DNA from: an uncultured Chloroflexia bacterium
Lineage (GTDB): Bacteria > Chloroflexota > Limnocylindria > Limnocylindrales > CSP1-4
Length of the DNA: 64,000 bases
Assembly (NCBI GenBank): GCA_963752475.1
Contig: CAVVYR010000006.1
Span: 352,001 to 416,000, forward strand
Direction of reading: 5' to 3'
Shown: positions 1 through 64,000 of the stretch, piece by piece
How positions within the stretch are numbered: position 1 is the first letter of the stretch
How the letters are laid out: each line of letters starts with the position of its first letter
Made by a program: the position numbers and the translations under genes
The notes under the pieces: generated by a model
The model's input: only the letters and a program-made list of their open reading frames with translations
What the model was told of the DNA's origin: nothing
Databases searched by the model: none

Positions 1-7
1 GTGGCCG

Positions 8-829
8 ATGTCTGAGCGCCGCGGCTGGCTGGGCCGCCATCTGGCCCCGATGGTCGTGGCCGTGATCTTCCTGCTGCCGCTGCTGTGGATGGTCACGACC
101 TCGCTGCGCGGTCCCGGGCTGGCGCCACCCTCGACGGTCGAGTGGGTGCCGCCGCAGGCCACGGTCGGCAACTACGGCTCGGTCTTCGAGCTGCTGCCCT
201 TCGGGCGCTATCTGCTCAACTCGCTCGTGGTGGTGGCGCTGGCGGTGCCGCTCACCATCGTCACGGCCTCGATGGCCGGCTTCGCCATGGCCCTGCTGGA
301 GCGGCGGGTGAGGGGAGCGCTGCTGGTGCTCTCGGTGGCGTTGCTGCTGGTGCCGGTGACCGCGCTGTGGCTGACGCGCTTCCTGCTCTTCAACTGGGTC
401 GGGCTGACCGACACGTTGGCCGCGCTGGTGGTCCCGGCGCTGGCGGGATCGAGCCCGCTGTTCGTGCTCATCTACTACTGGACCTTCCGTCGCGCGTCGG
501 CCGAGGTCTTCGAGATGGCCCACCTCGACGGGGCGGGACCGCTGGGTGTCTGGCGCCGCATCGCCATGCCCAACGCCTGGCCCTCGACGGTGGCGGTGGC
601 GGTACTGACGTTCATCCTCTACTGGAGCGACTTCATCAGCCCGCTGCTGTACCTGCGCGATCAGGACCTCTACACGCTGCCTCTGGGTCTACGACAGCTC
701 CAGCAGCTCGACCCCACCGGCTGGCCGCTGCTGATGGCCGGCGCGGTCATGCTCACGCTGCCGGCGGTGCTCTTCTTCCTCGTCGTGGGGCGGCTCTTCC
801 TCGGCGAGCGAGGTCTGGGTCGGGAGTAG
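8..829 (+). CDS. Carbohydrate ABC transporter permease (MalG type)
   Basis: Multiple TM segments, EAA-like loop EMAHLDGAG..RRIAMP, W.DF..PL motif. Confidence 0.9.
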   Translation: MSERRGWLGRHLAPMVVAVIFLLPLLWMVTTSLRGPGLAPPSTVEWVPPQATVGNYGSVFELLPFGRYLLNSLVVVALAVPLTIVTASMAGFAMALLERRVRGALLVLSVALLLVPVTALWLTRFLLFNWVGLTDTLAALVVPALAGSSPLFVLIYYWTFRRASAEVFEMAHLDGAGPLGVWRRIAMPNAWPSTVAVAVLTFILYWSDFISPLLYLRDQDLYTLPLGLRQLQQLDPTGWPLLMAGAVMLTLPAVLFFLVVGRLFLGERGLGRE

Positions 830-1069
830 TCAGGCCGCTTCGTAGGTCGCGAGGACGGTGCCTACCACCGCGTCCGCGCCGGCCTCGACGAGGATCTCGG
901 TCAGGCGTCCCGCGGCCGGCATCTCCAGGTCGACGTTGGCCTTCTCGGTCTCGATCTCGGCGATGACCTCACCCTCCATGACCGTGTCGCCGACAGCCTT
1001 GAGCCAGGCGCTCACGCGGGCTTCATCGGTCTCGGCACCGAGGTTGGGCATCTTGATGGGGAGGCTCAC
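830..1069 (-). CDS. Stand-alone biotin/lipoyl-attachment domain protein (about 79 aa)
   Basis: IKMPNLG...EIETEKANVDL lipoyl motif; GTG start at 1069 formed at the IS junction, with SD-like AGGAAGAGGG at 1077-1086 inside the IS end. Confidence 0.85.
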   Translation of the reverse strand: MSLPIKMPNLGAETDEARVSAWLKAVGDTVMEGEVIAEIETEKANVDLEMPAAGRLTEILVEAGADAVVGTVLATYEAA

Positions 1070-1089
1070 TGGTGCACCCTCTTCCTGTC

Positions 1090-1300
1090 GGTAGTCGCAG
1101 ATCGACTGCCGATGCACCCGAGGTGCCGTCGGGTCACTGCCCCGCTCGCTCGAACCTTCGAGGTCCAGCATGAGTTCCGCAGGGCCCGGCGGTCATCCGG
1201 GACGCCGTGACCGTCGACAGGGCTGTGCGCCATGGCCATCACCGGCCGGGAGCGCCGATCAGTGAGCTGACAGGCAGATGCGTCCCGGCACCGAGATGCG
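1090..1300 (+). ncRNA. Putative IS110 bridge RNA (boundaries approximate)
   Basis: GCATGAG 1168-1174 is the reverse complement of the target right flank; ACAGGGCT 1217-1224 equals the donor left flank; CAGTGAG 1260-1266 is the reverse complement of the donor right flank. Confidence 0.65.
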
Positions 1301-1338
1301 GGTGCCTCCCCACTGGGATCAGCAGCGAGGAGGCTGAC

Positions 1339-2607
1339 ATGCAGTCTGCCAGTATCACCCCGAGTCGGGGCTCGTCCGACCAGCCCGTCAGCGTCGCCGT
1401 CACCGGTGGCGTGGACTGGGCCAGCGCCGATCATGCCGTGGCCGTCGTCGACGACGATGGCCGCCAGCTCGCCCGCGAGCGCGTCGAGCACACCGCCGCG
1501 GGCCTGCGGGCGATGGTGCGGTTCCTGGCCGATCATGGCGTGGCCGAGGTCGCCATCGAGCGTGGCGACGGCCCGGTGGTCGAGGCCCTGCTCGACGCCG
1601 GGCTGACCGTCGTCGTCATCAGCCCCAACCAGCTCAAGGGCCTCCGTTCGCGCTACGGCTCGGCCGGCAACAAGGACGACCGCTTCGACGCCTTCGTGCT
1701 CGCCGACACCCTGCGCACCGACCGGGCCCGGCTTCGCCCGCTGACCCAGGACACCGAGGCCACGCGGACCCTGCGCGCCACCGTGCGGGCCCGTCGCGAC
1801 CTGGTCAGGCACCGCGTCGCGGTGTGCAACCAGCTTCGCGCCCACCTGCAGGCCACCTTCCCCGGCGTGGTCGGCCTGTTCGCAGAGCTGGACTCGCCGA
1901 TCAGCCTGGCCTTCCTGGCCCGCTTCGACTCCCAGGCACGTGCCGACTGGCTCTCCCCCGGGCGGCTGGCGGCCTGGCTGGCCAGCGTCGGCTACAGCGG
2001 CCGCAAGGACCCCGCCGACCTCCATGCCCGACTGCAGGCCGCACCCCGGGGCCCGGTCGGACCCGACGGTGCCGCCCGGGCCCATGTCACCCGCGCCCTG
2101 CTCAGCGTGCTCGACGGCCTGGTCGAGCAGATCGGGACCCTCGAGGCGCAGATCACCGAGCAGCTCGCCCTTCACGCCGACGCCCACATCTTCCGGTCCC
2201 TGCCCCGGAGCGGCACCGTCCGCGCCGCCCGGCTGCTCGCCGAGATCGGCGACGTCCGCGCCCGCTTCCCCGACGCCGCCTCCCTGGCCTGCCTGGCCGG
2301 CGTCGCGCCCTCGACCAGACAGTCCGGCAAGCACCGAGCCGTCACGTTCCGCTGGGCGGTCGACAAGGAGCTCCGCGACGCGGTCTGCGACTTCGCCGGC
2401 GACTCCCGACGCGCCAACCCCTGGGCCGCGAAGATCTATGACGACGCCATCGCCCGGGGCAAGGACCACCCCCACGCGACCCGCATCCTGGCCCGTGCCT
2501 GGCTCGGCGTGATCTGGCGCTGCTGGCAGGATGACGCCGCCTACGAACCCGCCCGACACCACGCCCTCCAGGCCATGCAGGACACCGCCATGGCGGCCCA
2601 GGGTTGA
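1339..2607 (+). CDS. IS110 transposase/recombinase
   Basis: DEDD RuvC-like motifs (GVDWA, AIER, KDDRFDA) and C-terminal AGVAPSTRQSGK; RBS GAGGAGG before ATG 1339. Confidence 0.95.
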   Translation: MQSASITPSRGSSDQPVSVAVTGGVDWASADHAVAVVDDDGRQLARERVEHTAAGLRAMVRFLADHGVAEVAIERGDGPVVEALLDAGLTVVVISPNQLKGLRSRYGSAGNKDDRFDAFVLADTLRTDRARLRPLTQDTEATRTLRATVRARRDLVRHRVAVCNQLRAHLQATFPGVVGLFAELDSPISLAFLARFDSQARADWLSPGRLAAWLASVGYSGRKDPADLHARLQAAPRGPVGPDGAARAHVTRALLSVLDGLVEQIGTLEAQITEQLALHADAHIFRSLPRSGTVRAARLLAEIGDVRARFPDAASLACLAGVAPSTRQSGKHRAVTFRWAVDKELRDAVCDFAGDSRRANPWAAKIYDDAIARGKDHPHATRILARAWLGVIWRCWQDDAAYEPARHHALQAMQDTAMAAQG

Positions 2608-2618
2608 CACAGGGCTAC

Positions 2619-4784
2619 TCATGCGTCGTCCTTTCCGGCCGCGGTCATGATGGCGGCCTCGATGTCGGCGTCCTGGATGTGCACGAAGTCCTCGAGCGGC
2701 TTGCTCACCGGCGAGTAGGCATCGAGGCCGGTCACGCGCAAGGGCGCGCTGCGCAGGAGCGCGTGCAGGTCGGGCTGCAGGTAGTCCAGGATGCGCCCGC
2801 CCATCGAGAGCGTGCGCTGGGCATCCTCGGCGATGACGAGCGCCCCCGTGCGAGCGACCGAATCCAGCACGGCCGCGCGCGGGAAGCTGGGCTCGTCGAG
2901 CCAGCGCGGGTCGAGGACCTCGGCTTCGACGCCGCGGTCGGCCAGCGTGGCGGTCACCTCTGCCACACGCGTGGCCGCGTAGCCCCAGGTCAGGACGGTC
3001 ACATCGCGCCCTGATCGCACCAGGCGTGCCTTCCCGAACTCGACCACGTGGTCGAAGCCGGCGCCCGGGAGCACACCCGTGATCTTGGCCAGGCGATGGT
3101 CGTCGATGATGAGCACCGGGTCACGACTGAGCACGGCCGCGTTCCAGCAGCCGACGTAGTCGGCCGGGGTCGTGGGTGCGGCCACGCGCCAGCCGGGATA
3201 GGACGTGAACAGGCCGGCCGGGTCGCAGGAGTGCTGCGGTCCGTAGCCGCGCCCCCGGGCGATCTGCGTGCGCGCGATGACGGGCACCTCGTGGTCGCCG
3301 CCATACATGTAGCGGCTCTTGGCGATGTGGTTGAAGAGCTGGTCGGTGGCCTCGAGTACGAAGTCGGGGTACATGAACTCGATGATCGGATGCATGCCCG
3401 CGAGCGCCGCTCCGAGGGCTGCGCCACTGAAGCCGTTCTCGCAGATGGGCGTCGAGAGGAGCTGCTGCGGGCGCGAGGCCACGGCTGACCGGGTCATGCC
3501 CACCGTGCCGCCGCCGAGGTGGCCGACCTCCTCGCCCAGGTAGATGGCCTCTGGGTCACGCTCGAGCGTGCGACCGATGACGCCCTGCGCGGCCTCGGCG
3601 TAGGTGACCGGCGCAGCCTCAGGGTCCGGCGTCGCGTCGAGGCGCTCGTAAGGGAGGTCCGGGAGGCCCGGGCCGAGCATGCCGCGATGGGCGTCCTCGA
3701 CCGGCGGGTAGAGCTCGGGCGGGATGGCTGGTCCGTCGTCGGTCTCGACCGTCAGTGCCGCCACGCAGCGGGCCACGAGCGCGTTGGCCAGGCCCTGCAC
3801 GTGCTGCACTTGCTCGGCACTGAGCAGCTCGGCTTCGATCACGCCGCGAGGCCAGGCGACCGCCGGGTCGCGATCCTTCCACTCGCGCTCCTCGTCCTTG
3901 CTGCGGTACTTGAAGGCCGAGCCGGGGAGGGGACCGTTCTGGTGGTAGTAGCGGTAGGTCACGGCTTCGACGAAGACCGGCCCGTGGGTGACCGCATGCT
4001 CGCGTGCTTGTGCCATCGCCTCGTATACCGCCACCGGGTCCATGCCGTCGACCACGAGCGCGGGCATGTCGTAGCCCGCGGCGCGCTTGGCCAGGCGCGT
4101 GAAGCCGGCCGTCTCCTGCACCGTGGTAGCGACCGAGTACTGGTTGTTCTCCAGCAGCAGGATGAGCGGCAGATCCCAGGCCCGCGCCAGTGCCGCCGCT
4201 TCGTGGAAGGCACCGATCTGGCTGGCACCGTCGCCGAACGAAGCCACGCCCACGTCACCCGTCCCGCGCAGCTTCGAGGCCAGGGCATAGCCGCCGGCGG
4301 GCGGGATGCCACCACCCACGATAGCCGTGGTCATGACACCGCCTTCGCGGTCCCACAGGTGCATCGAGCCGCCGCGGCCGTGGCAGAGCCCTTGTTCGAG
4401 GCCCATGATCTCGGCCATCGTGCGCTGCACGGGTTCGGCCATGGCCTCGGTCACCGTCTCGGCCGTGAAGGGGTCGAAGTCATCCGGGGTAGCCGAGAGC
4501 AGCAGCTTGGCCACCACGTCGTGATGGGCGCGATGGGTCGAGGTCAGCCAGTCACTCGGGCGCAAGGCCAGTGCCGCGCCCGTGGCCGTGGCCTCCTGGC
4601 CGATGCTCGAGTGCAGCGGTCCGTGCACCAGGCCCGCGTTGTCGAGCAGCCACTTCTCGAAGCGACGGATGGTCCCGATGCTGAGGATGGCCAGCCCCAG
4701 GCGGCGCTTGGGCGTGCCGGCGAGCACGTCCGTGGACAGCTCGTAGCGGGTGAGGCCGGGCGTCGTCGTCGGCTCTGCGGTCAT
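2619..4784 (-). CDS. Fused E1 alpha/beta TPP-dependent 2-oxoacid/acetoin dehydrogenase-like protein
   Basis: HSSIGQEA, GRGGSMH, GDGA...ENNQY TPP motif; beta half with TPICENG, EFMYPDF, GPQHS. Confidence 0.92.
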   Translation of the reverse strand: MTAEPTTTPGLTRYELSTDVLAGTPKRRLGLAILSIGTIRRFEKWLLDNAGLVHGPLHSSIGQEATATGAALALRPSDWLTSTHRAHHDVVAKLLLSATPDDFDPFTAETVTEAMAEPVQRTMAEIMGLEQGLCHGRGGSMHLWDREGGVMTTAIVGGGIPPAGGYALASKLRGTGDVGVASFGDGASQIGAFHEAAALARAWDLPLILLLENNQYSVATTVQETAGFTRLAKRAAGYDMPALVVDGMDPVAVYEAMAQAREHAVTHGPVFVEAVTYRYYHQNGPLPGSAFKYRSKDEEREWKDRDPAVAWPRGVIEAELLSAEQVQHVQGLANALVARCVAALTVETDDGPAIPPELYPPVEDAHRGMLGPGLPDLPYERLDATPDPEAAPVTYAEAAQGVIGRTLERDPEAIYLGEEVGHLGGGTVGMTRSAVASRPQQLLSTPICENGFSGAALGAALAGMHPIIEFMYPDFVLEATDQLFNHIAKSRYMYGGDHEVPVIARTQIARGRGYGPQHSCDPAGLFTSYPGWRVAAPTTPADYVGCWNAAVLSRDPVLIIDDHRLAKITGVLPGAGFDHVVEFGKARLVRSGRDVTVLTWGYAATRVAEVTATLADRGVEAEVLDPRWLDEPSFPRAAVLDSVARTGALVIAEDAQRTLSMGGRILDYLQPDLHALLRSAPLRVTGLDAYSPVSKPLEDFVHIQDADIEAAIMTAAGKDDA

Positions 4785-4803
4785 GGTGCTCCCCCTGCTG
4801 GGC

Positions 4804-5082
4804 TCAGGCGATGGTCTCGGGGATCTCGTCGGGCATGGCCTCGCCGGGCGCGAGGATGACCGCGATCACGGTGTTGTTGGGCACGATGTCGCCCTCGCCG
4901 TGGACGATCTTCGCGAGCACGCCGGCCGCGGTCGCCTCCAGCTCCACGGTGGCCTTGTCGGTCTCGACCTCCACGACGGGCTGACCCTTGCTGACGCTGT
5001 CACCCTCGGACACGAGCCAGGAGACGATCTCGCCCTCCTCCTGGTTCATGCCCAGCTTCGGCAGTGGGAAGAACGTGGCCAT
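4804..5082 (-). CDS. Stand-alone lipoyl domain protein
   Basis: LPKLG...EVETDKAT lipoyl-lysine motif, 92 aa, no catalytic E2 domain. Confidence 0.9.
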   Translation of the reverse strand: MATFFPLPKLGMNQEEGEIVSWLVSEGDSVSKGQPVVEVETDKATVELEATAAGVLAKIVHGEGDIVPNNTVIAVILAPGEAMPDEIPETIA

Positions 5083-5103
5083 CGGTGTTGGACCTCCTTC
5101 GCC

Positions 5104-6114
5104 TCAGCGGCCGACGGCAGCGAGGACGGTTCGTTCGATGCGGGCCTCGTCGGGGATGACGAGGGCTTCGAGTGCGCGGTTGTAGGGCATGGGCACGTCG
5201 AGCCCGGCCACGATGCGCGGCTGCTCCTTGATCAGCTCGAAGCCGCGCTCCACGACCTGGGAGACGATCTCCCCGCCGATGTTCGAGCGCCGGTTGGCCT
5301 CGTGGACCACGACCAGTCGGCCGGTCTTCTCGAGTGAGGTCAGGACCGTCTCGTAGTCGAAGGGATAGACGGTGCGCGGGTCGATGACCTCGCACTCCAC
5401 CCCTTCAGCCGCGAGCCGCTCCGCCGCGGCCATGGCCTTGTGACGCATGATGCTGATGGCCACGACGGTGACGTCATCGCCCTCGCGAACGACATCGGCC
5501 TGACCGAAGGGGATGGTGTATTCCTCGACCGGCACCTCGCCCTTGATCTCGTAGCCGCGCTTGTGCTCGAAGAAGAGCACCGGATCATCGCTGCGGATGG
5601 CCGTGCGCAGCAGGCCCTTCACGTCGCCTGGGGTCGAGGGCATGACGATCTGCAGGCCGGGCACGGCGCTGAACCAGTTCTCGAACGATTGACTGTGCTG
5701 TGCCGCCTGCCCGCCGCCGGCACCGACCGGGGCACGGATGACCAGCGGCACGCTGATGGCGCCGCCGAACATGTAGCGGATCTTGGCGATCTGGTTGACC
5801 AGCTGGTCCATGCCGATGGTGATCCAGTCGCTGAAGAGGATCTCGGCGATGGGGCGGAGGCCGGTCGCCGCGGCACCCAGGGAGGCGCCCACGATGGCGG
5901 CTTCGCTGATGGGCGTATCGAGGACACGCTGCGGCCCGAACTCGTCCCATAGCCCTTTGGTCACGCCAAAGGGGTTGCCGCGCACGCCCACGTCGCAGCC
6001 GAGGATGATCACCGACGGGTCGCGAGCCATCTCCTCGCGCAGCGTCTCGTTGATGGCGCGCTTGACGTTCATGCGCCGGGGCTTGGACGCGGTCGGTGCT
6101 GGCTGTGCGGTCAT
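5104..6114 (-). CDS. TPP-dependent dehydrogenase E1 beta subunit (AcoB/PdhB-like)
   Basis: DTPISEAA, DQLVNQIAK, AAQHSQS, FFEHK motifs. Confidence 0.93.
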   Translation of the reverse strand: MTAQPAPTASKPRRMNVKRAINETLREEMARDPSVIILGCDVGVRGNPFGVTKGLWDEFGPQRVLDTPISEAAIVGASLGAAATGLRPIAEILFSDWITIGMDQLVNQIAKIRYMFGGAISVPLVIRAPVGAGGGQAAQHSQSFENWFSAVPGLQIVMPSTPGDVKGLLRTAIRSDDPVLFFEHKRGYEIKGEVPVEEYTIPFGQADVVREGDDVTVVAISIMRHKAMAAAERLAAEGVECEVIDPRTVYPFDYETVLTSLEKTGRLVVVHEANRRSNIGGEIVSQVVERGFELIKEQPRIVAGLDVPMPYNRALEALVIPDEARIERTVLAAVGR

Positions 6115-7190
6115 CGGCCGATCTTCTGCTGGGCCATGAACTCGTCGGAGTAGAGCCCATCGTAGAGGGTGTCGAGCTCCGGCTGCGGCGCGGCCTTGGC
6201 GAAGGCCACGGCATCCTCCACGCGGGCCGCGGCGGTCTCATCGGCTTCCTGCAACCAGCCTTCGTCCGCTGCTCCGGACTCCAGCAGGAAGGTCCCCAGG
6301 CGCGTGATGGGGTCGAAGCGTTCCCAGGCCTCGTTGCCGTCGGTGTCGCGATAGGCCTCATCGTCGGCGACGAAGTGGCCGATGTAGCGGTAGTAGCGGG
6401 CCTCGATGAGCGTGGGCCCCTTTCCGGCACGAGCGCGCTCGGCGGCCTCCGCCACGGCGTCGTGGACGGCGATGGCGTTGAAGCCGTCGACGGTCACCCC
6501 GGGGATGCCGTAGCCGACCGCCCGGTCGGCCACCGAGGGGTTGCCCACGGCTTGCTCGTAGGGCATCGAGATGGCCCACTGGTTGTTCTCGCAGAGGAAG
6601 ATGACCGGCAGCTCCCAGGCCGCGGCGAGGTTGATCGATTCGTGCCACACACCCTGGTTGGTGGCGCCATCGCCGTGGAAGCAGACCGTCACGTGGTCCT
6701 GCCCCAGGGTCTTGGCCGTGAGTGCGGCGCCGACCGCGATGGGCATGGCCGAGCCCACGATGCCCGTCGCGCCGAGCATGCCCATGTCGACCGCGGCGAT
6801 GTGCATCGAACCGCCCTTGCCCTTGTTGTACCCGGGTGAACGGCCCATGAGCTCGGCCATCATGCGGCGCGGATCGCCGCCCTTGGCGATGGTGTGGCCG
6901 TGGCCACGGTGGGTGCTGGTGATGTGGTCGCCGTCACGCAGGGCCGCGCAGGCCCCCACGGCGATGGCTTCGGCACAGACGTACGAGTGGGCCAGGCCGT
7001 AGATGAAGTCCTGCTTCCACAGCTCCTTGACCGCGCTGTCGAACTCGCGGATGAGGCGCATGCCCTCGTAGATGCGCTTGAGCTCGTGGGCCGGGAGCGC
7101 ATCCGAGCCGGTCAGCGGAGTGAGGGTGTCGCGCTCGAAGGCAGCCACCGCTGCTGCGTTCTCCTCGAGCGAGATGCGGTGCCGCGTCAT
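6111..7190 (-). CDS. TPP-dependent dehydrogenase E1 alpha subunit (AcoA/PdhA-like)
   Basis: STHRGHGH, GKGGSMH, GDGATNQG...ENNQW. Confidence 0.93.
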   Translation of the reverse strand: MTRHRISLEENAAAVAAFERDTLTPLTGSDALPAHELKRIYEGMRLIREFDSAVKELWKQDFIYGLAHSYVCAEAIAVGACAALRDGDHITSTHRGHGHTIAKGGDPRRMMAELMGRSPGYNKGKGGSMHIAAVDMGMLGATGIVGSAMPIAVGAALTAKTLGQDHVTVCFHGDGATNQGVWHESINLAAAWELPVIFLCENNQWAISMPYEQAVGNPSVADRAVGYGIPGVTVDGFNAIAVHDAVAEAAERARAGKGPTLIEARYYRYIGHFVADDEAYRDTDGNEAWERFDPITRLGTFLLESGAADEGWLQEADETAAARVEDAVAFAKAAPQPELDTLYDGLYSDEFMAQQKIGR

Positions 7191-7951
7191 GCCCGCAGCT
7201 CGATGACCTCACCCGGCTCGGGAGCGACCACGCTGGGCTGCCACTCACCGGCGGCCGTGTGGGTCTCCATGAGCTTGAGGAAGGCCTGCACGGCCGGGTG
7301 GCTGGGCCACTGGTAGTGGCTGGCGATGACGTGGTTGAGCCCGAGCCACTGGCTGGCCATGACCGCCTCCTGCACCGTGACCTCGCCGCCACGGTAGACC
7401 TCGAAGTGCGGCAGCGAATCCTCCGGCAGGGCCACGACCATGAGCCCGTGCGTGGGTCGGTACAGCTCCCCGAAGAGCCGGAAGTCGTAGGTCATCGCCG
7501 AGTCGCCCTGGTGGTAGAGGCGGACCCCCGGTCCGGCGTCGACCATGAAGCCCATGGCCGGGCCACTGAGCAGCTCGCCGTCCGGCGTCACCGAGAAGGA
7601 CCAGTGGTGGCTCTCGACCGGGTGTACCGGCACGCCTGCCACGGTCATGGGGATGCCCCAGATGGTGACCCGGATCTGGTCGGGATCGACGCCGTGCACG
7701 GTGGTCAGGTTGTGGGCCACGTCCTTGGCGCAGATGACCGGGCACCCGTCCCGCTTGAGGATCTCGGCGGCTTCGCCCTGGTGGTCGTAGGCCGCATGCG
7801 TCACGAGCACCAGGTCGACCTTGTCGAGGTCCTGCCAGGAGAGGGGACAGGCGGGATTCGAGTCCATGTACGGGTCCATCACGACCCGCGTGCCAGCCTC
7901 GGTCACGAGCTCGTAGCCCGCGGTGCCGAAGAACCGAAGTGTCGCCGTCAT
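7187..7951 (-). CDS. Metallo-beta-lactamase-fold hydrolase (UPF0173-like)
   Basis: VMDPY, THAAYDH, HQGDS, ASHY motifs; AAGGAG RBS before ATG 7951. Confidence 0.85.
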   Translation of the reverse strand: MTATLRFFGTAGYELVTEAGTRVVMDPYMDSNPACPLSWQDLDKVDLVLVTHAAYDHQGEAAEILKRDGCPVICAKDVAHNLTTVHGVDPDQIRVTIWGIPMTVAGVPVHPVESHHWSFSVTPDGELLSGPAMGFMVDAGPGVRLYHQGDSAMTYDFRLFGELYRPTHGLMVVALPEDSLPHFEVYRGGEVTVQEAVMASQWLGLNHVIASHYQWPSHPAVQAFLKLMETHTAAGEWQPSVVAPEPGEVIELRA

Positions 7952-8018
7952 GAGTCGCTCCTTGCTGCCCTCGGGTGCCAGCTTGTCCGCGTCCAGCGTG
8001 TCGGTCGTCGGGCTGTCC

Positions 8019-8033
8019 GATTGTAGTACAATC
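8019..8033. promoter_or_regulatory. Palindromic operator GATTGTA-G-TACAATC, probably GntR-family, overlapping a -10-like TACAAT
   Basis: Perfect AT-rich palindrome between divergent operons, next to a GntR gene. Confidence 0.7.
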
Positions 8034-8073
8034 CTGCGACGCGAGTCCACCAACGAGGACCGACACCCGATCC

Positions 8074-8781
8074 ATGAGCATGGAACAGGCGACGCTCGAT
8101 CGGCCGCCCAGCCTGACCGACGCGGTCGTGGCGCACATCCGCGACGGAATCATCCGCGGGACCTACGCGCCCGGCCAGCCGCTGACCGAGGCCCAGCTGT
8201 CAGACGAGCTGGGGACCTCGCGCGGTACGGTCAGGGAGGCGCTGCGTGTGCTCGCGGGCCTGGGTCTGGTCGAACGCTCGGCGCATCGTGGCGCGGCGGT
8301 CTCGCGGCTCACGGCCAAGCGGGCCGAGGAGATCTACACGCTGCGTGCGTCCCTCGAGTCGTTGGCGGCGCAGCTGGCCGTGGAGCGCGGGCACCTCGAC
8401 GACGCCGCGCTGGTGGTGCTCACGACCCACGTGGACGCCATCGAGCATGCTGCCCGGCGCGATGACCTGCAGGGCATGGTGCACGCGGACATCGATTTCC
8501 ACCGCGCGCTCTCGGCCTACTCAGGCCACGACCTGCTGATGGAGCACCTCGACGCCATCCAGGTGCACAGCCGTCGGCTGCTCTTCTACAGCGACCTCTA
8601 CCAGCCCGAACCGGAGCTGGTCGTGCGTCGTCACCGCGAGCTGCTGCGGGTGCTGCAGTCCGGCGACGCGTACGCGGTGGCCAGCGCCATCGACGAGCAC
8701 ATCAGCGGGCCGGGCCGGGACATCGTGGAGAAGATGCTCGCGCGCGAGCAGTACGGAGAGGGGACCGATGAAGACGCGTGA
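8074..8781 (+). CDS. GntR-family (FCD) transcriptional regulator
   Basis: wHTH LSDELGTSRGTVREAL; FCD motif DIDFH. Confidence 0.93.
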   Translation: MSMEQATLDRPPSLTDAVVAHIRDGIIRGTYAPGQPLTEAQLSDELGTSRGTVREALRVLAGLGLVERSAHRGAAVSRLTAKRAEEIYTLRASLESLAAQLAVERGHLDDAALVVLTTHVDAIEHAARRDDLQGMVHADIDFHRALSAYSGHDLLMEHLDAIQVHSRRLLFYSDLYQPEPELVVRRHRELLRVLQSGDAYAVASAIDEHISGPGRDIVEKMLAREQYGEGTDEDA

Positions 8782-9553
8782 CCTGAGCGGGCTGTTCTCG
8801 CTGGCCGGCAGGGGCGCCATCGTCACCGGTGGTGGCTCGGGCCTGGGCCTGGCCATGGCCGAGGCCTTCGCCCAGTACGGCGCGGCCGTGGCGGTCGTCG
8901 ACCTCGACGAGGCCGCCGCGAGCGAGGTGGCGCGTGACATCGAGGCTGCCGGCGGACGAGCCGTCGCGATCGGCTGTGATGTGGCCGACCACGCGCAGGT
9001 GGACGCGGCCGTGGCCGCGGCAGTGGCCGCCTTGGGTGACATCCACGTGCTCGCGGCCAACGCCGGGGTCGGCGACCGCGCACCGGCCGTGGAGATGACC
9101 CTCGAGCAGTGGCAGCGGGTGCTCGACATCAACCTCTCCGGCGCCTGGTACTTCGACCAGGCTGTGGGCCGTCACATGATCGAGCGCGGCGTCGCCGGCT
9201 CCATCATCAATACCTCTTCGATCACCAGCCTCGTGGGTATCACCACCGGCAACGCCAACTACGCCGCTACCAAGGGCGGGCTCAACGCGCTCACGCGCAC
9301 GCTGGCCATCGAGTGGGCAGGCCATGGCATCCGCGTCAACGCCATCGCTCCCACGCACGTCAAGACCGCGCTCATCGAACAGAAGATGGCCGAGGATCCG
9401 GCCCTCGCGGACTTCTTCCTGGGCAACATCCCGCTCGGCCGACTGGGTGAGCCGGAGGACATCGCGGCTGCCGCCATCTACCTCGCCTCTGACGCTGGCG
9501 CGCTCGTCACCGGGCATGTGCTGGTCGTCGACGGCGGCCACACCGCGCGATGA
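8768..9553 (+). CDS. SDR-family oxidoreductase (gluconate 5-dehydrogenase/KduD-like)
   Basis: TGGGSGLG, NAG, YAATK, VDGG. Confidence 0.92.
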   Translation: MKTRDLSGLFSLAGRGAIVTGGGSGLGLAMAEAFAQYGAAVAVVDLDEAAASEVARDIEAAGGRAVAIGCDVADHAQVDAAVAAAVAALGDIHVLAANAGVGDRAPAVEMTLEQWQRVLDINLSGAWYFDQAVGRHMIERGVAGSIINTSSITSLVGITTGNANYAATKGGLNALTRTLAIEWAGHGIRVNAIAPTHVKTALIEQKMAEDPALADFFLGNIPLGRLGEPEDIAAAAIYLASDAGALVTGHVLVVDGGHTAR

Positions 9554-10589
9554 ACGGCCCCGACATGGTTCGGGCGCTGCACATCACGGGGCCGGACCGC
9601 TTCGGCATCGTCGAGAAGGTGCGACCCGAGCCTGGTCCCGGGTGCAGCCTCGCCGCGCCTGCCTATGTCGGCCTCTGTGGCACCGACCTCGACCTCTTCG
9701 ATGGCTCCATGCCCTACTTCGCCGAGGGCGTGGCCACCTATCCGATGCAGCCCGGACACGAGTGGTCGGGCAGGCTGCTCGAGGCCGAACGATGAACTGG
9801 CGGCGGGTACGCGCATCATCCTCGACGCGGTCATCGACTGCGGCCGGCCTGACTGCGAGCTGTGCACGGCCGGCCTGGTGGTGCGCTGCCAGGAGCGCTT
9901 CGAGTTCGGCGTGCGCAAGGGCCTCGACGGCGCCCTGGCCACGGTCGGTCTCGGCACCCGATCGCTACATGCTGCCGGTGCCCCAGGGCGTTCGTCTCCG
10001 CGATGCTGCCTTGGTCGAGCCGATGGTGACCACGCTCGAGGGCATCAAGCGGACGGCGCCGGTGCCGGGCGAAGAGGTGCTCATCGTGGGCTCGGCCACG
10101 CTCGGCCTGGCCGGCGCCATGATCCTCGCCGCACGCGGCATCCGCACACACGTGCTGCTGCGCAACGAGACACGCACCGAGACGGTGGAGGCGACCGGCG
10201 CGATCCCCTGGCTTATCGGCACGCGCGCCGCCGTGGCGCGGTTCGACGTCGTCCTCGAGGCGGCCGGCACACCGTCGGGGGTCCAGGCGGCCCTGTCATA
10301 CGCCGCGGCCGGGGCGCGGGTGGCGCTGCTGGGCGTGCCCACGGAACCGGTACCCATCGATATCGGCAACCTCGTCATCCACGACATCACCGCCCAGGGC
10401 GTGCTCAACGGGCCCGGCCAGTACCCCCACGGCCTGGCCGCGATCGCCTCGGGCGAGGTCAAGCCAGAGCTGCTCATCGACCGGGTCTTCCCCTTCGATG
10501 AGATCGAGGCCGCCGTCGCACGCTCGCGAGAGCCCGGCCGTGCTCGGCCCAAGGTCCTCGTACAGGTCGACCCCGAGGCGCCAGAGTAG
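9550..10589 (+). CDS. Zn-dependent alcohol/polyol dehydrogenase (two apparent frameshifts)
   Basis: GLCGTD and PGHEWSG, C..C..C..C Zn loop and LVEP lie in three successive frames. Confidence 0.8.
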
Positions 10590-10618
10590 CCAGAGCGGAC
10601 GTCAATCCCAAGGAGGCC

Positions 10619-11893
10619 ATGCACGTGAGCGACCACTACTTCGAGCGGGTCCGCGCCGAGACCGGCGGCCGTTTCTGGGTCAACAACCCCACGAGCGAGG
10701 AGATGGACCTGGCACTGGCCTCCGGGGCCATGGGTTGCACGACCAACCCCGGCTACGGCGGCAACCTCGTGCAACGGGTACCTGAGGAGGTCCTGCCCGT
10801 GGTGCGCGCGTGCCTGGCCGAGTCGGACGACGACGAGGTCGTGGCCGAGCTCGTGCAGGAGCAGCTCATCGGGCGCATCTGCGAGCGCTTCGCGCGCCTG
10901 TACGAAACGAGCGAAGGCCGGGAGGGCTTCGTCTCCATCCAGGGTGCCCCAGAGCGAGACACCGAGGCCTCGAACATCATCGAGGCCAGCCGTCGCGCCC
11001 GCGCCATCGCGCCCAACGCCACACCCAAGATCCCGGCCACGCTACCGGGGTTCGAGGCGTTCGAGGAGAACGTGCGGGCCGGTCGGCAGTCCATCGCGAC
11101 CGAGGTCTTCAGCGTGGCCCAGGTCATCGAGACCTGCGAGCGCTACCTCGCGGTGACTGCCGAGACCGGGGTGCGCCCGCCCTTCTTCATGAGCCCCATC
11201 ACCGGCATCCTCGGCGACCACTTCAAGAAGCTCGCGGCACGTGACGGGCTGGACGTGCCCGTCGAAGCCATGGAGGCGGCCGGCGTCATCGTGGCACGGG
11301 CCTGCTACGCGGTGGTGCGCGAGCGTGAGTACCCCGTGACCCTGCTCTACGGCGGTGCGCGCACCGAGCTCGATTTCGCCGGCCTCATCGGTGGCGGCAT
11401 GGCCGCGACCATCAACTGGTCGACCGCCTCCGAGCTCATCGAGCACGACCCGCCTGCCCGTATGAGCGTCACCGATGCGCCCGATCCCGAGGTCGTGCAG
11501 GTGCTGACCGAGGCCTTCGACGAGATGCGTCAGGCGCTCGATCCCGGCGGTCTGCCGCCCGAGGACTTCGAGGAGTTCGGCCCGGTCCTGCACTTCCGCG
11601 ACGCCTTCATCGATGGCTGGAACGGCGTGCGCGCGATGATCGGTGACGTGCGTGCCGGGAGGTACGACGAAGCGAGCGTAGAAGTTGACACGGAGGCTAC
11701 CGGTATGGTGGTATGCCACCGGACCACTAGCAGATGCCGGCGTCGAGGGACCGCCGGAGGGAGTATCGGCGAGGAGGAGTCGTGGGGGAACACGTGCGCG
11801 ACCGCGGCCGCCAGGAGGGCCAGCGACGTCCGCGATTGCTTGCCCACGCGCTGCGCAGTCGAGAGGAGGGCAGTGCTACCTGACCGACCCTGA
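10619..11893 (+). CDS. Transaldolase-family protein (true stop probably near 11680)
   Basis: GCTTNP, GFVSIQ, KIPAT catalytic Lys; tail looks like read-through into intergenic DNA. Confidence 0.8.
   Translation: MHVSDHYFERVRAETGGRFWVNNPTSEEMDLALASGAMGCTTNPGYGGNLVQRVPEEVLPVVRACLAESDDDEVVAELVQEQLIGRICERFARLYETSEGREGFVSIQGAPERDTEASNIIEASRRARAIAPNATPKIPATLPGFEAFEENVRAGRQSIATEVFSVAQVIETCERYLAVTAETGVRPPFFMSPITGILGDHFKKLAARDGLDVPVEAMEAAGVIVARACYAVVREREYPVTLLYGGARTELDFAGLIGGGMAATINWSTASELIEHDPPARMSVTDAPDPEVVQVLTEAFDEMRQALDPGGLPPEDFEEFGPVLHFRDAFIDGWNGVRAMIGDVRAGRYDEASVEVDTEATGMVVCHRTTSRCRRRGTAGGSIGEEESWGNTCATAAARRASDVRDCLPTRCAVERRAVLPDRP
11707..11720. promoter_or_regulatory. Candidate FadR-type operator GGTGGTATGCCACC, with TTGACA at 11685-11690
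   Basis: Near-palindrome upstream of an ABC operon that contains a FadR-type regulator. Confidence 0.4.
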
Positions 11894-11985
11894 GGAGACG
11901 AGCTGAGGGAGCAGCGCGCTCCACTCGAGAGGGCCGCGATGACGGCCCACGTGACGAATCGCGCCAGGGAGGGCGCAGAAAGGAC

Positions 11986-13055
11986 GTGAAGGACTTGAGG
12001 AAGACATTCGCGATCGCGGCATCGACCGCATTGATCGTCGGCGCATTCGGCGCCGCACCCGCGGTAGCTCAGGACGAGGAGGTCGTCATCGGCTACTCGG
12101 CTCCGGGCCTCGTCGGTGCCCAGTTGCAGATCCAGCAGGGTCTCGTCAACGGCGCCGAGGCCAAGGGCTGGACGGTGCTGACCACCACGTCGGACGGCGA
12201 TGCGCAGAAGCAGCTCGAACGACATCAACGACTACATCGCGCAGGGCGTGGACGCCATCGTGGCCGTTCCCGACGATAGCGCCGGCATCTGCGTGGCAGT
12301 CCAGAACGCCAAGGACCAGGGCATCCCGTTCTACACCATCGATCGCGTCGCCATCCGGCTGCGAGATCAACATGACCGTGCTCAGCGACAACTACCTGGC
12401 CGGTCAGCAGTCGGGTGAGGCTGTGGTGGCCTACCTGACCGAGAAGTACGGCGAGCCCACGGGCACCGTGCTCGAGATCACCGGCAACATGGCCCAGAAC
12501 GTGGCCCAGCTGCGCGGTGGTGGCTTCCAGGAGGTCGTGAGCGCCAACGAGGGCATCGATCTCATCACCCAGATCGGCGACTGGGAGGCCGACAAGGGCG
12601 TGGACATCGTTCGTGACCTCGCCTCTGCCGAGGATCTCGACGCCATCTACTTCCACTCGGACTGCGTCTACACGCCGGGCACCCTCCAGGTGCTCGACGA
12701 GATCGGCAAGCTCGTGCCGCGTGGCGAGGATGGCCACATCTTCCTGGCCGGTGTCGACGCCTGCCTGCAGGCGCTGGACGCCATCCGCGCCGGCTACTCG
12801 GACCAGGCTTCCAACCAGCCGATCCCCGACTTCGGTGTCTCGCGGCCGACTTCATCGAGAAGGAGCTCGCGGGCGAGGTCATCGAGGAAGGCGAAGTCGG
12901 TGTCAGAGGGCGCCCTCTGGTCGCCAGCTCGTATCGAGATGAGCGATGTCGGTCCGCAGCTGTTCCTGTCCACCAGCTCGGTGGGCCCGGACAACGTCGA
13001 TGACGAGCGTCTGTGGGGCAACATCGAGGCCGCCATGGCGGCCGAGGGCGAGTAG
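11986..13055 (+). CDS. Sugar ABC transporter substrate-binding protein (RbsB-like; frameshifted)
   Basis: Signal peptide AVAQD, GVDAIVAVP, SDNYLAG, LRGGGF across frames. Confidence 0.85.
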
Positions 13056-13098
13056 CCCGACGGCACTCACCTAGTGACCAAGTGAGATAGACGCGAGC

Positions 13099-13128
13099 TG
13101 GGGCGCCTCGCTCGAACGGGGCGCCCCA
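13099..13128 (+). terminator. GC stem-loop after the SBP gene (mRNA stabiliser or weak terminator)
   Basis: TGGGGCGCCTCG...CGGGGCGCCCCA inverted repeat, no U tract. Confidence 0.5.
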
Positions 13129-13158
13129 CCGCACCACGGCTGGCGGGGTAGGCAGGCG

Positions 13159-14699
13159 ATGGCAGAGGTCAACGGCGGCAAGGTCGTCGAGATGACCAAC
13201 ATCATCAAGACGTTCCCGGGCGTGAAGGCTCTCAACGATGTCTCGTTTCGACGTACGCCAGGGTGAGATCCACGCGCTGGTGGGCAAGAACGGCGCGGGC
13301 AAGTCCACGCTCATGAGCATCCTCACGGGCCTCTATCCGCCCAATTCGGGGACCATCCGCGTGCGCGGTGAGGTCATCGACCACATGAGTACGTCGCTGA
13401 GCCAGGAGGCGGGCATCTCGATCGTGGCGCAGCACGCGCGCTTCGTGCCTGGCCTGTCGGTGGCCGAAAACCTGTTCATGGGCCAGATGCCAACGGTTCG
13501 GGGCGGCTTCGTCGACTGGCGCATGCTGCGCAAGGATGCCAGCGAGCGCCTCGAGCGCCTGGGGCTCGATATCGACGTCAAGAAGCGCATGGAGCAGATG
13601 ACCGTCGCCGAGCGCCAGCTCATCGAGATCGCACGGGCGCTCTTCGCCGACGCCAGCGTGATCATCCTCGATGAGCCCACGGCCCCGTTGCCCAAGCACG
13701 AAGTGGCCATGCTCTTCGACTTCGTGCGGCGCCAGCGTGAGGCCGGCGCTTCGTTCATCTATATCAGCCACTACCTCGAAGAGGTCTTCGAGATCGCTGA
13801 CCGCGTCACGGTCCTGCGCAACGGCGCCGAGGTCGACACCGTCGACGTCTCTGAGCTGACCCAGGCCGACCTCATCCACATGATCTCGCGGCGAGAACGT
13901 ACAGCGCTTCGTGCGGCCGCGCCGCGAGTCCGTCGGCGAGCCGGTGCTGCAGATCAAGGGCCTGACTCGGAAGCGCGCCTACGACGGACGTCGAGCTCAC
14001 GCTGCACGCGGGCGAGGTCGTGGGCCTGACCGGCCTCGAGGGCAGTGGCCCCGGCGAGCTGGCGCGCGGCCTCTACGCGCTCGAGGCGTTGGGTGAGGGT
14101 GAGGTCACGTTGGACGGCAAGGCATTCCACCCCAGCCACCCCAGCCATGCCCTTGAGGACGGGCTCGCATACCTGCCGCGTGACCGCCACGGGCTCGGCA
14201 TCGTGGCCATCCGCAGCGTCAGCAACAACATCACGATGTCGGTCATCGGGCGCCTGACTCGTCGGCTGGGCCTCATCGACGGAGGACGCGAGAGAGGGCT
14301 CGTCGGTACGTTTTCATCGACAAGCTGGGCATCAAGACGCCCAGCCCCAAGACCTTCGTCGAGAACCTCAGTGGCGGCAACCAGCAGAAGGTGGTGGTGG
14401 CCAAGCTGGCCGCGACCGAACCGAAGGTGCTACTGCTCGACGAGCCCACGCAGGGCGTCGACGTGCAAGCCAAGGTGGAGATCCTGCGCATCGTGGATCA
14501 GCTCACCGAGGACGGCGTGGCCGTGGCCATCGTCTCCGACGAGCTGCTCGAGCTGATCGACACATGCGACCGGATCGTCGTCTTCTATCGCGGGCAGATC
14601 GCCCGTGAGTTCATCAAGGGCACGGACGAGATGACGCCAGCGACCATCCTGGCGGCCATCGAGGGTGGCGCAGGGGAGGCCGCACATGCAATGGCGTAA
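13159..14699 (+). CDS. Sugar ABC transporter ATP-binding protein (RbsA-like; frameshifted)
   Basis: GKNGAGKST, LDEPT twice, LSGGNQQKV. Confidence 0.88.
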
Positions 14700-15766
14700 G
14701 TACGCACCCAGGATCCTGGACAACCTGATCTGGTTCATCCTGGTCGGCGTCTTCATCTTCTTCGTCCTCGGGACGGACAAGTTCCTTACGCCGTTCAACA
14801 TCGTCAACATCCTCAGCGCCGCGGCCGTGCTCGGCATCGTCGTCGTGGGCCAGACCTTCGTGCTCATCACGGGCAACTTCGACCTGAGCCAGGAGTCGAC
14901 CATGGGTCTGGGAGCCCTGGTCGGGCTGTGGATCATCGTGCCCGCGGCGGCGCCCTACTTCGGTGGCGGACTGGGGGTCCCGCCGATCCTGTCGATCGTG
15001 ATCATCCTGGCCATGGGCGTGGGCATCGGCGCATTGATCGGCTCGCTCATCACCTATGGGCGCATGAACAACTTCATCGTGACCCTGGCCATGCTGCTGA
15101 TCCTGCGTGGCCTGATGCTGTACTTCACCAAGGGCAACAGCGTCAACGCCATCAACTACGAAGGCAGCGACGTCTTCTACTGGCTGGGTCACGAGACCTT
15201 CTCGATGCCCTGGCTGGGCAACGTGCCGGTGGCTGTGCCGGCCATGCTCCTCGTCTTCCTGGTCGCGCACATCGTGCTCACGTATCGCAAGTTCGGCCGC
15301 GATATCTACGCCGTCGGCGGCAACAAGACGGCCGCCATCGCCTCGGGTATCGATGCCGACAAGCGTGTACGGCAGGTCTACATGATCAGCGGCTTCCTGG
15401 CTGCTCTCGCTGGCATCGTGCTGGCCGGACGTGTGGCCTCGGTGCAGGTCAACCTCGGCGACGGCTACATCTTCACCGTCTTCGCAGCGGCAGTCATCGG
15501 CGGTGTCAGCCTCCAGGGCGGGCGCGGCGCGATGATCGGCGTGCTCGGCGGCGTGCTGCTGCTCTCGACCATCGACCGTGGCCTCAACCTGATGCGCGTG
15601 GAGGTCTTCCTGCAGCAGGTGGTGCAGGGCCTGATCATCCTCTTCGCCATGTTCATCGATGCCCAGCGGGTGCGCTTCCGCGCGCCGGTGGCGGATGACC
15701 AGCCGAACGGCGGACGAAACCGCTCCGGCTGCGCCAGCTTCGAACGGAGGTGGCACCACGCCGTGA
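14686..15766 (+). CDS. Sugar ABC transporter permease (RbsC-like; 3' end approximate)
   Basis: GNFDLS, FIVTL, GRDIYAVGGN, AAVIGGVSLQGGRG. Confidence 0.88.
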
Positions 15767-16489
15767 CCGCTGAGCGGCTGGTCTCGCAGCTGACGCGCGA
15801 AGCCACTCTGGCCCAGCGCGTCGAGCGGGAGCTGGAGCGTCTATCTCGAGAGCCGTCTGGGCGAGGGCGATCGCTTGCCATCAGAACGGGAGCTGGCGAC
15901 ACAGTTCGGGGTCAGCCGCACCGTGGTGCGCGAAGCCGTGCGGGCGCTCGCGGCCAGGCAGCTGGTCGACGTCAGCGTGGGCCGAGGGACTGTGGTGCGA
16001 GCGCCTACGCCGCAGTCGGCTGCCGAATCGATGAAGCTGCTGCTTCAGATGCAGTCGCGATACCAGCCGCGTGGAGCATGTCAGCGAGGTCCGCCATTTC
16101 ATCGAGAACGAGATCGCGGCCTGGCCGCCGAGCGCCGCACGGAGGCGGACCTCGTGGAACTCGAGGCGGTGCTGGACGAGACCCGGCGCCATCTCGACGA
16201 ACCGGACATCTACATCAAGAGCGACGTAGCGTGGCACGCGGCACTGGCGCGCGCCACGCAGAACCCGTTGTTCGTGATCATCTCGACTCGCTCGTGGAGA
16301 TCATGATCGAGGTGCGCTTGCTGGGCCTGCGCATCCCAGGCATCCCGGCTGTCGCGCTCGCACCACCACGAGCGCGTCCTGAAGGCTGTACGCGCCGGTG
16401 ATCCCGACGCGGCCCGGCGCGAGATGGACGCGCACATGGACCAGTCGGCCAACACCCTGCGGGAAGCCATCATGAACGACGAAGGGTGA
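15763..16489 (+). CDS. FadR/GntR-family regulator (frameshifted)
   Basis: LPSERELATQFGVSRTVVREA, DVAWH..LARATQNP, AHM. Confidence 0.8.
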
Positions 16490-17910
16490 GCGTCCTCGCC
16501 ATCGACATCGGCTCCTCGCGCATCAAGGCGGTGCTGGCCAGCTGGGACGGTCCGACTAAGTCGAAGTGCGCAGACGCGGCGACGCCCCACCAGTCGCTGG
16601 AGCCAGGCGAGCGCTCGTATCCCGCTTCCGCGCCGTCGCCGATACCGTCGAAGGCGCTCGTCGCCGGACTCGCCTCGAACCAACAGCAGGATGCGCGTCG
16701 ACACGCTCGTCTTCGCCTGCCTGGGTACGGCCATGGCCCGCTGGACCGCGCAGGGCTCGCCCCTGGGTCCGGCTCTGGCGCCGGCCGACCTGCGGCCGCA
16801 GGCGTGACCCGTGGCCTGTCGACGAGCTGGCGACATGGACGCGGCCGAGCTCGCCTGGCGTACCGGCTCCGACCCGGCGGTGGCTTCGTTCCTGCTGCAT
16901 GCCCTGTGGTGGCAGCCGCGAGCATCCCGCGGGTGGTGGAGCGCGCGCATCGCTTCCGCTCGCTGCGCGGCTACGCCCTGGCGCGATCTGCGTGACGTCG
17001 ACGCCGAGGATCGCGCCTGGGCTTCGCGCACGATGCTGGTGGATCTCGAGACCGGCACTGGGACGCAGGCATCCTGGCCGCGGCCGGCCTGCCGACGACG
17101 TGCTGCCCGCCGCTCGAGCCGCCGACCGACGACGTTCCCGCTGTCGCAGGCCGCGCCATCGAGCGACTGGGCCTGGCTCCCGGGGCGGTGGCCGTGCTCG
17201 GCGGCCATGGACAACGGCTGCTCGCTGCTCGGCGCCGACGGGCCGGAGCGCTCGGGGCTGGTCAACATCGTCGGCACCTACGAGCACATGGCCGGTGCCG
17301 CCTACCTTGCCGAGGTCCGCGGCGTCGCCGATGCGACCGGCAGCGATCGTGCATGCGTACGTGCTCCCGGGTCGAGTACATCAGCCATGACGACGCGTGC
17401 CCATCGGCGTACCTGCTTGCGTCGGGCCGCCGCCGGCGACAGGCGCGGGCTCGACGAGCTGCTCGAGCGGCATCCCGGCCGAACCGCGGGGACGCGCGCG
17501 TGGCCCTCGACGACGAGGCGGTCGACGAGGCCCTCGACGTCGGGCCGGGAGCCCACGGACGTGCTGCGAGACCTGGTCGAGGCTGCGCGTCGACGATGCT
17601 CGTGCGCGTTCGCCGACGCCTGGACGGGCCTGGGTCGTCCGGGTCGAGCCCGATCGCGGTCGTCGGTGGTGGCGCACGCCACGAGAGCAGTGCTGCGGCT
17701 GAAGGCCACCTGCCTGCGACGTCGGCTCAGCGTGCTGACATCGAGCGAGAGGGCGCGGCCGTGGGAGCCCTGCGCCTGGCGGCTATGGCCGTCCGTGGGC
17801 GCCACGCTCGACGAGGCCTGCGCGGCTCTTCGAGAACGCGATCACGCCGCGCCTTCGAGCCACGCGACCGGCCGAGCGACCTCCGACCACGGGGGTGCCG
17901 CAGCACATGA
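16486..17910 (+). CDS. FGGY-family carbohydrate kinase (heavily frameshifted)
   Basis: N-terminal LAIDIGSSRIKA; fragments ASRTML, DNGCSLLG, VGT, VVGGGA, GAAVGA. Confidence 0.7.
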
Positions 17911-18546
17911 ACGAGCGACGCTACGAGGCGGCCCGGACCCTGCTCGCACGGGTCGCCGGCCTGCTGTACGACCGTCGCTTGACCGAGCTGCGCGGTGGCA
18001 ACATGAGCCTGCGTTTCGGGGACGCCGTGGTGATGACGCCGACCAAGGCCTCGGAGAACCGCGGGTGGCGTCTGCGACGCGGAAGACATGCTGGTGCAGG
18101 ACCTCGATGGCGAGATGCTGGTCGGCGAAGCCGGCCATGCATCTCGCGGGAGATCCGCATCCACACGCGGCTGTATCGCGCCTTCCCGGATGTCGGGCTG
18201 CGTCTTCCATCTGCACCTGCCAGAGGCGCATCGCGGCCGCGGTCGGCGCGCTGGGAGCCGGGCGTGGTGGCCGACACGACCGAGCCGTACGGCGCGGCTG
18301 TGGTCGTGCTCGAGCGCGGACCTGCGAGCCCAGACCGAGCCGCATGATGCGCGCGCGGTGGAGCTGCTGGGCCAGGTCGCAGCGCGAGGACGGCGCCATC
18401 GCCATCGGCTCGATGCACGGCACCTTCGGCGTCGCGCGCGACCTGCCCACGAACATGCGCGCGGCCGATGTCTTCCGTCAGCGGCTGGAGCTCGCACGAC
18501 TGCGCGCTGCGCCTGCGCGGCGCCCGCGACCGGAGGCGTCGCATGA
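17907..18546 (+). CDS. Class II aldolase/adducin-family protein (frameshifted)
   Basis: GGNMSLR, MTPT, SREIRIH..LY, FHLH, HG motifs. Confidence 0.75.
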
Positions 18547-19136
18547 CCACCACGGCGCAGGCGCCGGGAGACCGCTGGCGGCCATCTTCGGCCGGCTGTT
18601 CGAGAACGAGTTCGCCACGCTCGACGGCATCGCCATCAGCTGCCGCAGCGAGCGACGGGCTCTCGACTACGCTCGACGGCACCGACTGGGCTGCGCCTGT
18701 GGCTCGGACGACGGCAGTCAGCTGCGCTGGAGGCCGGCAGAGGACACCGCTGCAGCTACGCCCTCCACGAAGCCTGCTGGCGGCGATGCCGGAGCACGAG
18801 CCGTCATAGCGGCTGGTCGCGCCACCTGCGGGCCTGCTGCTCGAGGGCTTCGCGCCACCGCCGGTCACCAGCATGCTGCGCAACCGGACGTGCGCGACAT
18901 CGCGGCACCACCTCGGTGCGACCGGACGAACTGACGGGGCCGCGCTTGAGGAGACGATCGCACAGGGCACGCTATGGCCGAGCGCACGGCATGCGGCATC
19001 CGCTGATGGTCTCGGAGGACGGGATCGACGTGGTCTCGGAAGCTCCGCCGTCCGAGGCCATGGCGCCCTGGCACGACATCGAGCTGGCCGCGGGTGTCGA
19101 GTGCATGCGGGTCGAAGAGGCCACACTAGAGACTAG
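18543..19136 (+). CDS. Hypothetical protein, possibly a degenerate class II aldolase paralog (frameshifted)
   Basis: ATGA-coupled start with GGAGG RBS; N-terminal pattern resembles the preceding gene. Confidence 0.4.
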
Positions 19137-19148
19137 GGAGGTCGAGAG

Positions 19149-20024
19149 ATGGTGACCGGATGGGAGATCGCAGTCGAAGCTGCCGACCTGATCGGCGAGG
19201 GCCCCGCTTGGGAGGCATCCCGGGCGTCGCTGCTGTGGACCGACATCGCCGGGCGGCGGATCCACCGGCTCGACCCGGCCAGCGGTGAGGTCTGGACTCG
19301 CGGACTCGACCAGATGGCAGGGGCCGTGTTGCCGCGTGCGCGCGGCGGGTTGGCCCTTTGCCTGCAGGACGGTGTCTACCTCACCGACGACGACGAGGGG
19401 GAGCCACGCCTGCTCGCGCCGATCGAGCCCGACGACGAGACCACGCGCCTGAACGACGTCAAGACCGACCGGGCGGGACGCCTGTGGGGCGGCACCATGG
19501 CCCTCGATGCCCGCGCCGGCGCGGGCGCCTTCTACCGCATCACCGCGGACGGCCAGGTCACGGTCATCGCCAGCCCTGTGACCATCTCCAACGGCCTCGA
19601 GTGGAGCCCCGACGGCTCGCTCATGTACTACATCGACACCGCCACGCAGCGCATGGACGTGTTCGACTTCGACCTCGAGGCAGGGCACGCCAGTGGCCGT
19701 CGGCCGTTCATCCACTTCGAAGCTTCCTTCGGGATCCCCGACGGCATGACCATCGACGCCGAGGGCTATCTCTGGGTGGCCTTCTACGACGGCTGGGCGG
19801 TTCGCCGCTTCAGTCCCCAGGGCGCCCTGGACCGCACCGTCGAGCTGCCGGCCGCGCGCACCACCAGCTGCTGCTTCGGGGGCGCCGACCTCGAGCAGCT
19901 CTATGTCACCAGCGCACGCGACGGGCTCAGCCGCAGCCAGCTCGCTGAGCAACCGCACGCCGGCGCCCTCTTCGTCATCGAGCCCGGTGTCGCCGGGTTG
20001 CCCATCACACCCTTCGCCGGCTGA
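19149..20024 (+). CDS. SMP-30/gluconolactonase/LRE-family sugar lactonase
   Basis: GEGPAW, RLND, SNGLEWSPDG, PDGMTIDAEG. Confidence 0.93.
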   Translation: MVTGWEIAVEAADLIGEGPAWEASRASLLWTDIAGRRIHRLDPASGEVWTRGLDQMAGAVLPRARGGLALCLQDGVYLTDDDEGEPRLLAPIEPDDETTRLNDVKTDRAGRLWGGTMALDARAGAGAFYRITADGQVTVIASPVTISNGLEWSPDGSLMYYIDTATQRMDVFDFDLEAGHASGRRPFIHFEASFGIPDGMTIDAEGYLWVAFYDGWAVRRFSPQGALDRTVELPAARTTSCCFGGADLEQLYVTSARDGLSRSQLAEQPHAGALFVIEPGVAGLPITPFAG

Positions 20025-20050
20025 CCGGCGACCACACCAGAGAGGACAGC

Positions 20051-20437
20051 GTGAGGACCGTCAAGCACGCCGAGACACCGATCGATCCGCTGCCCGGTCG
20101 CGGCATCCGGCGCTTCGTCGGGCGCGACTCCGCGCTCGACAGCGAGGAGATGACCGTGGGCACGGCGCTCTACGCCGATGAGTTCGGACCCATGGCGCCG
20201 CACAACCACGCCGAGGAGACGATCTTCGTCCTCGAAGCGGAGCGGGCCTGGGTTCGTTGGGGCCCAACGGCCGACGATCTGCCCAACCGCATCGATCTGG
20301 AGCCGGGCGTGGTCGTCAACACGCCGGCCATGGAGTGGCACGTCTTCGAGTGGGAGCCCGGCGGACACATCGAGCTGCTCTTCGTCTACGGCCAGGTCGA
20401 CGACATCCGCCCTGAAGACATGGAGAAGGACGCATGA
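20051..20437 (+). CDS. Cupin-domain protein
   Basis: PHNHAEET...P..EWH cupin motif. Confidence 0.8.
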   Translation: MRTVKHAETPIDPLPGRGIRRFVGRDSALDSEEMTVGTALYADEFGPMAPHNHAEETIFVLEAERAWVRWGPTADDLPNRIDLEPGVVVNTPAMEWHVFEWEPGGHIELLFVYGQVDDIRPEDMEKDA

Positions 20438-21348
20438 CAGACAGCAAACCGACCATCGGCTTCATCGGCCTGGGCATCATGGGCGCGCCCATGGCCCGCA
20501 ACCTCCTGGCCGCTGGCTACGAGTTGACGGTGCTCGACGTGGTCCAGGCGCCCGTGGATGGACTCGTGGCCGAAGGGGCCACCGCCGGCACCACCCCCGC
20601 GGAGGTCGCCGCCGCCACCGACGTGCTCATCACCATGCTGCCCGACTCACCGCAGGTGGAGGAGGTCTACCTTGGCGCCGACGGCGCCTATGAGGCCCTG
20701 CGGGAGGGCTGGTTGTCCATCGACATGAGCTCCATCGCCCCGGGCACCGCTCGCGCGTTGGCCGAACGTGCCGCTGCGGCCGGGACCGAGGCGCTCGATG
20801 CGCCCGTCTCGGGTGGCGACAAGGGTGCCATCGCGGGCACGCTCTCGATCATGGTCGGTGGTTCCGAAGCCGCCTTCGAACGCGCCCGGCCGATCTTCGA
20901 GGTCATGGGCGCGACCATCGTCCATTGCGGTCCCGCTGGTGCCGGGCAGGTCGTCAAGGTCTGCAACCAGGTCACCGTCGGGGTCGTCATCGAGGCCGTC
21001 AGCGAAGCACTCGTGCTGGGCGCCAAGGCCGGCGTAGACCCGGCTCGCATCGCCGACGTGCTGCAGGGTGGGCTGGCCGCCACGAAGGTGCTCGAGATGC
21101 GCCGCGACAACTTCCTCTCCGGCTCGTTCGATCCCGGCTTCCGCATCCGGCTGCACCTCAAGGACCTCAAGAACGCGCTCGAGCTGGGTCGTGACGAGGG
21201 TGTGGCCCTGCCGGCCGCGGCCACCGTCGAGCAGCTCATGCGCGCGGCTCTCGCGAACGGTCGAGGGGAGTACGACCACTCCGGCCTGGTGACGGTGCTG
21301 GAGGACCTCGCCGACAGCCGAGTCTCGGAGGCAGCCGCCGGCGACTGA
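20434..21348 (+). CDS. garR: 2-hydroxy-3-oxopropionate (tartronate semialdehyde) reductase
   Basis: GFIGLGIMG.PMA, DAPVSGG, KVCNQ, PGFRI.LH.KDL. Confidence 0.85.
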   Translation: MTDSKPTIGFIGLGIMGAPMARNLLAAGYELTVLDVVQAPVDGLVAEGATAGTTPAEVAAATDVLITMLPDSPQVEEVYLGADGAYEALREGWLSIDMSSIAPGTARALAERAAAAGTEALDAPVSGGDKGAIAGTLSIMVGGSEAAFERARPIFEVMGATIVHCGPAGAGQVVKVCNQVTVGVVIEAVSEALVLGAKAGVDPARIADVLQGGLAATKVLEMRRDNFLSGSFDPGFRIRLHLKDLKNALELGRDEGVALPAAATVEQLMRAALANGRGEYDHSGLVTVLEDLADSRVSEAAAGD

Positions 21349-21353
21349 CCTGA

Positions 21354-23473
<2,120 letters not shown>

Positions 23474-23474
23474 G

Positions 23475-23735
23475 CTAGCGAAGCGGCTCGATGCGGTCGA
23501 GTGGCAGACGTCGCGTGGCAAGCGTCCAGTCACGCTCGAGCTCCCGACGGTGGCTTGATGCCCACTCGGCGACCAACCTGAGTGCTCGGGGCGGCAGCCG
23601 ACCTCTGAGCACCGCGCAGTCTGAGATCGCGATCCGCGCCCTGTATTCACCGTAGCGAGCATGGAAGTGCGGTGGCTCGTGGTCGTCCGGATACATCGTG
23701 ATGACGATGCCGTAGAAGCGACAGATCTCGGGCAT
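23475..23735 (-). CDS. DUF4160 protein (putative toxin)
   Basis: MPEICRFYGIVI.MY..DHEPPHFHARY...W...IEPL. Confidence 0.9.
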   Translation of the reverse strand: MPEICRFYGIVITMYPDDHEPPHFHARYGEYRARIAISDCAVLRGRLPPRALRLVAEWASSHRRELERDWTLATRRLPLDRIEPLR

Positions 23736-23852
23736 CGACGGACGTTACGCACGCCGTCTTCACTGCCATATCATCCGGACTTCGCCGGCACTTGGGCCCG
23801 CCGTACAATGGCCGCACAGACCCGCATCACTCCCTGAGGAGCCCACGAACCC

Positions 23853-24518
23853 ATGAAGCTGTTCCTGGATACCGCTGTCATCGACGAGATCCGCACCGTC
23901 CATAGCTGGGGCGTGCTCGATGGCGTGACCACCAACCCCTCGCTCTTCGCCAAGGCCGGCGGCGGCAGCTACGAAGAGGTACTCGAGGAGATCTGTGGCA
24001 TCACCTCCGGTCCGGTCAGCGCCGAGGTCATCGCCGACGACCTCGAGGGCATGCTCAGCGAAGGGCGCAAGTTCGCCAAGATCGCGCCGAACATCGTGGT
24101 CAAGGTACCCATGACCGAGACCGGCCTGACGGCCATCTCGACCTTCGCCGAAGAGGGCATCAAGACGAACTGCACGCTCATCTTCAGCACGGCCCAGGGG
24201 CTGCTCGCGGCCAAGGCCGGCGCCACCTACCTGTCCCCCTTCGTCGGTCGCCTCGACGATATCGCCCAGGAGGGCATGGACATGGTCCGCGAGTTGGCTG
24301 CGCTGCTCATGGTCCAGGAGTTGGACGCGGAGATCATCGTGGCCTCCACGCGATCGCCGCGGCACGTCGTCGATGGTGCCCTCGCCGGTGCCACGGTCGC
24401 GACCGTGCCCTTCAAGGTCGTGGCCCAGATGGTCAAGCACCCGCTGACCGACAAGGGCATCGCCCAGTTCGAGGCCGATTGGGCCAAGGCCCAGGCCGAG
24501 CTCGCCGCCAAGGGCTAG
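23853..24518 (+). CDS. fsa: Fructose-6-phosphate aldolase/small transaldolase
   Basis: [35 protein letters not shown]. Confidence 0.93.
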
Positions 24519-25296
24519 CCGCCGGGCGGCTCCTCCGCCATCAGCCCGCCCACCGATGCCCTGGGCGCCTACGATGCCGTCGGCGCCTACATCGACCGAG
24601 CCGAGCCCCGGGTGACGTCTGACGGACTCCGGGGCTCACGATTTCGCCGAGAGCACCTGACGCGAAGCTGCACCGTCAGGCCATGGAGCGCATGGGGGCG
24701 CTCATGATGTGGTCTTGTGGCCACGCGTCGCCCTGGTCGACGGTCGGGGTCCTCGTAGCCACCTCTGGCACGGATGAGCGCCCGCTGACCGCAGATCCCG
24801 TGTCCGCTGCGCGTCATCGCGTCAGGAGTACATCCCTCCGGCCGGGTGAAGAGTGGCTCGACCGCGAAGTCGCTGCCATGCTGAGCGGTTGGGACAGACG
24901 GACTGACCATGGCCAAGACCTCCGCCGACGATCGCCAACTCTCGCATCGAGCTGGCCACTGCGCCGCCTCTCGCGAGCGTTGGCGTGATCATCATTCCTC
25001 GGCTCTATCAGACTCCCGAGGAGCAGATGGCGCAAGAGACCCAGGTCACATCGTCACGATGCAGCAATGGTGTGGGGCCCACAGGAAGTCGCATCAATGA
25101 GGCGAAGCGTCGCGATGTTCGAGGCCCGAATCGGGCACGGCCATGCCCTCAGCGACAAGGGAGTTCTGGGTTCAAGGTGTCGCGATGTGGTCTGAGCTGC
25201 AGTCAGCCGAGGCATCCGCGACCGAGCCTGGGAACAAGCCGGAGGCGCTGGCTCGACAGGGGCTCTGCGCGTCATCGCAGAGCCCCCTGTCAGCGA

Positions 25297-26928
25297 TCAG
25301 CGGGTGAACTCGTAGACGGTGTTCGTCACGTCCTCGGTCACGTAGATCGAGCCGTTGGGACCGACCGCCACCCCAGTGAGCATGCCGAACGGAAGGGCGC
25401 CCGGAGTGACTCGTGCCCCGAGATCCAGCCCTTCGATGACCGGCGTGACCGCGCCGCTGGCCAGATCGATGGCTGACACGCGATCCAAGCCCTCTTCGAC
25501 GACAAGCAGGCGATCACCATCGAGCGCCAGCCCCTCCGGGAAGGCAAGGTCGGTAGCGAGCGGGACCGCATCACCATCGGACGGGACGGCGAAGACCGTG
25601 CCCTGGGCCCAGTCGGCCACGTACAGGGTGTCCCCGTCGGAAGTCAGGCCGGTCGGCAGCACGAGTCCGCCGATCAACTCATCGCCGGTCGTCGCATTCA
25701 CGACGTTGTTGCCGTCGGGCAGGCCGCCCTGCGCGGCCACGAGTGCATCACCGTGGCGGATGGCGTTCAACGGCACCGCGAGCGTGCGGATATCTTCGGC
25801 CACGGCGCCGGTGACAGGGTCGAACACCTGTACCGCGTTCGAGAACCAGCTGGTGCTGATGAGCTCGTCCCCATCTGCCGACAAGCTGAACCCCGTCGCC
25901 GGCTCCATGCCCGGCGGGTCGTAGCGATCGTAGAACGTCGTCACCACCTCGCCGTTCGCGCCGATCCCGCGGATCGAGAACGGATCGGCCGCGACCCAGA
26001 CCGTGCCGTCGGGAGTGATCGCGACACCAGACGGGGACGGCCAGCCGGCTTCGTTCAGCGGCTCGACCTCACCACCCGGGCTCCAGCGCAGGATCTGTCC
26101 GTCGCTCGAGGCCGCGGTGAAGATGCGGCCTGCCGAGTCGAAGGCCATGTTGTCAAGCGTGCCCTCGATGTCGAGGAGCACCTCGTGGTCTCCGCCCTCC
26201 ATGTCGACCTTGAGAATCTGACCCTCGGCGAGATCGACGACGTAGAGCTGACCCGATGAGTCGAACTTCACCGCGGAGGGGATACGGAAGCCCTCAGCCA
26301 CGATCTCTGCCGTCGGCTCTTCGGCATCGACATCGACGCGGGCGATGGCCCCGCCGAAGAACAGCGGTCCATACAGGAGGCCGTCTGGGCCGAAGTCCAT
26401 GCCGTTCATGCCGACCAAGTCCTCGATGACCACCCGGGGCGGCTCCACGAGCTCCGGATCCAGCTCGTACAGTCCGTCGCCCATGAAGTCACGAGCCACG
26501 AAGAGTCGGCCATCATCCGACATCGTGATGGGATTGACGCCCGGTCCTACCTGCTGGGTCGTGAAGGTACCGTCGGGCTTGAGCATGCCGACGTTGCCGG
26601 CGAGGAGCTCGGTCCAGTAGATCGTGCCATCGTTCGTGACGAACACGTCATCGGGGCCGTGGACACCTCGCTCAGGGCCGATGCGATCGAGGATCTCGCC
26701 GGTGTCGGGGTCCTGGACCGTGATCTCGTCACCGCCCACGCTCGCGGCGTAGACCTTGCCATCCGGTCCGACGTAGGTGCCGTTCGACCCCTTGAGGATG
26801 GATGCGCGCCAGACGGGGGCGCCATCCTCGGGGCTGTAGGGCTCGGTGGCCACCTCGTCCTGTGCCGCGACGCCGGCAGATGCCAGCATCAGGGTGACGA
26901 CCGTGGCTAGCGCGATGAACTTACGCAT
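25297..26928 (-). CDS. Secreted double beta-propeller protein (SMP-30/NHL-like repeats)
   Basis: Signal peptide MRKFIALA...AAQD; repeated P.G...DG.LYV blades. Confidence 0.75.
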   Translation of the reverse strand: MRKFIALATVVTLMLASAGVAAQDEVATEPYSPEDGAPVWRASILKGSNGTYVGPDGKVYAASVGGDEITVQDPDTGEILDRIGPERGVHGPDDVFVTNDGTIYWTELLAGNVGMLKPDGTFTTQQVGPGVNPITMSDDGRLFVARDFMGDGLYELDPELVEPPRVVIEDLVGMNGMDFGPDGLLYGPLFFGGAIARVDVDAEEPTAEIVAEGFRIPSAVKFDSSGQLYVVDLAEGQILKVDMEGGDHEVLLDIEGTLDNMAFDSAGRIFTAASSDGQILRWSPGGEVEPLNEAGWPSPSGVAITPDGTVWVAADPFSIRGIGANGEVVTTFYDRYDPPGMEPATGFSLSADGDELISTSWFSNAVQVFDPVTGAVAEDIRTLAVPLNAIRHGDALVAAQGGLPDGNNVVNATTGDELIGGLVLPTGLTSDGDTLYVADWAQGTVFAVPSDGDAVPLATDLAFPEGLALDGDRLLVVEEGLDRVSAIDLASGAVTPVIEGLDLGARVTPGALPFGMLTGVAVGPNGSIYVTEDVTNTVYEFTR

Positions 26929-27159
26929 GCGTGCGCTCCCGCTTTGCATGGTCGCGCTGTCGGCGGCTCATCTGGTCACTCGGCACGGCCACCACTGCTG
27001 ATTCTCTCACTCGCGTCGAGGTCACCCTGAACTGTGACGGTGGTCCGACGCGTGGTACCGCGCCGGCACCGCTGACTATCTGGTGCTATCAGCCGATATG
27101 GTCGACACGGGCGACGCTTGACTGCAGAGGCCGGAGGAACGGGCCGATATGCCTGATGG

Positions 27160-27187
27160 TTGACCAAGTCCGCTCGCGTGCTACTAT
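27160..27187 (+). promoter_or_regulatory. Sigma70-type promoter of rho, followed by a C-rich leader
   Basis: TTGACC-16 nt-TACTAT with extended TG; about 160-nt leader. Confidence 0.55.
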
Positions 27188-27352
27188 CCGATTCGTCCCC
27201 ACCCCACCGTCCGACGCCTGACCGGCTCACGGCTGGTCCATGCGCGACCGGGGGAGCTGAGGACACCCATCTCCACGCTCGCTACCGCATGCGCCCAGCG
27301 CTGCTGTCCGTCGAGCGGTCACCCCGATGCCGTAAGGAACGAAGCCCCGGAT

Positions 27353-28624
27353 ATGGACATCAAGGAACTCGAGAAGAAGGACGCCGGCGAGCTGGCCAAG
27401 ATCGGCGGGGACCTCGACGTCGCTGACGCCGAGGGGATGCAGCGTGAGGAGCTCGTCGAGCAGATCATGCAGCGCCAGTCAGAGCAGAAGGGTCAGAAGT
27501 ATGCGGCCGGCATCCTCGACATCGTCGAGGACGGCTACGGCTTCATGCGACGCCGCGGCCTCATGCCCAGCCCGGACGACGTCTACGTCAGCTCCAGCCA
27601 CGTGCGCCGCTTCGGCCTGCGTGCCGGAGACCGCGTGGCCGGCATCCCGCGCTCGCCCAAGAAGGGTGAGAAGTACTGGGGCCTCGTCCGCGTCGAGACC
27701 GTCAACGGCATGGACCCCAACGATGCCAGGCGTCGGCCTCACTTCGATGAGCTCACCCCCATCCACCCCTACCAGCTCATCAACCTCGAGCACGACCCCG
27801 AGAACCTGAGCCAGCGCCTGGTCAACATCGTCAACCCCATCGGCAAGGGCCAGCGCGCGCTCGTCGTCAGCCCGCCCAAGGCCGGCAAGACGATGCTGCT
27901 CAAGAACATCGCCAACGGCATCACCACCAACTACCCGGAGATCCTGCTCATGGTCGCGCTCATCGGCGAGCGCCCCGAGGAGGTCACCGACATGCGCCGC
28001 TCGGTCAAGGGCGAGGTCATCAGCTCGACCTTCGACGAGCCGACCGAGAACCACACGCACGTCGCCGAGATGGCCCTGGAGATCGCCAAGCGTCAGGTCG
28101 AGTCCGGCCGCGACGTGGTCATCCTGCTCGACTCCATCACCCGCCTCTCGCGCGCCTACAACCTGGCCCTGCCGCCGTCCGGCCGCACCCTCACCGGCGG
28201 TATCGACCCGGTCGCGCTGTATCCCCCCAAGCGCTTCTTCGGCGCCGCTCGCAAGCTCGAGGAAGGCGGCTCGCTGACGATCATCGCGACCTGTCTCGTC
28301 GACACCGGCTCGCGCATGGATGACGTCATCTACGAGGAGTTCAAGGGCACCGGCAACAGCGAGCTCATCCTCGACCGCAAGCTGGCCGAGAAGCGCATCT
28401 ATCCGTCGATCGATGTGCAGCGCTCCGGTACTCGCCGCGAGGAGCTCCTGCTCGAAGAGCCCGTGCTCAGGATGGTCTGGACCATGCGCCGCATGCTCAG
28501 CGCCGTCGGTACCAACGAGGGCATCGAGCTGCTGCTCAACCGCCTCAGCAAGACCGACACCAACGCCGAGTTCCTGGCCTCACTCACCCGCCAGGCGGCC
28601 AGCGAGGGTACCAACGGCAAGTAG
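27353..28624 (+). CDS. rho: Transcription termination factor Rho (short form)
   Basis: [41 protein letters not shown]. Confidence 0.98.
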
Positions 28625-28670
28625 GCCGGTCGGCCGCGTCGCTGGGCGCGCGGTCATACTGGCCTGACCG

Positions 28671-29975
28671 ATGTTCCTCGACCAGGTCGACCTCACCGTC
28701 ATCGCCGGCAACGGCGGCAACGGCGCCGCCACGTTCCGCCGCGAGGCCCATGTGCCCCGCGGCGGTCCCGATGGTGGTGATGGCGGCCGTGGCGGCTCCG
28801 TCTACCTCGTCGTCGACGTGGGTCAGACGATGCTCATCGACTACCGCTACAAGCACCACTTCCGTGCCCAGCACGGAACACCCGGGCAGCGCTCGCGCCG
28901 CCACGGCAAGACCGGTGGCGACCTGGAGCTGGCGGTCCCACCCGGCACCACCATCTACGACGCGGTGACGGGCGACCTCATGGCCGACCTCGTCTATCCG
29001 GCCCAGCGGGTGATGGTCGCTCGCGGTGGACGTGGCGGTCTGGGCAACACCCACTTCGCTACCTCCACGCACCAGGCCCCCAAACATGCCCAGAAGGGTG
29101 AGCCCGGCGAGGAGCGCCGCCTGCGCCTGGAGCTGCGGCTCATCGCCGACGTCGGCCTGGTGGGGCTGCCCAACGCGGGCAAGTCCACGCTACTGACCGC
29201 GCTCACCGCGGCCACGCCCAAGATCGCCAACTACCCCTTCACCACCCTCGAGCCCAACCTCGGTGTGCTCGACCTCGCCGTCGATGATCCCCTCGACGAC
29301 CGCCGCCCCACGCTGGCCGACCTACCCGGGCTCATCGAGGGCGCCAGCGCCGGTGCCGGCCTGGGCCATGCCTTCCTGCGCCACGTCGAGCGTACGCGCG
29401 TGCTGGTCCATGTCGTGGACATGTCCGAAGGCGACCCCGAGCGCGACTACCAGGTCATCCGCGACGAGCTCGAGGCGCGCGATCCGGCTTTGCTCGAGAA
29501 GACGACCCTGGTCGTGGCCAACAAGATGGACCTCGACCCCGACCCGGAGCTGGTGCGGGCGTTCACGGACGCTCGTGCAGGGGAGGGCCTGGAGGTCGTG
29601 CCCGTTTCGGCGGCGCTGTCCGAGGGGCTCGTCGAGCTGCGTGCGGCACTGGCCAAGCTGCTACCGACCGACGAGGAACTGGGCGGGCCCGGCGAAGCCA
29701 CCGGCGTCGTCGTCCACCGCTATGACCCGACCGAGGAGGGCTTCGTCGTCGAACGCGAGCCCGGCGGCGTGTGGGCCGTCGAGGGCCGGCGCGTGGAGCG
29801 GCTCGTGGCCCAGACGGACTTCGAGAACGAGGAATCTGCCGCCCGCTTCCAGCGCGAGCTGGCCAAGATGGGCCTCGTGGACAGGCTGCGCGACGCCGGC
29901 GTGGAGGCGGGTGACACCGTCCGTATCGGCGACACCGAGCTGGAGTGGGGCGCGGAGCCCGGAGCCTGGGTGTGA
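28671..29975 (+). CDS. obgE: GTPase Obg with C-terminal DUF1967 domain
   Basis: GGPDGGDGG, GLPNAGKST, YPFTT, NKMD. Confidence 0.98.
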   Translation: MFLDQVDLTVIAGNGGNGAATFRREAHVPRGGPDGGDGGRGGSVYLVVDVGQTMLIDYRYKHHFRAQHGTPGQRSRRHGKTGGDLELAVPPGTTIYDAVTGDLMADLVYPAQRVMVARGGRGGLGNTHFATSTHQAPKHAQKGEPGEERRLRLELRLIADVGLVGLPNAGKSTLLTALTAATPKIANYPFTTLEPNLGVLDLAVDDPLDDRRPTLADLPGLIEGASAGAGLGHAFLRHVERTRVLVHVVDMSEGDPERDYQVIRDELEARDPALLEKTTLVVANKMDLDPDPELVRAFTDARAGEGLEVVPVSAALSEGLVELRAALAKLLPTDEELGGPGEATGVVVHRYDPTEEGFVVEREPGGVWAVEGRRVERLVAQTDFENEESAARFQRELAKMGLVDRLRDAGVEAGDTVRIGDTELEWGAEPGAWV

Positions 29976-30604
29976 CCGGGGCGCCTCGCGCGTTCGGGAT
30001 CATCGGGGGCACGTTCGATCCGCTCCACCTGGGCCACCTGGCGTTGGCCGACGAGGCGCTCCATGAGCTCGAGCTGGACCATCTCCTCTTCGTGCCCAAC
30101 GCGGACCCGCCGCACAAACAGGGTCAGGCGGTGACGCCGGCTCGCCATCGAGAGGCCATGGTGGCGCTGGCCATCGAGCCCGAGCCCAGGTTCCGGCTCT
30201 CGCGCATCGAGCTCGAGCGCGAAGGTCCCAGCTTCGCCGTCGATACGGTGGCCCAGCTGGCCGAACGCTCACATGCCGAGGGCCGACCCGAGCCGTGGTT
30301 CGTGATGTCCGCGGAGACGCTCGATGGCTTCGATGCCTGGCGTGAGCCGGAGCGCATCCTGGAGCTGTGCCGGCTGGCGGTGGGACCACGCCCCGGTGCC
30401 GAGCCGCTCGATCACGGCTGGGTCGCGGAGCACCATCCCGGGCGTGAGAGCCGGTTCGTGTTCCTGCCGGGACCGGAGCTCGACATCGCCTCGACGGACA
30501 TCCGCGAGCGTGTCGCCACCGGCGCGCCCATCACCGACCTCGCGCCCGAGGTCGTCATCGACTACATCGAGGAGCACGGCCTGTACCGGGGAGGGGAGGC
30601 ATGA
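29972..30604 (+). CDS. nadD: Nicotinate-nucleotide adenylyltransferase
   Basis: GGTFDPLHLGH, PPHK, ASTDIR, YI..HGLY. Confidence 0.95.
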   Translation: MTGAPRAFGIIGGTFDPLHLGHLALADEALHELELDHLLFVPNADPPHKQGQAVTPARHREAMVALAIEPEPRFRLSRIELEREGPSFAVDTVAQLAERSHAEGRPEPWFVMSAETLDGFDAWREPERILELCRLAVGPRPGAEPLDHGWVAEHHPGRESRFVFLPGPELDIASTDIRERVATGAPITDLAPEVVIDYIEEHGLYRGGEA

Positions 30605-31314
30605 GCGAGGTCCGTACCATCGGCCTGCTCGGTGGCATGAGCTGGGAGTCCAGCATCGAGTACGAGCGCATCATCAACACCGAGGTGCGATCGGCGCTCG
30701 GCGGCGTGCATTCCGCGAGCCTCCTCGTCCGTTCGTACGATTTCGCCCAGATCGAGCGCCTGCAGGCCGAGGGGGACTGGGATGGCGCCGGTGCGGTGCT
30801 GGCCGCCGATGCGCGCCGGCTGCAGGACGCGGGTGCCGGACTCATCGTGCTCTGCACCAACACCATGCATCGCTGCGCGGAGGCCATCGAGGCTGCCGTC
30901 GACGTACCCTTCCTGCACCTTGCCGATGCCACCGCGAGGGCCGTGATCGCGGCCGGCGTGGAACGAGTCGCCTTGCTGGGCACGCGCTACACCATGGAGC
31001 AGGACTTCTATCGTGCGCGCCTCGAGCGTCGCGGGCTCTCGGTCATCGTGCCCCATGAGCCCGACCGCACCCTCGTCCACGAGGTCATCTACGACGAGCT
31101 CGTGCAGGGCGTGGTCTCGCCCGTCTCACAGGCCGGATACCTCGAGGTCATCGGACGCCTGGTCGAGCGGGGCGCACAGGGAGTCATCGCCGGCTGCACC
31201 GAGATCGAGCTGCTGGTCGGTCCCGATGACGTCGAGGTGCCGTACTTCCCGACGACGGCATTGCATGCACACGCGGCCGCGAGCTGGGCGCTGGGTGGAC
31301 GGGACGAGGCATGA
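30601..31314 (+). CDS. Aspartate/glutamate racemase family
   Basis: IGLLGGMSWES, CTNTMH, GCTEI. Confidence 0.93.
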   Translation: MSEVRTIGLLGGMSWESSIEYERIINTEVRSALGGVHSASLLVRSYDFAQIERLQAEGDWDGAGAVLAADARRLQDAGAGLIVLCTNTMHRCAEAIEAAVDVPFLHLADATARAVIAAGVERVALLGTRYTMEQDFYRARLERRGLSVIVPHEPDRTLVHEVIYDELVQGVVSPVSQAGYLEVIGRLVERGAQGVIAGCTEIELLVGPDDVEVPYFPTTALHAHAAASWALGGRDEA

Positions 31315-31847
31315 TGGAAGCCGATCAGCAGACGCAGGAGGATCCGACAGCGGTGAACGACGAGCAGGCCACGACGCCGACCAAGCCCGGGGAGGCCGTC
31401 AGCAGCGCTCCCGATCCACGCGAGGCGGCGAAGCCGGGCCTGCCTGCGGGTCGGTCGAAGGACGAGGAGCGGCCTCGACCGGCCGTCGTCGATGCGGTCG
31501 ACGAGGACGTCCTGGCCATGGCCCACAGGATCGTCGACCTGGCCTCGGACAAGAAGGCCAGCGACATCGTCTTGCTCGATGTGCGCGGTCAGACCACGAT
31601 GACCGACTACTTCGTCATCTGTTCGGGTGCCTCCGATCGTCAGCTCAACGCCATCGCCGACGGCATCATCGTCGGGCTCAAGGACGACGAGCTGCCGCCG
31701 GTCTCACGCGAGGGCGATGCCAGCTCGCATTGGCTGCTGGTCGACTTCGGCGGCGTCATCGTGCACGTCATGAGCAAGCCCGAGCGCGAGTTCTACCAGC
31801 TCGAGAAGCTGTGGTCGGAGGCCTCGTTGCTGGTGCACGTCGTCTGA
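31311..31847 (+). CDS. rsfS: Ribosome silencing factor with a low-complexity N-terminal extension
   Basis: DKKA.DI, DYFVICSG, WLLVDFG.VIVH, FYQLEKLW. Confidence 0.93.
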   Translation: MMEADQQTQEDPTAVNDEQATTPTKPGEAVSSAPDPREAAKPGLPAGRSKDEERPRPAVVDAVDEDVLAMAHRIVDLASDKKASDIVLLDVRGQTTMTDYFVICSGASDRQLNAIADGIIVGLKDDELPPVSREGDASSHWLLVDFGGVIVHVMSKPEREFYQLEKLWSEASLLVHVV

Positions 31848-32017
31848 CGCAGCCCGGGTGTTGACGCCGCGCACCAACCCGTACCGTACTCATCTACCCC
31901 CTCGATGTGACCTCTCGTGGTACCACCGGGGCATGGGGGCAGCCCGAGCGCATCCGTAGCATCGGTGCTCGAGTCGATCGGAATGAACCGATCGTCGAGC
32001 AGAGGTTCGATGGAACG

Positions 32018-32272
32018 ATGACGTGGCTTCGGGACAACTGTCCGCAGTGCGAGCGCCAACTGGTCAACTCGCGCTTCGACACCACGTTCCGCATGCCAGA
32101 CGGCGACGAGCGTCTGTGCTTCGCGGTGCCGGCTGCACTCTGTGCCGACTGCCATCAGCTCTACCTGGACCCCGACCTGCTCGAGGTGCTCGATATCCCC
32201 GACGGCCGCTGCGTGTTCGCCATCGAATCCGATGGCGTGACCCAGGAGCGCGCGACGCAGTTCCCGGTCTGA
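32018..32272 (+). CDS. Small Zn-finger protein (YgiT/MqsA N-terminal type)
   Basis: CPQC...VPAALCADC....LD pattern. Confidence 0.6.
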   Translation: MTWLRDNCPQCERQLVNSRFDTTFRMPDGDERLCFAVPAALCADCHQLYLDPDLLEVLDIPDGRCVFAIESDGVTQERATQFPV

Positions 32273-32283
32273 CAGCCCTCTCG

Positions 32284-33261
32284 CTACTCCCTCGCTGAGC
32301 CGGGTCCTCGACCCGGCTCTCGTGCTGTCCGGGGGGCCATTCGCTGGCCGGCGATGCGGGCCCAGCGGGTCGACTGCACGAGGTAGACGCCGCCCGTGAC
32401 GAGTGCGATGCCGAGCAGACCGAAGGCGCCTGGCGCCTCACCCAGGAAGACCCAGGCGAGGACGGCGATCTGCACCAGCATGGTGTTGTTGATGGCCGCC
32501 GACTCGATCGCCGTCAGGCGCTGAAGCGACAGGTTCCAGAGCGTGAAGGCGAAGGCGGTGTTGACCACGGCCAGCCAGACGATGATGAGCCAGCCACGTG
32601 CGGAGATCGAGGGGAAGCCCTCGAGCCCGATGGCCGTGAACGCCAGTGCGCCGGCACCGATGGCCATGCTGATGGCGGTGATGGAGATGGCCGGCAACCG
32701 ACCCTCACGGTTGACGCTGCGTCCGATGACCGAGGCGGCGACGTTGGCGAAGAGCGCGGTGATCGCCGCGATCATGCCCGCTGTCGTCGCGCCCAGGTCG
32801 CCGGCGAAGTAGAGCAGGGCGCCGAGCGCCACCAGGCCCGTGCCCAGGAGCTGTACCCGCGTGGGCACCTCCGAGAGCGTCACTGCGGCACCGGCGGCCA
32901 CGAGCAGCGGCGTCAGCGAGAGGACCAGGCTGGTGGTCGCAGCGGGCTGTTCGTCGAGGGCCACGAACTGGGCCCCCTGGGTCAGCGCGTACATGACCAG
33001 TCCGAGCACGATGAGCCGGAGCAGGAATCCGCGTCCGACGTCGTAGTCGAACCGGCGCCTTCGCTCGCGCACGATGACGAAGCCCACGAGCACGATGGCG
33101 GCCAATCCGTAGCGCAGGGCTGCGAACATCACCGGCGGCAGGCCCTCGTCGTCGAGGCCCCAGCGGATGAGGATCCACGAGGATGACCACAGGACCGTGA
33201 CGAGGAGCGCCAGCCAGACCGCGACCCGATGGGACCGCAGCTCGATGCGCGCCGGGACCAC
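32284..33261 (-). CDS. EamA/DMT-family transporter
   Basis: About 10 TM segments; LWSSSW, ALRY, FLGE motifs. Confidence 0.9.
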   Translation of the reverse strand: MVPARIELRSHRVAVWLALLVTVLWSSSWILIRWGLDDEGLPPVMFAALRYGLAAIVLVGFVIVRERRRRFDYDVGRGFLLRLIVLGLVMYALTQGAQFVALDEQPAATTSLVLSLTPLLVAAGAAVTLSEVPTRVQLLGTGLVALGALLYFAGDLGATTAGMIAAITALFANVAASVIGRSVNREGRLPAISITAISMAIGAGALAFTAIGLEGFPSISARGWLIIVWLAVVNTAFAFTLWNLSLQRLTAIESAAINNTMLVQIAVLAWVFLGEAPGAFGLLGIALVTGGVYLVQSTRWARIAGQRMAPRTAREPGRGPGSARE

Positions 33262-33263
33262 CG

Positions 33264-34364
33264 TTAGCGGGCGGCCGCCGCGGCGTGTCGGGCGATCCAG
33301 GTCTGGACCGCGAGGGCATCGATCGACTCGGACACCTGCAGCGTCGAGCCATCGAGGGCGATGCCCTTCGAGCGCAGGTCGAGTGCGAGCAGCTCCACGA
33401 GCGCTGCATCCAGCGCCGGGCCGGACCAGTTGCGTGCCTGTTCGGCCAGCTTCTTGGCCCGGAACGGCTGCAGCCTGAGCTCCTTCACGATCTGCGGGGG
33501 TTTGGTGCCTGCGTCCATGAGCTCGCGCATCAGGATGAGGTCACGAAGCCGCCGGTGGATCTGTGTGATGAGCACGGGCAGCGGGGTGCCGTCGCTGAGC
33601 AGGCGCTCAGCGAGGGTCGTGGCGACGCCACCGGCGCGGGTACCGACGGCATCAAGGAAGGCCCAGGTGGAACCCGGGATCGACTCGCTCACGAGGGCGT
33701 CGACGTCTTCGTGAGCGATGGACCCGCCCGGCTTGTACAGCGCCAGCTTCTCGAGCTCGCCATTGGCCAGCTCCGTGCGTCGCCGGCGATCGACGTCCGA
33801 CTCCCGGATGTGGCCGCCGACGCGCTCCGCGAGCAGGCGCGCGGCCTGTGGCTGCAGCTCGATGTCGAGCTCTTCCGCCCGGCTGACCAGCCACGGCTCG
33901 AGTCGGCCGGCCCCGGGTGTCTTGAACTCCTGCGAGACACCACCGGCGTCGGCGATGGCATCGCGCAGGGCGCCGCGGGCCGCGGGGCTCTTGGCACCCG
34001 ACGCGGTGAGGTCGGTGACACAGAGGGCGTTGCCCGGCGGGACCGTGGTCACCAGCCCGATGAGTCGCGCCCGTGCGGTCTTCTCGGCCAGCAGCCCCGC
34101 TGGCTGCCGCACGATCACCAGGGTGCCCGCGCCGAAGAGCGGCGCCATGCCCAGATGCTGTTCGATGCCGTCAAGGGCCCTGGCACGACGCTTGGCTACC
34201 GAGGCCGAACCGCTCTCCTCGCCGGCATCGTCGTCGAGGCTGGCGCGGAAGACCTCCATTGGCTCGCCCGGTGGCGAGATGCGCTCGGTGTAGTCGCGGG
34301 CCGCTCGCTCGATCATGAACGCGTCCTCACCCCAGAAATAGGCCAGCGGCGGGGTCTCGCTCAT
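33264..34364 (-). CDS. holA: DNA polymerase III delta subunit
   Basis: YFWGED, ELEKLALY, D...KG; downstream of comEC. Confidence 0.88.
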   Translation of the reverse strand: MSETPPLAYFWGEDAFMIERAARDYTERISPPGEPMEVFRASLDDDAGEESGSASVAKRRARALDGIEQHLGMAPLFGAGTLVIVRQPAGLLAEKTARARLIGLVTTVPPGNALCVTDLTASGAKSPAARGALRDAIADAGGVSQEFKTPGAGRLEPWLVSRAEELDIELQPQAARLLAERVGGHIRESDVDRRRRTELANGELEKLALYKPGGSIAHEDVDALVSESIPGSTWAFLDAVGTRAGGVATTLAERLLSDGTPLPVLITQIHRRLRDLILMRELMDAGTKPPQIVKELRLQPFRAKKLAEQARNWSGPALDAALVELLALDLRSKGIALDGSTLQVSESIDALAVQTWIARHAAAAAR

Positions 34365-35029
34365 GCGGCGGAGGGGTCGGCCGGTGTCCCGAATACGGGC
34401 AGCCCGTCGACCGACTCCTGCGGCAGCTCGGCGGGTCGCTCGCTACCGAAGGCGCGGCTCATGGCGTCATCGACCCAGCGCAGCCGCTCGACATCGGTGG
34501 GCTCGATGCCGATGGCGGTGCACAGTCCGGCTTCGAGGCGCTGTGCCACCAGGAACGCCTCGTCCAGCTTGGCGCGGTATTCGGGGTGCTTGCGGCGCCA
34601 GCGATCGAAGCGTTGCTCCAGCGAGACGACACGCTGCGTGGCGCGCTTGTCCGCGTAGGTCACGATGCGCTCCTCGAGCGGAGCCTCGGTCAGCCAGGCT
34701 TCGGCGTCGGGATCGGTGAAGCGGGTCACCGGATGGGCGATGAGCGTGCGTGCCAACTCCGGATGCCCGGCCTCGGTCAGCCAGGCTGCGCCGGCAGCGC
34801 CATGACCCAGCTCGCGCACGGGGTGGCCCGGAGGTAGCGCCTTGTCCACGTCGTGGAGGAGCGCGGCCGTTTCCGCCAAGCGCCGGTCGACCGCGAGACC
34901 TGCGCGCGAGGCGCGGTAGGCCAGGAACGAGGTGACCTCGGCCACGACCGTCATGTGTTGCAGCAGGCGCGGCGAGGGAGAGGTCGAGACGAGCAGGGAG
35001 AGTGCTTCGGTTCGGGTGGGTACCGCCAT
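34361..35029 (-). CDS. HD-domain phosphohydrolase (possibly leaderless)
   Basis: H...V, LLHDVDK, HG..GA, YADK; TGCTACATT -10-like element 7 nt before the ATG. Confidence 0.85.
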   Translation of the reverse strand: MAVPTRTEALSLLVSTSPSPRLLQHMTVVAEVTSFLAYRASRAGLAVDRRLAETAALLHDVDKALPPGHPVRELGHGAAGAAWLTEAGHPELARTLIAHPVTRFTDPDAEAWLTEAPLEERIVTYADKRATQRVVSLEQRFDRWRRKHPEYRAKLDEAFLVAQRLEAGLCTAIGIEPTDVERLRWVDDAMSRAFGSERPAELPQESVDGLPVFGTPADPSAA

Positions 35030-37511
35030 CAGGTCGAATGTAGCAGGGGTCCACGGGACTGGTGGTCGAGATGGCGGTTCGGCCGCGGCCGCCCGGGCAG
35101 GCATGCGGCAGCCGACCGGTCATCGACGAGGCCGTCACACGAGCTACGCCGTCGAAGCCGACCGAGAGCGTGCCCTGGGTATCCGTCCGCCAGACCTCCG
35201 CTTCGACCGCGGCCAGCCGCTGCAGCGTGGCGTAGGCAGGATGGCCGTAGCTGTTGCCATGCCCGGCACTGATGGCTGCCAGTCGGGGCTCGAGGACGTC
35301 GAGGATGGGCCGGCTCGAGGCCGTGGCGCTGCCGTGATGGGCCACCTTCAGCAGGTCCCAGCGATGGCCGTCATCGGGGATGATCTCGAGCAGGTCCGCG
35401 TCGTGGTCATCCTCGAGGTCTCCGGTGAGCAGGATGCGTTGCCGGCCCAGGCTCACGGCCAGCACGATCGAGGTGCCGTTGATGGCGCGACCGTCGGTGA
35501 TGATGCGATCGGGGATGGTGTGCTCGGGCGGCCAGAGCACATCGACCCGAGCCTCACCCAAGGCGAAGGAGTCGCCCTGGAGCAGGCGCATCCTGCGGAT
35601 GCCTCGTCGTTCGGCAGCAGCGCGTAGTTCGAGCACGCCGGCACCTTCGGAGTTCATCTCGGTCTCGAGGAGCCGGCTCACGCGGTAGCGCGGCGACAGG
35701 CCAGCCAGTCCGCCCGAGTGGTCCTCGTGTGGATGGGTCAGCACGGCCAGGTCGATGTGCCGGTCCCATGCCGGGATGCGCTCATCGAGTCGACGCACCA
35801 GCAGGTCCGGGTCGGGCCCGCCATCGACGAGCAGGCGGGTACCGTCACCGGCCTCGAGCAGGGTCGAGTCACCCTGGCCGACATCGAGCACGCTGACCCT
35901 GAGCTGGGGACCGGGTCTTGCGACGAGCGCGACGGACGTGGCCGCGACGAGCAGGACGGCGACGACCACCACGGGGAGACGGCGGCGGCGCGATCCCGGC
36001 AGCGGCGCGGGTCTCGACGGCTGCCAGGGTCGCGGGGTGCGGCTCGAGGGGCCACGGACGTGTCGCAGCGCGAGTGCCAGGGCCGCCCCCGCGACGGTCG
36101 CCCCGACCAGGTCGAACGGCGGAAGCAGCTCAACGTTGGCGAGCGGTACCTGTGCCAGGATGCCGGCGCCGCGGGTCATCGCCGTGAGCGGGATCCACGC
36201 CGCGACGAGCAGCGGTGCCAGCACCAACGCCGTCAGCGAGCCGGTCACGAGTGGGCCCACCAGCATTCCGACCGCGGCCCCGAGCATGGCCAGCGGCACG
36301 ATCGGCGCCACCAGCAGGTTGGCCAGCGGTGAGATGAGCGACAGCCGCCCGAAGTGGAGCAGGATCAAGGGCAGCGTGGAGAGCTGGGCCGCCAACGACA
36401 CGCCCAGGGTCTCGTCGAACCAGCGCGGGGTGCGGCCGCGCGTCAGGCGCTTCACGGTCGCCTCAGCCGGCCCGCCGAGCGCGAGCAGACCAGCGGTCGC
36501 CGCCAGCGAGAGCTGCAGCCCGATGTCATCGATCATGCCTGGCTGGGCCAGCAACAAGCCCCAGCAGGCGAGCCCCAGCGCCGCCACCGCACCCGAAGGC
36601 CGGCCGCTCTCCCGCGCCACGATGACGACACCACCCATGACTGCGGCACGGATGACGCTCGCCTCAGCGCCTGCGAGGATGGTGTAGACCACGATGGCCA
36701 CGATGACGATGAGGCTGCGCGGACGTCGTCCGAGCCCCGTCGCCCGCAGCATGGCCGTGGCGATGCCGGCCACGAGCGCGATGTTCCAGCCGCTGATAGC
36801 GACCACGTGGGTGAGGCCGGTGACGGTGAAGTCGTCGGCGGTCTCGCGACTGACGCGCTCTCGCAGGCCGATGAGGATGCCCGATGCCAGCCCGGCCTCC
36901 GGCTCGGGGATCGCTCGCGAGAGCGTCTCGTCGAGACCCCAGCGGAGGCTCTCCACGGCGGCGGTGAAGCCGCCGTCACTGCCGACGAGCCGCAGTGCGT
37001 GGCCCTTGAGTGTGCCGGCGGCGCCGCGAGATTCGAGGAAGCCGGCGAAGCCCGGAGCGTCGTCGGGTGGCAGCTGCAGCGTCCCGCGGACTTCGACCGT
37101 ATCGCCGGGCACGAGCGCCGGGTGTCGCGGCAACCAGGCGTAGACGAGCCACTCCCCGTCAGGCTCGGCGTCGAGGCGCACGAAGGCGCGTTGCTCAGCA
37201 CCGGAGGGCGAGGAGACGTCGACGACCGAGCCGACCCACTCGCCGCTCCCTGGCTCGAGCGGTGGTGAGACCGACGCTCCGAGTACCAGCACGGCGCCGA
37301 TCGCGCCCCGCAGCGCGACCGTCCCGAACGCCAGGAGCAGCGCGGTCGCTCCCGCGCGTCGGACGAGCCCGGCCATGAGTGCGCCGAGCAGCGCGGATAT
37401 CGCCAGCGCCAGCGATGCCCATGCCGGCAGTTCGATCCGGTCGCTGCCGGTGAGCAGCGCCGCGAGGATGGAGCCGAAGGCGAGCCAGCCTGCCCGGGGC
37501 AGTCGAGGCAT
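34467..37511 (-). CDS. comEC: DNA uptake channel ComEC/Rec2 (recognisable domains end near 35150)
   Basis: GLTHVVAISGWN, RAAVM, QLS, DVGQGDS, THPHEDHSGG, HHGS, YGHP, RTD..G. Confidence 0.92.
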   Translation of the reverse strand: MPRLPRAGWLAFGSILAALLTGSDRIELPAWASLALAISALLGALMAGLVRRAGATALLLAFGTVALRGAIGAVLVLGASVSPPLEPGSGEWVGSVVDVSSPSGAEQRAFVRLDAEPDGEWLVYAWLPRHPALVPGDTVEVRGTLQLPPDDAPGFAGFLESRGAAGTLKGHALRLVGSDGGFTAAVESLRWGLDETLSRAIPEPEAGLASGILIGLRERVSRETADDFTVTGLTHVVAISGWNIALVAGIATAMLRATGLGRRPRSLIVIVAIVVYTILAGAEASVIRAAVMGGVVIVARESGRPSGAVAALGLACWGLLLAQPGMIDDIGLQLSLAATAGLLALGGPAEATVKRLTRGRTPRWFDETLGVSLAAQLSTLPLILLHFGRLSLISPLANLLVAPIVPLAMLGAAVGMLVGPLVTGSLTALVLAPLLVAAWIPLTAMTRGAGILAQVPLANVELLPPFDLVGATVAGAALALALRHVRGPSSRTPRPWQPSRPAPLPGSRRRRLPVVVVAVLLVAATSVALVARPGPQLRVSVLDVGQGDSTLLEAGDGTRLLVDGGPDPDLLVRRLDERIPAWDRHIDLAVLTHPHEDHSGGLAGLSPRYRVSRLLETEMNSEGAGVLELRAAAERRGIRRMRLLQGDSFALGEARVDVLWPPEHTIPDRIITDGRAINGTSIVLAVSLGRQRILLTGDLEDDHDADLLEIIPDDGHRWDLLKVAHHGSATASSRPILDVLEPRLAAISAGHGNSYGHPAYATLQRLAAVEAEVWRTDTQGTLSVGFDGVARVTASSMTGRLPHACPGGRGRTAISTTSPVDPCYIRPDGGTHPNRSTLPARLDLSLAAPAATHDGRGRGHLVPGLPRLARRSRGRPALGGNGRAPPRRGQGATSGPPRARAGSWRCRRSLADRGRASGVGTHAHRPSGDPLHRSRRRSLADRGSARGAHRDLRGQARHAACRLAGATLRSLAPQAPRIPRQAGRGVPGGTAPRSRTVHRHRHRAHRCRAAALGR

Positions 37512-37520
37512 GCGCTGTCG

Positions 37521-38220
37521 CTAGCCGGCGCTGACGAGGCCCTTGATGTCCTCGTAGACCTTCTCGCCCACGATGCCCCGGCTACGCAGCTCACGGACGG
37601 CATCGAAGCGATCGTCAGCCCGGGTGTCGATGATCTTGCCCGCGGTCACCGGGCCGATCCCCGGGAGCGTCTCGAGCTCCGACTGGCTGGCCCGGTTGAG
37701 GTCGATGCGTCCATCATCCCTGGCCGCAGCGCGCGCCGACGGCCGGTCGACGCCCAGCTCCGGCACGAGCACCTTGGACCCGTCCTCGAGTGGCTGGGCC
37801 AGGTTCAGCGACTGGCTCGAGGCGGTCAGGTCCGCACGTGGCGCGAAGCCACCGGCAGCCTCGATGGCGTCACCGACGCGGTCTCCGTGACGCAGGCGGT
37901 GTAGCCCAGGCCGCACGACGGCACCGGCGACGTCGACGACGATCTCCGTCGACGCCGGCGCCGCGATGGGCGTCGTCTCGAACGTCGAGACACCCAGCGG
38001 CCTCCACTCGTGGCGACCCGTCGACTCCCACCGGCAGCGCTCCCAGGGCCAGGGCCACCAGGCCGGCGATCGCCATGCCGAGTCCCAGCCCACCGCACCC
38101 GGCAAGCGCCGGCGCGAGCCATCGCGGCATGACCCGACGCTGGTCCGGTCCTGGCTGGGCGTCGTTCGCATCGGCCGCGTCTGACGAGAACGCGCGCCAC
38201 GGCGGCGTCGCCTGGTTCAA
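37521..38220 (-). CDS. comEA: ComEA DNA-binding protein (one apparent frameshift near 38000)
   Basis: VDVAGAV.RPG SLBB, NLA..L.DG, HhH LPGIGPV.A; TM segment in the upstream frame. Confidence 0.85.
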
Positions 38221-38310
38221 GCGATCGCTCCTGCCGGCGGGCGAGGGCGGGGCGGAGGTGGTCGCGCCCCGGGCTCCGTGGCCGAGAGTGCGGTCGGTCC
38301 CGGGGCGTGA

Positions 38311-38344
38311 AGAAAGGCTAGGGGGCGCCGCTTGGCGCCCCCTT
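38311..38344 (-). terminator. Intrinsic terminator after the LLM genes
   Basis: GGGGGCGCC-AAGC-GGCGCCCCC hairpin followed by TAGCCTTTCTT on the minus strand. Confidence 0.6.
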
Positions 38345-38364
38345 ATGCCTGCCTTCGGTGGGAC

Positions 38365-39351
38365 TTAGACGAGTGCCTCCAGCGCCGGTCGCACCTCGGT
38401 CGCGAGCCGGCGCATGGTCTCCTGGTCGTACGGCGCCGGGAATCCGCAGATGAGGTGGCGGTAGCCCATCTCGACGAACGGCTTCAACTGCTCGGCGACC
38501 TCGTCGGGCTTGCCAGCGACCAGCCTTCTCGTGGGCACGTGACCCGATCCCGGCCGATCCTCGTCGAGGCAGGACTCACCGCGAGCCAGCAGCTCCTCGG
38601 CCACGGCCACGGCCTCGTCCCGGCTGTCGCGGATGACCACCATCTGGATCTCGGTCGTGCGCTCGATCGTCTTCTCGTTGCGCCCGAGTCGCTCGCAGTG
38701 CTCGCGCATGATCGGGTCGGACTTCTCGATGGTCTCGATGGGGTTGCCCAGGTTGTTCATGTCGGCGTACTGGGCCACCAGGCGCAGCGTGACCTTGGGG
38801 CCGGAGCCGCCGATCATGATGGGGATCCTCGACTGGATCGGCGCGGGCAGGTTGAGCGCCTCCTTGACGTCGTAGCGATCGCCCTCGTCGGATGACGGTC
38901 GCTCGCCCGCGAGCATGCCGGTGATGATCTTGAGCGAGTGCTCCAGCCAGCGCAGGCGCGTCCCCGGACGATCACCGAACTCGATGCCGAAGCCGGTGTG
39001 CTCGGGCTCCATCCAGGCGGCACCCATACCCAGCACGGCTCGCCCGTTGCTGATGTGGTCGATGGTCGTGATCATCTTGGCCACGAGCGCGGGGTTGCGG
39101 AAGGTGTTGGCCGTGACGAGGTGGCCGATGGTCGCACGCTTCGTCTGCGCCGCCACCGCGGCCATGGCCGTGTAGGTCTCGAGCGCCGGCCCTTCCCACG
39201 AGCCGATGATGGGGTACACGTGGTCCCAGGTGAAGAGCGAGTCGTAGCCGAGCTCGTCGGCTTCGATCATGGCCTCAAGGAAGCGGGGCCAATCGGTGTA
39301 CTGGTTCCAGAGGTTGACGCCGAGCTTGATCGGCGCGTTCATGTCGGGCAT
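38365..39351 (-). CDS. LLM-class (probably F420-dependent) oxidoreductase, paralog 3
   Basis: WDH, NTFRNPA, DHISNGR..LG.GAAW, IGGSG.K.TL. Confidence 0.9.
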   Translation of the reverse strand: MPDMNAPIKLGVNLWNQYTDWPRFLEAMIEADELGYDSLFTWDHVYPIIGSWEGPALETYTAMAAVAAQTKRATIGHLVTANTFRNPALVAKMITTIDHISNGRAVLGMGAAWMEPEHTGFGIEFGDRPGTRLRWLEHSLKIITGMLAGERPSSDEGDRYDVKEALNLPAPIQSRIPIMIGGSGPKVTLRLVAQYADMNNLGNPIETIEKSDPIMREHCERLGRNEKTIERTTEIQMVVIRDSRDEAVAVAEELLARGESCLDEDRPGSGHVPTRRLVAGKPDEVAEQLKPFVEMGYRHLICGFPAPYDQETMRRLATEVRPALEALV

Positions 39352-39368
39352 CGGGGACTCCTTCGGGA

Positions 39369-40325
39369 CTACTGGGCGAGATAGGCTTCGAGCTCCGGCC
39401 GCACCTCGGTCGCGAGGCGCTCGAGCGTCTCTTCGTCGTAGGGGGCAGGGAAGCCGAAGATGAGGTGGCGGTAGCCCTGGTCGAGGTAGGGCTTGCAATG
39501 CTCGACGATGTGCGAGGGATGGCCCACGGGCATGTCCGTCCAGGTCTTGGCGCCGCCGTTATCGGCGAAGACGTCAGCCATGACCGTGAAGGCCTCCTCG
39601 CGCGAGTCGCGGATGAAGGGTGAGCCCAGGCCGATCGTGCGCTCGATCGTCTGCTCGTCGCGTCCCACGTCCTCGCAGTGCGCGATGAGCGCGGCGTCCT
39701 TCTCGGGCAGATCGGCGGCTGCGCCGCCGAGGTTGTTCATGTCCGCGTACTGGGCCACGAGGCGCAGGGTCTTGCGTCGGCCGGACCCGCCGATGAGGAT
39801 GGGCACGTGCTCCCCGATAGGTGCGGGCAGGTTGAGCGCCTCGCGCGTGCCGTAGCGCCCGTCCGTGGTGGGCCGCTCACCGTCGAGCATGCCGCGCATG
39901 ATGGGCAGCGCCTCCGCCAACCAGCCGATGCGCTCGCCGGGGCTGCCCCCGAACTCCAGCCCGAAGGCCTCGTGCTCGGTCTCGAACCAGGCGGCGCCGA
40001 TACCGAGGACGGCCCGACCGCCGGAGATGTGGTCGAGCGTGGTCACCATCTTGGCCACGAGCGCAGGGTTGCGGAACGTGTTCGCCCCGACGAGCAGGCC
40101 GATCGAGGCGCTCTTCGTCGTCGTCGCCACCGCGGCCATGGCCGTGTAGCACTCGAAGATGGGGCCTTCGTGGGAGCCCACGATGGGGTAGAGGTGGTCC
40201 CAGGTCCAGATACTGTCGAAGCCGAGCTCGTCAGCGCGCTGCTGTGCACGGAGGAACGAGGGCCAGTCGCTGTACTGGTTCCAGTTGTTGATGCCCAGCT
40301 TGAGCGGGGCGTTCATGTCGGGCAT
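39369..40325 (-). CDS. LLM-class oxidoreductase, paralog 2
   Basis: Same motifs; starts MPDMNAP. Confidence 0.9.
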   Translation of the reverse strand: MPDMNAPLKLGINNWNQYSDWPSFLRAQQRADELGFDSIWTWDHLYPIVGSHEGPIFECYTAMAAVATTTKSASIGLLVGANTFRNPALVAKMVTTLDHISGGRAVLGIGAAWFETEHEAFGLEFGGSPGERIGWLAEALPIMRGMLDGERPTTDGRYGTREALNLPAPIGEHVPILIGGSGRRKTLRLVAQYADMNNLGGAAADLPEKDAALIAHCEDVGRDEQTIERTIGLGSPFIRDSREEAFTVMADVFADNGGAKTWTDMPVGHPSHIVEHCKPYLDQGYRHLIFGFPAPYDEETLERLATEVRPELEAYLAQ

Positions 40326-40338
40326 CGGTCTCTCCGTC

Positions 40339-41292
40339 TCAGCTGACCATGGCCTCGAGCCGCGGGCGAACCTCTGTCGCCAAGCGGACCATGGTCTCCT
40401 CGTCGTATGGCGCCGGCCAGTAGAAGACGAGGTGCCGATACCCGAGCTCGACGTAGCGCGCGAGCCACTCGAAGACGTCCTCTGGCGTGCCCGTGGGCTG
40501 GTTCTTCCAGGTCTCGCCTTCCTGGGCCGCGAAGATGGCGTCCTTGTCGCGGAAGGCCTGCGCGCGTGAGTCGCGGATGGTGGGCACGCCCACGTCGATG
40601 CTGCGCTCGATCGTCTTCTCATCGCGGCCGATGGCTTCGCAGTGGTCGATGAGGATGGCGTCCTTCTCGGCCACGTGGGCCGGCGAGCCGCCGATGTTGC
40701 ACATGTCGGCGTACTCGGCCACGAGGCGCAGCGTGACCTTGGGGCCAGAGCCGCCGATGAGCAGCGGCATCCGCTTCTGGACCGGCGGCGGCACGTTGTA
40801 GGCGTCCTTGATCTGGTAGTGCGGGCCGCTCGAGCTGGGCTGCGTGCCGTCGAGCATGCCGCGCATCACCGGCAGCGCTTCCTTCAGCCAGCGCAGCCGC
40901 TCACCCGGGCCGCTCCCGAACTCGAAGCCGTAGCCCTCGTGCTCATGCTCGGCCCAGCCGGCACCGACGCCGAGGATCGCCCGCCCGTCGCTGATGTGAT
41001 CGATGGTGGTGATGATCTTCGTCAACATCGCGGGGTTGCGGTACGTGTTCGAGGCCACCATCACGCTGATGGTCGGCTTCGAGGTCACCTCGGCGATGGC
41101 TGACATGACCGAGAAGGCCTCGAAGATGGGCCCGTCCGAGGGCTTGTTGGGCGGGTAGATATGGTCCATCGTCCAGAGCGACTCGTAGCCCAATCCTTCG
41201 GCCCGCAGGTGTGTGGCCTTGAAGGCCGGCCAGCCGGTGTACTGGTTCCAGATGTCGGCGCCGAGCTTGATGGGCGCATTCATGTCGGGCAT
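40339..41292 (-). CDS. LLM-class oxidoreductase, paralog 1
   Basis: Same motifs; starts MPDMNAP. Confidence 0.9.
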   Translation of the reverse strand: MPDMNAPIKLGADIWNQYTGWPAFKATHLRAEGLGYESLWTMDHIYPPNKPSDGPIFEAFSVMSAIAEVTSKPTISVMVASNTYRNPAMLTKIITTIDHISDGRAILGVGAGWAEHEHEGYGFEFGSGPGERLRWLKEALPVMRGMLDGTQPSSSGPHYQIKDAYNVPPPVQKRMPLLIGGSGPKVTLRLVAEYADMCNIGGSPAHVAEKDAILIDHCEAIGRDEKTIERSIDVGVPTIRDSRAQAFRDKDAIFAAQEGETWKNQPTGTPEDVFEWLARYVELGYRHLVFYWPAPYDEETMVRLATEVRPRLEAMVS

Positions 41293-41360
41293 CGGACGGA
41301 CCTCGTAGGCTGCGGAAGGAGGCCTCGTCAGGCTAGCGCAGCCAGAGAGCCGCCGGGGCC

Positions 41361-42512
41361 TCAGTCGGTCGCGATAAGCTGGGCCACGACCTCGTTGAAG
41401 AGCGCGGGCCAGCCGAGATAGTCGAGCGAGCCGTACGTCCGCCCGAAGCGCGCGATGACGATGTCAGAGACCGGGTCGACGTAGATGAACTGACCGTGGT
41501 TGCCGATGGCGCTGAAGGCATCGCTGTCGGGCAAAGTCCACCAGAAGGCCTGGAGCTCCTCGGCCGGATCGTCCGTCGCGTCCACGGCTGTGGCCCACTC
41601 GACCCACTCGGCCGGCCCGACCTGCTCGCCGTTCAGGCGACCCTCATCGGCGAAGAGGAGCCCGAGCTTCATGAGGTCGACCGCACGGCCGTTGATGCCG
41701 CTCTCCATCTTCTCGAAGCCGGATTCCTCGCTGTCCAGGCTCCACGAGCCCTCGGCCTCGGCGCCGAACGGCTGCCACAGGCGGGACTCGAGGTAGGTGG
41801 CAACCGGCATCCCGGTCGCGCGATCGAGGATCATCCCGATGAGCAGCGGGTTGTAGTTGTTGTAGAGGAAGGTCTGGCCCGGTGGCTCAACGATCTCCGC
41901 GCTCAATGCCGACGCGCGCAGGTCCGGTGCGTAGTACGTCGCAGCTTGGTCGCCCCACGGCGGGAACTCTTCGTAGCGCAGGCCGGAGCTCATGTGGATG
42001 AGGTCGGCGATGGTGATCTCGGCGAAGCGTTCGTCACGCTCGAGCAGCTCAGGGATGTGCTCGGTCACCGCGTCGTCGAGTGAGAGCAGCCCTTCGTCGT
42101 CGGCGATACCTACGAGGGTCGATGCGAACGACTTGGCCGTGGAGAACGAGGTCTGGATCGACTCGCGGACGGCATCGCCGAAGTACTCCTCCAAGATGAG
42201 CCTGCCGTCGCGGGCGACTAGGAAGGCCTCGGTGTCATTCTCTGCGAGGAACTCCAGCAGCGGGGTGCCTTCGATCTCGATAGACATGACCGCAGCATCA
42301 GGCTGCTCCGGAGGAGACAGCTCGAGGGGTTCGTCGGCCGGGGCCAGCGTCCGCATCGGGAAGCGCTGCCAGTCGTCGGTGTCGGCTTCGAGCCAGGCGA
42401 TGACGCGCGCGGTCTGGGAGGTGTCCGTGTTCGCCTGCGCCCAGGCATAGACGCCGACGACCGCCGGGGCGATGACGAGGACGACGAGCCCGAGGGCCTT
42501 CAGCCAGCGCAT
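41361..42512 (-). CDS. Membrane-anchored serine hydrolase (beta-lactamase class C/NylB-like)
   Basis: FSTAKS (SxxK), FLYNN (YxN), HMSSGL; N-terminal TM. Confidence 0.9.
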   Translation of the reverse strand: MRWLKALGLVVLVIAPAVVGVYAWAQANTDTSQTARVIAWLEADTDDWQRFPMRTLAPADEPLELSPPEQPDAAVMSIEIEGTPLLEFLAENDTEAFLVARDGRLILEEYFGDAVRESIQTSFSTAKSFASTLVGIADDEGLLSLDDAVTEHIPELLERDERFAEITIADLIHMSSGLRYEEFPPWGDQAATYYAPDLRASALSAEIVEPPGQTFLYNNYNPLLIGMILDRATGMPVATYLESRLWQPFGAEAEGSWSLDSEESGFEKMESGINGRAVDLMKLGLLFADEGRLNGEQVGPAEWVEWATAVDATDDPAEELQAFWWTLPDSDAFSAIGNHGQFIYVDPVSDIVIARFGRTYGSLDYLGWPALFNEVVAQLIATD

Positions 42513-42542
42513 GGTGCGTGGAGCCTAGCTCGGTGCCGCCAC

Positions 42543-42722
42543 CTAGCGGACGACGATGTTGACCAGCCGTCCACTGACGCGGATGACCTTGACCACGGTC
42601 TTGCCCTCGAGGTTGGCTCGCACCTTGGGCTGGGCGATGACGATCGCTTCGATCTCGTCCTGCGGCAGGCCAGGGGCGACCTGCACCTTGTCGCGCAGCT
42701 TGCCGTTGACCTGCACTGGGAG
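42543..42722 (-). pseudogene. leuS: Orphan 3' fragment (59 codons) of leucyl-tRNA synthetase
   Basis: Translates LPVQVNGKLRDKVQV...KVIRVSGRLVNIVVR*, the LeuRS C-terminal domain; in-frame TGA just upstream; not in the ORF track. Confidence 0.88.
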
Positions 42723-42763
42723 GCCAACCCATCACGCAAGCGGTCGGTCAGGTGACCAGATGT

Positions 42764-43609
42764 TTACACGCGAGGCTCATGAGGCTGCCGTGGATGAGGT
42801 TCCTGCCGATGCACGGTATCGGCGCGCATCGGCTGGGCCTCCTCTTCCTCCTCCTGCCGATGCACGGTATCGGCGCGCATCGGCTGGGCCTCCTCTTCCT
42901 CCTCCTGCCGATGCACGGTATCGGCGCGCATCGGCTGGGCCTCCTCTTCCTCCTCCTGCCGATGCACGGTATCGGCGCGCATCGGCTGGGCCTCCTCTTC
43001 CTCCTCCTGCCGATGCACGGTATCGGCGCGCATCGGCTGGGCCTCCTCTTCCTCCTCCTGCCGATGCACGGCACTCGTGCCGAGCCCGGACCCTGCTGCA
43101 CCTGCGTGGCTGGCCGAGTGAGCTGCCTGTGCTGCTTGCTGCTCGGCCGGGCTGTTGGGAGAGCTGACCCGTGTGGGGCGGGTCGTCCCGGACTCGGCAT
43201 GCTGCCTGACGTGCGTGAGTTCATGGCGCAGCATCGCCTGGCCCTCGGCTGAGCCCAGATGAGGGGCGTTGCCGGCCAGGAAGATATCTCGTCCGTAGGT
43301 GAAGGCGACCGCACCCAGCTCGCGACTCAACTGGGCCGCGGTGCCGTCGTCGTGGATACGCACATCTGCGCCGGCACTCGTAGACCGCGCTGTTCCCGCT
43401 GCCTCCGCGAGTGGTTTCCCGCTACCCAGCTCATTCTCGATCGTGTCGCTGGTCCTTGGGTCCAACAACTGACCCATGCCAGAGTTGCCGACCGTGCCTC
43501 GGACATCATCTACGGGCTCGTGATCCGCGCTCGTGCCGGGGTGTCGCTCCTGACGGGCCCTGTTGACGTGGTGCGGATCCGCGGCCATCCGCTCTCGGTC
43601 GTACGACAT
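42764..43609 (-). CDS. DUF4157 (eCIS core domain) protein with an acidic repeat tail
   Basis: G.PL, VRIHDD, A.AFTYGRDIF, LRHELTHVRQ, E.QA. Confidence 0.85.
   Translation of the reverse strand: MSYDRERMAADPHHVNRARQERHPGTSADHEPVDDVRGTVGNSGMGQLLDPRTSDTIENELGSGKPLAEAAGTARSTSAGADVRIHDDGTAAQLSRELGAVAFTYGRDIFLAGNAPHLGSAEGQAMLRHELTHVRQHAESGTTRPTRVSSPNSPAEQQAAQAAHSASHAGAAGSGLGTSAVHRQEEEEEAQPMRADTVHRQEEEEEAQPMRADTVHRQEEEEEAQPMRADTVHRQEEEEEAQPMRADTVHRQEEEEEAQPMRADTVHRQEPHPRQPHEPRV
42801..43071. repeat. Perfect 51-bp tandem repeat, about 5.3 copies (QEEEEEAQPMRADTVHR)
   Basis: Identical units starting 42801, 42852, 42903, 42954, 43005 and a partial one at 43056. Confidence 0.95.
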
Positions 43610-43891
43610 GGCCCGAGGGTGCGCTCTTCGGCGTGTCTTCGCTAGGTCCCCACAGGCCACGAGTCGTGCACGTCGATGTACCCGAAGGGGCAGATTCCGC
43701 TGGCTCGATATCAGGTGCAACGCGGGCACGACACCTTGCCGGATCGCCCATCGCCGGCTGGTGCCTTCGGCTTCGTCCGCCGTTGACGCCACGGCTCCCG
43801 TTGCCCAGAAGGGTGGACACGACAGGCCCCACGGACGACAATGTCCGCCTTGCTCAAGCACGCATGAGACGGCGATCGGAAGAGCAGGTCG

Positions 43892-46870
43892 ATGTCACGG
43901 GCAGCTCGCTCTCAGGAAAGGCGGCGGCCGCTTGACGCTGTCAGTCGACGGCTGTCGACACCACGCATCGAACTGATGCCGATCGAGAGGCTCACGGCCC
44001 GTCTCGCTGCGATATGGGAGCACAGGATCGGTATCGTCGTCGCACCACCCGGCAGTGGCAAGACGACGCTGCTGGCCATGTTCGCCGAGCGTGTCGCCGA
44101 TCCTGTGGCCTGGATCCGGTGCGACCGCTGGGATACGACCGAATCGGCGCTGGTCAGGCAGCTGGCGGACGCGCTCGAACCATGGATCGATGGGGCGGGC
44201 GACTGGACGGATGTGGACGATGCCACGGCGGGTCTCATCCGATGGGATCCCCGCCGAGCCCTCATCGTCATCGATGATTTGCACGCACTCGACGGCAGCC
44301 GCGCCGAGATGTGCCTAGAGCAACTGCTGGACCATCTGCCCGATGGGGTCCATCTGCTCGTTGCCTCGCGCACGCAGCCGGCATTCAATCTTTCGCGTCT
44401 CCGCCTGTCAGGCGATCTCCTCGAGATCGGCGCTGACGACCTGCGTCTCCGCACCTGGGAGGTAGAGCGGCTCTTCCGGGACCACTACCGCGAGCCGATG
44501 GCCCCCGAGGAGCTGGCTCGTCTGGCATGGTGGACACACGGCTGGGCGGCGGGACTCCAGCTGTTCCACCTGGCCACACGGGGCCGCCCCGCGGACGAAC
44601 GGCGACGTGTGCTCGGCTCGCTTGGTCCCCGTTCGCGCCTGGCACGCCAGTATCTCGCCCAGAACGCGCTCGACCGCGTACCTGACGCACTCAGATCCTT
44701 CATGGTGCACTCGTCCGTATCCAGCCGTCTGAGTGGTCGCATCTGTGACCGTCTACTTGGCCGGACCGGAAGTGCGCGAGTCCTTGACGAGCTCGAGCGT
44801 CGGAGTCTGTTCACGACCAGGATCGACGAGGCCGGCAACTACCGCTATCACGAGGTCTTCCGCTCACACCTCCAGGGCGTACTCATGAGCGAGGTCGGAG
44901 AAGATGGCGCTCGCGCACGGTTCATCTCGGCGGGCGACATCCTCATGGAGGAGGGGACCGCTGCCGAGGCGCTGGAAGCCTACGTCCGCGCCGAGGCCTG
45001 GGAGGTCGTCGGACGTATCCTCGCCGAGCAGGGGCCGGCGATCGCTGACGAACCGTTCGGCTGGCTCGGCGTGCGCGCCATGGAGCCGCTGGTCGACGAT
45101 CCCTGGTTGGCGCTTGCCGGCGCCCGACGGCTGCGGGCCGAGGGACGCTTCGGAGAAGCTGTGAAGGCCTTCGCGGTTCTGGCGGCCGACGTTCGGCAGA
45201 TCGAGGCTGCTGCCGCGGCGGGTCGGGAACGCGCCGAGCTGCTGACCTGGCTGCAACCAGGGTCCGGCCGTGAGCCAAGGCCGATGACGTTCTGGTGGGC
45301 CGCACTGCGCCGAGCCGTCGCGGGATCCACGATCGACGTCGCAGAAGTGGCCGATCGCGGCATCAACGGGCAGCTGATGGCAGCACTCTGCTCGATCGTG
45401 GATGGCGACCTGGCAGCGGCAGATCGCCGATTGATGGCCCTCGAGAAGGTCGCCGATGCCGAAGGTGTTGCGCCTTGCATCGGGGCCATGGCGCGTGGGG
45501 CCATCGCCCTGCTGGGAGGCGACGAGGAAGGGATCATCGGCATCAACGGCGCCATCGGCGCTGCCGAGGGTCAGGGCTTCGACTGGGTCGCACGTGTGGG
45601 CAGCGCGCTGCTGGCTCTCAGTGGCAGGCTCGACTATCTCCATGAAGCAGCCCGCCTGGAGGACGCGGCTCGCACTCTTGGCGATCCATGGGGTGCGGCA
45701 CTCGCATGCATCGGACGTGCCTGGGGAGCGTTGGTCGCCGCTTGCGGCTCCGGGCCAGTGAGTGAGCAATTCGAGCCTGTGGACCTCGCAGAGTCGGCGA
45801 GGCGGCAGTTCCGGGCACTGGAAGCGCCTGTGCTGGAGGCGTGGTCTGCATCGATCGCCGCCGTTGGCCGAGCCGTCACCGGCATGGACGGTCGAGCCGA
45901 GGCGACGGCTGCCGAGGCGTTCGCGAGCGCCATCGGCGCCCATGTGCCGGGGCTCCTGGCTCGCACCGCACTCGCGCAAGAGCGTGGCGATGGCCACGAG
46001 ACGCGGAGGTTGGTCGGCCAGCTGCAGCGCTGCGGTTGGCGAGTACCGCTGCCCGATGCGTCGACGGTTGCGCTGCCAACCGTCCACGTCGAGCGAGAAG
46101 CCATGGCGGTGAGGTCTGCCGCTGCTGCGCCTGTGCCACCGGCTAGATTGCGTCTGTTCGGCGCCTTCCATCTGGAGATCGGAGGCGAGGCAATCGACAG
46201 CCAGGCTATCCGGTCGCGCGTGCGAGCGTTGCTCTACCTCCTGGCGCTGCATGCCGACAGGCCAGTACATCGCGAAACCATCATGGAGACGTTGTGGCCG
46301 GAGTCTGAGCCGACTGCAGCCGCTAGGAGCCTGTATGTCGCAGTGGCGACCCTGCGTCGTGTCCTCGAACCTACCGCCTCGCGTCGTGGCTTCCGGTTCG
46401 TCCCTCACGAGGGCGACGGCTACCGGCTGGCGCTGCCAGCCGGCTCGCTCGTCGACACGATAGCGTTCGAAGAGGCATCAGCCGCAGCGCATGCCGCCCA
46501 TGATCGTGGACGGCCAGACGACGTCATGCGTTGGTGCCGCGTGGCGCTCGAGCACAATCGCGGCGAACTCATCCCTGAGGCCGGGCCGGCAGATTGGATC
46601 GATGGCCCGCGCGAGTCGTACCGTCTCGAGGCGGTCGAGCTGGCCACGATGCTGGCGGATACCCTCAGTCGGGAGGGGAGCTACCAAGCGGCCGTGACCG
46701 CCTGTCTCCAGGGACTCGATCACGACCGGTTCCACGATCCTCTGTGGCGGATCCTCATCGAAGCGCGCGAAGCCGACGGCGACCCTGCTGCAGCAGACGC
46801 TGCGCGCTCGAGATACCGAAGAGCTCTCGCCGATCTAGGCCTCGTAGCCGCCGAGGGCAGCTCCGCCTAG
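43892..46870 (+). CDS. MalT-like ATPase + C-terminal wHTH-BTAD transcriptional regulator
   Basis: APPGSGKTT, IDDLH, T.GWAAGL, YRYH; C-terminal LRLFG.F, RE...E.LWP, LRR.LEP, BTAD helices. Confidence 0.88.
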   Translation: MSRAARSQERRRPLDAVSRRLSTPRIELMPIERLTARLAAIWEHRIGIVVAPPGSGKTTLLAMFAERVADPVAWIRCDRWDTTESALVRQLADALEPWIDGAGDWTDVDDATAGLIRWDPRRALIVIDDLHALDGSRAEMCLEQLLDHLPDGVHLLVASRTQPAFNLSRLRLSGDLLEIGADDLRLRTWEVERLFRDHYREPMAPEELARLAWWTHGWAAGLQLFHLATRGRPADERRRVLGSLGPRSRLARQYLAQNALDRVPDALRSFMVHSSVSSRLSGRICDRLLGRTGSARVLDELERRSLFTTRIDEAGNYRYHEVFRSHLQGVLMSEVGEDGARARFISAGDILMEEGTAAEALEAYVRAEAWEVVGRILAEQGPAIADEPFGWLGVRAMEPLVDDPWLALAGARRLRAEGRFGEAVKAFAVLAADVRQIEAAAAAGRERAELLTWLQPGSGREPRPMTFWWAALRRAVAGSTIDVAEVADRGINGQLMAALCSIVDGDLAAADRRLMALEKVADAEGVAPCIGAMARGAIALLGGDEEGIIGINGAIGAAEGQGFDWVARVGSALLALSGRLDYLHEAARLEDAARTLGDPWGAALACIGRAWGALVAACGSGPVSEQFEPVDLAESARRQFRALEAPVLEAWSASIAAVGRAVTGMDGRAEATAAEAFASAIGAHVPGLLARTALAQERGDGHETRRLVGQLQRCGWRVPLPDASTVALPTVHVEREAMAVRSAAAAPVPPARLRLFGAFHLEIGGEAIDSQAIRSRVRALLYLLALHADRPVHRETIMETLWPESEPTAAARSLYVAVATLRRVLEPTASRRGFRFVPHEGDGYRLALPAGSLVDTIAFEEASAAAHAAHDRGRPDDVMRWCRVALEHNRGELIPEAGPADWIDGPRESYRLEAVELATMLADTLSREGSYQAAVTACLQGLDHDRFHDPLWRILIEAREADGDPAAADAARSRYRRALADLGLVAAEGSSA

Positions 46871-47919
46871 TCGGCCCCCTCGAAGAACTTGACCTCGCGT
46901 ATGGCGATCTCGTCGTCGCTGTCGGTGCCGCGGTAGCGCGAGAGCACGATCAGCCTCAGTGACTTCACCCCCGGCAGATCGATGTCGACTGGCTGCTGGT
47001 CGGGCGTGTCCCTTAGCTCGTAGACGGAGCTTGTCTCGTCGTTGGCCTTGAGCCGGAACCGGAACGGCCTGCCAAGCCGCTCGTACGCTGCGCCATCAGC
47101 GCCGCTGTCGAAGTTGACCTGGAGCAGGTCGGCCGGCCGTTGGAACTCGAAGTCGACGACCCAACGGTCGTTCCGGTTCCGCGATCCGACCCAGTAGCTG
47201 TTCCCGCTGCCATCGATGAGGTTGGTCGCTGGGAACTCGGGGTGCGCCTGGCCCTGCGCGGCGATGGCTCGGACCTCCTCGGGCCGCAGGAAGCGTCGCT
47301 GCACAGTGCGCACCGTGTCATCCACAGCATCGCTGACGCCGGGCATGTAGAGGTAGGAGGCGATACCGCCGAGGCCGATGACACCCAGGAGTCCAAAGAC
47401 CATCATCGTGGACCCTGGTCGCCAACGCGCACCAGCAGTGAGCATCGTATCCGGTCGCTGGCCGGCCATGTAGGCTTCCTGCCTGCCGCGATGCACAATC
47501 CCCGGAAGCCACGACCGACGGCGCTTCGACTCAGTTGGAGGCGGTGGCGCCTCGGTCGCAGCGTCGTCCATCACTGTGCCGCAGCGGCGGCAGAACTTGC
47601 GGTCACGGTCATTGCCTGTTCCGCAGGCCGCACACACGAACTGGCCCGGTTCCGGCCTCTCCGGAGCGCTCGGCGGCTGTGGCTTGGCCTTGCGCACCGA
47701 GGTCGTCTCGCCCTTCGCCGGCTTGCGCGCCTGGGGTCCGGTCTCAGGAGTCTCGGAGGGCGGCAGGTCGCTTCTCGCCGGGGCCTCGTCCGCCTCGGTT
47801 CCCGTCTGCTCGACGTCCTGCTCCACGTGTGCGCCGCTCCACTCCAGGAAAGCGTCGCACTGGCTGCAGAAGCTGGCACCGGCCCCGTTGAGGGTCCCGC
47901 ACTTCTCACATCGGATCAT
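46867..47919 (-). CDS. Zn-ribbon/TM/discoidin-like protein (CisA-like membrane adaptor)
   Basis: Two C..CG..N.....FC..C ribbons, one TM helix, C-terminal NLIDG...YW beta-sandwich; lies after the baseplate genes. Confidence 0.7.
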   Translation of the reverse strand: MIRCEKCGTLNGAGASFCSQCDAFLEWSGAHVEQDVEQTGTEADEAPARSDLPPSETPETGPQARKPAKGETTSVRKAKPQPPSAPERPEPGQFVCAACGTGNDRDRKFCRRCGTVMDDAATEAPPPPTESKRRRSWLPGIVHRGRQEAYMAGQRPDTMLTAGARWRPGSTMMVFGLLGVIGLGGIASYLYMPGVSDAVDDTVRTVQRRFLRPEEVRAIAAQGQAHPEFPATNLIDGSGNSYWVGSRNRNDRWVVDFEFQRPADLLQVNFDSGADGAAYERLGRPFRFRLKANDETSSVYELRDTPDQQPVDIDLPGVKSLRLIVLSRYRGTDSDDEIAIREVKFFEGAD

Positions 47920-48010
47920 GGGCTCGCGTCCACGGTGACCTCCCGGCATCGACAGGCCAGATGGTAGCGCTCCGCTCCATGGCCATCGAGTCAAGTGCCC
48001 GCAGCAGGGT

Positions 48011-48562
48011 CTACTCCCCGCCCACGGCCGTGGCGACACGGACTCGGTGGACGACGTGCGCCGGCTTGGCCGCAGCCACGAGTGCGTCCAATCGCTCCAC
48101 GTCGATCGGGGCGTCGGTGCCGCGCACCCGCACCTCGATCCGGTACCCTGGGCGACCGGGCAAGTCCTCGCCGTTACGGTTCGACCAGGACACGCCACCG
48201 GTCTCGAGGATCTCGACATCGCCGCCGGTGAAGATCCGCACGTGCGCTGACAAGCCCGCCGCTGTGCCGCGGAGCCGGTAGAGCTCAGCGGCATTGGCCA
48301 CGAACTCACGCCTTCGCTCGATGGGCCAGTTCTCGTCGAGTAGCACGCCCACCCAGCCGGCGAGCCAGTCGAGGAAGTCGTCAGGTGTCAGCGAGGGATC
48401 AAGGTAGGCGGGTAGGTTGTCGAGCGCCAGGAACACAGGGACCAGGGTCTCGTCGATAGCCGACAGCCAGCGCCTCGTGAGGTCGTCCTCCTGGTAGAGG
48501 CCGGGCATCCCCTCGATGAGCGGATGAGGACTGCGAATGGCCCCCAGCGTGCCCCTTCTCAT
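48011..48562 (-). CDS. CIS baseplate wedge protein (P2 gpI-like tail protein)
   Basis: YLDP..TP.DFL.WLA.W, LYR.RGT..GL, KPAH. Confidence 0.9.
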   Translation of the reverse strand: MRRGTLGAIRSPHPLIEGMPGLYQEDDLTRRWLSAIDETLVPVFLALDNLPAYLDPSLTPDDFLDWLAGWVGVLLDENWPIERRREFVANAAELYRLRGTAAGLSAHVRIFTGGDVEILETGGVSWSNRNGEDLPGRPGYRIEVRVRGTDAPIDVERLDALVAAAKPAHVVHRVRVATAVGGE

Positions 48563-50508
48563 GGGCCCACCGCCACGACTTGGTGCTCGTAGCTGAAGAC
48601 GAGAGCGTGCGGCTCGACCTCGAGGCGGTCCGTCGCCTTGCCGCGTTCACCGGTGATGGGATCCGCACCGAAGACCTTCACCTCTTCCACCAGCTCGACC
48701 CCGCGCACGCGGCCGAGCACGGCGAAGACCTCACCCGCCAGCACCGGCCGACCGAACGGCCAGCCCTCACCGTCAGGTCCACCGAGGGTGGGGTGGAAGT
48801 AGCGGAAGAGGGCCTCGGTGGCGGCGTCCTGGAGCCGCTCTGGATCGAAGAGGCTACGGGCCCGCAGGCGGCCCACGACCGTCACGCCGCGGTAGACCGG
48901 AGGTTCGACGGCGATGCGTGTGCCCAGTAGTCGGCTTTCGTCGAGCCGGCGCGCCACGCGTTGCAGGGTGGCTTCGCTCGGCAACAGCGCGTCGAACCGA
49001 ACCTCGCTCTCAGACGCGATCGAAGGCACGACCAGAACACGCACACCGCCTGCATCAGTGCCATCACCGGCCACGACGCAGTGGACTCGCGCGAGCTCGG
49101 GCGCAGCCTCGCGGGCCAGGTGTTCGAAGTCCTCGGCTGTGACCGCTCGGTCGCGTGTGCGCAGCAGCACCGGTCCCCGGACCTTGGCGTCTTCGATGTC
49201 CTCGCCGTCCACGCCACCGCGGGCCGCTCGGCGGTTCTCGATGCGAGCGACGTAGGGGATCGACGACTTGAGCACGCTGATGGCCCGGGCGGTGACGTTG
49301 CCACGTACTCCACCGCCGGTACGGTACAGGGGCACCCTCACGGTCGAGCCCGCGGCCGGTACGGCACCGTGCTGTTGGATCGCGCCGTCGGCCATGCGCA
49401 CTGCCGGTCCGAATTGGATCTCGGCGCTCACCGCATCGAGCAAGACGTGGCGGTCCTGCGGGCCGCTGCCGGCGAAGCTGTGGGCCTCGGGCTGGGTCCA
49501 TGACTGCCAGCCCTCGTCGGAGGAGACCTCCACCTTGAAGGGCTCGTCGGAGGGGATCACTGGACTGTGCAGGAGTGTGAAGGTGTTGCCGGGCGCGCCA
49601 TCGGCGGTGCCCACGACCTCATTGGCCACACGTTCGGAGTTGCCGGCCGCAACGGTGCCTCCGATGGTGAAGGCACTGATGCTGTGGATTTCCGGGCTCG
49701 CGCTGTAGACGGGCTGGTTCTCGACCGGTGGCACGACACGGGCGCGGACCCAACCGGCGTGCCGGCCGTCGATGACCGAGGCCTCGTGTCCATCCGGCAC
49801 GTGCAAGGTGATGTCGCCGTCGCGGTTGAGCCCGCCGGTACCGTCGCTCTCGACCTCGCAGACCGTCCAGGTCTCGCCGACCCACGCCTCCCACACTAGG
49901 GGAGGGAAGTCGGGATCGACGCCCACGCCCTCGATGCGGCAGGACAGTCGCACGCAGACCGCGCACGAAGGCACGGCCTTGTCGAGCCCGACGTAGAGCG
50001 CGTCGCCGGGTTTGGGCACCTCGTCGAAGCAATAGAAGCTGTTGCCCAGCGCCAGTGCATCGTCATGCGTCCGGTAGCCGTCGTCGCTGACGCTCGACAG
50101 CGCGTGGTCGTACTCGCAGGGCAGGATCTCCAGCTCGCGAGTCGTCTCGAAGACGATGGCCGGATCGTGGGCCGAGCGCGGTGTGGCCACCTGCGTGCCC
50201 GCGGTCACGGATACGGTGTCGGATTGTGGTGCAGAGAGCCAGAAGGTGACCTCCGTCCGTGCTTCCGCCGGCGGGAAGAGCTTCACGCCGATGAGCTCGA
50301 GGAACTTGACGTAGTTGCGCTCCGGCACGCGGTTGAGCCGGTAGAGCAGTTGGTCGGTCATCCACGCGAAGGTCTCGATGAGCGTGACTCCGGGATCTGA
50401 GACGTTGTGGTCCGTCCACTCCGGGCAGCGTTGCTGGACCAGGCGTTTGGCGTCGTCGACCAAGTCCTGGAAGCGGCGATCGTCGAGGTTCGGCGCCTGC
50501 AAGGACAT
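48559..50508 (-). CDS. CIS baseplate J-like assembly protein
   Basis: PNLDDRRFQDLVD, WTDHNVSDPG.TL.E, RAVT.EDFE, GWPFGR. Confidence 0.95.
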   Translation of the reverse strand: MSLQAPNLDDRRFQDLVDDAKRLVQQRCPEWTDHNVSDPGVTLIETFAWMTDQLLYRLNRVPERNYVKFLELIGVKLFPPAEARTEVTFWLSAPQSDTVSVTAGTQVATPRSAHDPAIVFETTRELEILPCEYDHALSSVSDDGYRTHDDALALGNSFYCFDEVPKPGDALYVGLDKAVPSCAVCVRLSCRIEGVGVDPDFPPLVWEAWVGETWTVCEVESDGTGGLNRDGDITLHVPDGHEASVIDGRHAGWVRARVVPPVENQPVYSASPEIHSISAFTIGGTVAAGNSERVANEVVGTADGAPGNTFTLLHSPVIPSDEPFKVEVSSDEGWQSWTQPEAHSFAGSGPQDRHVLLDAVSAEIQFGPAVRMADGAIQQHGAVPAAGSTVRVPLYRTGGGVRGNVTARAISVLKSSIPYVARIENRRAARGGVDGEDIEDAKVRGPVLLRTRDRAVTAEDFEHLAREAAPELARVHCVVAGDGTDAGGVRVLVVPSIASESEVRFDALLPSEATLQRVARRLDESRLLGTRIAVEPPVYRGVTVVGRLRARSLFDPERLQDAATEALFRYFHPTLGGPDGEGWPFGRPVLAGEVFAVLGRVRGVELVEEVKVFGADPITGERGKATDRLEVEPHALVFSYEHQVVAVGP

Positions 50509-50509
50509 C

Positions 50510-50914
50510 TCAATCCTCCTCGGGGATCACGTAGAACGGGAAGACCAGGTTGCGGGGATCATTGCTGGCCTTGATCGAGTAGCGGATGTCGATGTAGAGC
50601 AGGCTGTGGTCGACATCGTCGATGGTCACGTCCACGTCCTGCACGTCGACACGCGGCTCCCAGCGCTTGAGCGAGCGGCGCACCTCGAAGCCCATCTGGG
50701 CAGCAGTGCTGGCGTCGGCTCCGGCATACACGAAGTCGTGGATGGCACAGCCGAACTCCGGGCGCATCGGCCGCTCGCCGTAGGCGGTGCCGAGGATGAG
50801 ACGGATGGATTCCTCGACCTCGCGCTCCTGTCCCACCAGGGCGATGTCCCCGCTCGCGCCGGCACGCAGGGGGAAGGCCCACCCGCGGCCGACGAACTCA
50901 CGTGCGTTGGTCAT
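50510..50914 (-). CDS. GPW/gp25-family baseplate protein
   Basis: G.GWAFP, GERPMRPEFGC, WEPRV, NLVFPFY. Confidence 0.95.
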   Translation of the reverse strand: MTNAREFVGRGWAFPLRAGASGDIALVGQEREVEESIRLILGTAYGERPMRPEFGCAIHDFVYAGADASTAAQMGFEVRRSLKRWEPRVDVQDVDVTIDDVDHSLLYIDIRYSIKASNDPRNLVFPFYVIPEED

Positions 50915-50917
50915 GAC

Positions 50918-51304
50918 CTAGCCCACCAGTACCGTGGATTGGCTCGGCACGAGCGCACCCGGTGTCGCGCAGCAGGTGACCCTGGCCGATGTGTTGACCG
51001 CCGGTTTGCCCCCGAAGAGCACCGTGGGCGATCCACTGACGACACGGCCGACCTGCATCGGCGGGGCCATGAACGGGTCGCTCGCATGCAACCCGACGTG
51101 GGGTGGGGTGTTCATGCCCGACGAGCCGACCACTGCGGTCGGTTTGCCGCCGATGAGCACAGTCGTCTCGAGGCCCTGGAGCAATGGCGCGGAGAAGGGC
51201 ATGGGCGGGGCCGGTTGCGGCACGCCGCTGGCGGGGTTGGGGATCTGGTGGATGGCGCAGGTGCCGGTGATACGGTCGCTCATGACGATGGCGGGTGATC
51301 CCAT
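50918..51304 (-). CDS. PAAR-like spike tip protein
   Basis: Repeated TVLIGGKP, GSPTVL.GGKPA; C/H Zn ligands. Confidence 0.88.
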   Translation of the reverse strand: MGSPAIVMSDRITGTCAIHQIPNPASGVPQPAPPMPFSAPLLQGLETTVLIGGKPTAVVGSSGMNTPPHVGLHASDPFMAPPMQVGRVVSGSPTVLFGGKPAVNTSARVTCCATPGALVPSQSTVLVG

Positions 51305-51314
51305 GGCCGGCTCC

Positions 51315-53045
51315 CTAGTTCAGCTGGATGAGCGAACCATCCACATCCACGATTCCGCTCGACTTGAGCTTCACGCCGGCGCTGCCCTCGAGTTCCAGGT
51401 TGGCTCCCGCCTTGATGGCGATGTCCAGGTCGGACTCGATCTCGAGCTTGCCTCCCGAGGTGATGCTGATGGACCCATCGCTGTGCATCGTGATGGCGCT
51501 TTCGGACTGCTTGAGGGCGAAGCGCAGACTGTCGTCGCCGCTCAGCAGACACACGCCGGACCTGCTGCTCGAGTCCAGGAAGACGATGCGGTGGCCTTCT
51601 CTGGACACGAGGCCGCGCCGGGTGACCGCGCCGTTGTCGAAGAGATCGCCCCCACCGAGCCGCGGCTTGTCCTGTCCGTTGTACAACCCGCCGACGACGT
51701 ACGGGCGACGGACATCGCCGGCCTCGAAGACGACCAGCACCTCGTCGTTGACCTCCGGCAGGATCACGGCGCCCCGTTCGGGCCCCGCTCCGGCCTGTAC
51801 GACACGCGCCCAGTCGCTCTCGTAGTCGTCATCGAGCGAGGGGAACTTCAACTTGACGCGTCCAAGCTCCAGAGGGTCGGCGTTATCGGTCACGAGCGCG
51901 ACCATCACACCGTTGCGGCCCGGCTCCTGTACGCCGCCCGGCCCACCGCCTGCCCCGCTCGTGGCAAGGCCCAGCAGCGAGCGGTCCTGACGACCGGAGA
52001 CCAGGAACTCGGTACGGTAGCCCTCGTCATCGAAGACGTGCCGCGTGCGGGTCAGCGTATAGCGTCCGGCGAAGGCCTCAGCAACGCCGCTGACACTGAC
52101 CGCCACACCGGCCTTGAGCTCCGGGTGTCCATGGGCGGTGCCCTCGGCCTCGGCGAAGCTCGAGGCCAAGCGTTCAGCCTCAGCCGTGGCCGCGTCGTCG
52201 GCCGCCGTTTGCGCCGCAACGGGGCTGGCGGCCACGACGGAGCGACCGTTGCCGGCGACGCTCGCGAGTCGGTCGGGCTTGTCCTTCAGCTCGGCGCTGC
52301 GTGTGGCGGCTGGGGCAGTGCCGACGATGGGCTCCTTCTTCTCCACGTCCCAGCCACGTACTTCGACCTCACGCACCTGCTGGGCCGCGGTCACCCTCGG
52401 GTAGAAGCTGAGCAGGCTCGTGCCCATCACCAGCTGCAGCGGGTCGCTGGCGCGGTAGTCGCCCTCGCCGGGGGCCTCGGAGGCCTCGGGCGGCCGCTTG
52501 AAGTAGAACTTGCCATCCAGGACGCCCATGTCGAAACCGATCTCGCGGGCACGGGAGACGAGGAAATCCCAGTCGCTGAGATTGGCCTGAGAGATGTGCT
52601 CGTGCGTCGTGCCCGTCTCGTCGACCTGGCCTATCTCCACGCCGGCACGCTCTGCGATGGCGCGGCCGATGTCCGCATCTGTCACGTCGCGGTAGGTCTC
52701 CGTCCGCTTGCCGGCGACGAAGCGATGAGAGTGGTCGTAGCCACGAACGACGATGCGTGAGCCATCGAACTGGTACTCGCCCTCAAGCGCGGTGACCTCG
52801 CCGTTGATAAGCAGACCCTCGGAAGCCTCACCCGTCGGTGCACCAGAGATCCGCAGCACGCTGCCGATGCTGATGCGCGTCTTGGATAGCACGTCGCGGT
52901 CGGCGTCCCGGAAGGTGATGGCGAACATGTCAGGCAAATGGAGGTGGTCGTCGATGACCACGCGCTCCAGTGTCGGCAGCACCTCCTGCGCCAACGGCGT
53001 CCCGTCTACGGTGATGCTGGGTGCCGAGGAGAGGTCTCTGCTCAT
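51315..53045 (-). CDS. VgrG/gp27-gp5 spike protein
   Basis: Q...SDWDFL..RA, DP..LGRVK..FP, WAR, PEV.DEVLV.F..GD...PYV.G, beta-helix C-terminus. Confidence 0.95.
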   Translation of the reverse strand: MSRDLSSAPSITVDGTPLAQEVLPTLERVVIDDHLHLPDMFAITFRDADRDVLSKTRISIGSVLRISGAPTGEASEGLLINGEVTALEGEYQFDGSRIVVRGYDHSHRFVAGKRTETYRDVTDADIGRAIAERAGVEIGQVDETGTTHEHISQANLSDWDFLVSRAREIGFDMGVLDGKFYFKRPPEASEAPGEGDYRASDPLQLVMGTSLLSFYPRVTAAQQVREVEVRGWDVEKKEPIVGTAPAATRSAELKDKPDRLASVAGNGRSVVAASPVAAQTAADDAATAEAERLASSFAEAEGTAHGHPELKAGVAVSVSGVAEAFAGRYTLTRTRHVFDDEGYRTEFLVSGRQDRSLLGLATSGAGGGPGGVQEPGRNGVMVALVTDNADPLELGRVKLKFPSLDDDYESDWARVVQAGAGPERGAVILPEVNDEVLVVFEAGDVRRPYVVGGLYNGQDKPRLGGGDLFDNGAVTRRGLVSREGHRIVFLDSSSRSGVCLLSGDDSLRFALKQSESAITMHSDGSISITSGGKLEIESDLDIAIKAGANLELEGSAGVKLKSSGIVDVDGSLIQLN

Positions 53046-53055
53046 GCTCCACCTC

Positions 53056-53766
53056 TCACGACCCACCTCCGGCCAGCCGCACCGCCTCCGGGGTGGTGGG
53101 GATGAGCAACTCGCTTCCCGGCGACACGCGCATGGGGTCGTCGATGTCGTTGAAGACGGCGAGTCCGCGCCACAGTGCCGGTTGTCCGTACTCCTCGTAG
53201 GCGATCGACTGCAGCGTCTCCCCTTCGGTCACGACATGCGCTCGCCGACCCTCGCGGGAGCCGGAAGTTGGGTTCTGGCCCTGCGTCCCGGCGTCGTACT
53301 CCTCGAGCGTGATGTTGGCCGTGGCCCGGACGGGCGTGCCGTCGACACGGAACATCGTGTACTTGGCCTGCACGGACTTGAGGAAGCCCATGAACGACTG
53401 CAGCACCAGGTTCTTGCCCCACACGAAACGGAGTAGTGGCGGTCGCCCTCGCTTCTGGCGACGGGAGGACTCGGTCGGCTGGGTCCACGAGAGCAAGGTC
53501 CTGATGTCCCCAGAGACATCACCCCCTTGCTCCTCGAACGCGTCGAGGAAGATCTCCATGCTGATCGTCGTTGGGTCGCTGCCGGTGAACTCGGCCGGGC
53601 CTGCCGACTCCGCGCCTTGCGCCGCCGTTCGGCTCCACCGTGCGGACTTGCTCACGCTGTACTCGCTGGGGTTATAGCGGAACTTGAGGAACGTGGGGCG
53701 AGCGGTGCCCTCAACCACGGTCAAGCTCGCCTTGGGTAGCGTCGTGCCACTGATGCTCGGTCCCAT
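53056..53766 (-). CDS. CIS tube initiator with LysM domain (Afp7-like)
   Basis: F.YNP, PP...FVWG, YTMF..DGTPVRA, LysM TL.SIA..EYG...WR.LA..N. Confidence 0.92.
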   Translation of the reverse strand: MGPSISGTTLPKASLTVVEGTARPTFLKFRYNPSEYSVSKSARWSRTAAQGAESAGPAEFTGSDPTTISMEIFLDAFEEQGGDVSGDIRTLLSWTQPTESSRRQKRGRPPLLRFVWGKNLVLQSFMGFLKSVQAKYTMFRVDGTPVRATANITLEEYDAGTQGQNPTSGSREGRRAHVVTEGETLQSIAYEEYGQPALWRGLAVFNDIDDPMRVSPGSELLIPTTPEAVRLAGGGS

Positions 53767-54191
53767 CAGCGTGGCTCCAGGAAGCCGTTGTGGGCCAGCT
53801 CGAGCGTCTCGGTGGCCACCTTGGCCGTGTCGATGTCGAGGTTCGGTCCGCTCCAGCGCACAGGGAACACGTCCATCAGGTCCCAGGCCGCGACCCGCGT
53901 GCCTTCCGGATCGAGTACGGCGATCTGGGCCGTTGCCCGCTTGCCGGCTGCCTCGACGCTCGCGACCCAACTCGCGACCGCGGCGGACGTAGCGTCGACC
54001 GGTCGGGTGAGCTTGATGTTCTGATACTTCGCTCGGCCGGGCAGCCGATGCACGAATTCGTTCAGCCCGCCCTCGCTGTACTCATGTACCTGGTACTCGA
54101 CTGTGAGGCCCTCGCACTTGGTCCAGTTGCCCAAGCTCGAGTGGCCGTCGATGGTGACCGTGAAACGCAGGCCGAGGGCCGGTTCAGCCAT
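53766..54191 (-). CDS. T4 gp19-like tube protein (Afp5-like)
   Basis: C.GL......Y.EGG.N...H.LPG, FPV.WSGP, ETLELAH.G. Confidence 0.93.
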   Translation of the reverse strand: MAEPALGLRFTVTIDGHSSLGNWTKCEGLTVEYQVHEYSEGGLNEFVHRLPGRAKYQNIKLTRPVDATSAAVASWVASVEAAGKRATAQIAVLDPEGTRVAAWDLMDVFPVRWSGPNLDIDTAKVATETLELAHNGFLEPR

Positions 54192-54202
54192 GTTCCCTCT
54201 CC

Positions 54203-56407
54203 CTACCGTGAGTCCACCAGGAAGCCACTGCGTTCGCGGTCCAGCAGCAGCTCGCGCCTGAGTCGATGGCGAAGCCGCTCGTACAGCCGCCGTGCCAGCT
54301 CCTCGAGATCCTCGTCGTCACCTGGCATCGCCGGGTCCGACGACGAGGCCGTGCCCGGGGTGGTGCTCTGAGCGTCGAGAGCGGCGGCCCGCTGTGGTCC
54401 CGGCGCCTTCTCGACGAGAGGGGTCGCCGGTAGTTCGAAGGAGTCGGAGCCCGCGGCCCCCGATGCTTCGACGGCGAGGGCCAGCTCCGTGGCCTGTCGG
54501 ACCTCGCTGTCGATGACGGTAGACACCCCTGTCCGCGCCTGTCGCCTCGCAGCACCAGCGACCGGCATGTCCCGGAACGAGGCACTGCGGGAGAGCTGCT
54601 CCACCAGCGACTCCGCGGACTGCGCTTCTTGTTCCAGTTGTTGCCCCGAACTCGTATGTTCGGCCGGGAGGCTGGCACCAAGACGACGCTGTTGCCCGAC
54701 GTGGACGAGCTCGTGGGCGAGAAGCGCCTGACCTCGCTGTCGGTCGAGCGGACCGTGGTGTTGCGGAAGGACGATGGTGTCACCCGACGTGAACGCATTG
54801 GCCTCAAGGCCCGCAGCCGCCTCGGCTGCTTCGGCTGAGCGGTCGATACGGACCCGGCCGGTAGGAGCACTTGGAGCGCGTTGCCCTGGCTCGGGCGTCG
54901 AAACAGCAGGACGTTCACGTGGAGCTCGTTGATGGATGGGCTCGGCCGTCCGACGCACCGATCGCTGCGCTCCAGCCCGTGGCCGACCCCGGACCGTGGC
55001 TCCCGCTGATTCGGTCGTGGCGGGCTCGGCGGGGGCACCCATGTGCGCCGCGGTTGGCAGTGGCACTGGCCGCGCTGGGTACGTGGGTGCGGCCGCATCG
55101 AGCGCCGTCGCGGCCCTGGATGTCGCCAGCGTGGGTGCGGCCACCTCCGCTGGCGGCGGCTCCCCGGCGGGTTGCTTCGCGGCCGGAGCGGCCTCGGTGC
55201 ACTCCGCCGACGACGGTGTTGCAAGTGTCCCTCCCTTGCTGTCCGCGCTCGAAGCCGGCGCAGCGATGGCTCGCTGCGGCGCGGTCTCCGGCTCCTCCGG
55301 TGTCCGTGTCGCCGGGCGCGACGGCATGCGCGATGGCGGCGAACCTGCCAACGGATCGCCCAGGCCTAGCGCGCTCGAAGCCGGCGCAGCGATGGCTCGC
55401 TGCGGCGCGGTCTCCGGCTCCTCCGGTGTCCGTGTCGCCGGGCGCGACGGCATGCGCGATGGCGGCGAACCTGCCAACGGATCGCCCAGGCCAAGTGTGC
55501 GTGTCGAGCGGGGAGCCGACCTGACCGTCCTGCGTGGGCGGCTTGCTGGTGATCCCTGCGTGGGCACGGAGCGACGAGCCAGGCCTGGGGCTGGCGCCAG
55601 GCTGCCGCCGGATGTCGATGCTGGTACCGCAGTCGGTGACTCCGGCCCGGGCCTGGGCGTGGTCGAGGTCGAAGTCGTGGTCGCGGATTCCCGCTCGGTC
55701 GTTGGTCTCCCGTCAGGCTCCTCGGACCCCGGAGCTGGTGTCGATTGTCGGCGGTCGAGCTCGATACGGCCCGGTGGTGGCGCCCCTTCAACGATGCCCG
55801 AGCGTTGCGGCAACGGGACGACCGTCATCGACTGATGTGATCGCCTGGGCTCTGGAAGGCTCGTTCGTTGCGGCGTAGTCGCAGTAGGCGCGACGTGGTT
55901 TGGCGCACTCACGCCGGGCAGGGGACGCGGCTCGAGCTGAGCGGTCGGCTCGGTGGGAGCCGAGGTCGGGCGATGGGGGCGCACCGCTGCCGTGCTGCGG
56001 CCGGTCGCACTCGCTTCGCGCGGGAGACCCGGGCCCTGGACGGAGAAGTCATCGGCCGTCGTCGATCGCGCTGAGCGCTGGCGCCGAAGGGGCCAGTCGG
56101 TACGGCCATCGAGGGTGCCATGTGGGACTGCTGCCGAGTTCCCTAGAGGGATGACCCGCTGTGCCATCGGTGTCAGGTACCTGGCGCTCTCAACGCGATC
56201 GAGGACCGGTGGCAGTCCCGGGTGACTGCTCAGTCGCTGACCGAAGGCTGGGTCTGCGGTGAGCTCCGGCGGACCACTGAGGCCGCCGGTGGGCGCGACG
56301 TCGCGCCACTCCGAACGCGGCGCCGGAACGGCGGCCGGCTTCTTCTGGGCGACCCGGGCGGTTGGAGACGACCGCTCATCCTTGCGCCATGGCCATCGAA
56401 GGCGCAC
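54203..56407 (-). CDS. Long Pro/Ala/Thr-rich DUF4157 protein in the tape-measure position
   Basis: ANAFT.G, LLAHELVHVGQQ; C-terminal DLEELARRLY..LR..LR.EL..DRERSG. Confidence 0.8.
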   Translation of the reverse strand: MRLRWPWRKDERSSPTARVAQKKPAAVPAPRSEWRDVAPTGGLSGPPELTADPAFGQRLSSHPGLPPVLDRVESARYLTPMAQRVIPLGNSAAVPHGTLDGRTDWPLRRQRSARSTTADDFSVQGPGLPREASATGRSTAAVRPHRPTSAPTEPTAQLEPRPLPGVSAPNHVAPTATTPQRTSLPEPRRSHQSMTVVPLPQRSGIVEGAPPPGRIELDRRQSTPAPGSEEPDGRPTTERESATTTSTSTTPRPGPESPTAVPASTSGGSLAPAPGLARRSVPTQGSPASRPRRTVRSAPRSTRTLGLGDPLAGSPPSRMPSRPATRTPEEPETAPQRAIAAPASSALGLGDPLAGSPPSRMPSRPATRTPEEPETAPQRAIAAPASSADSKGGTLATPSSAECTEAAPAAKQPAGEPPPAEVAAPTLATSRAATALDAAAPTYPARPVPLPTAAHMGAPAEPATTESAGATVRGRPRAGAQRSVRRTAEPIHQRAPRERPAVSTPEPGQRAPSAPTGRVRIDRSAEAAEAAAGLEANAFTSGDTIVLPQHHGPLDRQRGQALLAHELVHVGQQRRLGASLPAEHTSSGQQLEQEAQSAESLVEQLSRSASFRDMPVAGAARRQARTGVSTVIDSEVRQATELALAVEASGAAGSDSFELPATPLVEKAPGPQRAAALDAQSTTPGTASSSDPAMPGDDEDLEELARRLYERLRHRLRRELLLDRERSGFLVDSR
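55244..55495. repeat. 126-bp in-frame tandem duplication (42 aa x 2)
   Basis: Units at 55244 and 55370, near-identical. Confidence 0.93.
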
Positions 56408-56410
56408 GGG

Positions 56411-56569
56411 CTAGGCCTCCTCTGAGATGCGACGATTGATCTGGGCGATCTCCTCGACGAAGCGCTGTCTGTCCGGGTGCTCCAGATCGAGGACCTCTTC
56501 GAGCGACCAGTGCATGTGGTACGAGACGTACGCGATCTCCTCGAAGAGTCGGTCGGTCGCGTACGTCAC
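56411..56569 (-). CDS. DUF6760-type small tail-assembly protein (gpT-like)
   Basis: Y..D.L.EE.AY..YH.HW.L...LDLEH..R..F..EI. Confidence 0.85.
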   Translation of the reverse strand: MTYATDRLFEEIAYVSYHMHWSLEEVLDLEHPDRQRFVEEIAQINRRISEEA

Positions 56570-56994
56570 GATTCCCCCTGGCGTTCTCCCGCGAGGTCGA
56601 TCGTGACCTCGGCACGACACGACGGGCAGGTCACCGCCAACTCGCTCGTGCCGTCCTGGTTGATGCGGCGGTAGAGGTCCTGCAGGAAGGCCAGGTCGGA
56701 GGCGAACATCGACTCGACCACGCCGGGCGTGATGGCCGGCACGCTGCCCAGACGCGTGATGACACGCGACAGCAGCAGGACCGTGAGGTACGACTCGTTC
56801 TCCCGCACGCGAGGGTCGCGCTGGGGAATGATCTCGTCCTTGGCCGTGGCCAGACGCATGACGCCCGAGCGGTGGACCGTGCCGTTCTCGTCGACGTAGC
56901 CCCGGGGGAGCACGAACGAGAACTCCGTGCGGAGGCCTTGCTGTTGGGCCTCCGCGCCGGCGCCGGGCACCATGGTCTGCAGGGCGCTCGTCAC
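56566..56994 (-). CDS. Tail assembly chaperone (gpG-like)
   Basis: TEF.F.LPRGYVD..G..H..G.MRLATA.DEI, DLAFLQD.Y..IN, CP.C. Confidence 0.88.
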   Translation of the reverse strand: MTSALQTMVPGAGAEAQQQGLRTEFSFVLPRGYVDENGTVHRSGVMRLATAKDEIIPQRDPRVRENESYLTVLLLSRVITRLGSVPAITPGVVESMFASDLAFLQDLYRRINQDGTSELAVTCPSCRAEVTIDLAGERQGES

Positions 56995-57449
56995 GAGACG
57001 CGCTCCATCTGCTCACAGACGATCGTGACCTCTTCCATGAGTACCTCATTGGATCCCGACTTCAGCGAGCTAGTGGTGAGCTTGCTGACCCAGGCGCCGT
57101 AGAAGTTGTAGCGAGAGACCTCTCCCCCCTCGAAGTCCTTGAGGACCACCGAACCCTCCTTGCGCGCGTCCTGCACGCGGCCGTCGAGCATGGCCTTGTG
57201 CCAGTCCCACAGATCCTTGGACGAGTTCTTGGCTCGCTTGAGCGTGATGGTCGGTGGCTTGGGTGCTCCTGGCAGCTTGTGGATGATGGGTTTGCCGTCG
57301 GAAGTGTTCTCCTTGAGCTCGACCACATCGACCTCGGAAGTGAGGCCGCTGACCTCGGAGAACTGGGCGATCTCGATCGAGCCGATCTCGATCGAGAAGT
57401 GCTGCGCAACGAGTGCGTCGGTCGGCAGGTTCGGTAGTCCTTTGCCCAT
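56991..57449 (-). CDS. Major tube protein (T4 gp19-like, Afp1)
   Basis: F.EVSGL, KLPG, ITLKR, RK.GS..L.D. Confidence 0.93.
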   Translation of the reverse strand: MGKGLPNLPTDALVAQHFSIEIGSIEIAQFSEVSGLTSEVDVVELKENTSDGKPIIHKLPGAPKPPTITLKRAKNSSKDLWDWHKAMLDGRVQDARKEGSVVLKDFEGGEVSRYNFYGAWVSKLTTSSLKSGSNEVLMEEVTIVCEQMERVS

Positions 57450-57501
57450 CTGGTGTGGCTCCTTTCAATCGCGTCGTCCGGGTGTGAGGAGAAGGGCGGT
57501 C

Positions 57502-59025
57502 TCACTCCGAGAGTTCAGCACCGCCCGAGTACTGGGCGATCCGGAAGACCACGAACTCTGCGGGCTTGACCGGTGCCACGCCGATCTCGACGATCAACTG
57601 CCCAGCGTCGACGACATCGGGCGGGTTCGTCTCCTCATCGCACTTGACGAAGAACGCCTCTTCGGGCGAGGCGCCGAACAGGGCCCCATCGCGCCATGTG
57701 CGGGTCAGGAAGGCGTTGATCGTCCGCTTGACGCGCATCCACAGGTCGAGGTCGTTCGGTTCGAAGACGACCCACTGGGTGCCCTCCAGGATCGACTCCT
57801 CGATGTAGTTGAAGAGCCGACGAACGTTGAGGTAGCGCCAGGCCGGATCGCTCGACAGCGTACGCGCACCCCAGACGCGGATGCCGCGTCCAGGGAAGGC
57901 CCGGATGCAGTTGATGCCGTCGGGGTTGAGCTGATCGTGCTCGCCCTTGGTGATGTTGATCTCGAGGCCCAGTGCTCCGCGCAGGATCTCGTTGGCCGGT
58001 GCCTTGTGAACGCCGCGCTCCTCGTCACTGCGCGCCCAGACGCCGGCGATATGGCCGCTCGGGGGAACGAACCGGGCCTGTCCGGCGACCGGGTCGAAGA
58101 CCTTGATCCAGGGCCAGTAGAGCGTGGCGTACTTGCTGTCGTAGCCGACCTTGTCGGTGCGCCACTCGCTGATCTGCTGAGCGTTGAGGCCTGGTGGTGC
58201 GTCAAGGACCGCCACTCGGTCTCCCATCAACTCGCAATGGGCAAGCATCGCCGTTTGCACAGCTTGCAGGCCCTCGAGGTCGATCTGACCGGCCTGGTAC
58301 ACAGCCATCAGGTCGGGTAAGGAGAGCATCGTCACCGCGTCCACTGCCTCCAGACCGGAGAAGCCAGTGCGATCCGCGGAATCCCCCACGTAGTCATCTG
58401 GCGTCAGCGTCGCCGGTCTCGCGACTTCCGAGCCGCCCAGCGCCTGAACGCCCTTGGCTGGGGCACGTTCGAGGCTGGCTGGGCCGACCTCTGTGATCAT
58501 GATGAGCTTCGACTCGGCCTTGACCTTGGTCACGACCGATTCCTTGCCCTTCCTGATGGTGACGTTGTCGTAGATCTCGTCAGGCTTGCCTGGCGCGCGC
58601 ACGACCAGTTTGAACGCGTCCTCCGATGGCTCGCTGGCGTCGCTGACCTCCACACGGATCTGGTTGCCCGCGGTCCCTGCCTCAAGGGCGGTGACACGGT
58701 AACCCGCGACCGACTTGTCCTTGGCCGTTGGCAGCTCGGCCCTGGCGGCCGTCGGGGGTTGCTCGCCGCCGACACGCACGACATAACAGCTACCGCCGCC
58801 ATTGAGGAAGTAGCCATACACGGCGTGTGCGAGGTACGTCCCGTCCATGAACTCGCCGAACGTCTGCGTGAACTGGCTCCAATTGGCGATGAGCATGGGC
58901 TCGTTGACCGGGCCGTCCTCGGCGAGCCCGACGAAGGCCGCTACCGACGTGCCCACACCCTCGATGGGCCGCGCGCCGGCTTCGACCTCTTCGACGTAGA
59001 CCCCAGGTGACAGGTACGTCGGCAT
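57502..59025 (-). CDS. Contractile sheath protein
   Basis: YLSPGVYVEE, YWPW, VPPSGH, GVHKAPAN, WGARTL, YLNVRR, FEPN, KPAEF. Confidence 0.97.
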   Translation of the reverse strand: MPTYLSPGVYVEEVEAGARPIEGVGTSVAAFVGLAEDGPVNEPMLIANWSQFTQTFGEFMDGTYLAHAVYGYFLNGGGSCYVVRVGGEQPPTAARAELPTAKDKSVAGYRVTALEAGTAGNQIRVEVSDASEPSEDAFKLVVRAPGKPDEIYDNVTIRKGKESVVTKVKAESKLIMITEVGPASLERAPAKGVQALGGSEVARPATLTPDDYVGDSADRTGFSGLEAVDAVTMLSLPDLMAVYQAGQIDLEGLQAVQTAMLAHCELMGDRVAVLDAPPGLNAQQISEWRTDKVGYDSKYATLYWPWIKVFDPVAGQARFVPPSGHIAGVWARSDEERGVHKAPANEILRGALGLEINITKGEHDQLNPDGINCIRAFPGRGIRVWGARTLSSDPAWRYLNVRRLFNYIEESILEGTQWVVFEPNDLDLWMRVKRTINAFLTRTWRDGALFGASPEEAFFVKCDEETNPPDVVDAGQLIVEIGVAPVKPAEFVVFRIAQYSGGAELSE

Positions 59026-59220
59026 CCCTACGATCCTCCAACTCAGACATGCCCGCTGAGACGGGCACTTGTCGGCTCTCAGGCTCGCAGCCTTGCCCTG
59101 CGACGCCTAGGGACGAGGGGGCGACCAGCGGGGCACGGCAGGTTGCCCGATGAGGTAGCAGGCGACTGGACGAGGCTCGCTATGCTGGTCGTACCTTTCT
59201 GCGCAAGTGGGGCAGGGACC

Positions 59221-61494
59221 ATGGACGACCGTATCGTCCCGCGCGCGGCGCGGGCTCGACGACCGTGGCGAACGGTGCGGGTGATGGCGGCGCTAGGGCC
59301 CATCCTCGCCCTGGCTCTCACGACCGCCGGCAGCTATGAAGTCACCGCCAAGGAAGACGGACCAAGGCTGCTCTACCTTCCGATGCGCTGGTGCGTGCTC
59401 GAGGGGAGTCAGGCCTCCAAACGCAATCCTGACGGGGCCGTGCTCGAACGGATCCGCCGGGCGAGCAGCATCCTCGCGCCCAGGGCTGGGATCACCCTGC
59501 GCAGCGCCATCAACAACTCCCTCGGCGATTCGCTTGGCTTCCCCGTGATCAAGGACCCGCGCAAACGTCCGGGTCGCCCTGGTGACGTCCGCACGCCGGT
59601 GGAGTCGAGCGGTGAGTACGAACTCGTCGTCTCGGCCTGTGAGCAGGCTTGGCAGCGGATGGAACGGCTGGCTGGGAAACAAGTCTCCTTCGGCGGGCTG
59701 GCGAAGGGCCCGATCGCAGTGATCATCCGTGACTTCGTGAACGGGAACGGGACGCCGGTGGGCAACGTCTGGGGCTACGCCAGGGCCGCTCGCGTCGATC
59801 GGGACTACTGCAATGCCAGGCTGGCACCGGTCAGGCACGCTACCGGTGGGAGCCTGCTCGTGGTCGACTCTCGAGATGGCCATCCCAGTCGTATCCTCGA
59901 CCGCCGGCTCGTGGCACATGAGATCGGGCACATCCTTCTTCTCGGTCACGGCAACGGCCTCGACGACCTCGGCTCGCAGCCGAACAGGATCGACAAATGG
60001 TGTGATGCGACGGAGAACCCGGACATCGTGCCCGGTTCGCTCATGACCTACACGCTGAGCTACGAGAACATGGAGCCGTGGCAGCAACGGCTACCGCGCC
60101 ACGTGGTCTCCAAGCATCCGGCCGGAGTCGGTGCCGTCCCCTTCCTGCAGCCGCGAGTCCGGCAGAAGCGGGTGAAGCAACTGCAACGAATCGCCAACGG
60201 CGGTTCACGTATCGTCCGGCGGCTCGTGCCGCCGACTCGCCCACCGCTCACGCCGCTCCCCAGGCTGTGGTCGGCCGGGGTCCGCGGTGATGACTTTGCC
60301 GACCGCCCACGTGACATGAAGACACCAGGCGGGAAGCGCTTGCCGTCGACGATGGATTTGGATCGGCTGACGGTGACACGGGATGTCGACAACGGCGACG
60401 TCAGTCTGGCGGTCTCGCCGCGGACGATGACCCGTGCTGCGATCGCGACTGGAGGCGCCGAACGCAAGGAGGAGAAGGTCGCGCGCAAGGAGGAGCAGTT
60501 GGTCGCGGTCTTCCTCGACGCGGACGGCGATCCCAAGACCGGCGGTCCGCTGTCGACGATCCCTGGAAACCCCGTGCCCGAGTTGGATGGCGTGACTGGT
60601 ATCGAGCTGCTCAGCATCGTTCGAGCGGTCGACGGTGAGGTCATCGCGCAGGCGTGGCGCTGGGATGATGAGACCGACTCTTGGCAAGAGATCGTGCCGC
60701 CGCCGCTGGCGGAGGTGACGGTCCGCATCGACGAAGAGGAACACGGACCGAGCAAGCAGAAGCCTGAGCCAGGCGCCAGTGGTCAAGCGCCGATGCCCGA
60801 CACCTTCGTGGTGAGCATCCCGAGCGGCGTGGTCGAACTCGGCGAGAGCTACCGGACCGGAGCGCTCCTGCGCACCACGAAGCCGAACGGACGCACGTAC
60901 GTCGACATGGTTCCCACCGATCCCGCGGCTGAGCTCGTAGCCATGAGTGCCGGCGACGTCGAATATCCGGTCTGTGCCGTGAACCGCGACACGGAGGTAC
61001 CAGGCACCGCGCAGCTGGGCGACCTGGTCACGCTCGAGGTCGACGGCTTCAAGAAGGGCGGCCCGCTCACCGTCTGGCTCGGCGACCAGGAGAAGCCGGT
61101 GGCCCGGCTCGACTACCAGGACATGCCCTGCGACTGGCCCTGGGTCGGCGAGTTCAAGCTGCCGAAGGAGCTTGCCCCATACACCGACGAGACAGCCGAG
61201 TCAGAGGAAGACGAGCCGCGCGATGGCGCGGCCACTTCGGAGTCCGATGGATCGACGCCGGAGCCGTCACCACCTGCGGCGGTCGGCACTGAGGCGTCTG
61301 GCGATGGCCTCTACATGCTCCAGGTGGTGCTGGACGGCACCGGCCTTACCGCCGACTGCCCGGTCGTCATCGGTGAACCGGAGATGCCCGAGTGGTTCGC
61401 GGAGGACGACGAGGAAGCCGCCGGTGAGATCGATGAGGCATCCGGCGCTGACGCGGTGTCGCTAGCTGACAGCGGGGAGGATGACGAGGGGTAG
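59221..61494 (+). CDS. Secreted metzincin-like Zn metalloprotease with acidic C-terminal domains (start uncertain)
   Basis: Signal-like N-terminus, AHEIGHILLLGH, Met-turn-like SLMTY. Confidence 0.65.
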   Translation: MDDRIVPRAARARRPWRTVRVMAALGPILALALTTAGSYEVTAKEDGPRLLYLPMRWCVLEGSQASKRNPDGAVLERIRRASSILAPRAGITLRSAINNSLGDSLGFPVIKDPRKRPGRPGDVRTPVESSGEYELVVSACEQAWQRMERLAGKQVSFGGLAKGPIAVIIRDFVNGNGTPVGNVWGYARAARVDRDYCNARLAPVRHATGGSLLVVDSRDGHPSRILDRRLVAHEIGHILLLGHGNGLDDLGSQPNRIDKWCDATENPDIVPGSLMTYTLSYENMEPWQQRLPRHVVSKHPAGVGAVPFLQPRVRQKRVKQLQRIANGGSRIVRRLVPPTRPPLTPLPRLWSAGVRGDDFADRPRDMKTPGGKRLPSTMDLDRLTVTRDVDNGDVSLAVSPRTMTRAAIATGGAERKEEKVARKEEQLVAVFLDADGDPKTGGPLSTIPGNPVPELDGVTGIELLSIVRAVDGEVIAQAWRWDDETDSWQEIVPPPLAEVTVRIDEEEHGPSKQKPEPGASGQAPMPDTFVVSIPSGVVELGESYRTGALLRTTKPNGRTYVDMVPTDPAAELVAMSAGDVEYPVCAVNRDTEVPGTAQLGDLVTLEVDGFKKGGPLTVWLGDQEKPVARLDYQDMPCDWPWVGEFKLPKELAPYTDETAESEEDEPRDGAATSESDGSTPEPSPPAAVGTEASGDGLYMLQVVLDGTGLTADCPVVIGEPEMPEWFAEDDEEAAGEIDEASGADAVSLADSGEDDEG

Positions 61495-61512
61495 TCCCGC
61501 TGCCGGCTGGCG

Positions 61513-62220
61513 TTAGCGGCGGCGCAGGGGAGGCGTATCGAGGCAGATTACGTGCGCCCGCGACCCGACGCTGCCCTCGGTCTCCGGGCTGGTGACGGCT
61601 GGGGCCTGCCAGCCCACGGGCTTGTCACCTCCGATGACGCTGCTGGCGCTGATGATGCCGTCGGTGAGGAAGCCGCCTGAGAGCGCCACGTCACCCTTGT
61701 CACAGGTCGCGGTGGCGCCGGTCCGAACGCCGTCGAGATTGTCCCCGCAGGCCGAGCAGGGGGTGGCGACGACGTAGGTCGCGATCGAGCCGACCTCGCC
61801 CACGGTCCCACGAGACCCCTTCGGTCCGGGCGCGCCGTCGACGCCACCTCGCCCATCCTTGCCGTCCGTGCCGTCGCTGGCGTCGGCACCCCTGACGCCC
61901 CGGTCTCCGCGAGAGCCGCGTTGGCCCGGCAGGCCTCGTGGTCCTATCGGGCCCTTCGGCCCCCGCGCACCTTGGCTGCCGGCGTCCGGGTACTCGTACC
62001 ACACTGCCCGCCAGTCCTGCGGAGGATCGCATCCGGCTGGACCATTGATTCCGAGAGCCCTCACAGTGTCGTTGTCGTAGCTGTCCACGCAGGCCTCGTA
62101 TCGGACGCCGCTGGCAGCGAATGCTCCAGGCAGCAGACCTACGATCAGCACGCCCGGCACGAGCAGCGCGATGAGCATCCTGGCACGTCGACCGAGCCCA
62201 CCGGCAACTACCCGACTCAT
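61513..62220 (-). CDS. Secreted collagen-like protein C
   Basis: Signal peptide, 22 G-X-Y triplets (one G>A), C-terminal A.C..GD.A.SGGF...IC domain. Confidence 0.85.
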   Translation of the reverse strand: MSRVVAGGLGRRARMLIALLVPGVLIVGLLPGAFAASGVRYEACVDSYDNDTVRALGINGPAGCDPPQDWRAVWYEYPDAGSQGARGPKGPIGPRGLPGQRGSRGDRGVRGADASDGTDGKDGRGGVDGAPGPKGSRGTVGEVGSIATYVVATPCSACGDNLDGVRTGATATCDKGDVALSGGFLTDGIISASSVIGGDKPVGWQAPAVTSPETEGSVGSRAHVICLDTPPLRRR

Positions 62221-62963
62221 GACGCGGCCTTCCGGTGCTTCGTGCCGAGGTCGGCGCAGATCACCTGGACCCGCAGCTCGGAGGGGCCATCGGCCGGCGC
62301 CAGCGCAATCGCCTGCCAGCTCGTTGGAGAAGGCGCCCCTTGACCGAGACTGGCCAGCACCAGGCCGTCGGTCTCGAAACCCCCGCCAAGCGCGAAGTCG
62401 CCCCCGTCGCAGCTGGCGTGGGCGGTCATCAGTCGGCCATCGCTCCCGGAGGTCGAAGCCCAGACCGAGTACGTGACGAGTTCGGCCATGGGCCCTCGTG
62501 GTCCCCGGGGCCCAGTCGCGCCCTGGGCGCCGTCCTTGCCGTCCTTGCCGTCCTTGCCGTCCTTCCCGTCCTTCCCGTCCTTCCCGTCCTTGCCCGGCTT
62601 GCCCACGAGTCCCTTCGGGCCCCGAACGCCCTTCGGTCCTCTTTGACCTGCCGCTCCCCTCGGCCCTGCCGCTCCCCTAGGCCCTGTCTGGTGCCAGACG
62701 ATTCGCGGGTGGCCCGAGTCGCAGGCTGGACTGCCACCTACCGACACACCGTACAGCTCATTGCCGTCGTAGCAGGCTCCGTAGACCTGGCCGGCGGCGA
62801 AGGTCGGCCTCGCCACCAGCAAGGGCCCTGAGGCAAGGGCCAACCCAAGTGTGATCGCGACGAGTTGCACAGCTCGACGCGCGAGCTGACGCGGCCCACT
62901 CGACACTCCGTGTGCCTTCGGTGGACTCGGTGGCGACAGGTCGTCCGGCGATACGGCACTCAT
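62217..62963 (-). CDS. Secreted collagen-like protein B
   Basis: Signal peptide, 22 G-X-Y triplets including (GKD)7, same C-terminal domain; ATGA-coupled. Confidence 0.85.
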   Translation of the reverse strand: MSAVSPDDLSPPSPPKAHGVSSGPRQLARRAVQLVAITLGLALASGPLLVARPTFAAGQVYGACYDGNELYGVSVGGSPACDSGHPRIVWHQTGPRGAAGPRGAAGQRGPKGVRGPKGLVGKPGKDGKDGKDGKDGKDGKDGKDGAQGATGPRGPRGPMAELVTYSVWASTSGSDGRLMTAHASCDGGDFALGGGFETDGLVLASLGQGAPSPTSWQAIALAPADGPSELRVQVICADLGTKHRKAAS

Positions 62964-63664
62964 GATCGGGCCCGCTTGTGCTTGGCGCCGAGGTCCGCAC
63001 ACACGACGTAGACCTGCAGCTCGGATGCTCCGTCGTCTGCTGCGAGAGCGCTTGCGTGCCACGCCGTGGGCGATCGGCTGCTCTGGCCAAGACTGCTGAG
63101 GATGAGACCGTCGGTCTCGAATCCCCCGCCGGTCGCAAGGTCGCCGTCGTCGCAGGCGGCACTCACCGTCATCAACCGACCGGCGCTTGCCGAGGTCGTG
63201 GCGAACACCGAGTACGTCGGGAAGTCGAGCGTCGGTCCTTGGAGCCCCCGGGGCCCAGTCGCTCCGCGGGCGCCGTCCTTGCCGTCCTTGCCGTCCTTGC
63301 CGAGCTTGCCGTCCTTGCCGTCCTTGCCGTCCTTGCCTGGCTTGCCCTTGACGCCCTTCGGCCCCCTGACGCCCTTCGGTCCTCTCGGCCCTGCCGGCCC
63401 GGCTTGCCCGCGGGGGCCGGTCGCACCTGTCTCGCCCCAGACGATCCGGCTACCCCCGCAGCTGGCTCCGCGTCCCTGTGTGATGGACCTCAGGGACGTG
63501 GGGCCCGACTCCCCCATCTGGTACACGCAGGCACTGTAGACCTGGGTCGCCGCACGGGCAGGCGGAGTGGCCCCGAACGGCCCAAAGACGAGGGCCAGTC
63601 CGACCACGCACGCGACGGACTGCCCGCCTCGGTGCATTGGCATGCGGCCTCGATCTCGCGTCAT
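62960..63664 (-). CDS. Secreted collagen-like protein A
   Basis: Signal peptide, 23 G-X-Y triplets, same C-terminal domain. Confidence 0.85.
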   Translation of the reverse strand: MTRDRGRMPMHRGGQSVACVVGLALVFGPFGATPPARAATQVYSACVYQMGESGPTSLRSITQGRGASCGGSRIVWGETGATGPRGQAGPAGPRGPKGVRGPKGVKGKPGKDGKDGKDGKLGKDGKDGKDGARGATGPRGLQGPTLDFPTYSVFATTSASAGRLMTVSAACDDGDLATGGGFETDGLILSSLGQSSRSPTAWHASALAADDGASELQVYVVCADLGAKHKRARS

Positions 63665-63813
63665 CGCATCGCCTCTCGTGCGGCCATCTTGCCAGACTCG
63701 CGCAAGGGCACAAGGTGTCTATCTCCGGTGTGCCCATTCGGGCAGTGTGGGACGCCCGACCGTTTGCCCCGCCTACGCTTGCTGGCTTGGCCTCCTTGGC
63801 CGACCCTCGGTGA

Positions 63814-64000
63814 GTGATCCAGGACGTAGACGAATCCCTACGTGCCCTCCTTAAGCAGGACGCGGTGAGTAACAACGGTGTCGACATCGCGTTCGATGCG
63901 CCCACGACCGAGTGGGTTTCGCGTCGCAACGCCCCGACTGTCGATCTGTACCTGTACGACATCCGAGAGGATCTCTCGCGGCGCCAGACGATGTGGGAAG
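63814..64000 (+). CDS. Pvc16/DUF4255 tail terminator (5' part, truncated by the window)
   Basis: Manual translation MIQDVDESLRALL...VDIAFDAPTTEWVSRRNAPTVDLYLYDIREDL; absent from the ORF track. Confidence 0.88.
   Translation, partial: MIQDVDESLRALLKQDAVSNNGVDIAFDAPTTEWVSRRNAPTVDLYLYDIREDLSRRQTMWE

Follow-up and report, generated by a model that had tools for sequence, protein, structure and literature searches.

An insertion sequence that settles between two genes of an operon raises the question of whether translation can still pass from one gene to the next. The window, a stretch of 64,000 nucleotides of DNA from an uncultured Chloroflexia bacterium, poses it in a particularly tight form: an IS110-family element lies where the stop codon of an E1 dehydrogenase gene overlapped the start codon of a lipoyl-protein gene. 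A sequence-only reading of the locus had proposed that the element is built to be non-polar, with the host start codon opening a frame that crosses the whole element on its antisense strand. The element, the antisense frame and the junction features on which this proposal relied were all recovered where it had placed them (Table 1).

The element is bounded by CTCA repeats at two junctions 1,553 bp apart (1553 mod 3 = 2). In both full copies of the host genome, as in nearly all relatives, the left end follows a CTCA, and the ends of the element are conserved across the 135 complete relatives analysed. Comparison by eye of these ends (CTGGTGCACC... and ...CAGGGCTA) revealed no terminal inverted repeats. 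Recombinase domains, a core at both junctions and a structured left-end RNA with two loops were found together, as in the IS110 group of bridge recombinases. The transposase start is preceded at 5 nt by a GAGGAGG tract. According to passages of PMC11208160, IS110 elements re-form a promoter upon circularisation; here the only candidate -10 that the left end offers 18 nt from the right-end TTGACA is CACCCT/CACCAT (NANNNT). Besides one truncated copy, the host genome carries two full copies that are identical or nearly so (100% identity, with slightly different bit scores) and, on that ground, are probably recent insertions.

Table 1. Features of the element and its host junctions, in coordinates of the window.
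Feature	Position	Strand	Remarks
Lipoyl/biotinyl-domain protein gene, downstream	830..1069	-	79 aa, intact; Pfam Biotin_lipoyl PF00364, E 5e-19
Left core copy CTCA (TGAG on gene strand)	1065..1068		Contains the TGA closing the antisense frame
Stop-free antisense frame	1066..2622	-	518 codons (518 aa), host ATG to duplicated TGA; in codon register with transposase
Recreated GTG start of lipoyl-protein gene	1067..1069	-	G is the element's first base, TG from the core copy
IS110-family insertion sequence	1069..2621	+	1,553 bp including one core copy; boundary ambiguous within the 4-bp repeat
Non-coding left end, bridge-RNA gene	1069..1338	+	270 nt; 5′ stem-loop and two stem-loops with internal loops
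SD-like AGGAAGAGGG from element end	1077..1086	-	7 nt 5′ of GTG
GCTC, probable left target guide	1144..1147	+	5′ side of first internal loop; equals top strand of G-CTC(A) target
GCATGAG, right target guide	1168..1174	+	Complementary to target top strand CTCATGC (2618-2624)
ACAGGGCT, left donor guide	1217..1224	+	5′ side of second internal loop; equals right-end top strand (2609-2616)
CAGTGAG, right donor guide	1260..1266	+	3′ side of second internal loop; complementary to CTCA+CTG (1065-1071)
Transposase/recombinase gene	1339..2607	+	422 aa; Pfam DEDD_Tnp_IS110 (PF01548, N-terminal DEDD/RuvC-like, 2e-36) and Transposase_20 (PF02371, C-terminal Tnp, 1.2e-18)
-35-like box TTGACA	2603..2608	+	Overlaps transposase stop at right end; kept in relatives
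Right core copy CTCA	2618..2621		Contains E1 stop TGA (2621..2619)
E1 dehydrogenase gene, fused alpha+beta	2619..4784	-	721 aa, intact; Pfam E1_dh, Transket_pyr, Transketolase_C
Host start ATG, formerly of lipoyl-protein gene	2620..2622	-	Overlaps E1 stop; now opens antisense frame
Host Shine-Dalgarno-like AAGGA	2629..2633	-	6 nt 5′ of ATG; identical at congener's empty site

On the E1 side, the gene still ends GAC GCA TGA. The empty site that had been reconstructed for this junction exists in nature: a genome of the same genus (G014, L087) has ...ggaaaggacgacgcATGAGCACACCCATCAAGATG at the orthologous locus, with ATGAGC, the ATGA overlap, matching upstream sequence and no element. On the other side, the TGA that ends the antisense frame (1068..1066) overlaps the recreated GTG (1069..1067), and the left end starts with C in nearly all relatives. 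The lipoyl-protein gene now begins GTG AGC CTC CCC ATC AAG ATG, its Biotin_lipoyl domain protein is intact and orthologues start at the same residue, in agreement with the claim that the insertion left the downstream protein unchanged.

How surprising the open frame is in this single copy can be estimated. The 270-nt end was open in the antisense frame in 21% of 5,000 dinucleotide shuffles, and among 539 host genes 380-480 codons long, 103 (19%) had no stop in their in-register antisense frame, which gives a joint chance of about 3-4%. Since this is not negligible, the case rests on the relatives. We analysed a genome set of 66 complete elements (64 from 80 loci plus the two copies of the host genome) and an independent metagenome set of 69 complete elements from 80 loci. 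Elements with T or C as the first base of the right flank were assigned to class START and the rest to class OTHER (119 and 16 in total). Among the relatives collected, the clade of the element occurs mostly in actinobacterial genomes, and it includes the mycobacterial members L025, L037, L064 and L065.

The antisense frame was open end to end in 49/55 START but 0/11 OTHER elements of the genome set, and in 56/64 START but 0/5 OTHER elements of the metagenome set; every open frame ended at the duplicated TGA (49/49 and 56/56, respectively). When all 135 elements were scored by the actual codon, 105 of the 113 that abut ATG or GTG were open and 8 were broken, compared to 0/22 open among the others, and the six elements that the T/C rule calls START but that have no ATG/GTG were all closed. 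Within the non-coding end, in-register antisense stops were absent from 50/55 START elements, including all 49 open end to end, and numbered 1 or 2 in the other five; stops mostly numbered 1-4 in the two remaining antisense frames, with 1-6 in the three sense frames. Frame loss may be linked to retargeting; target class changed independently on the tree 4 times in all, 2 of them with good support, which is too few for a sign test.

Length and codon usage are constrained in the same relatives. As had been predicted, element length stays at 2 modulo 3 among the relatives, and 113/119 START versus 4/16 OTHER elements have a non-coding end divisible by 3. The START ends that are multiples of 3 come in 15 distinct lengths of 243-306 nt, for which the tree requires at least 39 length changes, and a 43-nt duplication is compensated by two 1-nt insertions. 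Antisense stops are likewise depleted, as anticipated, both against other frames and against a host-codon null: the 55 START transposases of the genome set contain 7 TTA, CTA or TCA codons in 22,770, whereas 65 are expected from the usage of their own flanking host genes, an avoidance of about tenfold. All 7 sit in two elements with aberrant right ends. OTHER transposases contain 29 such codons in 2,861. The Shine-Dalgarno-like tract that the element end was said to supply fared less well. It is present in this copy, but an SD-like motif at a spacing of 8-10 from the recreated GTG was found in only 76/119 START elements (43 are without it) and in 0/16 others, and the family consensus spacing of 10 nt is at the long end; the tract may be incidental because it overlaps the 5′ region of the bridge RNA.

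The non-coding left end matched no Rfam family. Its RNAalifold consensus over 30 relatives contains 57 pairs, 24 of them with compensatory changes, and passages of PMC11208160 describe the IS110 bridge RNA as a 5′ stem-loop and two internal loops. GCATGAG is complementary to CTCATGC, and the right target guide therefore spells the host ATG and TGA. The three flank bases past CTCA are complementary to the alignment columns that correspond to window positions 1170, 1169 and 1168 in 94-98% of 63-64 elements, with a mutual information (MI) of 1.1-1.4 bits, and guide and flank agree in 56/69 elements of the metagenome set. The probable left target guide GCTC is invariant and was assigned by where it lies in the consensus structure. 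As a correction to the original proposal, the constant target encoded in the guide reads as a TGA stop (TGAGC) preceded by A or G, not as start codons as such.

The sites occupied by relatives bear out the expected enrichment for stop/start overlaps. The core TGA is the stop of an upstream gene at 29 of 68 distinct START sites, and at 20 of these 68 the upstream gene ends at the core TGA and the downstream gene starts at the ATG/GTG; as baselines, taken from one genome, 8,248 [AG]TGAGC sites of the host gave 2.9% and 1.7%, respectively, and 339 GCATGAGC sites gave 9.4% overlaps. Overlaps of operon partners are in this way about 17-fold enriched, with site classes assigned by a GC-phase heuristic. 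By GC phase, the downstream gene is in the ATG/GTG frame at 33/68 sites versus a baseline of about 14%; these comprise the 20 overlaps just given, a further 10 where the upstream signal is weak, and 3 others. At 5/68 sites the TGA ends an upstream gene and the ATG/GTG is out of the next gene's frame, and 15/68 are unclassifiable. Antisense-intragenic sites, with opposite-strand coding on both sides, account for 2/68 versus a 37% baseline. An RBS-like tract lies 6-7 nt 5′ of the ATG at all three copies in the host genome. Pfam analyses of five junctions revealed functional partners whose 10 ORFs all have full-length domains: ABC ATPase/ABC-2 permease (the site of the second copy in the host genome), SnoaL/SDR, Hen1/kinase-phosphatase, histidine kinase/response regulator and CrcB/CrcB. 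Instead of targeting, the enrichment may reflect which insertions survived.

We consider it rather probable that antisense translation through the element relays ribosomes and thereby spares the operon from polarity. The target guide (here GCATGAG) steers insertion, in one orientation, into NN(A/G)TGAGC, that is, a TGA stop often overlapping the ATG or GTG of the next operon gene. Recombination duplicates the 4-bp core TGAG so that the upstream gene retains its stop, and what the host start, served by its own ribosome-binding site or by upstream coupling, now opens is the antisense strand of the element. Before the unchanged downstream gene, the second TGA and the element's terminal G form a GTGA stop/start overlap. 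With the entire antisense strand, bridge-RNA gene included, held stop-free and in phase, ribosomes from the host ATG could cross all 1.5 kb of the element, stop at the duplicated TGA and start again at the GTG that overlaps it, which would restore the original translational coupling across the element. The operon transcript would then have no long untranslated stretch and therefore suffer no Rho-dependent polarity or decay. We infer both the translation of the frame and its prevention of polarity by Rho avoidance; the RNA contigs found are unstranded, bridge no junction and are uninformative either way. The sequence-only reading is, as a whole, partly supported. If ribosomes are indeed relayed, insertion between operon partners would be tolerable and the element could live in operons harmlessly.

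The beneficiary of such translation could also be the element itself. Read-through transcription coupled to ribosomes and coming from the host operon would keep the transposase and bridge-RNA genes covered by antisense RNA, silencing the integrated copy or tying transposition to host gene activity, and non-polarity would be a side effect. This version is unlikely in our view. With orientation fixed, the transposase does lie antisense to host transcription at all junctions checked, and an integrated copy would be without a complete promoter if the right-end TTGACA needs the joined left end, as passages of PMC11208160 suggest; however, neither the recreated GTGA overlap and the ending of the frame exactly at the duplicated TGA nor the enrichment at intact operon-partner junctions is explained by it.

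Whether the antisense frame is instead a genuine host-expression-dependent protein gene of the hed type, serving transposition or its control, can be judged from the peptide. The frame is under selection, in the IS900 literature its precedent carries a gene name (passages of PMC8141618), and the first and last residues of its translation are conserved (e.g., ...RMVHQ at the C-terminus), though over conserved element ends. Yet different open elements read identical conserved nucleotides in at least two phases: the guide block is read in phase 0 in 42 open elements and in phase 1 in 63, the donor block is split 56/48, and at least 7 phase patterns occur among the 105 open elements, so that about 90 C-terminal residues differ wholesale. 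Coding periodicity is absent from the non-coding end, where the entropies of the antisense codon positions (0.50/0.34/0.25) follow the reverse of a coding pattern. Over the transposase, sense third positions are free to vary, with 0.97 bit at invariant four-fold columns. The antisense translation has 57% identity there, compared to 74% for the transposase. The 518-codon translation matched no Pfam family. A protein gene of this type is thus quite improbable. Because openness, phase and codon avoidance are kept while the antisense peptide is not conserved, selection, as read from these comparisons, preserves the translatability of the element and not a protein.

That the frame is open by chance, as in-register antisense frames often are in high-GC DNA, with the relatives merely inheriting it, is very improbable: the earlier caution to this effect is fair for this copy, given the figures above, but is contradicted across relatives by the codon-scored openness, by codon avoidance relative to host flanks, by at least 14-39 changes of length that are all multiples of three, frameshifts being compensated, by persistence of the result at matched GC (11/13 START versus 0/15 OTHER open at GC <= 0.675) and in the independent metagenome set, and, as regards recent copying of one sequence, by the 79 clusters at 90% protein identity (71 START-only, 61 with an open member; 8 OTHER-only, none open).

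A relay of ribosomes across the element, the reading we favour, can be set beside known systems. In bacterial operons, translational coupling at ATGA/GTGA overlaps proceeds by termination-reinitiation. The present element keeps one such overlap upstream and recreates one (GTGA) downstream; unlike at ordinary coupled overlaps, the two genes are separated by a 518-codon spacer frame whose sequence is not conserved. Engineered non-polar cassettes, such as aphA-3 with a downstream SD and start, hand ribosomes to the downstream gene. The goal would be the same, namely an operon insertion that passes ribosomes downstream, but these cassettes halt translation at entry and restart it at exit, whereas the present element is apparently translated full length opposite its own genes. 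IS900 is the known precedent. Its hed ORF was reportedly described by Doran et al. in 1997, and the element has its insertion point between RBS and start codon; the present one differs in inserting 3′ of (A/G)TGAG, within the start codon or behind it. Also unlike in IS900, the frame begins at the host's own start codon, and the core duplication supplies the frame's stop and the GTGA overlap for the next gene.

The IS900 precedent invoked by the earlier reading is real: passages of PMC8141618 describe, in Mycobacterium avium subsp. paratuberculosis, a hed ORF complementary to the transposase that spans the entire element, is without an RBS or start codon of its own and is given there as of unknown function. 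In the same passages, IS900 goes into a motif, CATGNNNNNNTCTCCTT, that includes CATG and an RBS-like tract, and only rarely into coding sequences. By this account, both are IS110-family elements with a full-length antisense ORF that has no start or RBS of its own, and both insert in a specific orientation at translation-initiation signals. Compared by quoted motif, the start of IS900 is unlike that of the present element. For the latter, the comparative evidence is for selected openness and not for a product.

With IS621/IS110, as far as passages of PMC11208160 describe them, the element shares a non-coding left end whose RNA has two internal loops besides a 5′ stem-loop, target (LTG/RTG) and donor (LDG/RDG) guides that pair with the bottom-left and top-right target and donor strands, core included, and a -35 box at the right end. 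It differs from IS621, by the same passages, in its 4-bp core (CTCA versus a CT dinucleotide), in specifying only about 8 target bases (GCTCA plus 3), in having a stop/start overlap of genes as its natural target, and in that the complement of its RNA gene must also remain an open reading frame. An antisense ORF of the hed kind was thus already known from IS900, and what the present element adds is a sharper mechanism.

The insertion was accurately described, in every detail, by the sequence-only reading (an IS110-family element that interrupts a stop/start overlap and rebuilds it at its far side), as confirmed by ORF, junction and Pfam analysis of the window. AGGAAGAGGG lies 7 nt upstream of the recreated GTG. 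A same-genus orthologous locus lacking the element carries the identical upstream sequence followed by ATGAGC, indicating that the reconstruction of an ATGA overlap at the empty site is right. Just upstream of the E1 gene there is another lipoyl-domain ORF (window 4804-5082, minus strand). The downstream lipoyl gene also has a 91%-identical counterpart, without the element, elsewhere in the host genome (G000:C16:4731-4964), where an E1-like gene stops with TAA 10 nt before the ATG and does not overlap it; this copy may belong to a paralogous cluster or come from another strain present in the assembly (estimated contamination 5.8%).

Features of the window copy, its host neighbors and its putative guides
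Feature	Position in window	Strand	Remarks
Fused E1 dehydrogenase gene, 721 aa	2619..4784	minus	Pfam E1_dh, Transket_pyr, Transketolase_C; 3' end GAC GCA TGA
Host ATG	2622..2620	minus	overlaps E1 stop
IS110-family transposase gene	1339-2607	plus	PF01548 (2e-36), PF02371 (1.2e-18)
Non-coding end before transposase gene, 270 bases	1069-1338	plus	
CTCA core copies	1065-1068 and 2618-2621		spacing 1,553 bp
Antisense frame, 518 codons	host ATG to TGA 1068..1066	minus	stop-free across entire element
Recreated GTG	1069..1067	minus	overlapped by terminal TGA of antisense frame
Lipoyl-domain protein, 79 aa, intact		minus	begins at recreated GTG; PF00364 (5e-19)
Right target guide GCATGAG	1168-1174		pairs with top strand CTCATGC
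GCTC, opposite side of target loop	1144-1147		
Second loop			ACAGGGCT = right end; CAGTGAG = complement of left-end CTCA+CTG

The host genome (38 contigs, GC 68%) contains two full, near-identical copies of the element and one relic. Both full copies are 100% identical over the query, the second scoring slightly lower; the latter sits between an ABC-transporter ATPase gene and an ABC-2 permease gene, also at a stop/start overlap. The relic (L003, G000:C6:339362-340414, approximately 12.6 kb before the window start) lacks the first 495 bases and has a 1-nt deletion close to its right end, and its antisense frame is broken by many stops, the first at codons 26, 61 and 149. The right flanks of all three copies read CTCA followed by TGC, with the complement of a ribosome-binding site (RBS) 6-7 nt further on.

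The antisense frame shares the transposase's codon register, so that each of its stops lies opposite TTA, CTA or TCA, which are rare sense codons. The caution that such a frame is often open by chance was justified, as 103 of the 539 host genes with 380-480 codons lack in-register antisense stops, and dinucleotide shuffling of the 270-nt end leaves the register frame open in 21% of 5,000 cases. A single open frame is unsurprising alone, the joint chance being about 3-4%. Relatives were collected from species-representative genomes (genome set; best 80 of 456 loci, 67-93% protein identity, mostly Actinomycetota, with isolates of Nocardioides, Kribbella, Jiangella and Planobispora among them) and by a second, independent scan of metagenome contigs (metagenome set; best 80 of 511 loci). 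Complete elements numbered 66 in the former (64 of the 80 loci with both ends, plus the two local copies) and 69 of the 80 loci in the latter. Both ends are strongly conserved in the genome set, the left reading CTCA followed by CTGGTGCACC... and the right containing the transposase stop within TTGACA, then CACAGGGCT(A/T)CTCA. According to a rule set in advance, elements with T or C after the right CTCA, whose minus strand thus reads ATG or GTG, were classed as START (55 in the genome set) and all others as OTHER (11).

In the genome set, the frame is open from the ATG or GTG to the exact TGA of the left CTCA in 49 of 55 START elements. These open frames span 507-544 codons, always with an element length mod 3 of 2, a phase whose conservation the sequence-only reading had proposed as a test. 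In contrast, none of the 11 OTHER elements is open: their transposase parts contain 3-5 stops, and they vary in length phase. The metagenome set reproduced this result (56/64 START versus 0/5 OTHER). Six elements assigned to START by the rule (L028, L029, L118, L119, L121 and L134) have deviant right ends without ATG or GTG, and all are closed; by actual codon, 105 of 113 elements (90 ATG, 23 GTG) are open versus 0 of 22 across both best-80 sets. At 90% protein identity the elements form 79 clusters, 71 with START members only (of which 61 include an open element) and 8 with OTHER members only, and are therefore not near-copies of one another. The sole full-length match in the annotated plasmid collection, L178 from Nonomuraea gerenzanensis, abuts CTG and has one antisense stop; L178 itself is unannotated, and that collection yielded only the generic name 'IS110 family transposase'. 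Two loci with identical transposase proteins, L025 and L027, lie on contigs labelled Mycobacterium sp. and Ramlibacter sp. (a betaproteobacterium), while L063 is labelled Alphaproteobacteria and L006 Chloroflexia; the non-Actinomycetota labels may reflect binning errors or transfer outside Actinomycetota.

The non-coding end, counted from the element's first base up to the start codon of the transposase, is free of stops in the register frame in 50 of 55 START elements of the genome set (one or two stops in the remaining five) and in all 49 elements open end to end. In START elements the other two antisense frames of this segment mostly contain 1-4 stops and the sense frames 1-6. Its length is divisible by three in 113 of 119 START versus 4 of 16 OTHER elements (both best-80 sets), and the START multiples comprise 15 distinct lengths of 243-306 nt, with at least 39 length changes on a transposase tree built with FastTree. 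In five elements (L017, L019, L025, L027 and L037) 43 nt at the left end are tandemly duplicated (CTGGTGCACC... occurs twice) and two single bases are inserted further in, for a total of 45 added bases; their frame is still open. Among open elements the phase of the guide block is split 42/63 and that of the donor-guide block 56/48, and the conserved blocks show at least seven phase patterns in 105 open elements. Local phase shifts thus arise, always compensated in open elements.

The suspected depletion of antisense stops was borne out within the transposase gene: among the 22,770 codons of the 55 START transposases, 7 are TTA, CTA or TCA, and these 7 are confined to the two elements whose ends deviate; codon usage in the host genes that flank these elements would give 65. 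OTHER transposases contain 29 in 2,861. Because the contrast persists at GC ≤ 0.675 (11/13 START versus 0/15 OTHER open), GC content is not the cause of openness. Chance is excluded as an explanation of the open frames. Comparison of the relatives shows selection for a stop-free, in-phase antisense strand ending at a duplicated TGA that overlaps a start codon.

The antisense frame could code for a protein of the type of hed, the antisense ORF of IS900. This explanation is disfavoured by the phase switches among open elements, because of which the approximately 90 residues opposite the non-coding end are wholesale different between elements. Column entropy in that end is 0.50/0.34/0.25 by antisense codon position, the inverse of a coding signature. 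Opposite the transposase, variability peaks at sense third positions, which correspond to the first positions of antisense codons (0.89 bit overall, 0.97 bit at invariant four-fold columns). Identity between elements is 57% for the antisense translation as against 74% for the transposase, and Pfam has no match for the former. These patterns show that what is kept is the frame rather than a protein, with no selection on the peptide. In most relatives the last five antisense codons read ATG GTG CAC CAG TGA with AAGGA immediately 5' of the ATG (L023:56-80), such that a five-codon mini-ORF also ends at the TGA/GTG overlap; the window copy reads AGG GTG CAC CAG TGA and lacks this ATG.

An alignment fold of the left end of 30 relatives shows a 5' stem-loop and then two stem-loops with internal loops, 24 of its 57 consensus pairs being supported by compensatory changes. 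This fold matches the architecture of IS110 bridge RNAs as outlined in PMC11208160. The alignment fold was used because a single-sequence fold (z −2.7) buries the guides in pairs. An Rfam scan of window 900-2800 returned only a chance match (E 0.86), placing the bridge RNA outside the curated families. The three bases after CTCA are complementary to window columns 1170, 1169 and 1168 in 94-98% of 63-64 elements of the genome set, and in 56 of 69 elements of the metagenome set, which identifies the right target guide as NNN(A/G)TGAG. As read from this complementarity, the start codon and the TGA are encoded by the guide itself. A covariation scan found no partner for the left flank, and the left target seems limited to an invariant GCTCA; the specified target is about GCTCA+YNN. 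In environmental RNA libraries, contigs of related copies from three runs (X1, X2 and X4) have C at window 1170 in place of A, the guide base pairing with the T of CAT; such guides would aim at CTCAGGC, devoid of a start codon.

As these genomes are GC-rich at third codon positions, the flanks of 68 distinct START sites (at least 240 nt on each side) were classified by GC-content phase, a heuristic. A simple scan of the host flanks detected Shine-Dalgarno (SD) motifs at no more than a fraction of the START sites, and classification thus relied on GC phase and Pfam. The upstream gene stops at the core TGA and the downstream gene begins at the ATG or GTG in 20 of 68 sites, and in 10 more the downstream gene is in frame behind an upstream region of weak signal. 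The core TGA is the upstream stop in 29 sites; in five the TGA is a stop but the following gene is in a different frame, and 15 are unclassifiable by GC phase. With the same heuristic applied to a single genome, the host baseline was 1.7% stop/start overlaps and 2.9% TGA as upstream stop for 8,248 [AG]TGAGC sites, and 9.4% overlaps for 339 GCATGAGC sites, both well below the 20 of 68 observed, in agreement with the suspected enrichment. Only two START sites are intragenic on the opposite strand, compared to 37% antisense-intragenic in the baseline. At five junctions, Pfam found functional partners with full-length domains in 10 of 10 ORFs (ABC ATPase/permease, SnoaL/SDR, Hen1/kinase-phosphatase, histidine kinase/response regulator and CrcB/CrcB), the downstream domain beginning 4-21 residues after the GTG. 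These sites show a preference for intact operon junctions; the enrichment may result from targeting or from survival.

OTHER elements are nested among START elements on the transposase tree, and in their guides the A/G position is occupied by a different base. A repeated target, CTCA-GAGGYGGGCA, is common to many of them. In this retargeted clade the repeated right flank reads CTCA or CTCG then GAGGYGGGCA(A/C)AA, or CTCA-AAGGCTGG... (L044, L047, L059, L066, L067, L071, L072, L075 and L085, and L136-L141 of the metagenome set), and is probably a dispersed host repeat. The SD-like tract occurs in none of 16 OTHER versus 76 of 119 START elements (both best-80 sets). The tree holds four independent changes of target class, only two of them supported; with two supported changes only, the loss of openness, phase and SD-like tract fits a decay that would have followed the change of target.

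We favour, by a modest margin of confidence, the hypothesis that evolution has made this clade of bridge-RNA transposons, as a whole, transparent to translation, ribosomes crossing 1.5 kb of foreign DNA. The guide RNA would direct the element to the TGA of stop/start overlaps, and duplication of the core would rebuild the overlap. The element, down to each base and with its structured bridge-RNA gene included, would also be held to an otherwise meaningless stop-free, in-phase frame on the opposite strand, over which host ribosomes could carry the operon message. Ribosomes would begin at the host ATG with the RBS and upstream-stop coupling they had before insertion, cross the element, terminate at the second TGA and presumably reinitiate at the GTG, so that the operon RNA would never be untranslated and Rho-dependent polarity would be avoided. 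A benefit to the element itself from host-driven antisense transcription is possible, and compatible with such a ribosome relay. Parts of the window occur in 11 RNA runs; the four examined yielded unstranded contigs of related copies, 95-99% alike, none of which spans a host-element junction, so that these contigs weigh neither for nor against read-through or translation.

If ribosome relay is correct, this transposon is under selection for operon compatibility and illustrates a new route by which transposons lower their cost, read-through instead of gene avoidance. The element is a rare case of a structured RNA gene whose other strand must also stay an open frame, and it shows a natural bridge-RNA guide encoding a start/stop codon pair, which bears on how these recombinases choose safe sites. 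In annotation, the 500-codon antisense ORF is not to be treated as a protein family, and the start of the downstream gene belongs at the recreated GTG. Literature searches found no account of such a design in the main text of openly readable articles.

PMC8141618 describes hed as an ORF on the strand complementary to the IS900 transposase gene, running the full length of the element and lacking an RBS or start of its own; it lists the function of hed as unknown and the target motif of IS900 as CATGNNNNNNTCTCCTT. This description upholds IS900 as the precedent for an antisense ORF, and the present clade shares its principle. Under the ribosome-relay hypothesis, the hed ORFs of IS900-type elements would be relay frames rather than genes, giving a role to IS110 antisense ORFs known since the 1990s and still of unknown function. 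Unlike IS900, the present clade has different ends, inserts after the start codon within a stop/start overlap, duplicates the TGA and recreates GTGA, and offers comparative proof of a conserved frame with an unconserved product.

Follow-up and report, generated by a model that had tools for sequence, protein, structure and literature searches.

Among the systems closest to the locus considered here, IS621 of E. coli uses a bridge recombinase and a bridge RNA, as set out in the excerpted text of two published accounts (Durrant et al. 2024, PMC11208160; Hiraizumi et al. 2024, PMC11208158). Cleavage just after CT is reported in the latter excerpt, as are handshake guides (PMC11208158), while the former has all four guide pairings including the core, with mismatches of the left target guide poorly tolerated (PMC11208160). 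The IS1111/IS110 seekRNA elements such as ISEc11 have a DEDD transposase and an RNA from the non-coding region that picks a specific site, according to the excerpted text of Siddiquee et al. 2024 (PMC11187229). In IS900 of Mycobacterium avium subsp. paratuberculosis the hed ORF lies opposite the transposase and spans the element, and the excerpted description gives it no start codon or ribosome binding site (RBS) of its own (PMC8141618).

The window, which is the whole stretch of 64,000 nucleotides that was analysed, carries at positions 1067 to 2619 what is very probably an intact insertion sequence of the IS110 group, moving by bridge-RNA-guided recombination and capturing a host start codon as it does so. 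The element, its core and its host genes are as follows.

1067-2619, plus strand: IS110-family element, 1553 bp with a single copy of the CT core counted.
1065-1066, no strand given: left copy of the core CT, the right copy being at 2618-2619.
1339-2607, plus strand: transposase, or bridge recombinase, of 422 aa (Pfam, NCBIfam and alignment with IS621).
830-1069, minus strand: displaced host gene with a lipoyl domain (Pfam Biotin_lipoyl), beginning at an in-frame GTG (1069-1067) from the element end.
2619-4784, minus strand: upstream host gene for 2-oxoacid dehydrogenase E1 (Pfam E1_dh, Transket_pyr and Transketolase_C).

The 422 aa protein matches Pfam DEDD_Tnp_IS110 (PF01548, E-value 2e-36) and Transposase_20 (PF02371, 1.2e-18), and its match to NCBIfam NF033542 ('IS110 family RNA-guided transposase') is 180.3 bits where the cut-off is 140. 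The catalytic D, E, D and D and the serine of its SG motif align with the IS621 recombinase chain (PDB 8wt6, E-value 1.9e-8). Judged by these alignments, it has both the RuvC-like DEDD domain and the Tnp domain with a catalytic serine that define membership of the IS110 group. Among 401 sampled genomes of the same order, the protein is present in 24 (G000 included), and a scan of species-representative genomes found at least 456 relatives, of which the best 80, at 67-93% identity, were used. The alignment of the upstream region covers 92 loci at an identity of at least 57%, and the structure statistics are based on 73 distinct sequences. More distant clades, C (45-49% identity), D (48%) and E (38-40%), were compared by eye and by further analysis. 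Loci L039, L059 and L060 were left out of the guide tables on account of Ns, a contig end or a rearranged match.

The genome from which the window comes is 4.25 Mb with 68.1% G+C and contains two identical full elements, one of them that of the window, and one 5'-truncated copy. A paralogous locus in the same genome, L004, serves as an empty-site comparison, having no interruption at the exact place of the window insertion. The element ends are where conservation stops when about 90 relatives are compared, and the junction repeats are limited to CT(CA), with no longer duplication. The layout is that of the IS110 group, with a left end of about 270-272 nt (1067-1338) before the gene and a right end reaching 10 nt past the stop codon; the window element shows no subterminal inverted repeats. 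A 'skip' joint in contig X2 (joining 1060 to 2618 across 4 letters, with 6 differences past the joint) was set aside as the paralogous L004 rather than an empty allele. The contigs inspected over the element contain no back-joint (circle junction), although contigs by their nature cannot show absence. Contigs from RNA libraries span 1064-1378 (X10, a 95-98% relative) and 1123-1362 (X17), and are such that transcription, strand and ends cannot be read from them.

The left end contains the following features, all on the plus strand.

1087-1113: 5' hairpin ahead of both guide modules (fold -17.2 kcal/mol, z-score -3.99).
1127-1191: target-binding module, with a basal stem of 1127-1135 and 1137-1140 with 1179-1191, and a top hairpin of 1152-1155 with 1162-1165.
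1142-1150: left target guide CCGCTCGCT (7 nt and the core CT), placed by homology, on the 5' side of the internal loop.
1168-1176: right target guide GCATGAG (1168-1174) with handshake TT (1175-1176), on the 3' side of loop 1.
1199-1286: donor-binding module, with basal pairing of 1199-1205 with 1280-1286, then 1211-1213 with 1272-1274, and a top hairpin of 1227-1230 with 1252-1255.
1217-1224: left donor guide ACAGGGCT, identical to right-end positions 2609-2616.
1260-1268: right donor guide CAGTGAG (1260-1266) with handshake CT (1267-1268), the reverse complement of 1065-1071.
1304-1334: GCCTCC (1304-1309), able by its fold to pair with the transposase Shine-Dalgarno (SD) sequence GGAGGC (1329-1334).

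Analysis of the 73 sequences with RNAalifold gives two modules, each made of a stem, an internal loop and a hairpin. In the cleaned two-module structure 98.7% of cells are paired; shuffles give 90.7%, and sliding the partners gives 34-44%. Compensatory change is found in 23 of the 31 pairs, and none of 500 shuffles reaches any of the five measures. Helix 1, the basal stem of the target module, has 13 pairs, 10 of them compensatory, and is 99.6% paired over the 73 sequences; helices 3 to 5, in the donor module, are 93-100% paired, with compensatory change in 10 of 14 pairs. It can be held with high confidence that this bridge-RNA architecture is real. Single-sequence MFE folds were not used for the architecture, as in these the guides pair mutually or with the stems, and they improve only modestly on shuffled sequences (z-scores -2.2 to -2.7). 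In the 5' hairpin at 1087-1113 compensatory differences were noticed by eye. The pairing of GCCTCC with the SD sequence is not significant (z-score -0.84), and both are near-invariant in relatives, so that covariation is uninformative there.

From this structure, the left end would give an RNA of about 200 nt (roughly 1087-1290) that folds into the 5' hairpin and two guide modules. The target guides would be presented in the first loop, the left one at 1142-1150 and the right one, GCAUGAG, at 1168-1174. The second loop would present the donor guides, the left one being ACAGGGCU (1217-1224) and the right one CAGUGAG (1260-1266), and each right guide would be followed by one handshake base.

The agreement between these guides and the DNA is extensive. 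On the donor side, ACAGGGCT occurs once in the 270-nt left end (chance expectation 0.002) and the left donor guide is perfect in 67 of 75 relatives, with a C/T difference that covaries (ATAGGGCT with ATAGGGCT, 9 cases). In all clades it falls 1 nt short of the core, ACAGGGCT being followed by G(T/A)G opposite A-CT; the other three guides include the core. CAGTGAG likewise occurs once in the 270-nt left end (chance expectation 0.009), and 84 of 87 loci carry the reverse complement of the right donor guide where, by homology, their left end starts, as the sole such match in 83. Seven distinct pairs of right donor guide and left end covary, the variants including CAGTAAG/CTTACTG, CAGCAAG/CTTGCTG, CAATGAG/CTCATTG, CGATGAG/CTCATCG and CAGTGAC/GTCACTG. 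The donor-binding loop that a first reading of the sequence alone had composed of ACAGGGCT and CAGTGAG is therefore borne out.

On the target side, GCATGAG occurs once in the 270-nt left end (chance expectation 0.02, from genome k-mer frequencies), and the right target guide lies in register just 5' of a conserved T(T/A)C. It is a perfect 7/7 complement of the core and right flank in 59 of 72 non-redundant sites, and in 69 at least 6 of the 7 positions match. These sites comprise 22 distinct right target guides, with pairs such as TCATGAG/CT-CATGA, CTGTGAG/CT-CACAG, CTCCGAG/CT-CGGAG and CTAAGAG/CT-CTTAG. The mean match is 6.74, the permuted mean being 4.95 (maximum 5.39 in 2000 permutations). 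GCATGAG had been proposed as the right target guide from the sequence, and the complements across the 22 guides and its position in the loop agree with this. The handshake bases add to the picture. After the right target guide, the first of them is complementary to the final base of the donor in 42 of 46 combinations (T:A, A:T and G:C); after the right donor guide, the handshake C stands opposite the G that precedes the target core in 77 of 84 sites.

It could be argued that such matches are protein-binding subterminal repeats, or chance, and that there is no guide RNA. An Rfam 15 scan of 900-2800 (E-value 10 or below) found no bridge-RNA family, its four matches over the region (ApoB, EAV_LTH twice and ROSE_3; E-values 0.86 to 7.3) being at chance level, and the lack of a family matching the region is in favour of this explanation. 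It is nonetheless highly improbable, in view of chance expectations of 0.002-0.02 per motif and of covariation between guide and DNA over 22 target and 7 donor variants. The guides also lie in internal loops of a structure with strong compensatory change, and the protein belongs to a family in which the bridge-RNA mechanism was shown, according to the excerpted accounts of it. A bridge-RNA element of the IS110/IS621 type, which is what the sequence-only reading had proposed, is thus upheld by the family match, the covarying two-module structure and the covarying guides.

The same reading had placed the left target guide elsewhere, in a loop, and had combined it with a 4-bp core, CTCA, and an ideal target, GCATGAGTGACCCG. 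The stretch that it had taken for the guide is the following.

1129-1138, plus strand: TCGGGTCACT, 5' strand of the basal stem (alignment columns 26-35).

The motif does exist at 1129-1138, and all three copies in the genome have CTCA at both of their junctions. Columns 26-35 are all paired save for a bulged A at 1136, with column 28/99 being GC in 45, AU in 18 and GU in 6 cases, which makes the stretch one strand of the 13-bp stem in which 10 pairs covary. Guide segments buried in stems had been named in that reading as grounds for refutation, and the proposed left target guide, lying in a covarying stem, is therefore refuted on its own terms. While the other three guides that had been looked for in the two internal loops are there and covary with the DNA, 1129-1138 covaries as a stem. 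Its 6/10 match to the left flank is a matter of chance, since a same-sense match of 6/10 or better is found in 2000 of 2000 left-end shuffles; the actual left end offers five such places at 6/10 and, at 1326, one at 8/10. The string 'GC-ATG-AGT-GAC-CCG', obtained by joining the guides, has no standing, being built on that match.

The 4-bp core fares no better. The window has CTCA at both junctions (1065-1068 and 2618-2621), whereas in relatives donor and target share only CT (L011, L012 and L013) or CTC (L076 and L061), with GT in clade C. Positions 3-4 of CTCA covary with the right guides, as in CTCCGAG with CT-CGGAG and CAGTAAG with CT-TACTG. Since IS621, in the excerpted account, is cut just after CT, and since relatives share only CT, the core is CT. 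The 'CA' belongs to the arms: the right guides read these two bases, and in relatives the donor has other bases there than the target. The crossover would take place at the CT core. The combination of a guide at 1129-1138, a core of CTCA and GCATGAGTGACCCG as the ideal target is consequently hardly credible.

In relatives with divergent guides, the left-guide columns at 1142-1150 match the left flank at 4.96 of 7 positions, against 2.57 for random flanks (n=23); in L109, for example, the guide is ACGAGCG and the flank GCGAGCG. A position at 1141-1146, read by eye, was dropped in favour of 1142-1150 once the alignment was made, L094 and L109 matching at 5-6/7 there. The lineage of the window presents a different case, in that the left guide is frozen as CNGCTCGCT and the flanks are essentially random (3.13 vs 2.93 of 7, n=47). 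Only a G at -1 (46/47) and a C at -2 (27/47) stand out in the left flanks of these 47 sites. The window's own left guide, CCGCTCGCT, is matched at 2/7 positions and CT, and the targets of the lineage are matched only at G and CT. Extra recognition of GGGG at -7 to -4, suggested by 3 of 4 sites in the close clade, is not seen in the 47-site lineage. The left-end stretch GCCTCCCCA (about 1304-1312), which is complementary to the left flank in the window, was discarded as a coincidence, being conserved in all relatives whatever the flank.

The proposal of a relaxed left guide is thus right in that the left arm is relaxed in natural insertions, and wrong as to which guide it is. In the window's lineage the right guide would do nearly all of the targeting, with the left flank free, and natural sites would share G-CT-CA and 3 programmable bases (here GCTCATGC). 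Because 5 of the 7 left-guide positions are mismatched here, and such mismatches are poorly tolerated in IS621 according to the excerpted account, the natural sites could be rare survivors rather than preferred targets.

The junction promoter suggested for the circular form has two parts.

2604-2609, plus strand: TTGACA, the presumed -35, with the transposase stop codon inside.
1075-1080, plus strand: -10-like hexamer CACCCT, the same column in relatives being CACCAT, TACCTT, TACCCT or GACCAT.

Most of about 110 loci have a hexamer of the TTGA(C/T) type close to where the transposase gene ends, and in most loci where the right end is present a TTGACA-type hexamer lies 8 nt before the core (7 nt in L070). 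In the -10-like hexamer (nAnnnT) the A at the second position and the T at the sixth are invariant in relatives, as read by eye. On circularisation, the spacing between TTGACA and CACCCT would be 18 nt, made up of 12 (2610-2621) and 6 (1069-1074). For the presumed promoter that had been proposed, the positions and spacing are as stated and both motifs are conserved, and the coordinates given earlier for ACAGGGCT, CAGTGAG, GCATGAG, TCGGGTCACT, CACCCT and TTGACA are all correct. In an excised circle, TTGACA and the left-end hexamer, 18 bp apart, are presumed to drive both the RNA and the transposase. As a -10, CACCCT is weak; its opposite strand could serve as an SD-like stretch before the GTG.

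The site that the element occupies is a gene start. On the minus strand the right junction reads G-C-ATG-AG, the ATG being the start of the lipoyl-protein gene, and together with the TGA that ends the E1 gene this ATG forms an overlapping ATGA. The paralog at L004 begins ATG AGC..., with the same N-terminus pattern as the lipoyl-protein gene, and the GC3 periodicity of the displaced gene begins exactly at its new start. GC3 periodicity was taken as the criterion for a gene start, as ORF length alone is non-discriminating at 68% G+C. In the clade at 92-100% identity, all four independent sites have an SD and an ATG with GC3 periodicity starting there. The genome itself has 339 GCATGAGC sites, of which 57 are gene-start-like; 36 of these, or 11% of the 339, have an SD. 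Over the whole family, 21 of 40 start-type (ATG, GTG or TTG) sites are gene-start-like, compared with 0 of 16 others; the remaining 19 of the 40 failed the GC3 criterion.

The claim that the element is programmed for start codons therefore stands as to where it lands, with the correction that the start codon is read from the right guide and core (CAT-G/AG, on the other strand) and not from joined guides. As a pattern among natural insertions, one-armed targeting of start codons holds. The guide, which spells N-N-ATG-AG on the other strand, would direct insertion in a single orientation to start codons, and these are often part of ATGA stop/start overlaps within operons.

Opposite the transposase, a single reading frame runs through the element.

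2622-1066, minus strand: antisense frame, 518 codons long, that covers the element from end to end, opening with the captured host ATG (2622-2620) and closing with a TGA (1068-1066).

This frame crosses the right end, the transposase gene and the entire left end before its first stop, and the junction TGA (1068-1066) overlaps an in-frame GTG (1069-1067) that is followed by AGC CTC CCC of the displaced host gene. In 51 of 67 distinct elements this frame meets no stop before the junction TGA; the two remaining antisense frames have 2-25 stops. The length of the element is 2 mod 3 in 54 of these 67, with at least 20 distinct lengths, and in 47 of 55 elements the length of the left end is 1 mod 3, with 15 distinct values among them. 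Alignment of codons with a high-G+C gene by itself favours openness of the antisense strand. The antisense product has no match to a Pfam family.

The state of the frame follows the type of guide. It is intact in 49 of 54 elements with a guide spelling ATG or GTG and in 2 of 13 others; the Fisher p of 2e-7 for this difference is overstated, as relatives are not independent. Counted per distinct guide, the frame is intact for 11 of 13 (ATG/GTG) compared with 2 of 9. Clades C and D retain it in 7 of 9 elements, while in clade E, where the target is inside another gene and is not a start, it has been lost in 4 of 4.

It may be asked whether, with the bridge RNA real, the link to start codons and the antisense frame are by-products and nothing is translated. 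An 8-mer that contains A and T would lie mostly near gene borders at 68% G+C, harmful insertions would be purged, and codon bias would keep the frame open. Antisense stops need the sense codons TTA, CTA or TCA, and the rarity of these at 68% G+C lends this weight, as do the 57 of 339 motif sites that are gene-start-like anyway and the antisense product without a Pfam match. Codon bias is less able to account for a frame that also crosses a non-coding left end of 253-310 nt, 15 distinct lengths of which keep the frame, and in which the other antisense frames have 0-4 stops and the sense frames 0-6. Relatives whose guides spell neither ATG nor GTG have 2-7 stops and out-of-frame lengths. The close clade has an SD and ATG at 4 of 4 sites, against 11% of motif sites, and without exception the frame terminates at a junction TGA that overlaps with an in-frame GTG or ATG. 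By-products of this kind are thus an unlikely explanation, and selection for an open antisense frame is likely. That indels stay in frame, and that the frame decays when the guide stops spelling a start codon, are themselves evidence for a maintained frame.

What the frame is maintained for is more tentative. We infer that it is translated and that translation of the host gene resumes at the GTGA overlap. Ribosomes from the captured host SD and ATG would read the antisense frame across the element and stop at the left-junction TGA, overlapping the GTG that rebuilds the host gene (GTG AGC ...), and such an overlap of stop and restart would limit polarity and damage. A relay function of this sort is possible, if somewhat short of an even chance.

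It is conceivable, with about the same reserve, that this bridge-RNA lineage has evolved a near-silent residence in operons by means of a start-tuned right guide, a relaxed left guide and an open antisense relay. The right guide would be tuned to (A/G)TG-AG start codons, often in ATGA overlaps, and relaxation of the left guide would allow codons 2-4 of any gene to be accepted. The region of the bridge RNA too would be kept within a single open antisense frame, the conserved 'CA' after the core would exist to create TG-A overlaps, and retargeting away from start codons would lead to decay of the frame.

Bridge RNA itself has been textbook material since 2024, and in this respect the copy in the window adds only a well-resolved example. 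What is new is targeting by essentially a single arm, G-CT-CA-NNN, throughout a lineage of about 50 distinct elements from records labelled Actinomycetota and from others. Set against IS621, for which the excerpted account has both arms being needed, such a lineage bears on the guide pairing that a bridge recombinase requires and on the off-target behaviour of engineered bridge recombinases. In addition, the behaviour of the antisense frame is the first selection-type evidence found in our literature search for the maintenance of a hed-like frame, and it is through the guide RNA that the frame is tied to host initiation signals.

Compared with the seekRNA elements, the window element is like ISEc11, as that element is described in the excerpted text, in having a DEDD transposase and a non-coding region that selects the site. 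It is unlike the IS1111 seekRNA elements in having the IS110-group layout, with a long left end, a 10-nt right end and no subterminal inverted repeats; the IS1111 group places its RNA differently.

The resemblance to IS621, as far as the excerpted accounts describe it, extends to the DEDD and serine recombinase, the non-coding RNA in the left end upstream of the gene, the two internal loops, the CT core, the handshake bases after the right guides, and a right-end -35, here a presumed one, that would be completed by the left end in the circle. The protein, however, is distant from that of IS621 (E-value 1.9e-8; 422 aa vs a 328-residue chain). In terms of the same accounts, the left donor guide of the window differs in pairing with donor positions -9 to -2, short of the core, and the left target guide of its lineage in being frozen (CNGCTCGCT) and unmatched in 47 natural sites. 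Only 3 right-guide bases vary in the lineage, again unlike IS621. The target of IS621 is described as a repeated intergenic element, whereas the window element targets a gene start and, unlike IS621, forms one continuous antisense reading frame.

It is with IS900 that this last feature can be compared. IS900 inserts between the RBS and the start codon, and the hed observation on it was reportedly made by Doran et al. in 1997. The window element differs from that placement in being inserted after ATG and AG, inside codon 2. Our literature search found no link between hed and bridge-RNA guides, nor a description of a stop/restart overlap that rebuilds the host gene. As far as the excerpted description of IS900 goes, both elements belong to the IS110 family, have an antisense ORF that spans the element without a start or RBS of its own, and are inserted at host translation-initiation signals. 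In this arrangement the antisense frame of the window resembles hed, and the unexplained observation on IS900 becomes a directly testable model.

On its antisense strand, the insertion sequence carries an open reading frame that runs along its full length.

1066-2622, minus strand: antisense frame of 518 codons, spanning the entire element

The frame opens at the captured host ATG and ends at a junction TGA that overlaps the in-frame GTG of the displaced gene. This reading frame is kept across the relatives, and has decayed in those whose target guide does not spell ATG or GTG. It is also broken in a sub-lineage with a longer left end.

L076, L079, L091, L098, L099, L103, L104, L107 and L117: sub-lineage with a duplicated 5' hairpin

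In these nine loci the left end is approximately 45 nt longer due to the hairpin duplication. Every insertion of the sub-lineage has hit the same host repeat, ..TTGTCG-CT-CAGAGG(C/T)GGGCA.., to which the left guide matches well, mostly at 6 of 7 positions. The distant relatives L024 to L027 (38-40% identity) likewise have one conserved insertion site common to all, ..CCTGGCAGCG-CT-GCCGGGTCCAC.., which looks like the inside of another coding sequence; their antisense frames contain 1 to 13 stops. The target of L014 is located in a short tandem repeat and resembles the element's own right end (GGTCTA-CT-CA). A partial tandem duplication of the start of the left end is present in L019 and L021.

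Two features of the transposase gene involve its ribosome-binding site and its stop codon.

1304-1309 with 1329-1334: GCCTCC, able to pair with the transposase Shine-Dalgarno sequence GGAGGC, from the fold
2605-2607, plus strand: transposase stop codon TGA, inside the conserved TTGACA (2604-2609)

The sequence around GCCTCC is near-invariant among the relatives, and the z-score of the fold pairing is only -0.84. Such pairing could occlude the ribosome-binding site of the transposase. At the other end of the gene, the same bases serve as the presumed -35 box and as the gene end.

The window copy has G at position 1184, whereas the other full copy and all contigs compared have A. This position falls within the target-binding module's basal stem, where the difference is one of U:G versus U:A, thus the stem pair is kept.

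Two other loci in the same genome are related to the element or its site.

C6:339362-340421: L003, a third copy of the element, first 564 nt missing
C16:4895-5053: L004, an element-free paralog of the E1/lipoyl-protein junction

L003 has lost its left end together with the first part of the transposase gene, and its right end has a 1 bp deletion. Its right flank is again CT-CATGC, followed by a reverse-strand Shine-Dalgarno sequence. L004, which has 78-86% identity to the flanks in the window, was used as a stand-in for the empty site. The sole contig among those examined to join position 1060 to 2618, as if the element were absent, is explained by L004.

Follow-up and report, generated by a model that had tools for sequence, protein, structure and literature searches.

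The stretch of DNA that we analysed (the window, 64,000 nucleotides) belongs to the 863-kb contig C6 of the metagenome-assembled genome (MAG) G000. It contains the point at which a conserved chromosomal flank meets an island of about 44 kb that encodes a complete contractile injection system (eCIS), and at this point lies the 3' end of a leucyl-tRNA synthetase gene, leuS. From the flank inwards, the features are the following:

33264..41292, minus strand: conserved flank with three luciferase-like monooxygenase genes and the genes for a ComEA-like protein, ComEC and DNA polymerase III delta (Pfam)
41361..42512, minus strand: beta-lactamase-family serine hydrolase gene (PF00144, E 1.1e-36), whose 5' end is duplicated beside the intact leuS
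42388..42722, minus strand: X_L, one copy of a 335-bp direct repeat (blastn); the hydrolase gene on this side is intact
C6:439078-439411, beyond the window: X_R, the partner of X_L
42543..42722, minus strand: leuS 3' fragment (translation and alignment to relatives)
42723..42800, minus strand: junction filler, from the end of the eCIS_core tandem repeat to the leuS fragment, holding the new eCIS_core stop codon (42764-42766)
42764..43861, minus strand: eCIS_core (DUF4157) gene (PF13699, E 1.8e-17), truncated past its acidic repeats and directly upstream of the leuS fragment
43892..46870, plus strand: island regulator with AAA_16, Trans_reg_C and BTAD domains (Pfam), with a 64% identical homolog in the same relative place in genome G054
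46867..59025, minus strand: eCIS structural operon (Pfam), syntenic in G054, G057 and G019
59143..63664: a protein of 783 amino acids without Pfam match (plus strand) and three collagen-repeat proteins (minus strand)
63814..64000, plus strand: start of a Pvc16_N (DUF4255) gene that continues past the window end

The leuS fragment consists of the last 59 codons and the TAG stop. It is homologous to the C-terminal domain of LeuRS and lacks the catalytic part of the gene, as well as the editing and anticodon-binding domains that a full-length enzyme would have. In the minus-strand translation of 42543-42800, which reads ...PLA*WVG LPVQVNGKLRDKVQVAPGLPQDEIEAIVIAQPKVRANLEGKTVVKVIRVSGRLVNIVVR*, an in-frame TGA (42732-42734) stands three codons 5' of the fragment, and the sole start is an internal GTG. 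The alignment to the LeuRS C-termini of genus relatives is ungapped in all 29 that were fetched; whole-genome searches give E-values of 1e-19 to 1e-28 against the LeuRS of relatives, and matches with 63-90% identity (E down to 1.8e-28) occur in 44 of 48 genus genomes. The intact LeuRS of G000 itself shares 50 of the 59 residues. The initial annotation had read this region as a start-less LeuRS C-terminal fragment abutting injection-system DNA, and the translation, the alignments and the neighbouring eCIS_core gene all confirm it; only its end coordinate, 42765, was set slightly too far, since leuS similarity peters out at about 42733. The public record shows a 57-codon ORF on the fragment; this ORF is no gene but a pseudogene remnant. 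An exact-protein look-up found this 57-aa product, the hydrolase and the LeuRS recorded from contig C6 only, with no independent assembly, and returned no record for the truncated eCIS_core protein.

On the island side, the fragment borders a gene that has been cut short. The G054 ortholog of this eCIS_core gene is longer by about 125 residues than the G000 gene, in which a tandem repeat of 51 bp x 5.3 (42801-43071, 271 bp, 100% matches) codes for (QEEEEEAQPMRADTVHR)n. What follows the repeat is filler (41-78 nt) that is unique within the 4.25-Mb assembly, and that resembles neither the leuS upstream sequence of G000, G048, G005 and G014 nor the continuation of eCIS_core in G054. With the gene cut short and the filler unique, the island-side joint looks illegitimate. 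A search of 42300-43000 revealed no promoter-like or terminator-like sites. The filler contains one small palindrome.

The island had been predicted to be an injection-system locus lying between two leuS ends, and a Pfam scan agrees, as eCIS genes fill the space between the fragment and the intact leuS. We counted components by Pfam matches above curated cut-offs, after the core-domain list of Geller et al., 2021 (PMC8213781), and found sheath, tube, baseplate (gp25 and J), PAAR spike, Pvc16_N/DUF4255, AAA ATPase and DUF4157/eCIS_core proteins all encoded in this one locus. The structural operon encodes a zinc-ribbon/F5_F8-like protein, Tail_P2_I, Baseplate_J, GPW_gp25 and PAAR proteins, together with a VgrG-like spike, CIS_tube, gp19 tubes, a second eCIS_core protein and the sheath; the collagen-repeat region (59143..63664) possibly encodes fibres. 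Past the window the island runs for 23 kb more, with an AAA ATPase, LuxR, RTX proteins, IS21, a paralog of the zinc-ribbon protein and effector-like ORFs, and at its far end the order is effector-like ORFs, X_R, intact leuS. DUF4157, BTAD and GerE regulators, and toxins at the 3' end are given as typical of eCIS loci in the same study (PMC8213781), and all these features are present in the G000 island. Its GC content (67.4% versus 68.2% for the genome, the 12th percentile among 645 windows) is no outlier, and the lower GC3 of its genes (0.72-0.85 versus 0.86-0.93 in the flanks) is weak evidence.

An intact leuS had been predicted to lie past 64 kb. It is there, in single copy, at C6:439232-441799 (87232-89799 in window numbering), on the strand that carries the fragment and 44.7 kb away from it; its product carries tRNA-synt_1, tRNA-synt_1_2 and Anticodon_1 (Pfam), and no other leuS was found in the G000 genome. 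The direct repeat of the CTCCCAGTGCAGGTCAACGGCAAG region, predicted as well, was recovered as a diverged repeat at the 3' end of this gene. It is an imperfect repeat of 335 bp, with one copy at each side of the 44.4-kb island, made up of the leuS 3' end, a 30-bp spacer and the ~44 first codons (~130 bp) of the adjacent hydrolase gene, so that it reaches about 155 bp beyond the leuS stop. X_L and X_R are 75.9% identical over 340 columns (blastn, E 8e-65), with 156/180 identities in the leuS end, 17/32 in the spacer and 84/125 in the hydrolase start, and the longest identical runs measure 27, 37 and 22 nt. The hydrolase remnant beside the intact leuS keeps a coding-like GC3 of 0.89 over 45 codons and is followed by about 130 codons of non-coding-like pattern and then by an effector-like ORF; the 571-codon frame that opens at this hydrolase-like start would be a false fusion if annotated as a single gene.

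The two leuS ends come from different lineages. They differ at 22 of 177 positions, and 4, 3 and 15 of these differences fall at codon positions 1, 2 and 3; the fragment has no indel and no stop within its 59 codons. Because the differences are mostly at third positions, the copies appear to have diverged as working genes, which points to two lineages of one subclade and not to duplication within this genome. Both copies are nearer to G014 (18 and 14 differences) than to each other (22), and in a tree of 31 sequences both fall, not as sisters, in an unresolved subclade (a polytomy) with G048, G014 and G005. Their identities to relatives are similar (88-90% for the fragment, 89-92% for the intact end), and sliding-window identities favour neither as the native one. 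A scan for mosaic breakpoints along leuS (informative sites) gave p = 0.003, a value that is uncorrected for some 73 breakpoints and not significant after correction. The intact gene had been expected to carry a foreign 3' end: the diverged second end is indeed present, and the tree does not settle which copy is native. The fragment shows decay. Nucleotide states unseen in 29 relatives number five in the fragment versus one in the intact end; the residues I29, R48 and S50 are absent from these 29 relatives, and among the changes are H->R and G->S at sites with little or no variation. It is replacements of this kind, where the residue does not otherwise vary, that we take as the mark of decay.

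The interval between leuS and the luciferase-like genes is a variable spot within the genus. The order of luciferase-like genes, comEA, comEC and holA follows leuS in 11 of the 12 relatives compared over 20 kb, and in G054 it comes after the island there. In G005, G009, G060 and G024, the luciferase-like genes come straight after leuS, in nine genomes other genes (1-3 kb) occupy the interval, and in G059 there is a 10.8-kb sugar-use insert. At the borders of this last insert stands a repeat of 51 bp with 84% identity, which extends over the stop codon of leuS and into the beginning of the gene after it, a scar of the same kind as in G000 with another repeat length; G059 also has a tyrosine recombinase (PF00589, E 8e-28) in the leuS-to-luciferase interval, outside the repeat-bounded insert. 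G054 carries a syntenic eCIS island at the same locus, with its eCIS_core gene last and then the luciferase-like genes, comEA, comEC and holA, and at this island neither a second leuS end nor a flanking repeat was found. Of 49 genus genomes, G000 alone has another, separate leuS end on the contig that bears leuS, and in G057 and G019 the eCIS module sits at unrelated loci. Empty sites had been predicted in relatives, and leuS does stand beside the luciferase-like genes in several of them, but the state expected before insertion, with leuS directly before this hydrolase gene, was found in none of 29 leuS loci or 12 extended downstream regions. The hydrolase itself has no ortholog in 24 genus genomes, as these and 16 genomes of other families gave matches of 29-31% only; its best match is 76% identical in 48 metagenome loci (contig L055) and 57% in 15 species-representative loci, and none of these loci has it with leuS. 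G000 is thus the one genome from which both the donor and the recipient arrangements are read.

With moderate confidence, we interpret the fragment as the scar of an integrase-free insertion, in which some 44 kb of DNA with the eCIS genes came from a related species and settled between leuS and the following hydrolase gene through one homologous and one illegitimate joint. The DNA would have entered the cell from a different species within the subclade, perhaps by natural transformation, as genes for ComEA and ComEC are present. This incoming DNA would have consisted of the donor leuS 3' end, the spacer, a 5' remnant of the hydrolase gene and the island. A first joint could have formed by homologous exchange, either within leuS or where leuS meets the hydrolase gene; a second, illegitimate one would have linked the middle of eCIS_core, via a few dozen filler bases, to a point some 190 bp ahead of the stop codon of the resident leuS. 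The same topology would result from a linear fragment, through homology-facilitated illegitimate recombination, and equally from a circle that had closed illegitimately, through Campbell-type insertion. The outcome would be an intact leuS and the doubling of about 335 bp, one copy per island side, with a functionless and decaying piece of leuS beside the hydrolase gene and a dead remnant of the hydrolase 5' end beside leuS. A homologous border, an illegitimate-looking border and no recombinase of the element's own are indeed what we find at the locus.

The initial annotation had instead proposed that leuS served as attB for an integrative element, with an integrase beyond 64 kb. Such an element, with an attP mimicking the leuS 3' end and an integrase that was lost, is encoded elsewhere or acted in trans, is in our opinion unlikely. 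The architecture does recall SGI1, an island that, as described in PMC8409611, sits at the 3' end of the housekeeping gene trmE and supplies a replacement end. As in islands of that type, the essential gene is intact with a substitute, diverged 3' end, the leftover, displaced end is found on the opposite side of the island, and the cargo is held between direct repeats; the 27-, 37- and 22-nt identical blocks could be taken for an att core, G059 has its tyrosine recombinase at this very locus, and the G000 genome is only 88.8% complete. However, SGI1-type islands encode or require an integrase and have a short conserved core, whereas G000 shows no recombinase, a 335-bp repeat of 76% identity and a truncated border gene followed by filler. 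Among 39 ORFs over the island and its flanks, Pfam found no recombinase save an IS21 IstA/IstB pair; six-frame searches found no tyrosine or serine recombinase on C6 (PF00589 and PF00239), and over the genome PF00589 matched on contigs C14 and C1 only and PF00239 nowhere. The integrase predicted beyond 64 kb was found neither among the scanned ORFs nor on C6. Restoring a gene requires no sequence past its stop, yet the repeat enters the next gene, and the island of G054 occupies the same locus without a duplicate; together with the truncation, the filler and the low identity of the repeat, this speaks against an att junction at leuS. The identical blocks are uninformative as an att core because they lie in codons conserved across the genus, and the repeat of G059 differs in length and extent, its integrase being outside the repeated borders. 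The literature matches listed include no leuS integration site, an absence that is no proof that there is none. In the matches checked, leuS appears as a typing or virulence-list gene only. Integration signatures are also reported for eCIS operons by Geller et al. (PMC8213781), and in their example the duplicates are identical tRNA genes, whereas in G000 they are a leuS 3' end and the start of the next gene, from two lineages. As to other mobility features, IS21 was considered as a mobiliser and set aside, being a single copy inside the island, and so was a tRNA gene as alternative att site: the only one, tRNA-Ala(GGC), is upstream of leuS and away from the island borders.

It is more improbable still that C6 is chimeric, with sequences of two co-occurring relatives fused in assembly near the 51-bp tandem repeat. 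In favour of this, G000 is a MAG with 5.8% contamination, and 271 bp of perfect copies lie next to the junction. We placed Logan contigs of runs X1-X4 on window positions 40500-45000. Those of X1 cover 40568-42716 and 43093-45000, and include strain variants of the flank with 17 differences in 854 nt; among the contigs listed, none bridges 42717-42915 and none covers 42765-42915, a gap that is neutral for the junction. A 129-nt unitig equal to the fragment, at about twice the neighbouring depth, diverges from the window at 42716, and some contigs of X1-X3 likewise match the fragment up to this position and then depart. We take these departing contigs to be the intact leuS genes of relatives, and one loose end, read by eye in reverse complement, resembles upstream LeuRS coding sequence. 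The junction itself argues for a real joint, because an assembler would not invent 41-78 nt that are absent elsewhere in the assembly and unlike either candidate parent; nor does the leuS-side boundary offer a shared word that could have misled it. In addition, gene order on the large scale is shared with G054, an independent genome, and the private substitutions at conserved residues are of the sort expected from a true pseudogene. With the junction unbridged by the public contigs listed, a misassembly there keeps a small probability. An old duplication in place, by which a staggered or replicative insertion would have left flanking direct repeats (a 335-bp target duplication) that later diverged, perhaps with allelic replacement of leuS, would agree with the decay of the fragment but is very improbable, as 15 of the 22 leuS differences are at third positions with the 59 codons unbroken, both copies have nearer neighbours in other species than in one another, and the hydrolase 5' parts, identical at only 84 of 125 positions, are nonetheless in frame and have diverged far beyond the ~3% private change of the fragment.

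An integrase-free insertion with one homologous joint would have known parallels. In Acinetobacter and Streptococcus pneumoniae, homology-facilitated illegitimate recombination inserts foreign DNA by means of one homologous anchor and one illegitimate joint, at which filler or microhomology is found, and no enzyme encoded by the element is needed. G000 resembles these cases in having ComEA and ComEC genes beside the locus, and the use of host recombination is a mechanism that we infer from its end product alone; 44 kb stands at the upper end of the sizes known for this process. More tentatively, and with considerable doubt, the boundary between leuS and its next gene might be a recurrent, integrase-independent landing pad within the genus, on which islands settle by carrying a homology handle made of a leuS 3' end and the start of its neighbour. 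If this were true, the eCIS of G000 and the sugar-use cluster of G059 would travel between species via host recombination, perhaps after natural transformation, and a productive joint would be ensured because cells are selected to keep leuS intact. In this way an entire injection machine could be passed on without mobility genes of its own, a simple route for the spread of islands among related uncultured bacteria. At the locus described here, an integrase-free insertion would represent a dated and physically delimited case of a complete contractile injection system acquired at a chromosomal hotspot without a mobility gene. The borders of the island are known to within a few bases, and two internal clocks are available there, one in the leuS end as it decays and one in the dead start of the hydrolase gene.

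The window (G000:C6:352001-416000, contig C6 of the source genome G000) lies within an 863-kb contig of a metagenome-assembled genome of 38 contigs, with 88.8% completeness and 5.8% contamination. On its minus strand, positions 42543-42722 translate to LPVQVNGKLRDKVQVAPGLPQDEIEAIVIAQPKVRANLEGKTVVKVIRVSGRLVNIVVR, then a stop; an in-frame TGA stands three codons 5' of this fragment, and no LeuRS sequence precedes that TGA. The 59 residues align without gaps with the LeuRS C-termini of all 29 genus relatives fetched, and match 44 of the 48 other genus genomes in a six-frame search (E <= 0.001). Translation, this alignment and the Pfam neighbours confirm the initial annotation, which had placed a leuS C-terminal fragment beside CIS DNA and upstream of comEA-comEC-holA:

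42764-43861, minus strand: eCIS_core (DUF4157) gene, its stop codon 41 nt upstream of the leuS fragment
41361-42512: Beta-lactamase-family hydrolase gene (Pfam), downstream of the fragment
Downstream of the hydrolase gene: three luciferase-like monooxygenase genes, then ComEA-like, ComEC and DNA polymerase III delta genes

The three luciferase-like paralogs stand in tandem (window 38365-41292) and share 50-60% mutual identity.

An intact leuS had been predicted past the window, and a whole-genome family search together with contig reading found one leuS in the genome, at C6:439232-441799, on the same contig and strand as the fragment, the two stops being 44,689 bp apart. Its last 59 residues are identical to the fragment at 50/59 positions, and the similarity in DNA runs past the stop (C6:394388-394722 versus C6:439078-439411, 335 bp, E 8e-65), through the leuS end (156/180 identical), a spacer (17/32) and the start of the hydrolase gene up to about codon 44 (84/125). 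Because the repeat covers both the leuS end and the hydrolase start, intact leuS precedes a hydrolase 5' remnant, while the leuS remnant precedes the intact hydrolase gene. The hydrolase remnant keeps a coding-like GC3 over 45 codons, followed by ~130 codons of non-coding-like pattern and an effector-like ORF. The copies beside intact leuS (X_R) and beside the fragment (X_L) are direct repeats around 44,356 bp. A repeat of the leuS end on both island sides, as anticipated, is thus present, although it is only 75.9% identical and extends into the hydrolase gene.

Between the repeats lies an extracellular contractile injection system (eCIS) that is complete by Pfam: sheath, two gp19-type tubes, CIS_tube, VgrG-like spike, PAAR and gp25, as well as Baseplate_J, Tail_P2_I, Pvc16_N, an AAA ATPase and two eCIS_core proteins. 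Pfam also identifies a BTAD/AAA regulator, a LuxR-type regulator, two RTX-repeat proteins and three proteins with collagen triple-helix repeats. The latter follow one another beside the sheath operon (window 61513-63664), are possibly tail fibres, and share only 33-54% identity with their counterparts in the relative G054. Several island ORFs have no Pfam match, and two groups of genes (in the fetched loci L004 and L005) deserve listing:

L004:5715-8104 (window-equivalent 69715-72104): IS21-type pair, IstA with rve and Mu-transposase C-terminal domains, plus IstB
L005:4118-4891 (plus), 5884-7305 (minus) and 7493-8851 (minus): three ORFs without Pfam matches beside leuS, with an N-terminal LQRxxGNxA-like motif

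The IS21 is the only one in the island and single-copy in the assembly, with a GC3 of 0.90, above its neighbours'. The motif of the three ORFs is one we take to be that of DUF4157-associated proteins; the G054 island has no counterparts of these ORFs, so they probably represent variable cargo of the eCIS. An island zinc-ribbon protein bears a very long PEPT (TPEPTPEP...) repeat, at L005:1500-2600 (C6:431500-432600), flanked by a zinc-ribbon N-terminus (L005:2504-3046) and a C-terminal ORF of 277 aa (L005:596-1429). The two parts appear to form a single gene, distantly paralogous to the native zinc-ribbon gene after leuS in relatives, and its frame may be broken or mis-assembled within the repeat.

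LeuRS is present in 45 of the 48 other genus genomes searched, from which 29 leuS loci were taken with 1.5-kb flanks and 12 genomes with 20 kb downstream. In 11 of these 12, variable DNA of 1-13 kb separates leuS from the luciferase-like genes, comEA, comEC and holA, which stand in the order of our genome; in several, the variable DNA is a ~320-aa double-zinc-ribbon gene whose start is at the leuS stop or no more than about 30 nt from it. The three-paralog luciferase-like order downstream of leuS is kept across most of the genus. Among the 29 loci, the first luciferase-like gene lies at most about 170 bp from leuS in G005, G009, G060 and G024, and within 1.5 kb in six more. Relatives with leuS by luciferase-like genes, as expected of empty sites, therefore exist, but leuS followed by the hydrolase gene was seen in none of the fetched loci. 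No hydrolase ortholog was found in the 24 genus genomes searched, nor downstream of leuS in any fetched locus; its best species-representative match is 57%, and its best public relative (76% identical) comes from a metagenome contig of 4.8 kb that lacks leuS, where a LuxR-type and a cyclase-like gene flank it. None of the 48 other genomes has a further, separate leuS end on the contig that carries its leuS: G053 has a second copy on another contig, joined to leuS-like sequence with TGA breaks, and the extra matches of G015 and G022 are split pieces of a single gene.

G054, the twelfth genome, has a syntenic island at this very locus, between leuS and the luciferase-like genes. Its order is leuS, the native zinc-ribbon gene, the zinc-ribbon paralog, the same unknown genes, LuxR, AAA ATPase, Pvc16_N, fibres, sheath through baseplate, regulator and eCIS_core gene, with the luciferase-like genes 115 bp on; G054 has no hydrolase gene, second leuS end or flanking repeat. 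Protein identity between both islands is 91-95% for sheath and tube, 63-64% for the terminal eCIS_core protein and the regulator, and 37% over the N-terminal part of the second eCIS_core protein. Past the acidic ADTVHRQEEE repeats, the eCIS_core protein of G054 runs for ~125 more residues versus 13 in our genome, so the last gene of our island is truncated at the junction. The 41-78 nt of filler between these repeats and the leuS fragment have no other copy in the assembly, and resemble neither leuS upstream sequence nor the G054 eCIS_core continuation. A truncated gene joined to unique filler is the signature of an illegitimate joint, unlike an att site at an element's edge. The eCIS_core tandem repeat itself (51 bp x 5.3, window 42801-43071) is 100% perfect, whereas the G054 ortholog has only imperfect copies of the ADTVHRQEEE motif, which suggests that the repeat expanded or was homogenised recently, or that assembly affected it.

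The two leuS ends differ at 22/177 coding positions (4 at first, 3 at second and 15 at third codon positions) with no indel or stop between them, a pattern that fits divergence as functioning genes. Fragment and intact end differ from G014 at 18 and 14 positions, and from G005 at 21 and 16, against 22 between themselves. A maximum-likelihood tree of 31 sequences puts both in an unresolved group with G048, G014 and G005, but not as sisters, the fragment pairing weakly with G005 (support 89/40). Judged from these sequences, the two ends are not a recent in-genome duplicate. The fragment has five nucleotide states absent from 29 relatives (the intact end, one), among them the replacements M->I, H->R and G->S at invariant or nearly invariant residues, and also a consistent excess of third-position differences from every relative, which fits a pseudogene drifted by about 3%. 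Neither copy stands out as native in identity profiles, in the tree or when leuS is scanned for a breakpoint.

The explanation we lean towards, with moderate confidence, combines one homologous exchange, within leuS or within the repeat, with one illegitimate joint running from mid-eCIS_core gene through the filler into leuS, at a point about 190 bp short of the leuS stop. The DNA that came in would derive from a related species already bearing the island beside a leuS-hydrolase junction. It may have been linear, with leuS homology as its anchor on one side (homology-facilitated illegitimate recombination), or an illegitimately closed circle entering by a single crossover in the repeat; both routes give the topology seen here. 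Entry by natural transformation is plausible because ComEA-like and ComEC genes are present.

The initial reading, an integrase-driven element with leuS as attB, seems improbable even if its integrase was lost or acted in trans: the expected integrase is missing, with no tyrosine or serine recombinase in the island, and six-frame searches place PF00589 on no contig but C14 and C1 and give no PF00239 match in the genome. That contig C6 is a chimera is doubtful to a greater degree, since the filler is unique with no shared word at the boundary, the fragment carries private substitutions, and the independent genome G054 has the same large-scale order. Public Logan contigs (contigs, not reads) of the best run cover both junction sides, and none among those listed bridges 42717-42915. 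In the public run X1, a 140-nt contig identical to the fragment over 129 nt (window 42588-42716) diverges at both ends and has about twice its neighbour's depth; a co-occurring relative may have an intact leuS with this stretch. We give very little credit to an old in-place duplication, and leave what weight remains to multi-step histories.

The insertion is a well-delimited event of an already known kind. Geller et al., 2021 (PMC8213781) describe signatures of chromosomal integration for eCIS operons, one being a likely homologous recombination in which tRNA genes present in duplicate took part; in their account, eCIS loci typically have DUF4157, BTAD and GerE regulators together with toxins at the 3' end. 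Where islands occupy the 3' end of a protein gene, as SGI1 does at trmE (PMC8409611), they work through integrases, whereas in ours no tyrosine or serine recombinase was found; our literature search found no paper naming leuS as an attachment site.

A second scar of the same kind as ours occurs in the relative G059, where a 10.8-kb sugar-use insert starts nine codons inside the zinc-ribbon gene. It holds a transposase remnant, sugar-phosphate isomerase-like, dehydrogenase and Gfo/Idh/MocA oxidoreductase genes and ABC transporter parts, and its far edge is a direct repeat of 51 bp (84% identical) that combines the final ~27 nt of leuS with the zinc-ribbon gene start:

L044 (G059:C3:62250-82249), reverse-complement positions 189-239 and 11013-11063 (leuS orientation): the two repeat copies

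The repeats of both genomes are of unequal length (51 versus 335 bp), yet each spans the leuS stop and the next gene's start, which argues that insertion at this hotspot depended on homology, and speaks against a single recombinase acting on a single core. A site-specific contribution may have been made as well, given that in G059 the displaced zinc-ribbon gene is broken by a tyrosine recombinase gene (L044:7167-8402, PF00589, E 8e-28), which lies beyond the insert that the repeats bound.

The sheath protein was found in 12 of the 48 other genus genomes, and the two examined with large contigs (G057, G019) carry a syntenic eCIS module at loci without leuS, luciferase-like or comE genes. In our genome, a tRNA-Ala(GGC) gene (L005:11895-11970, C6:441895-441970, minus strand) lies directly upstream of leuS, away from the island borders.
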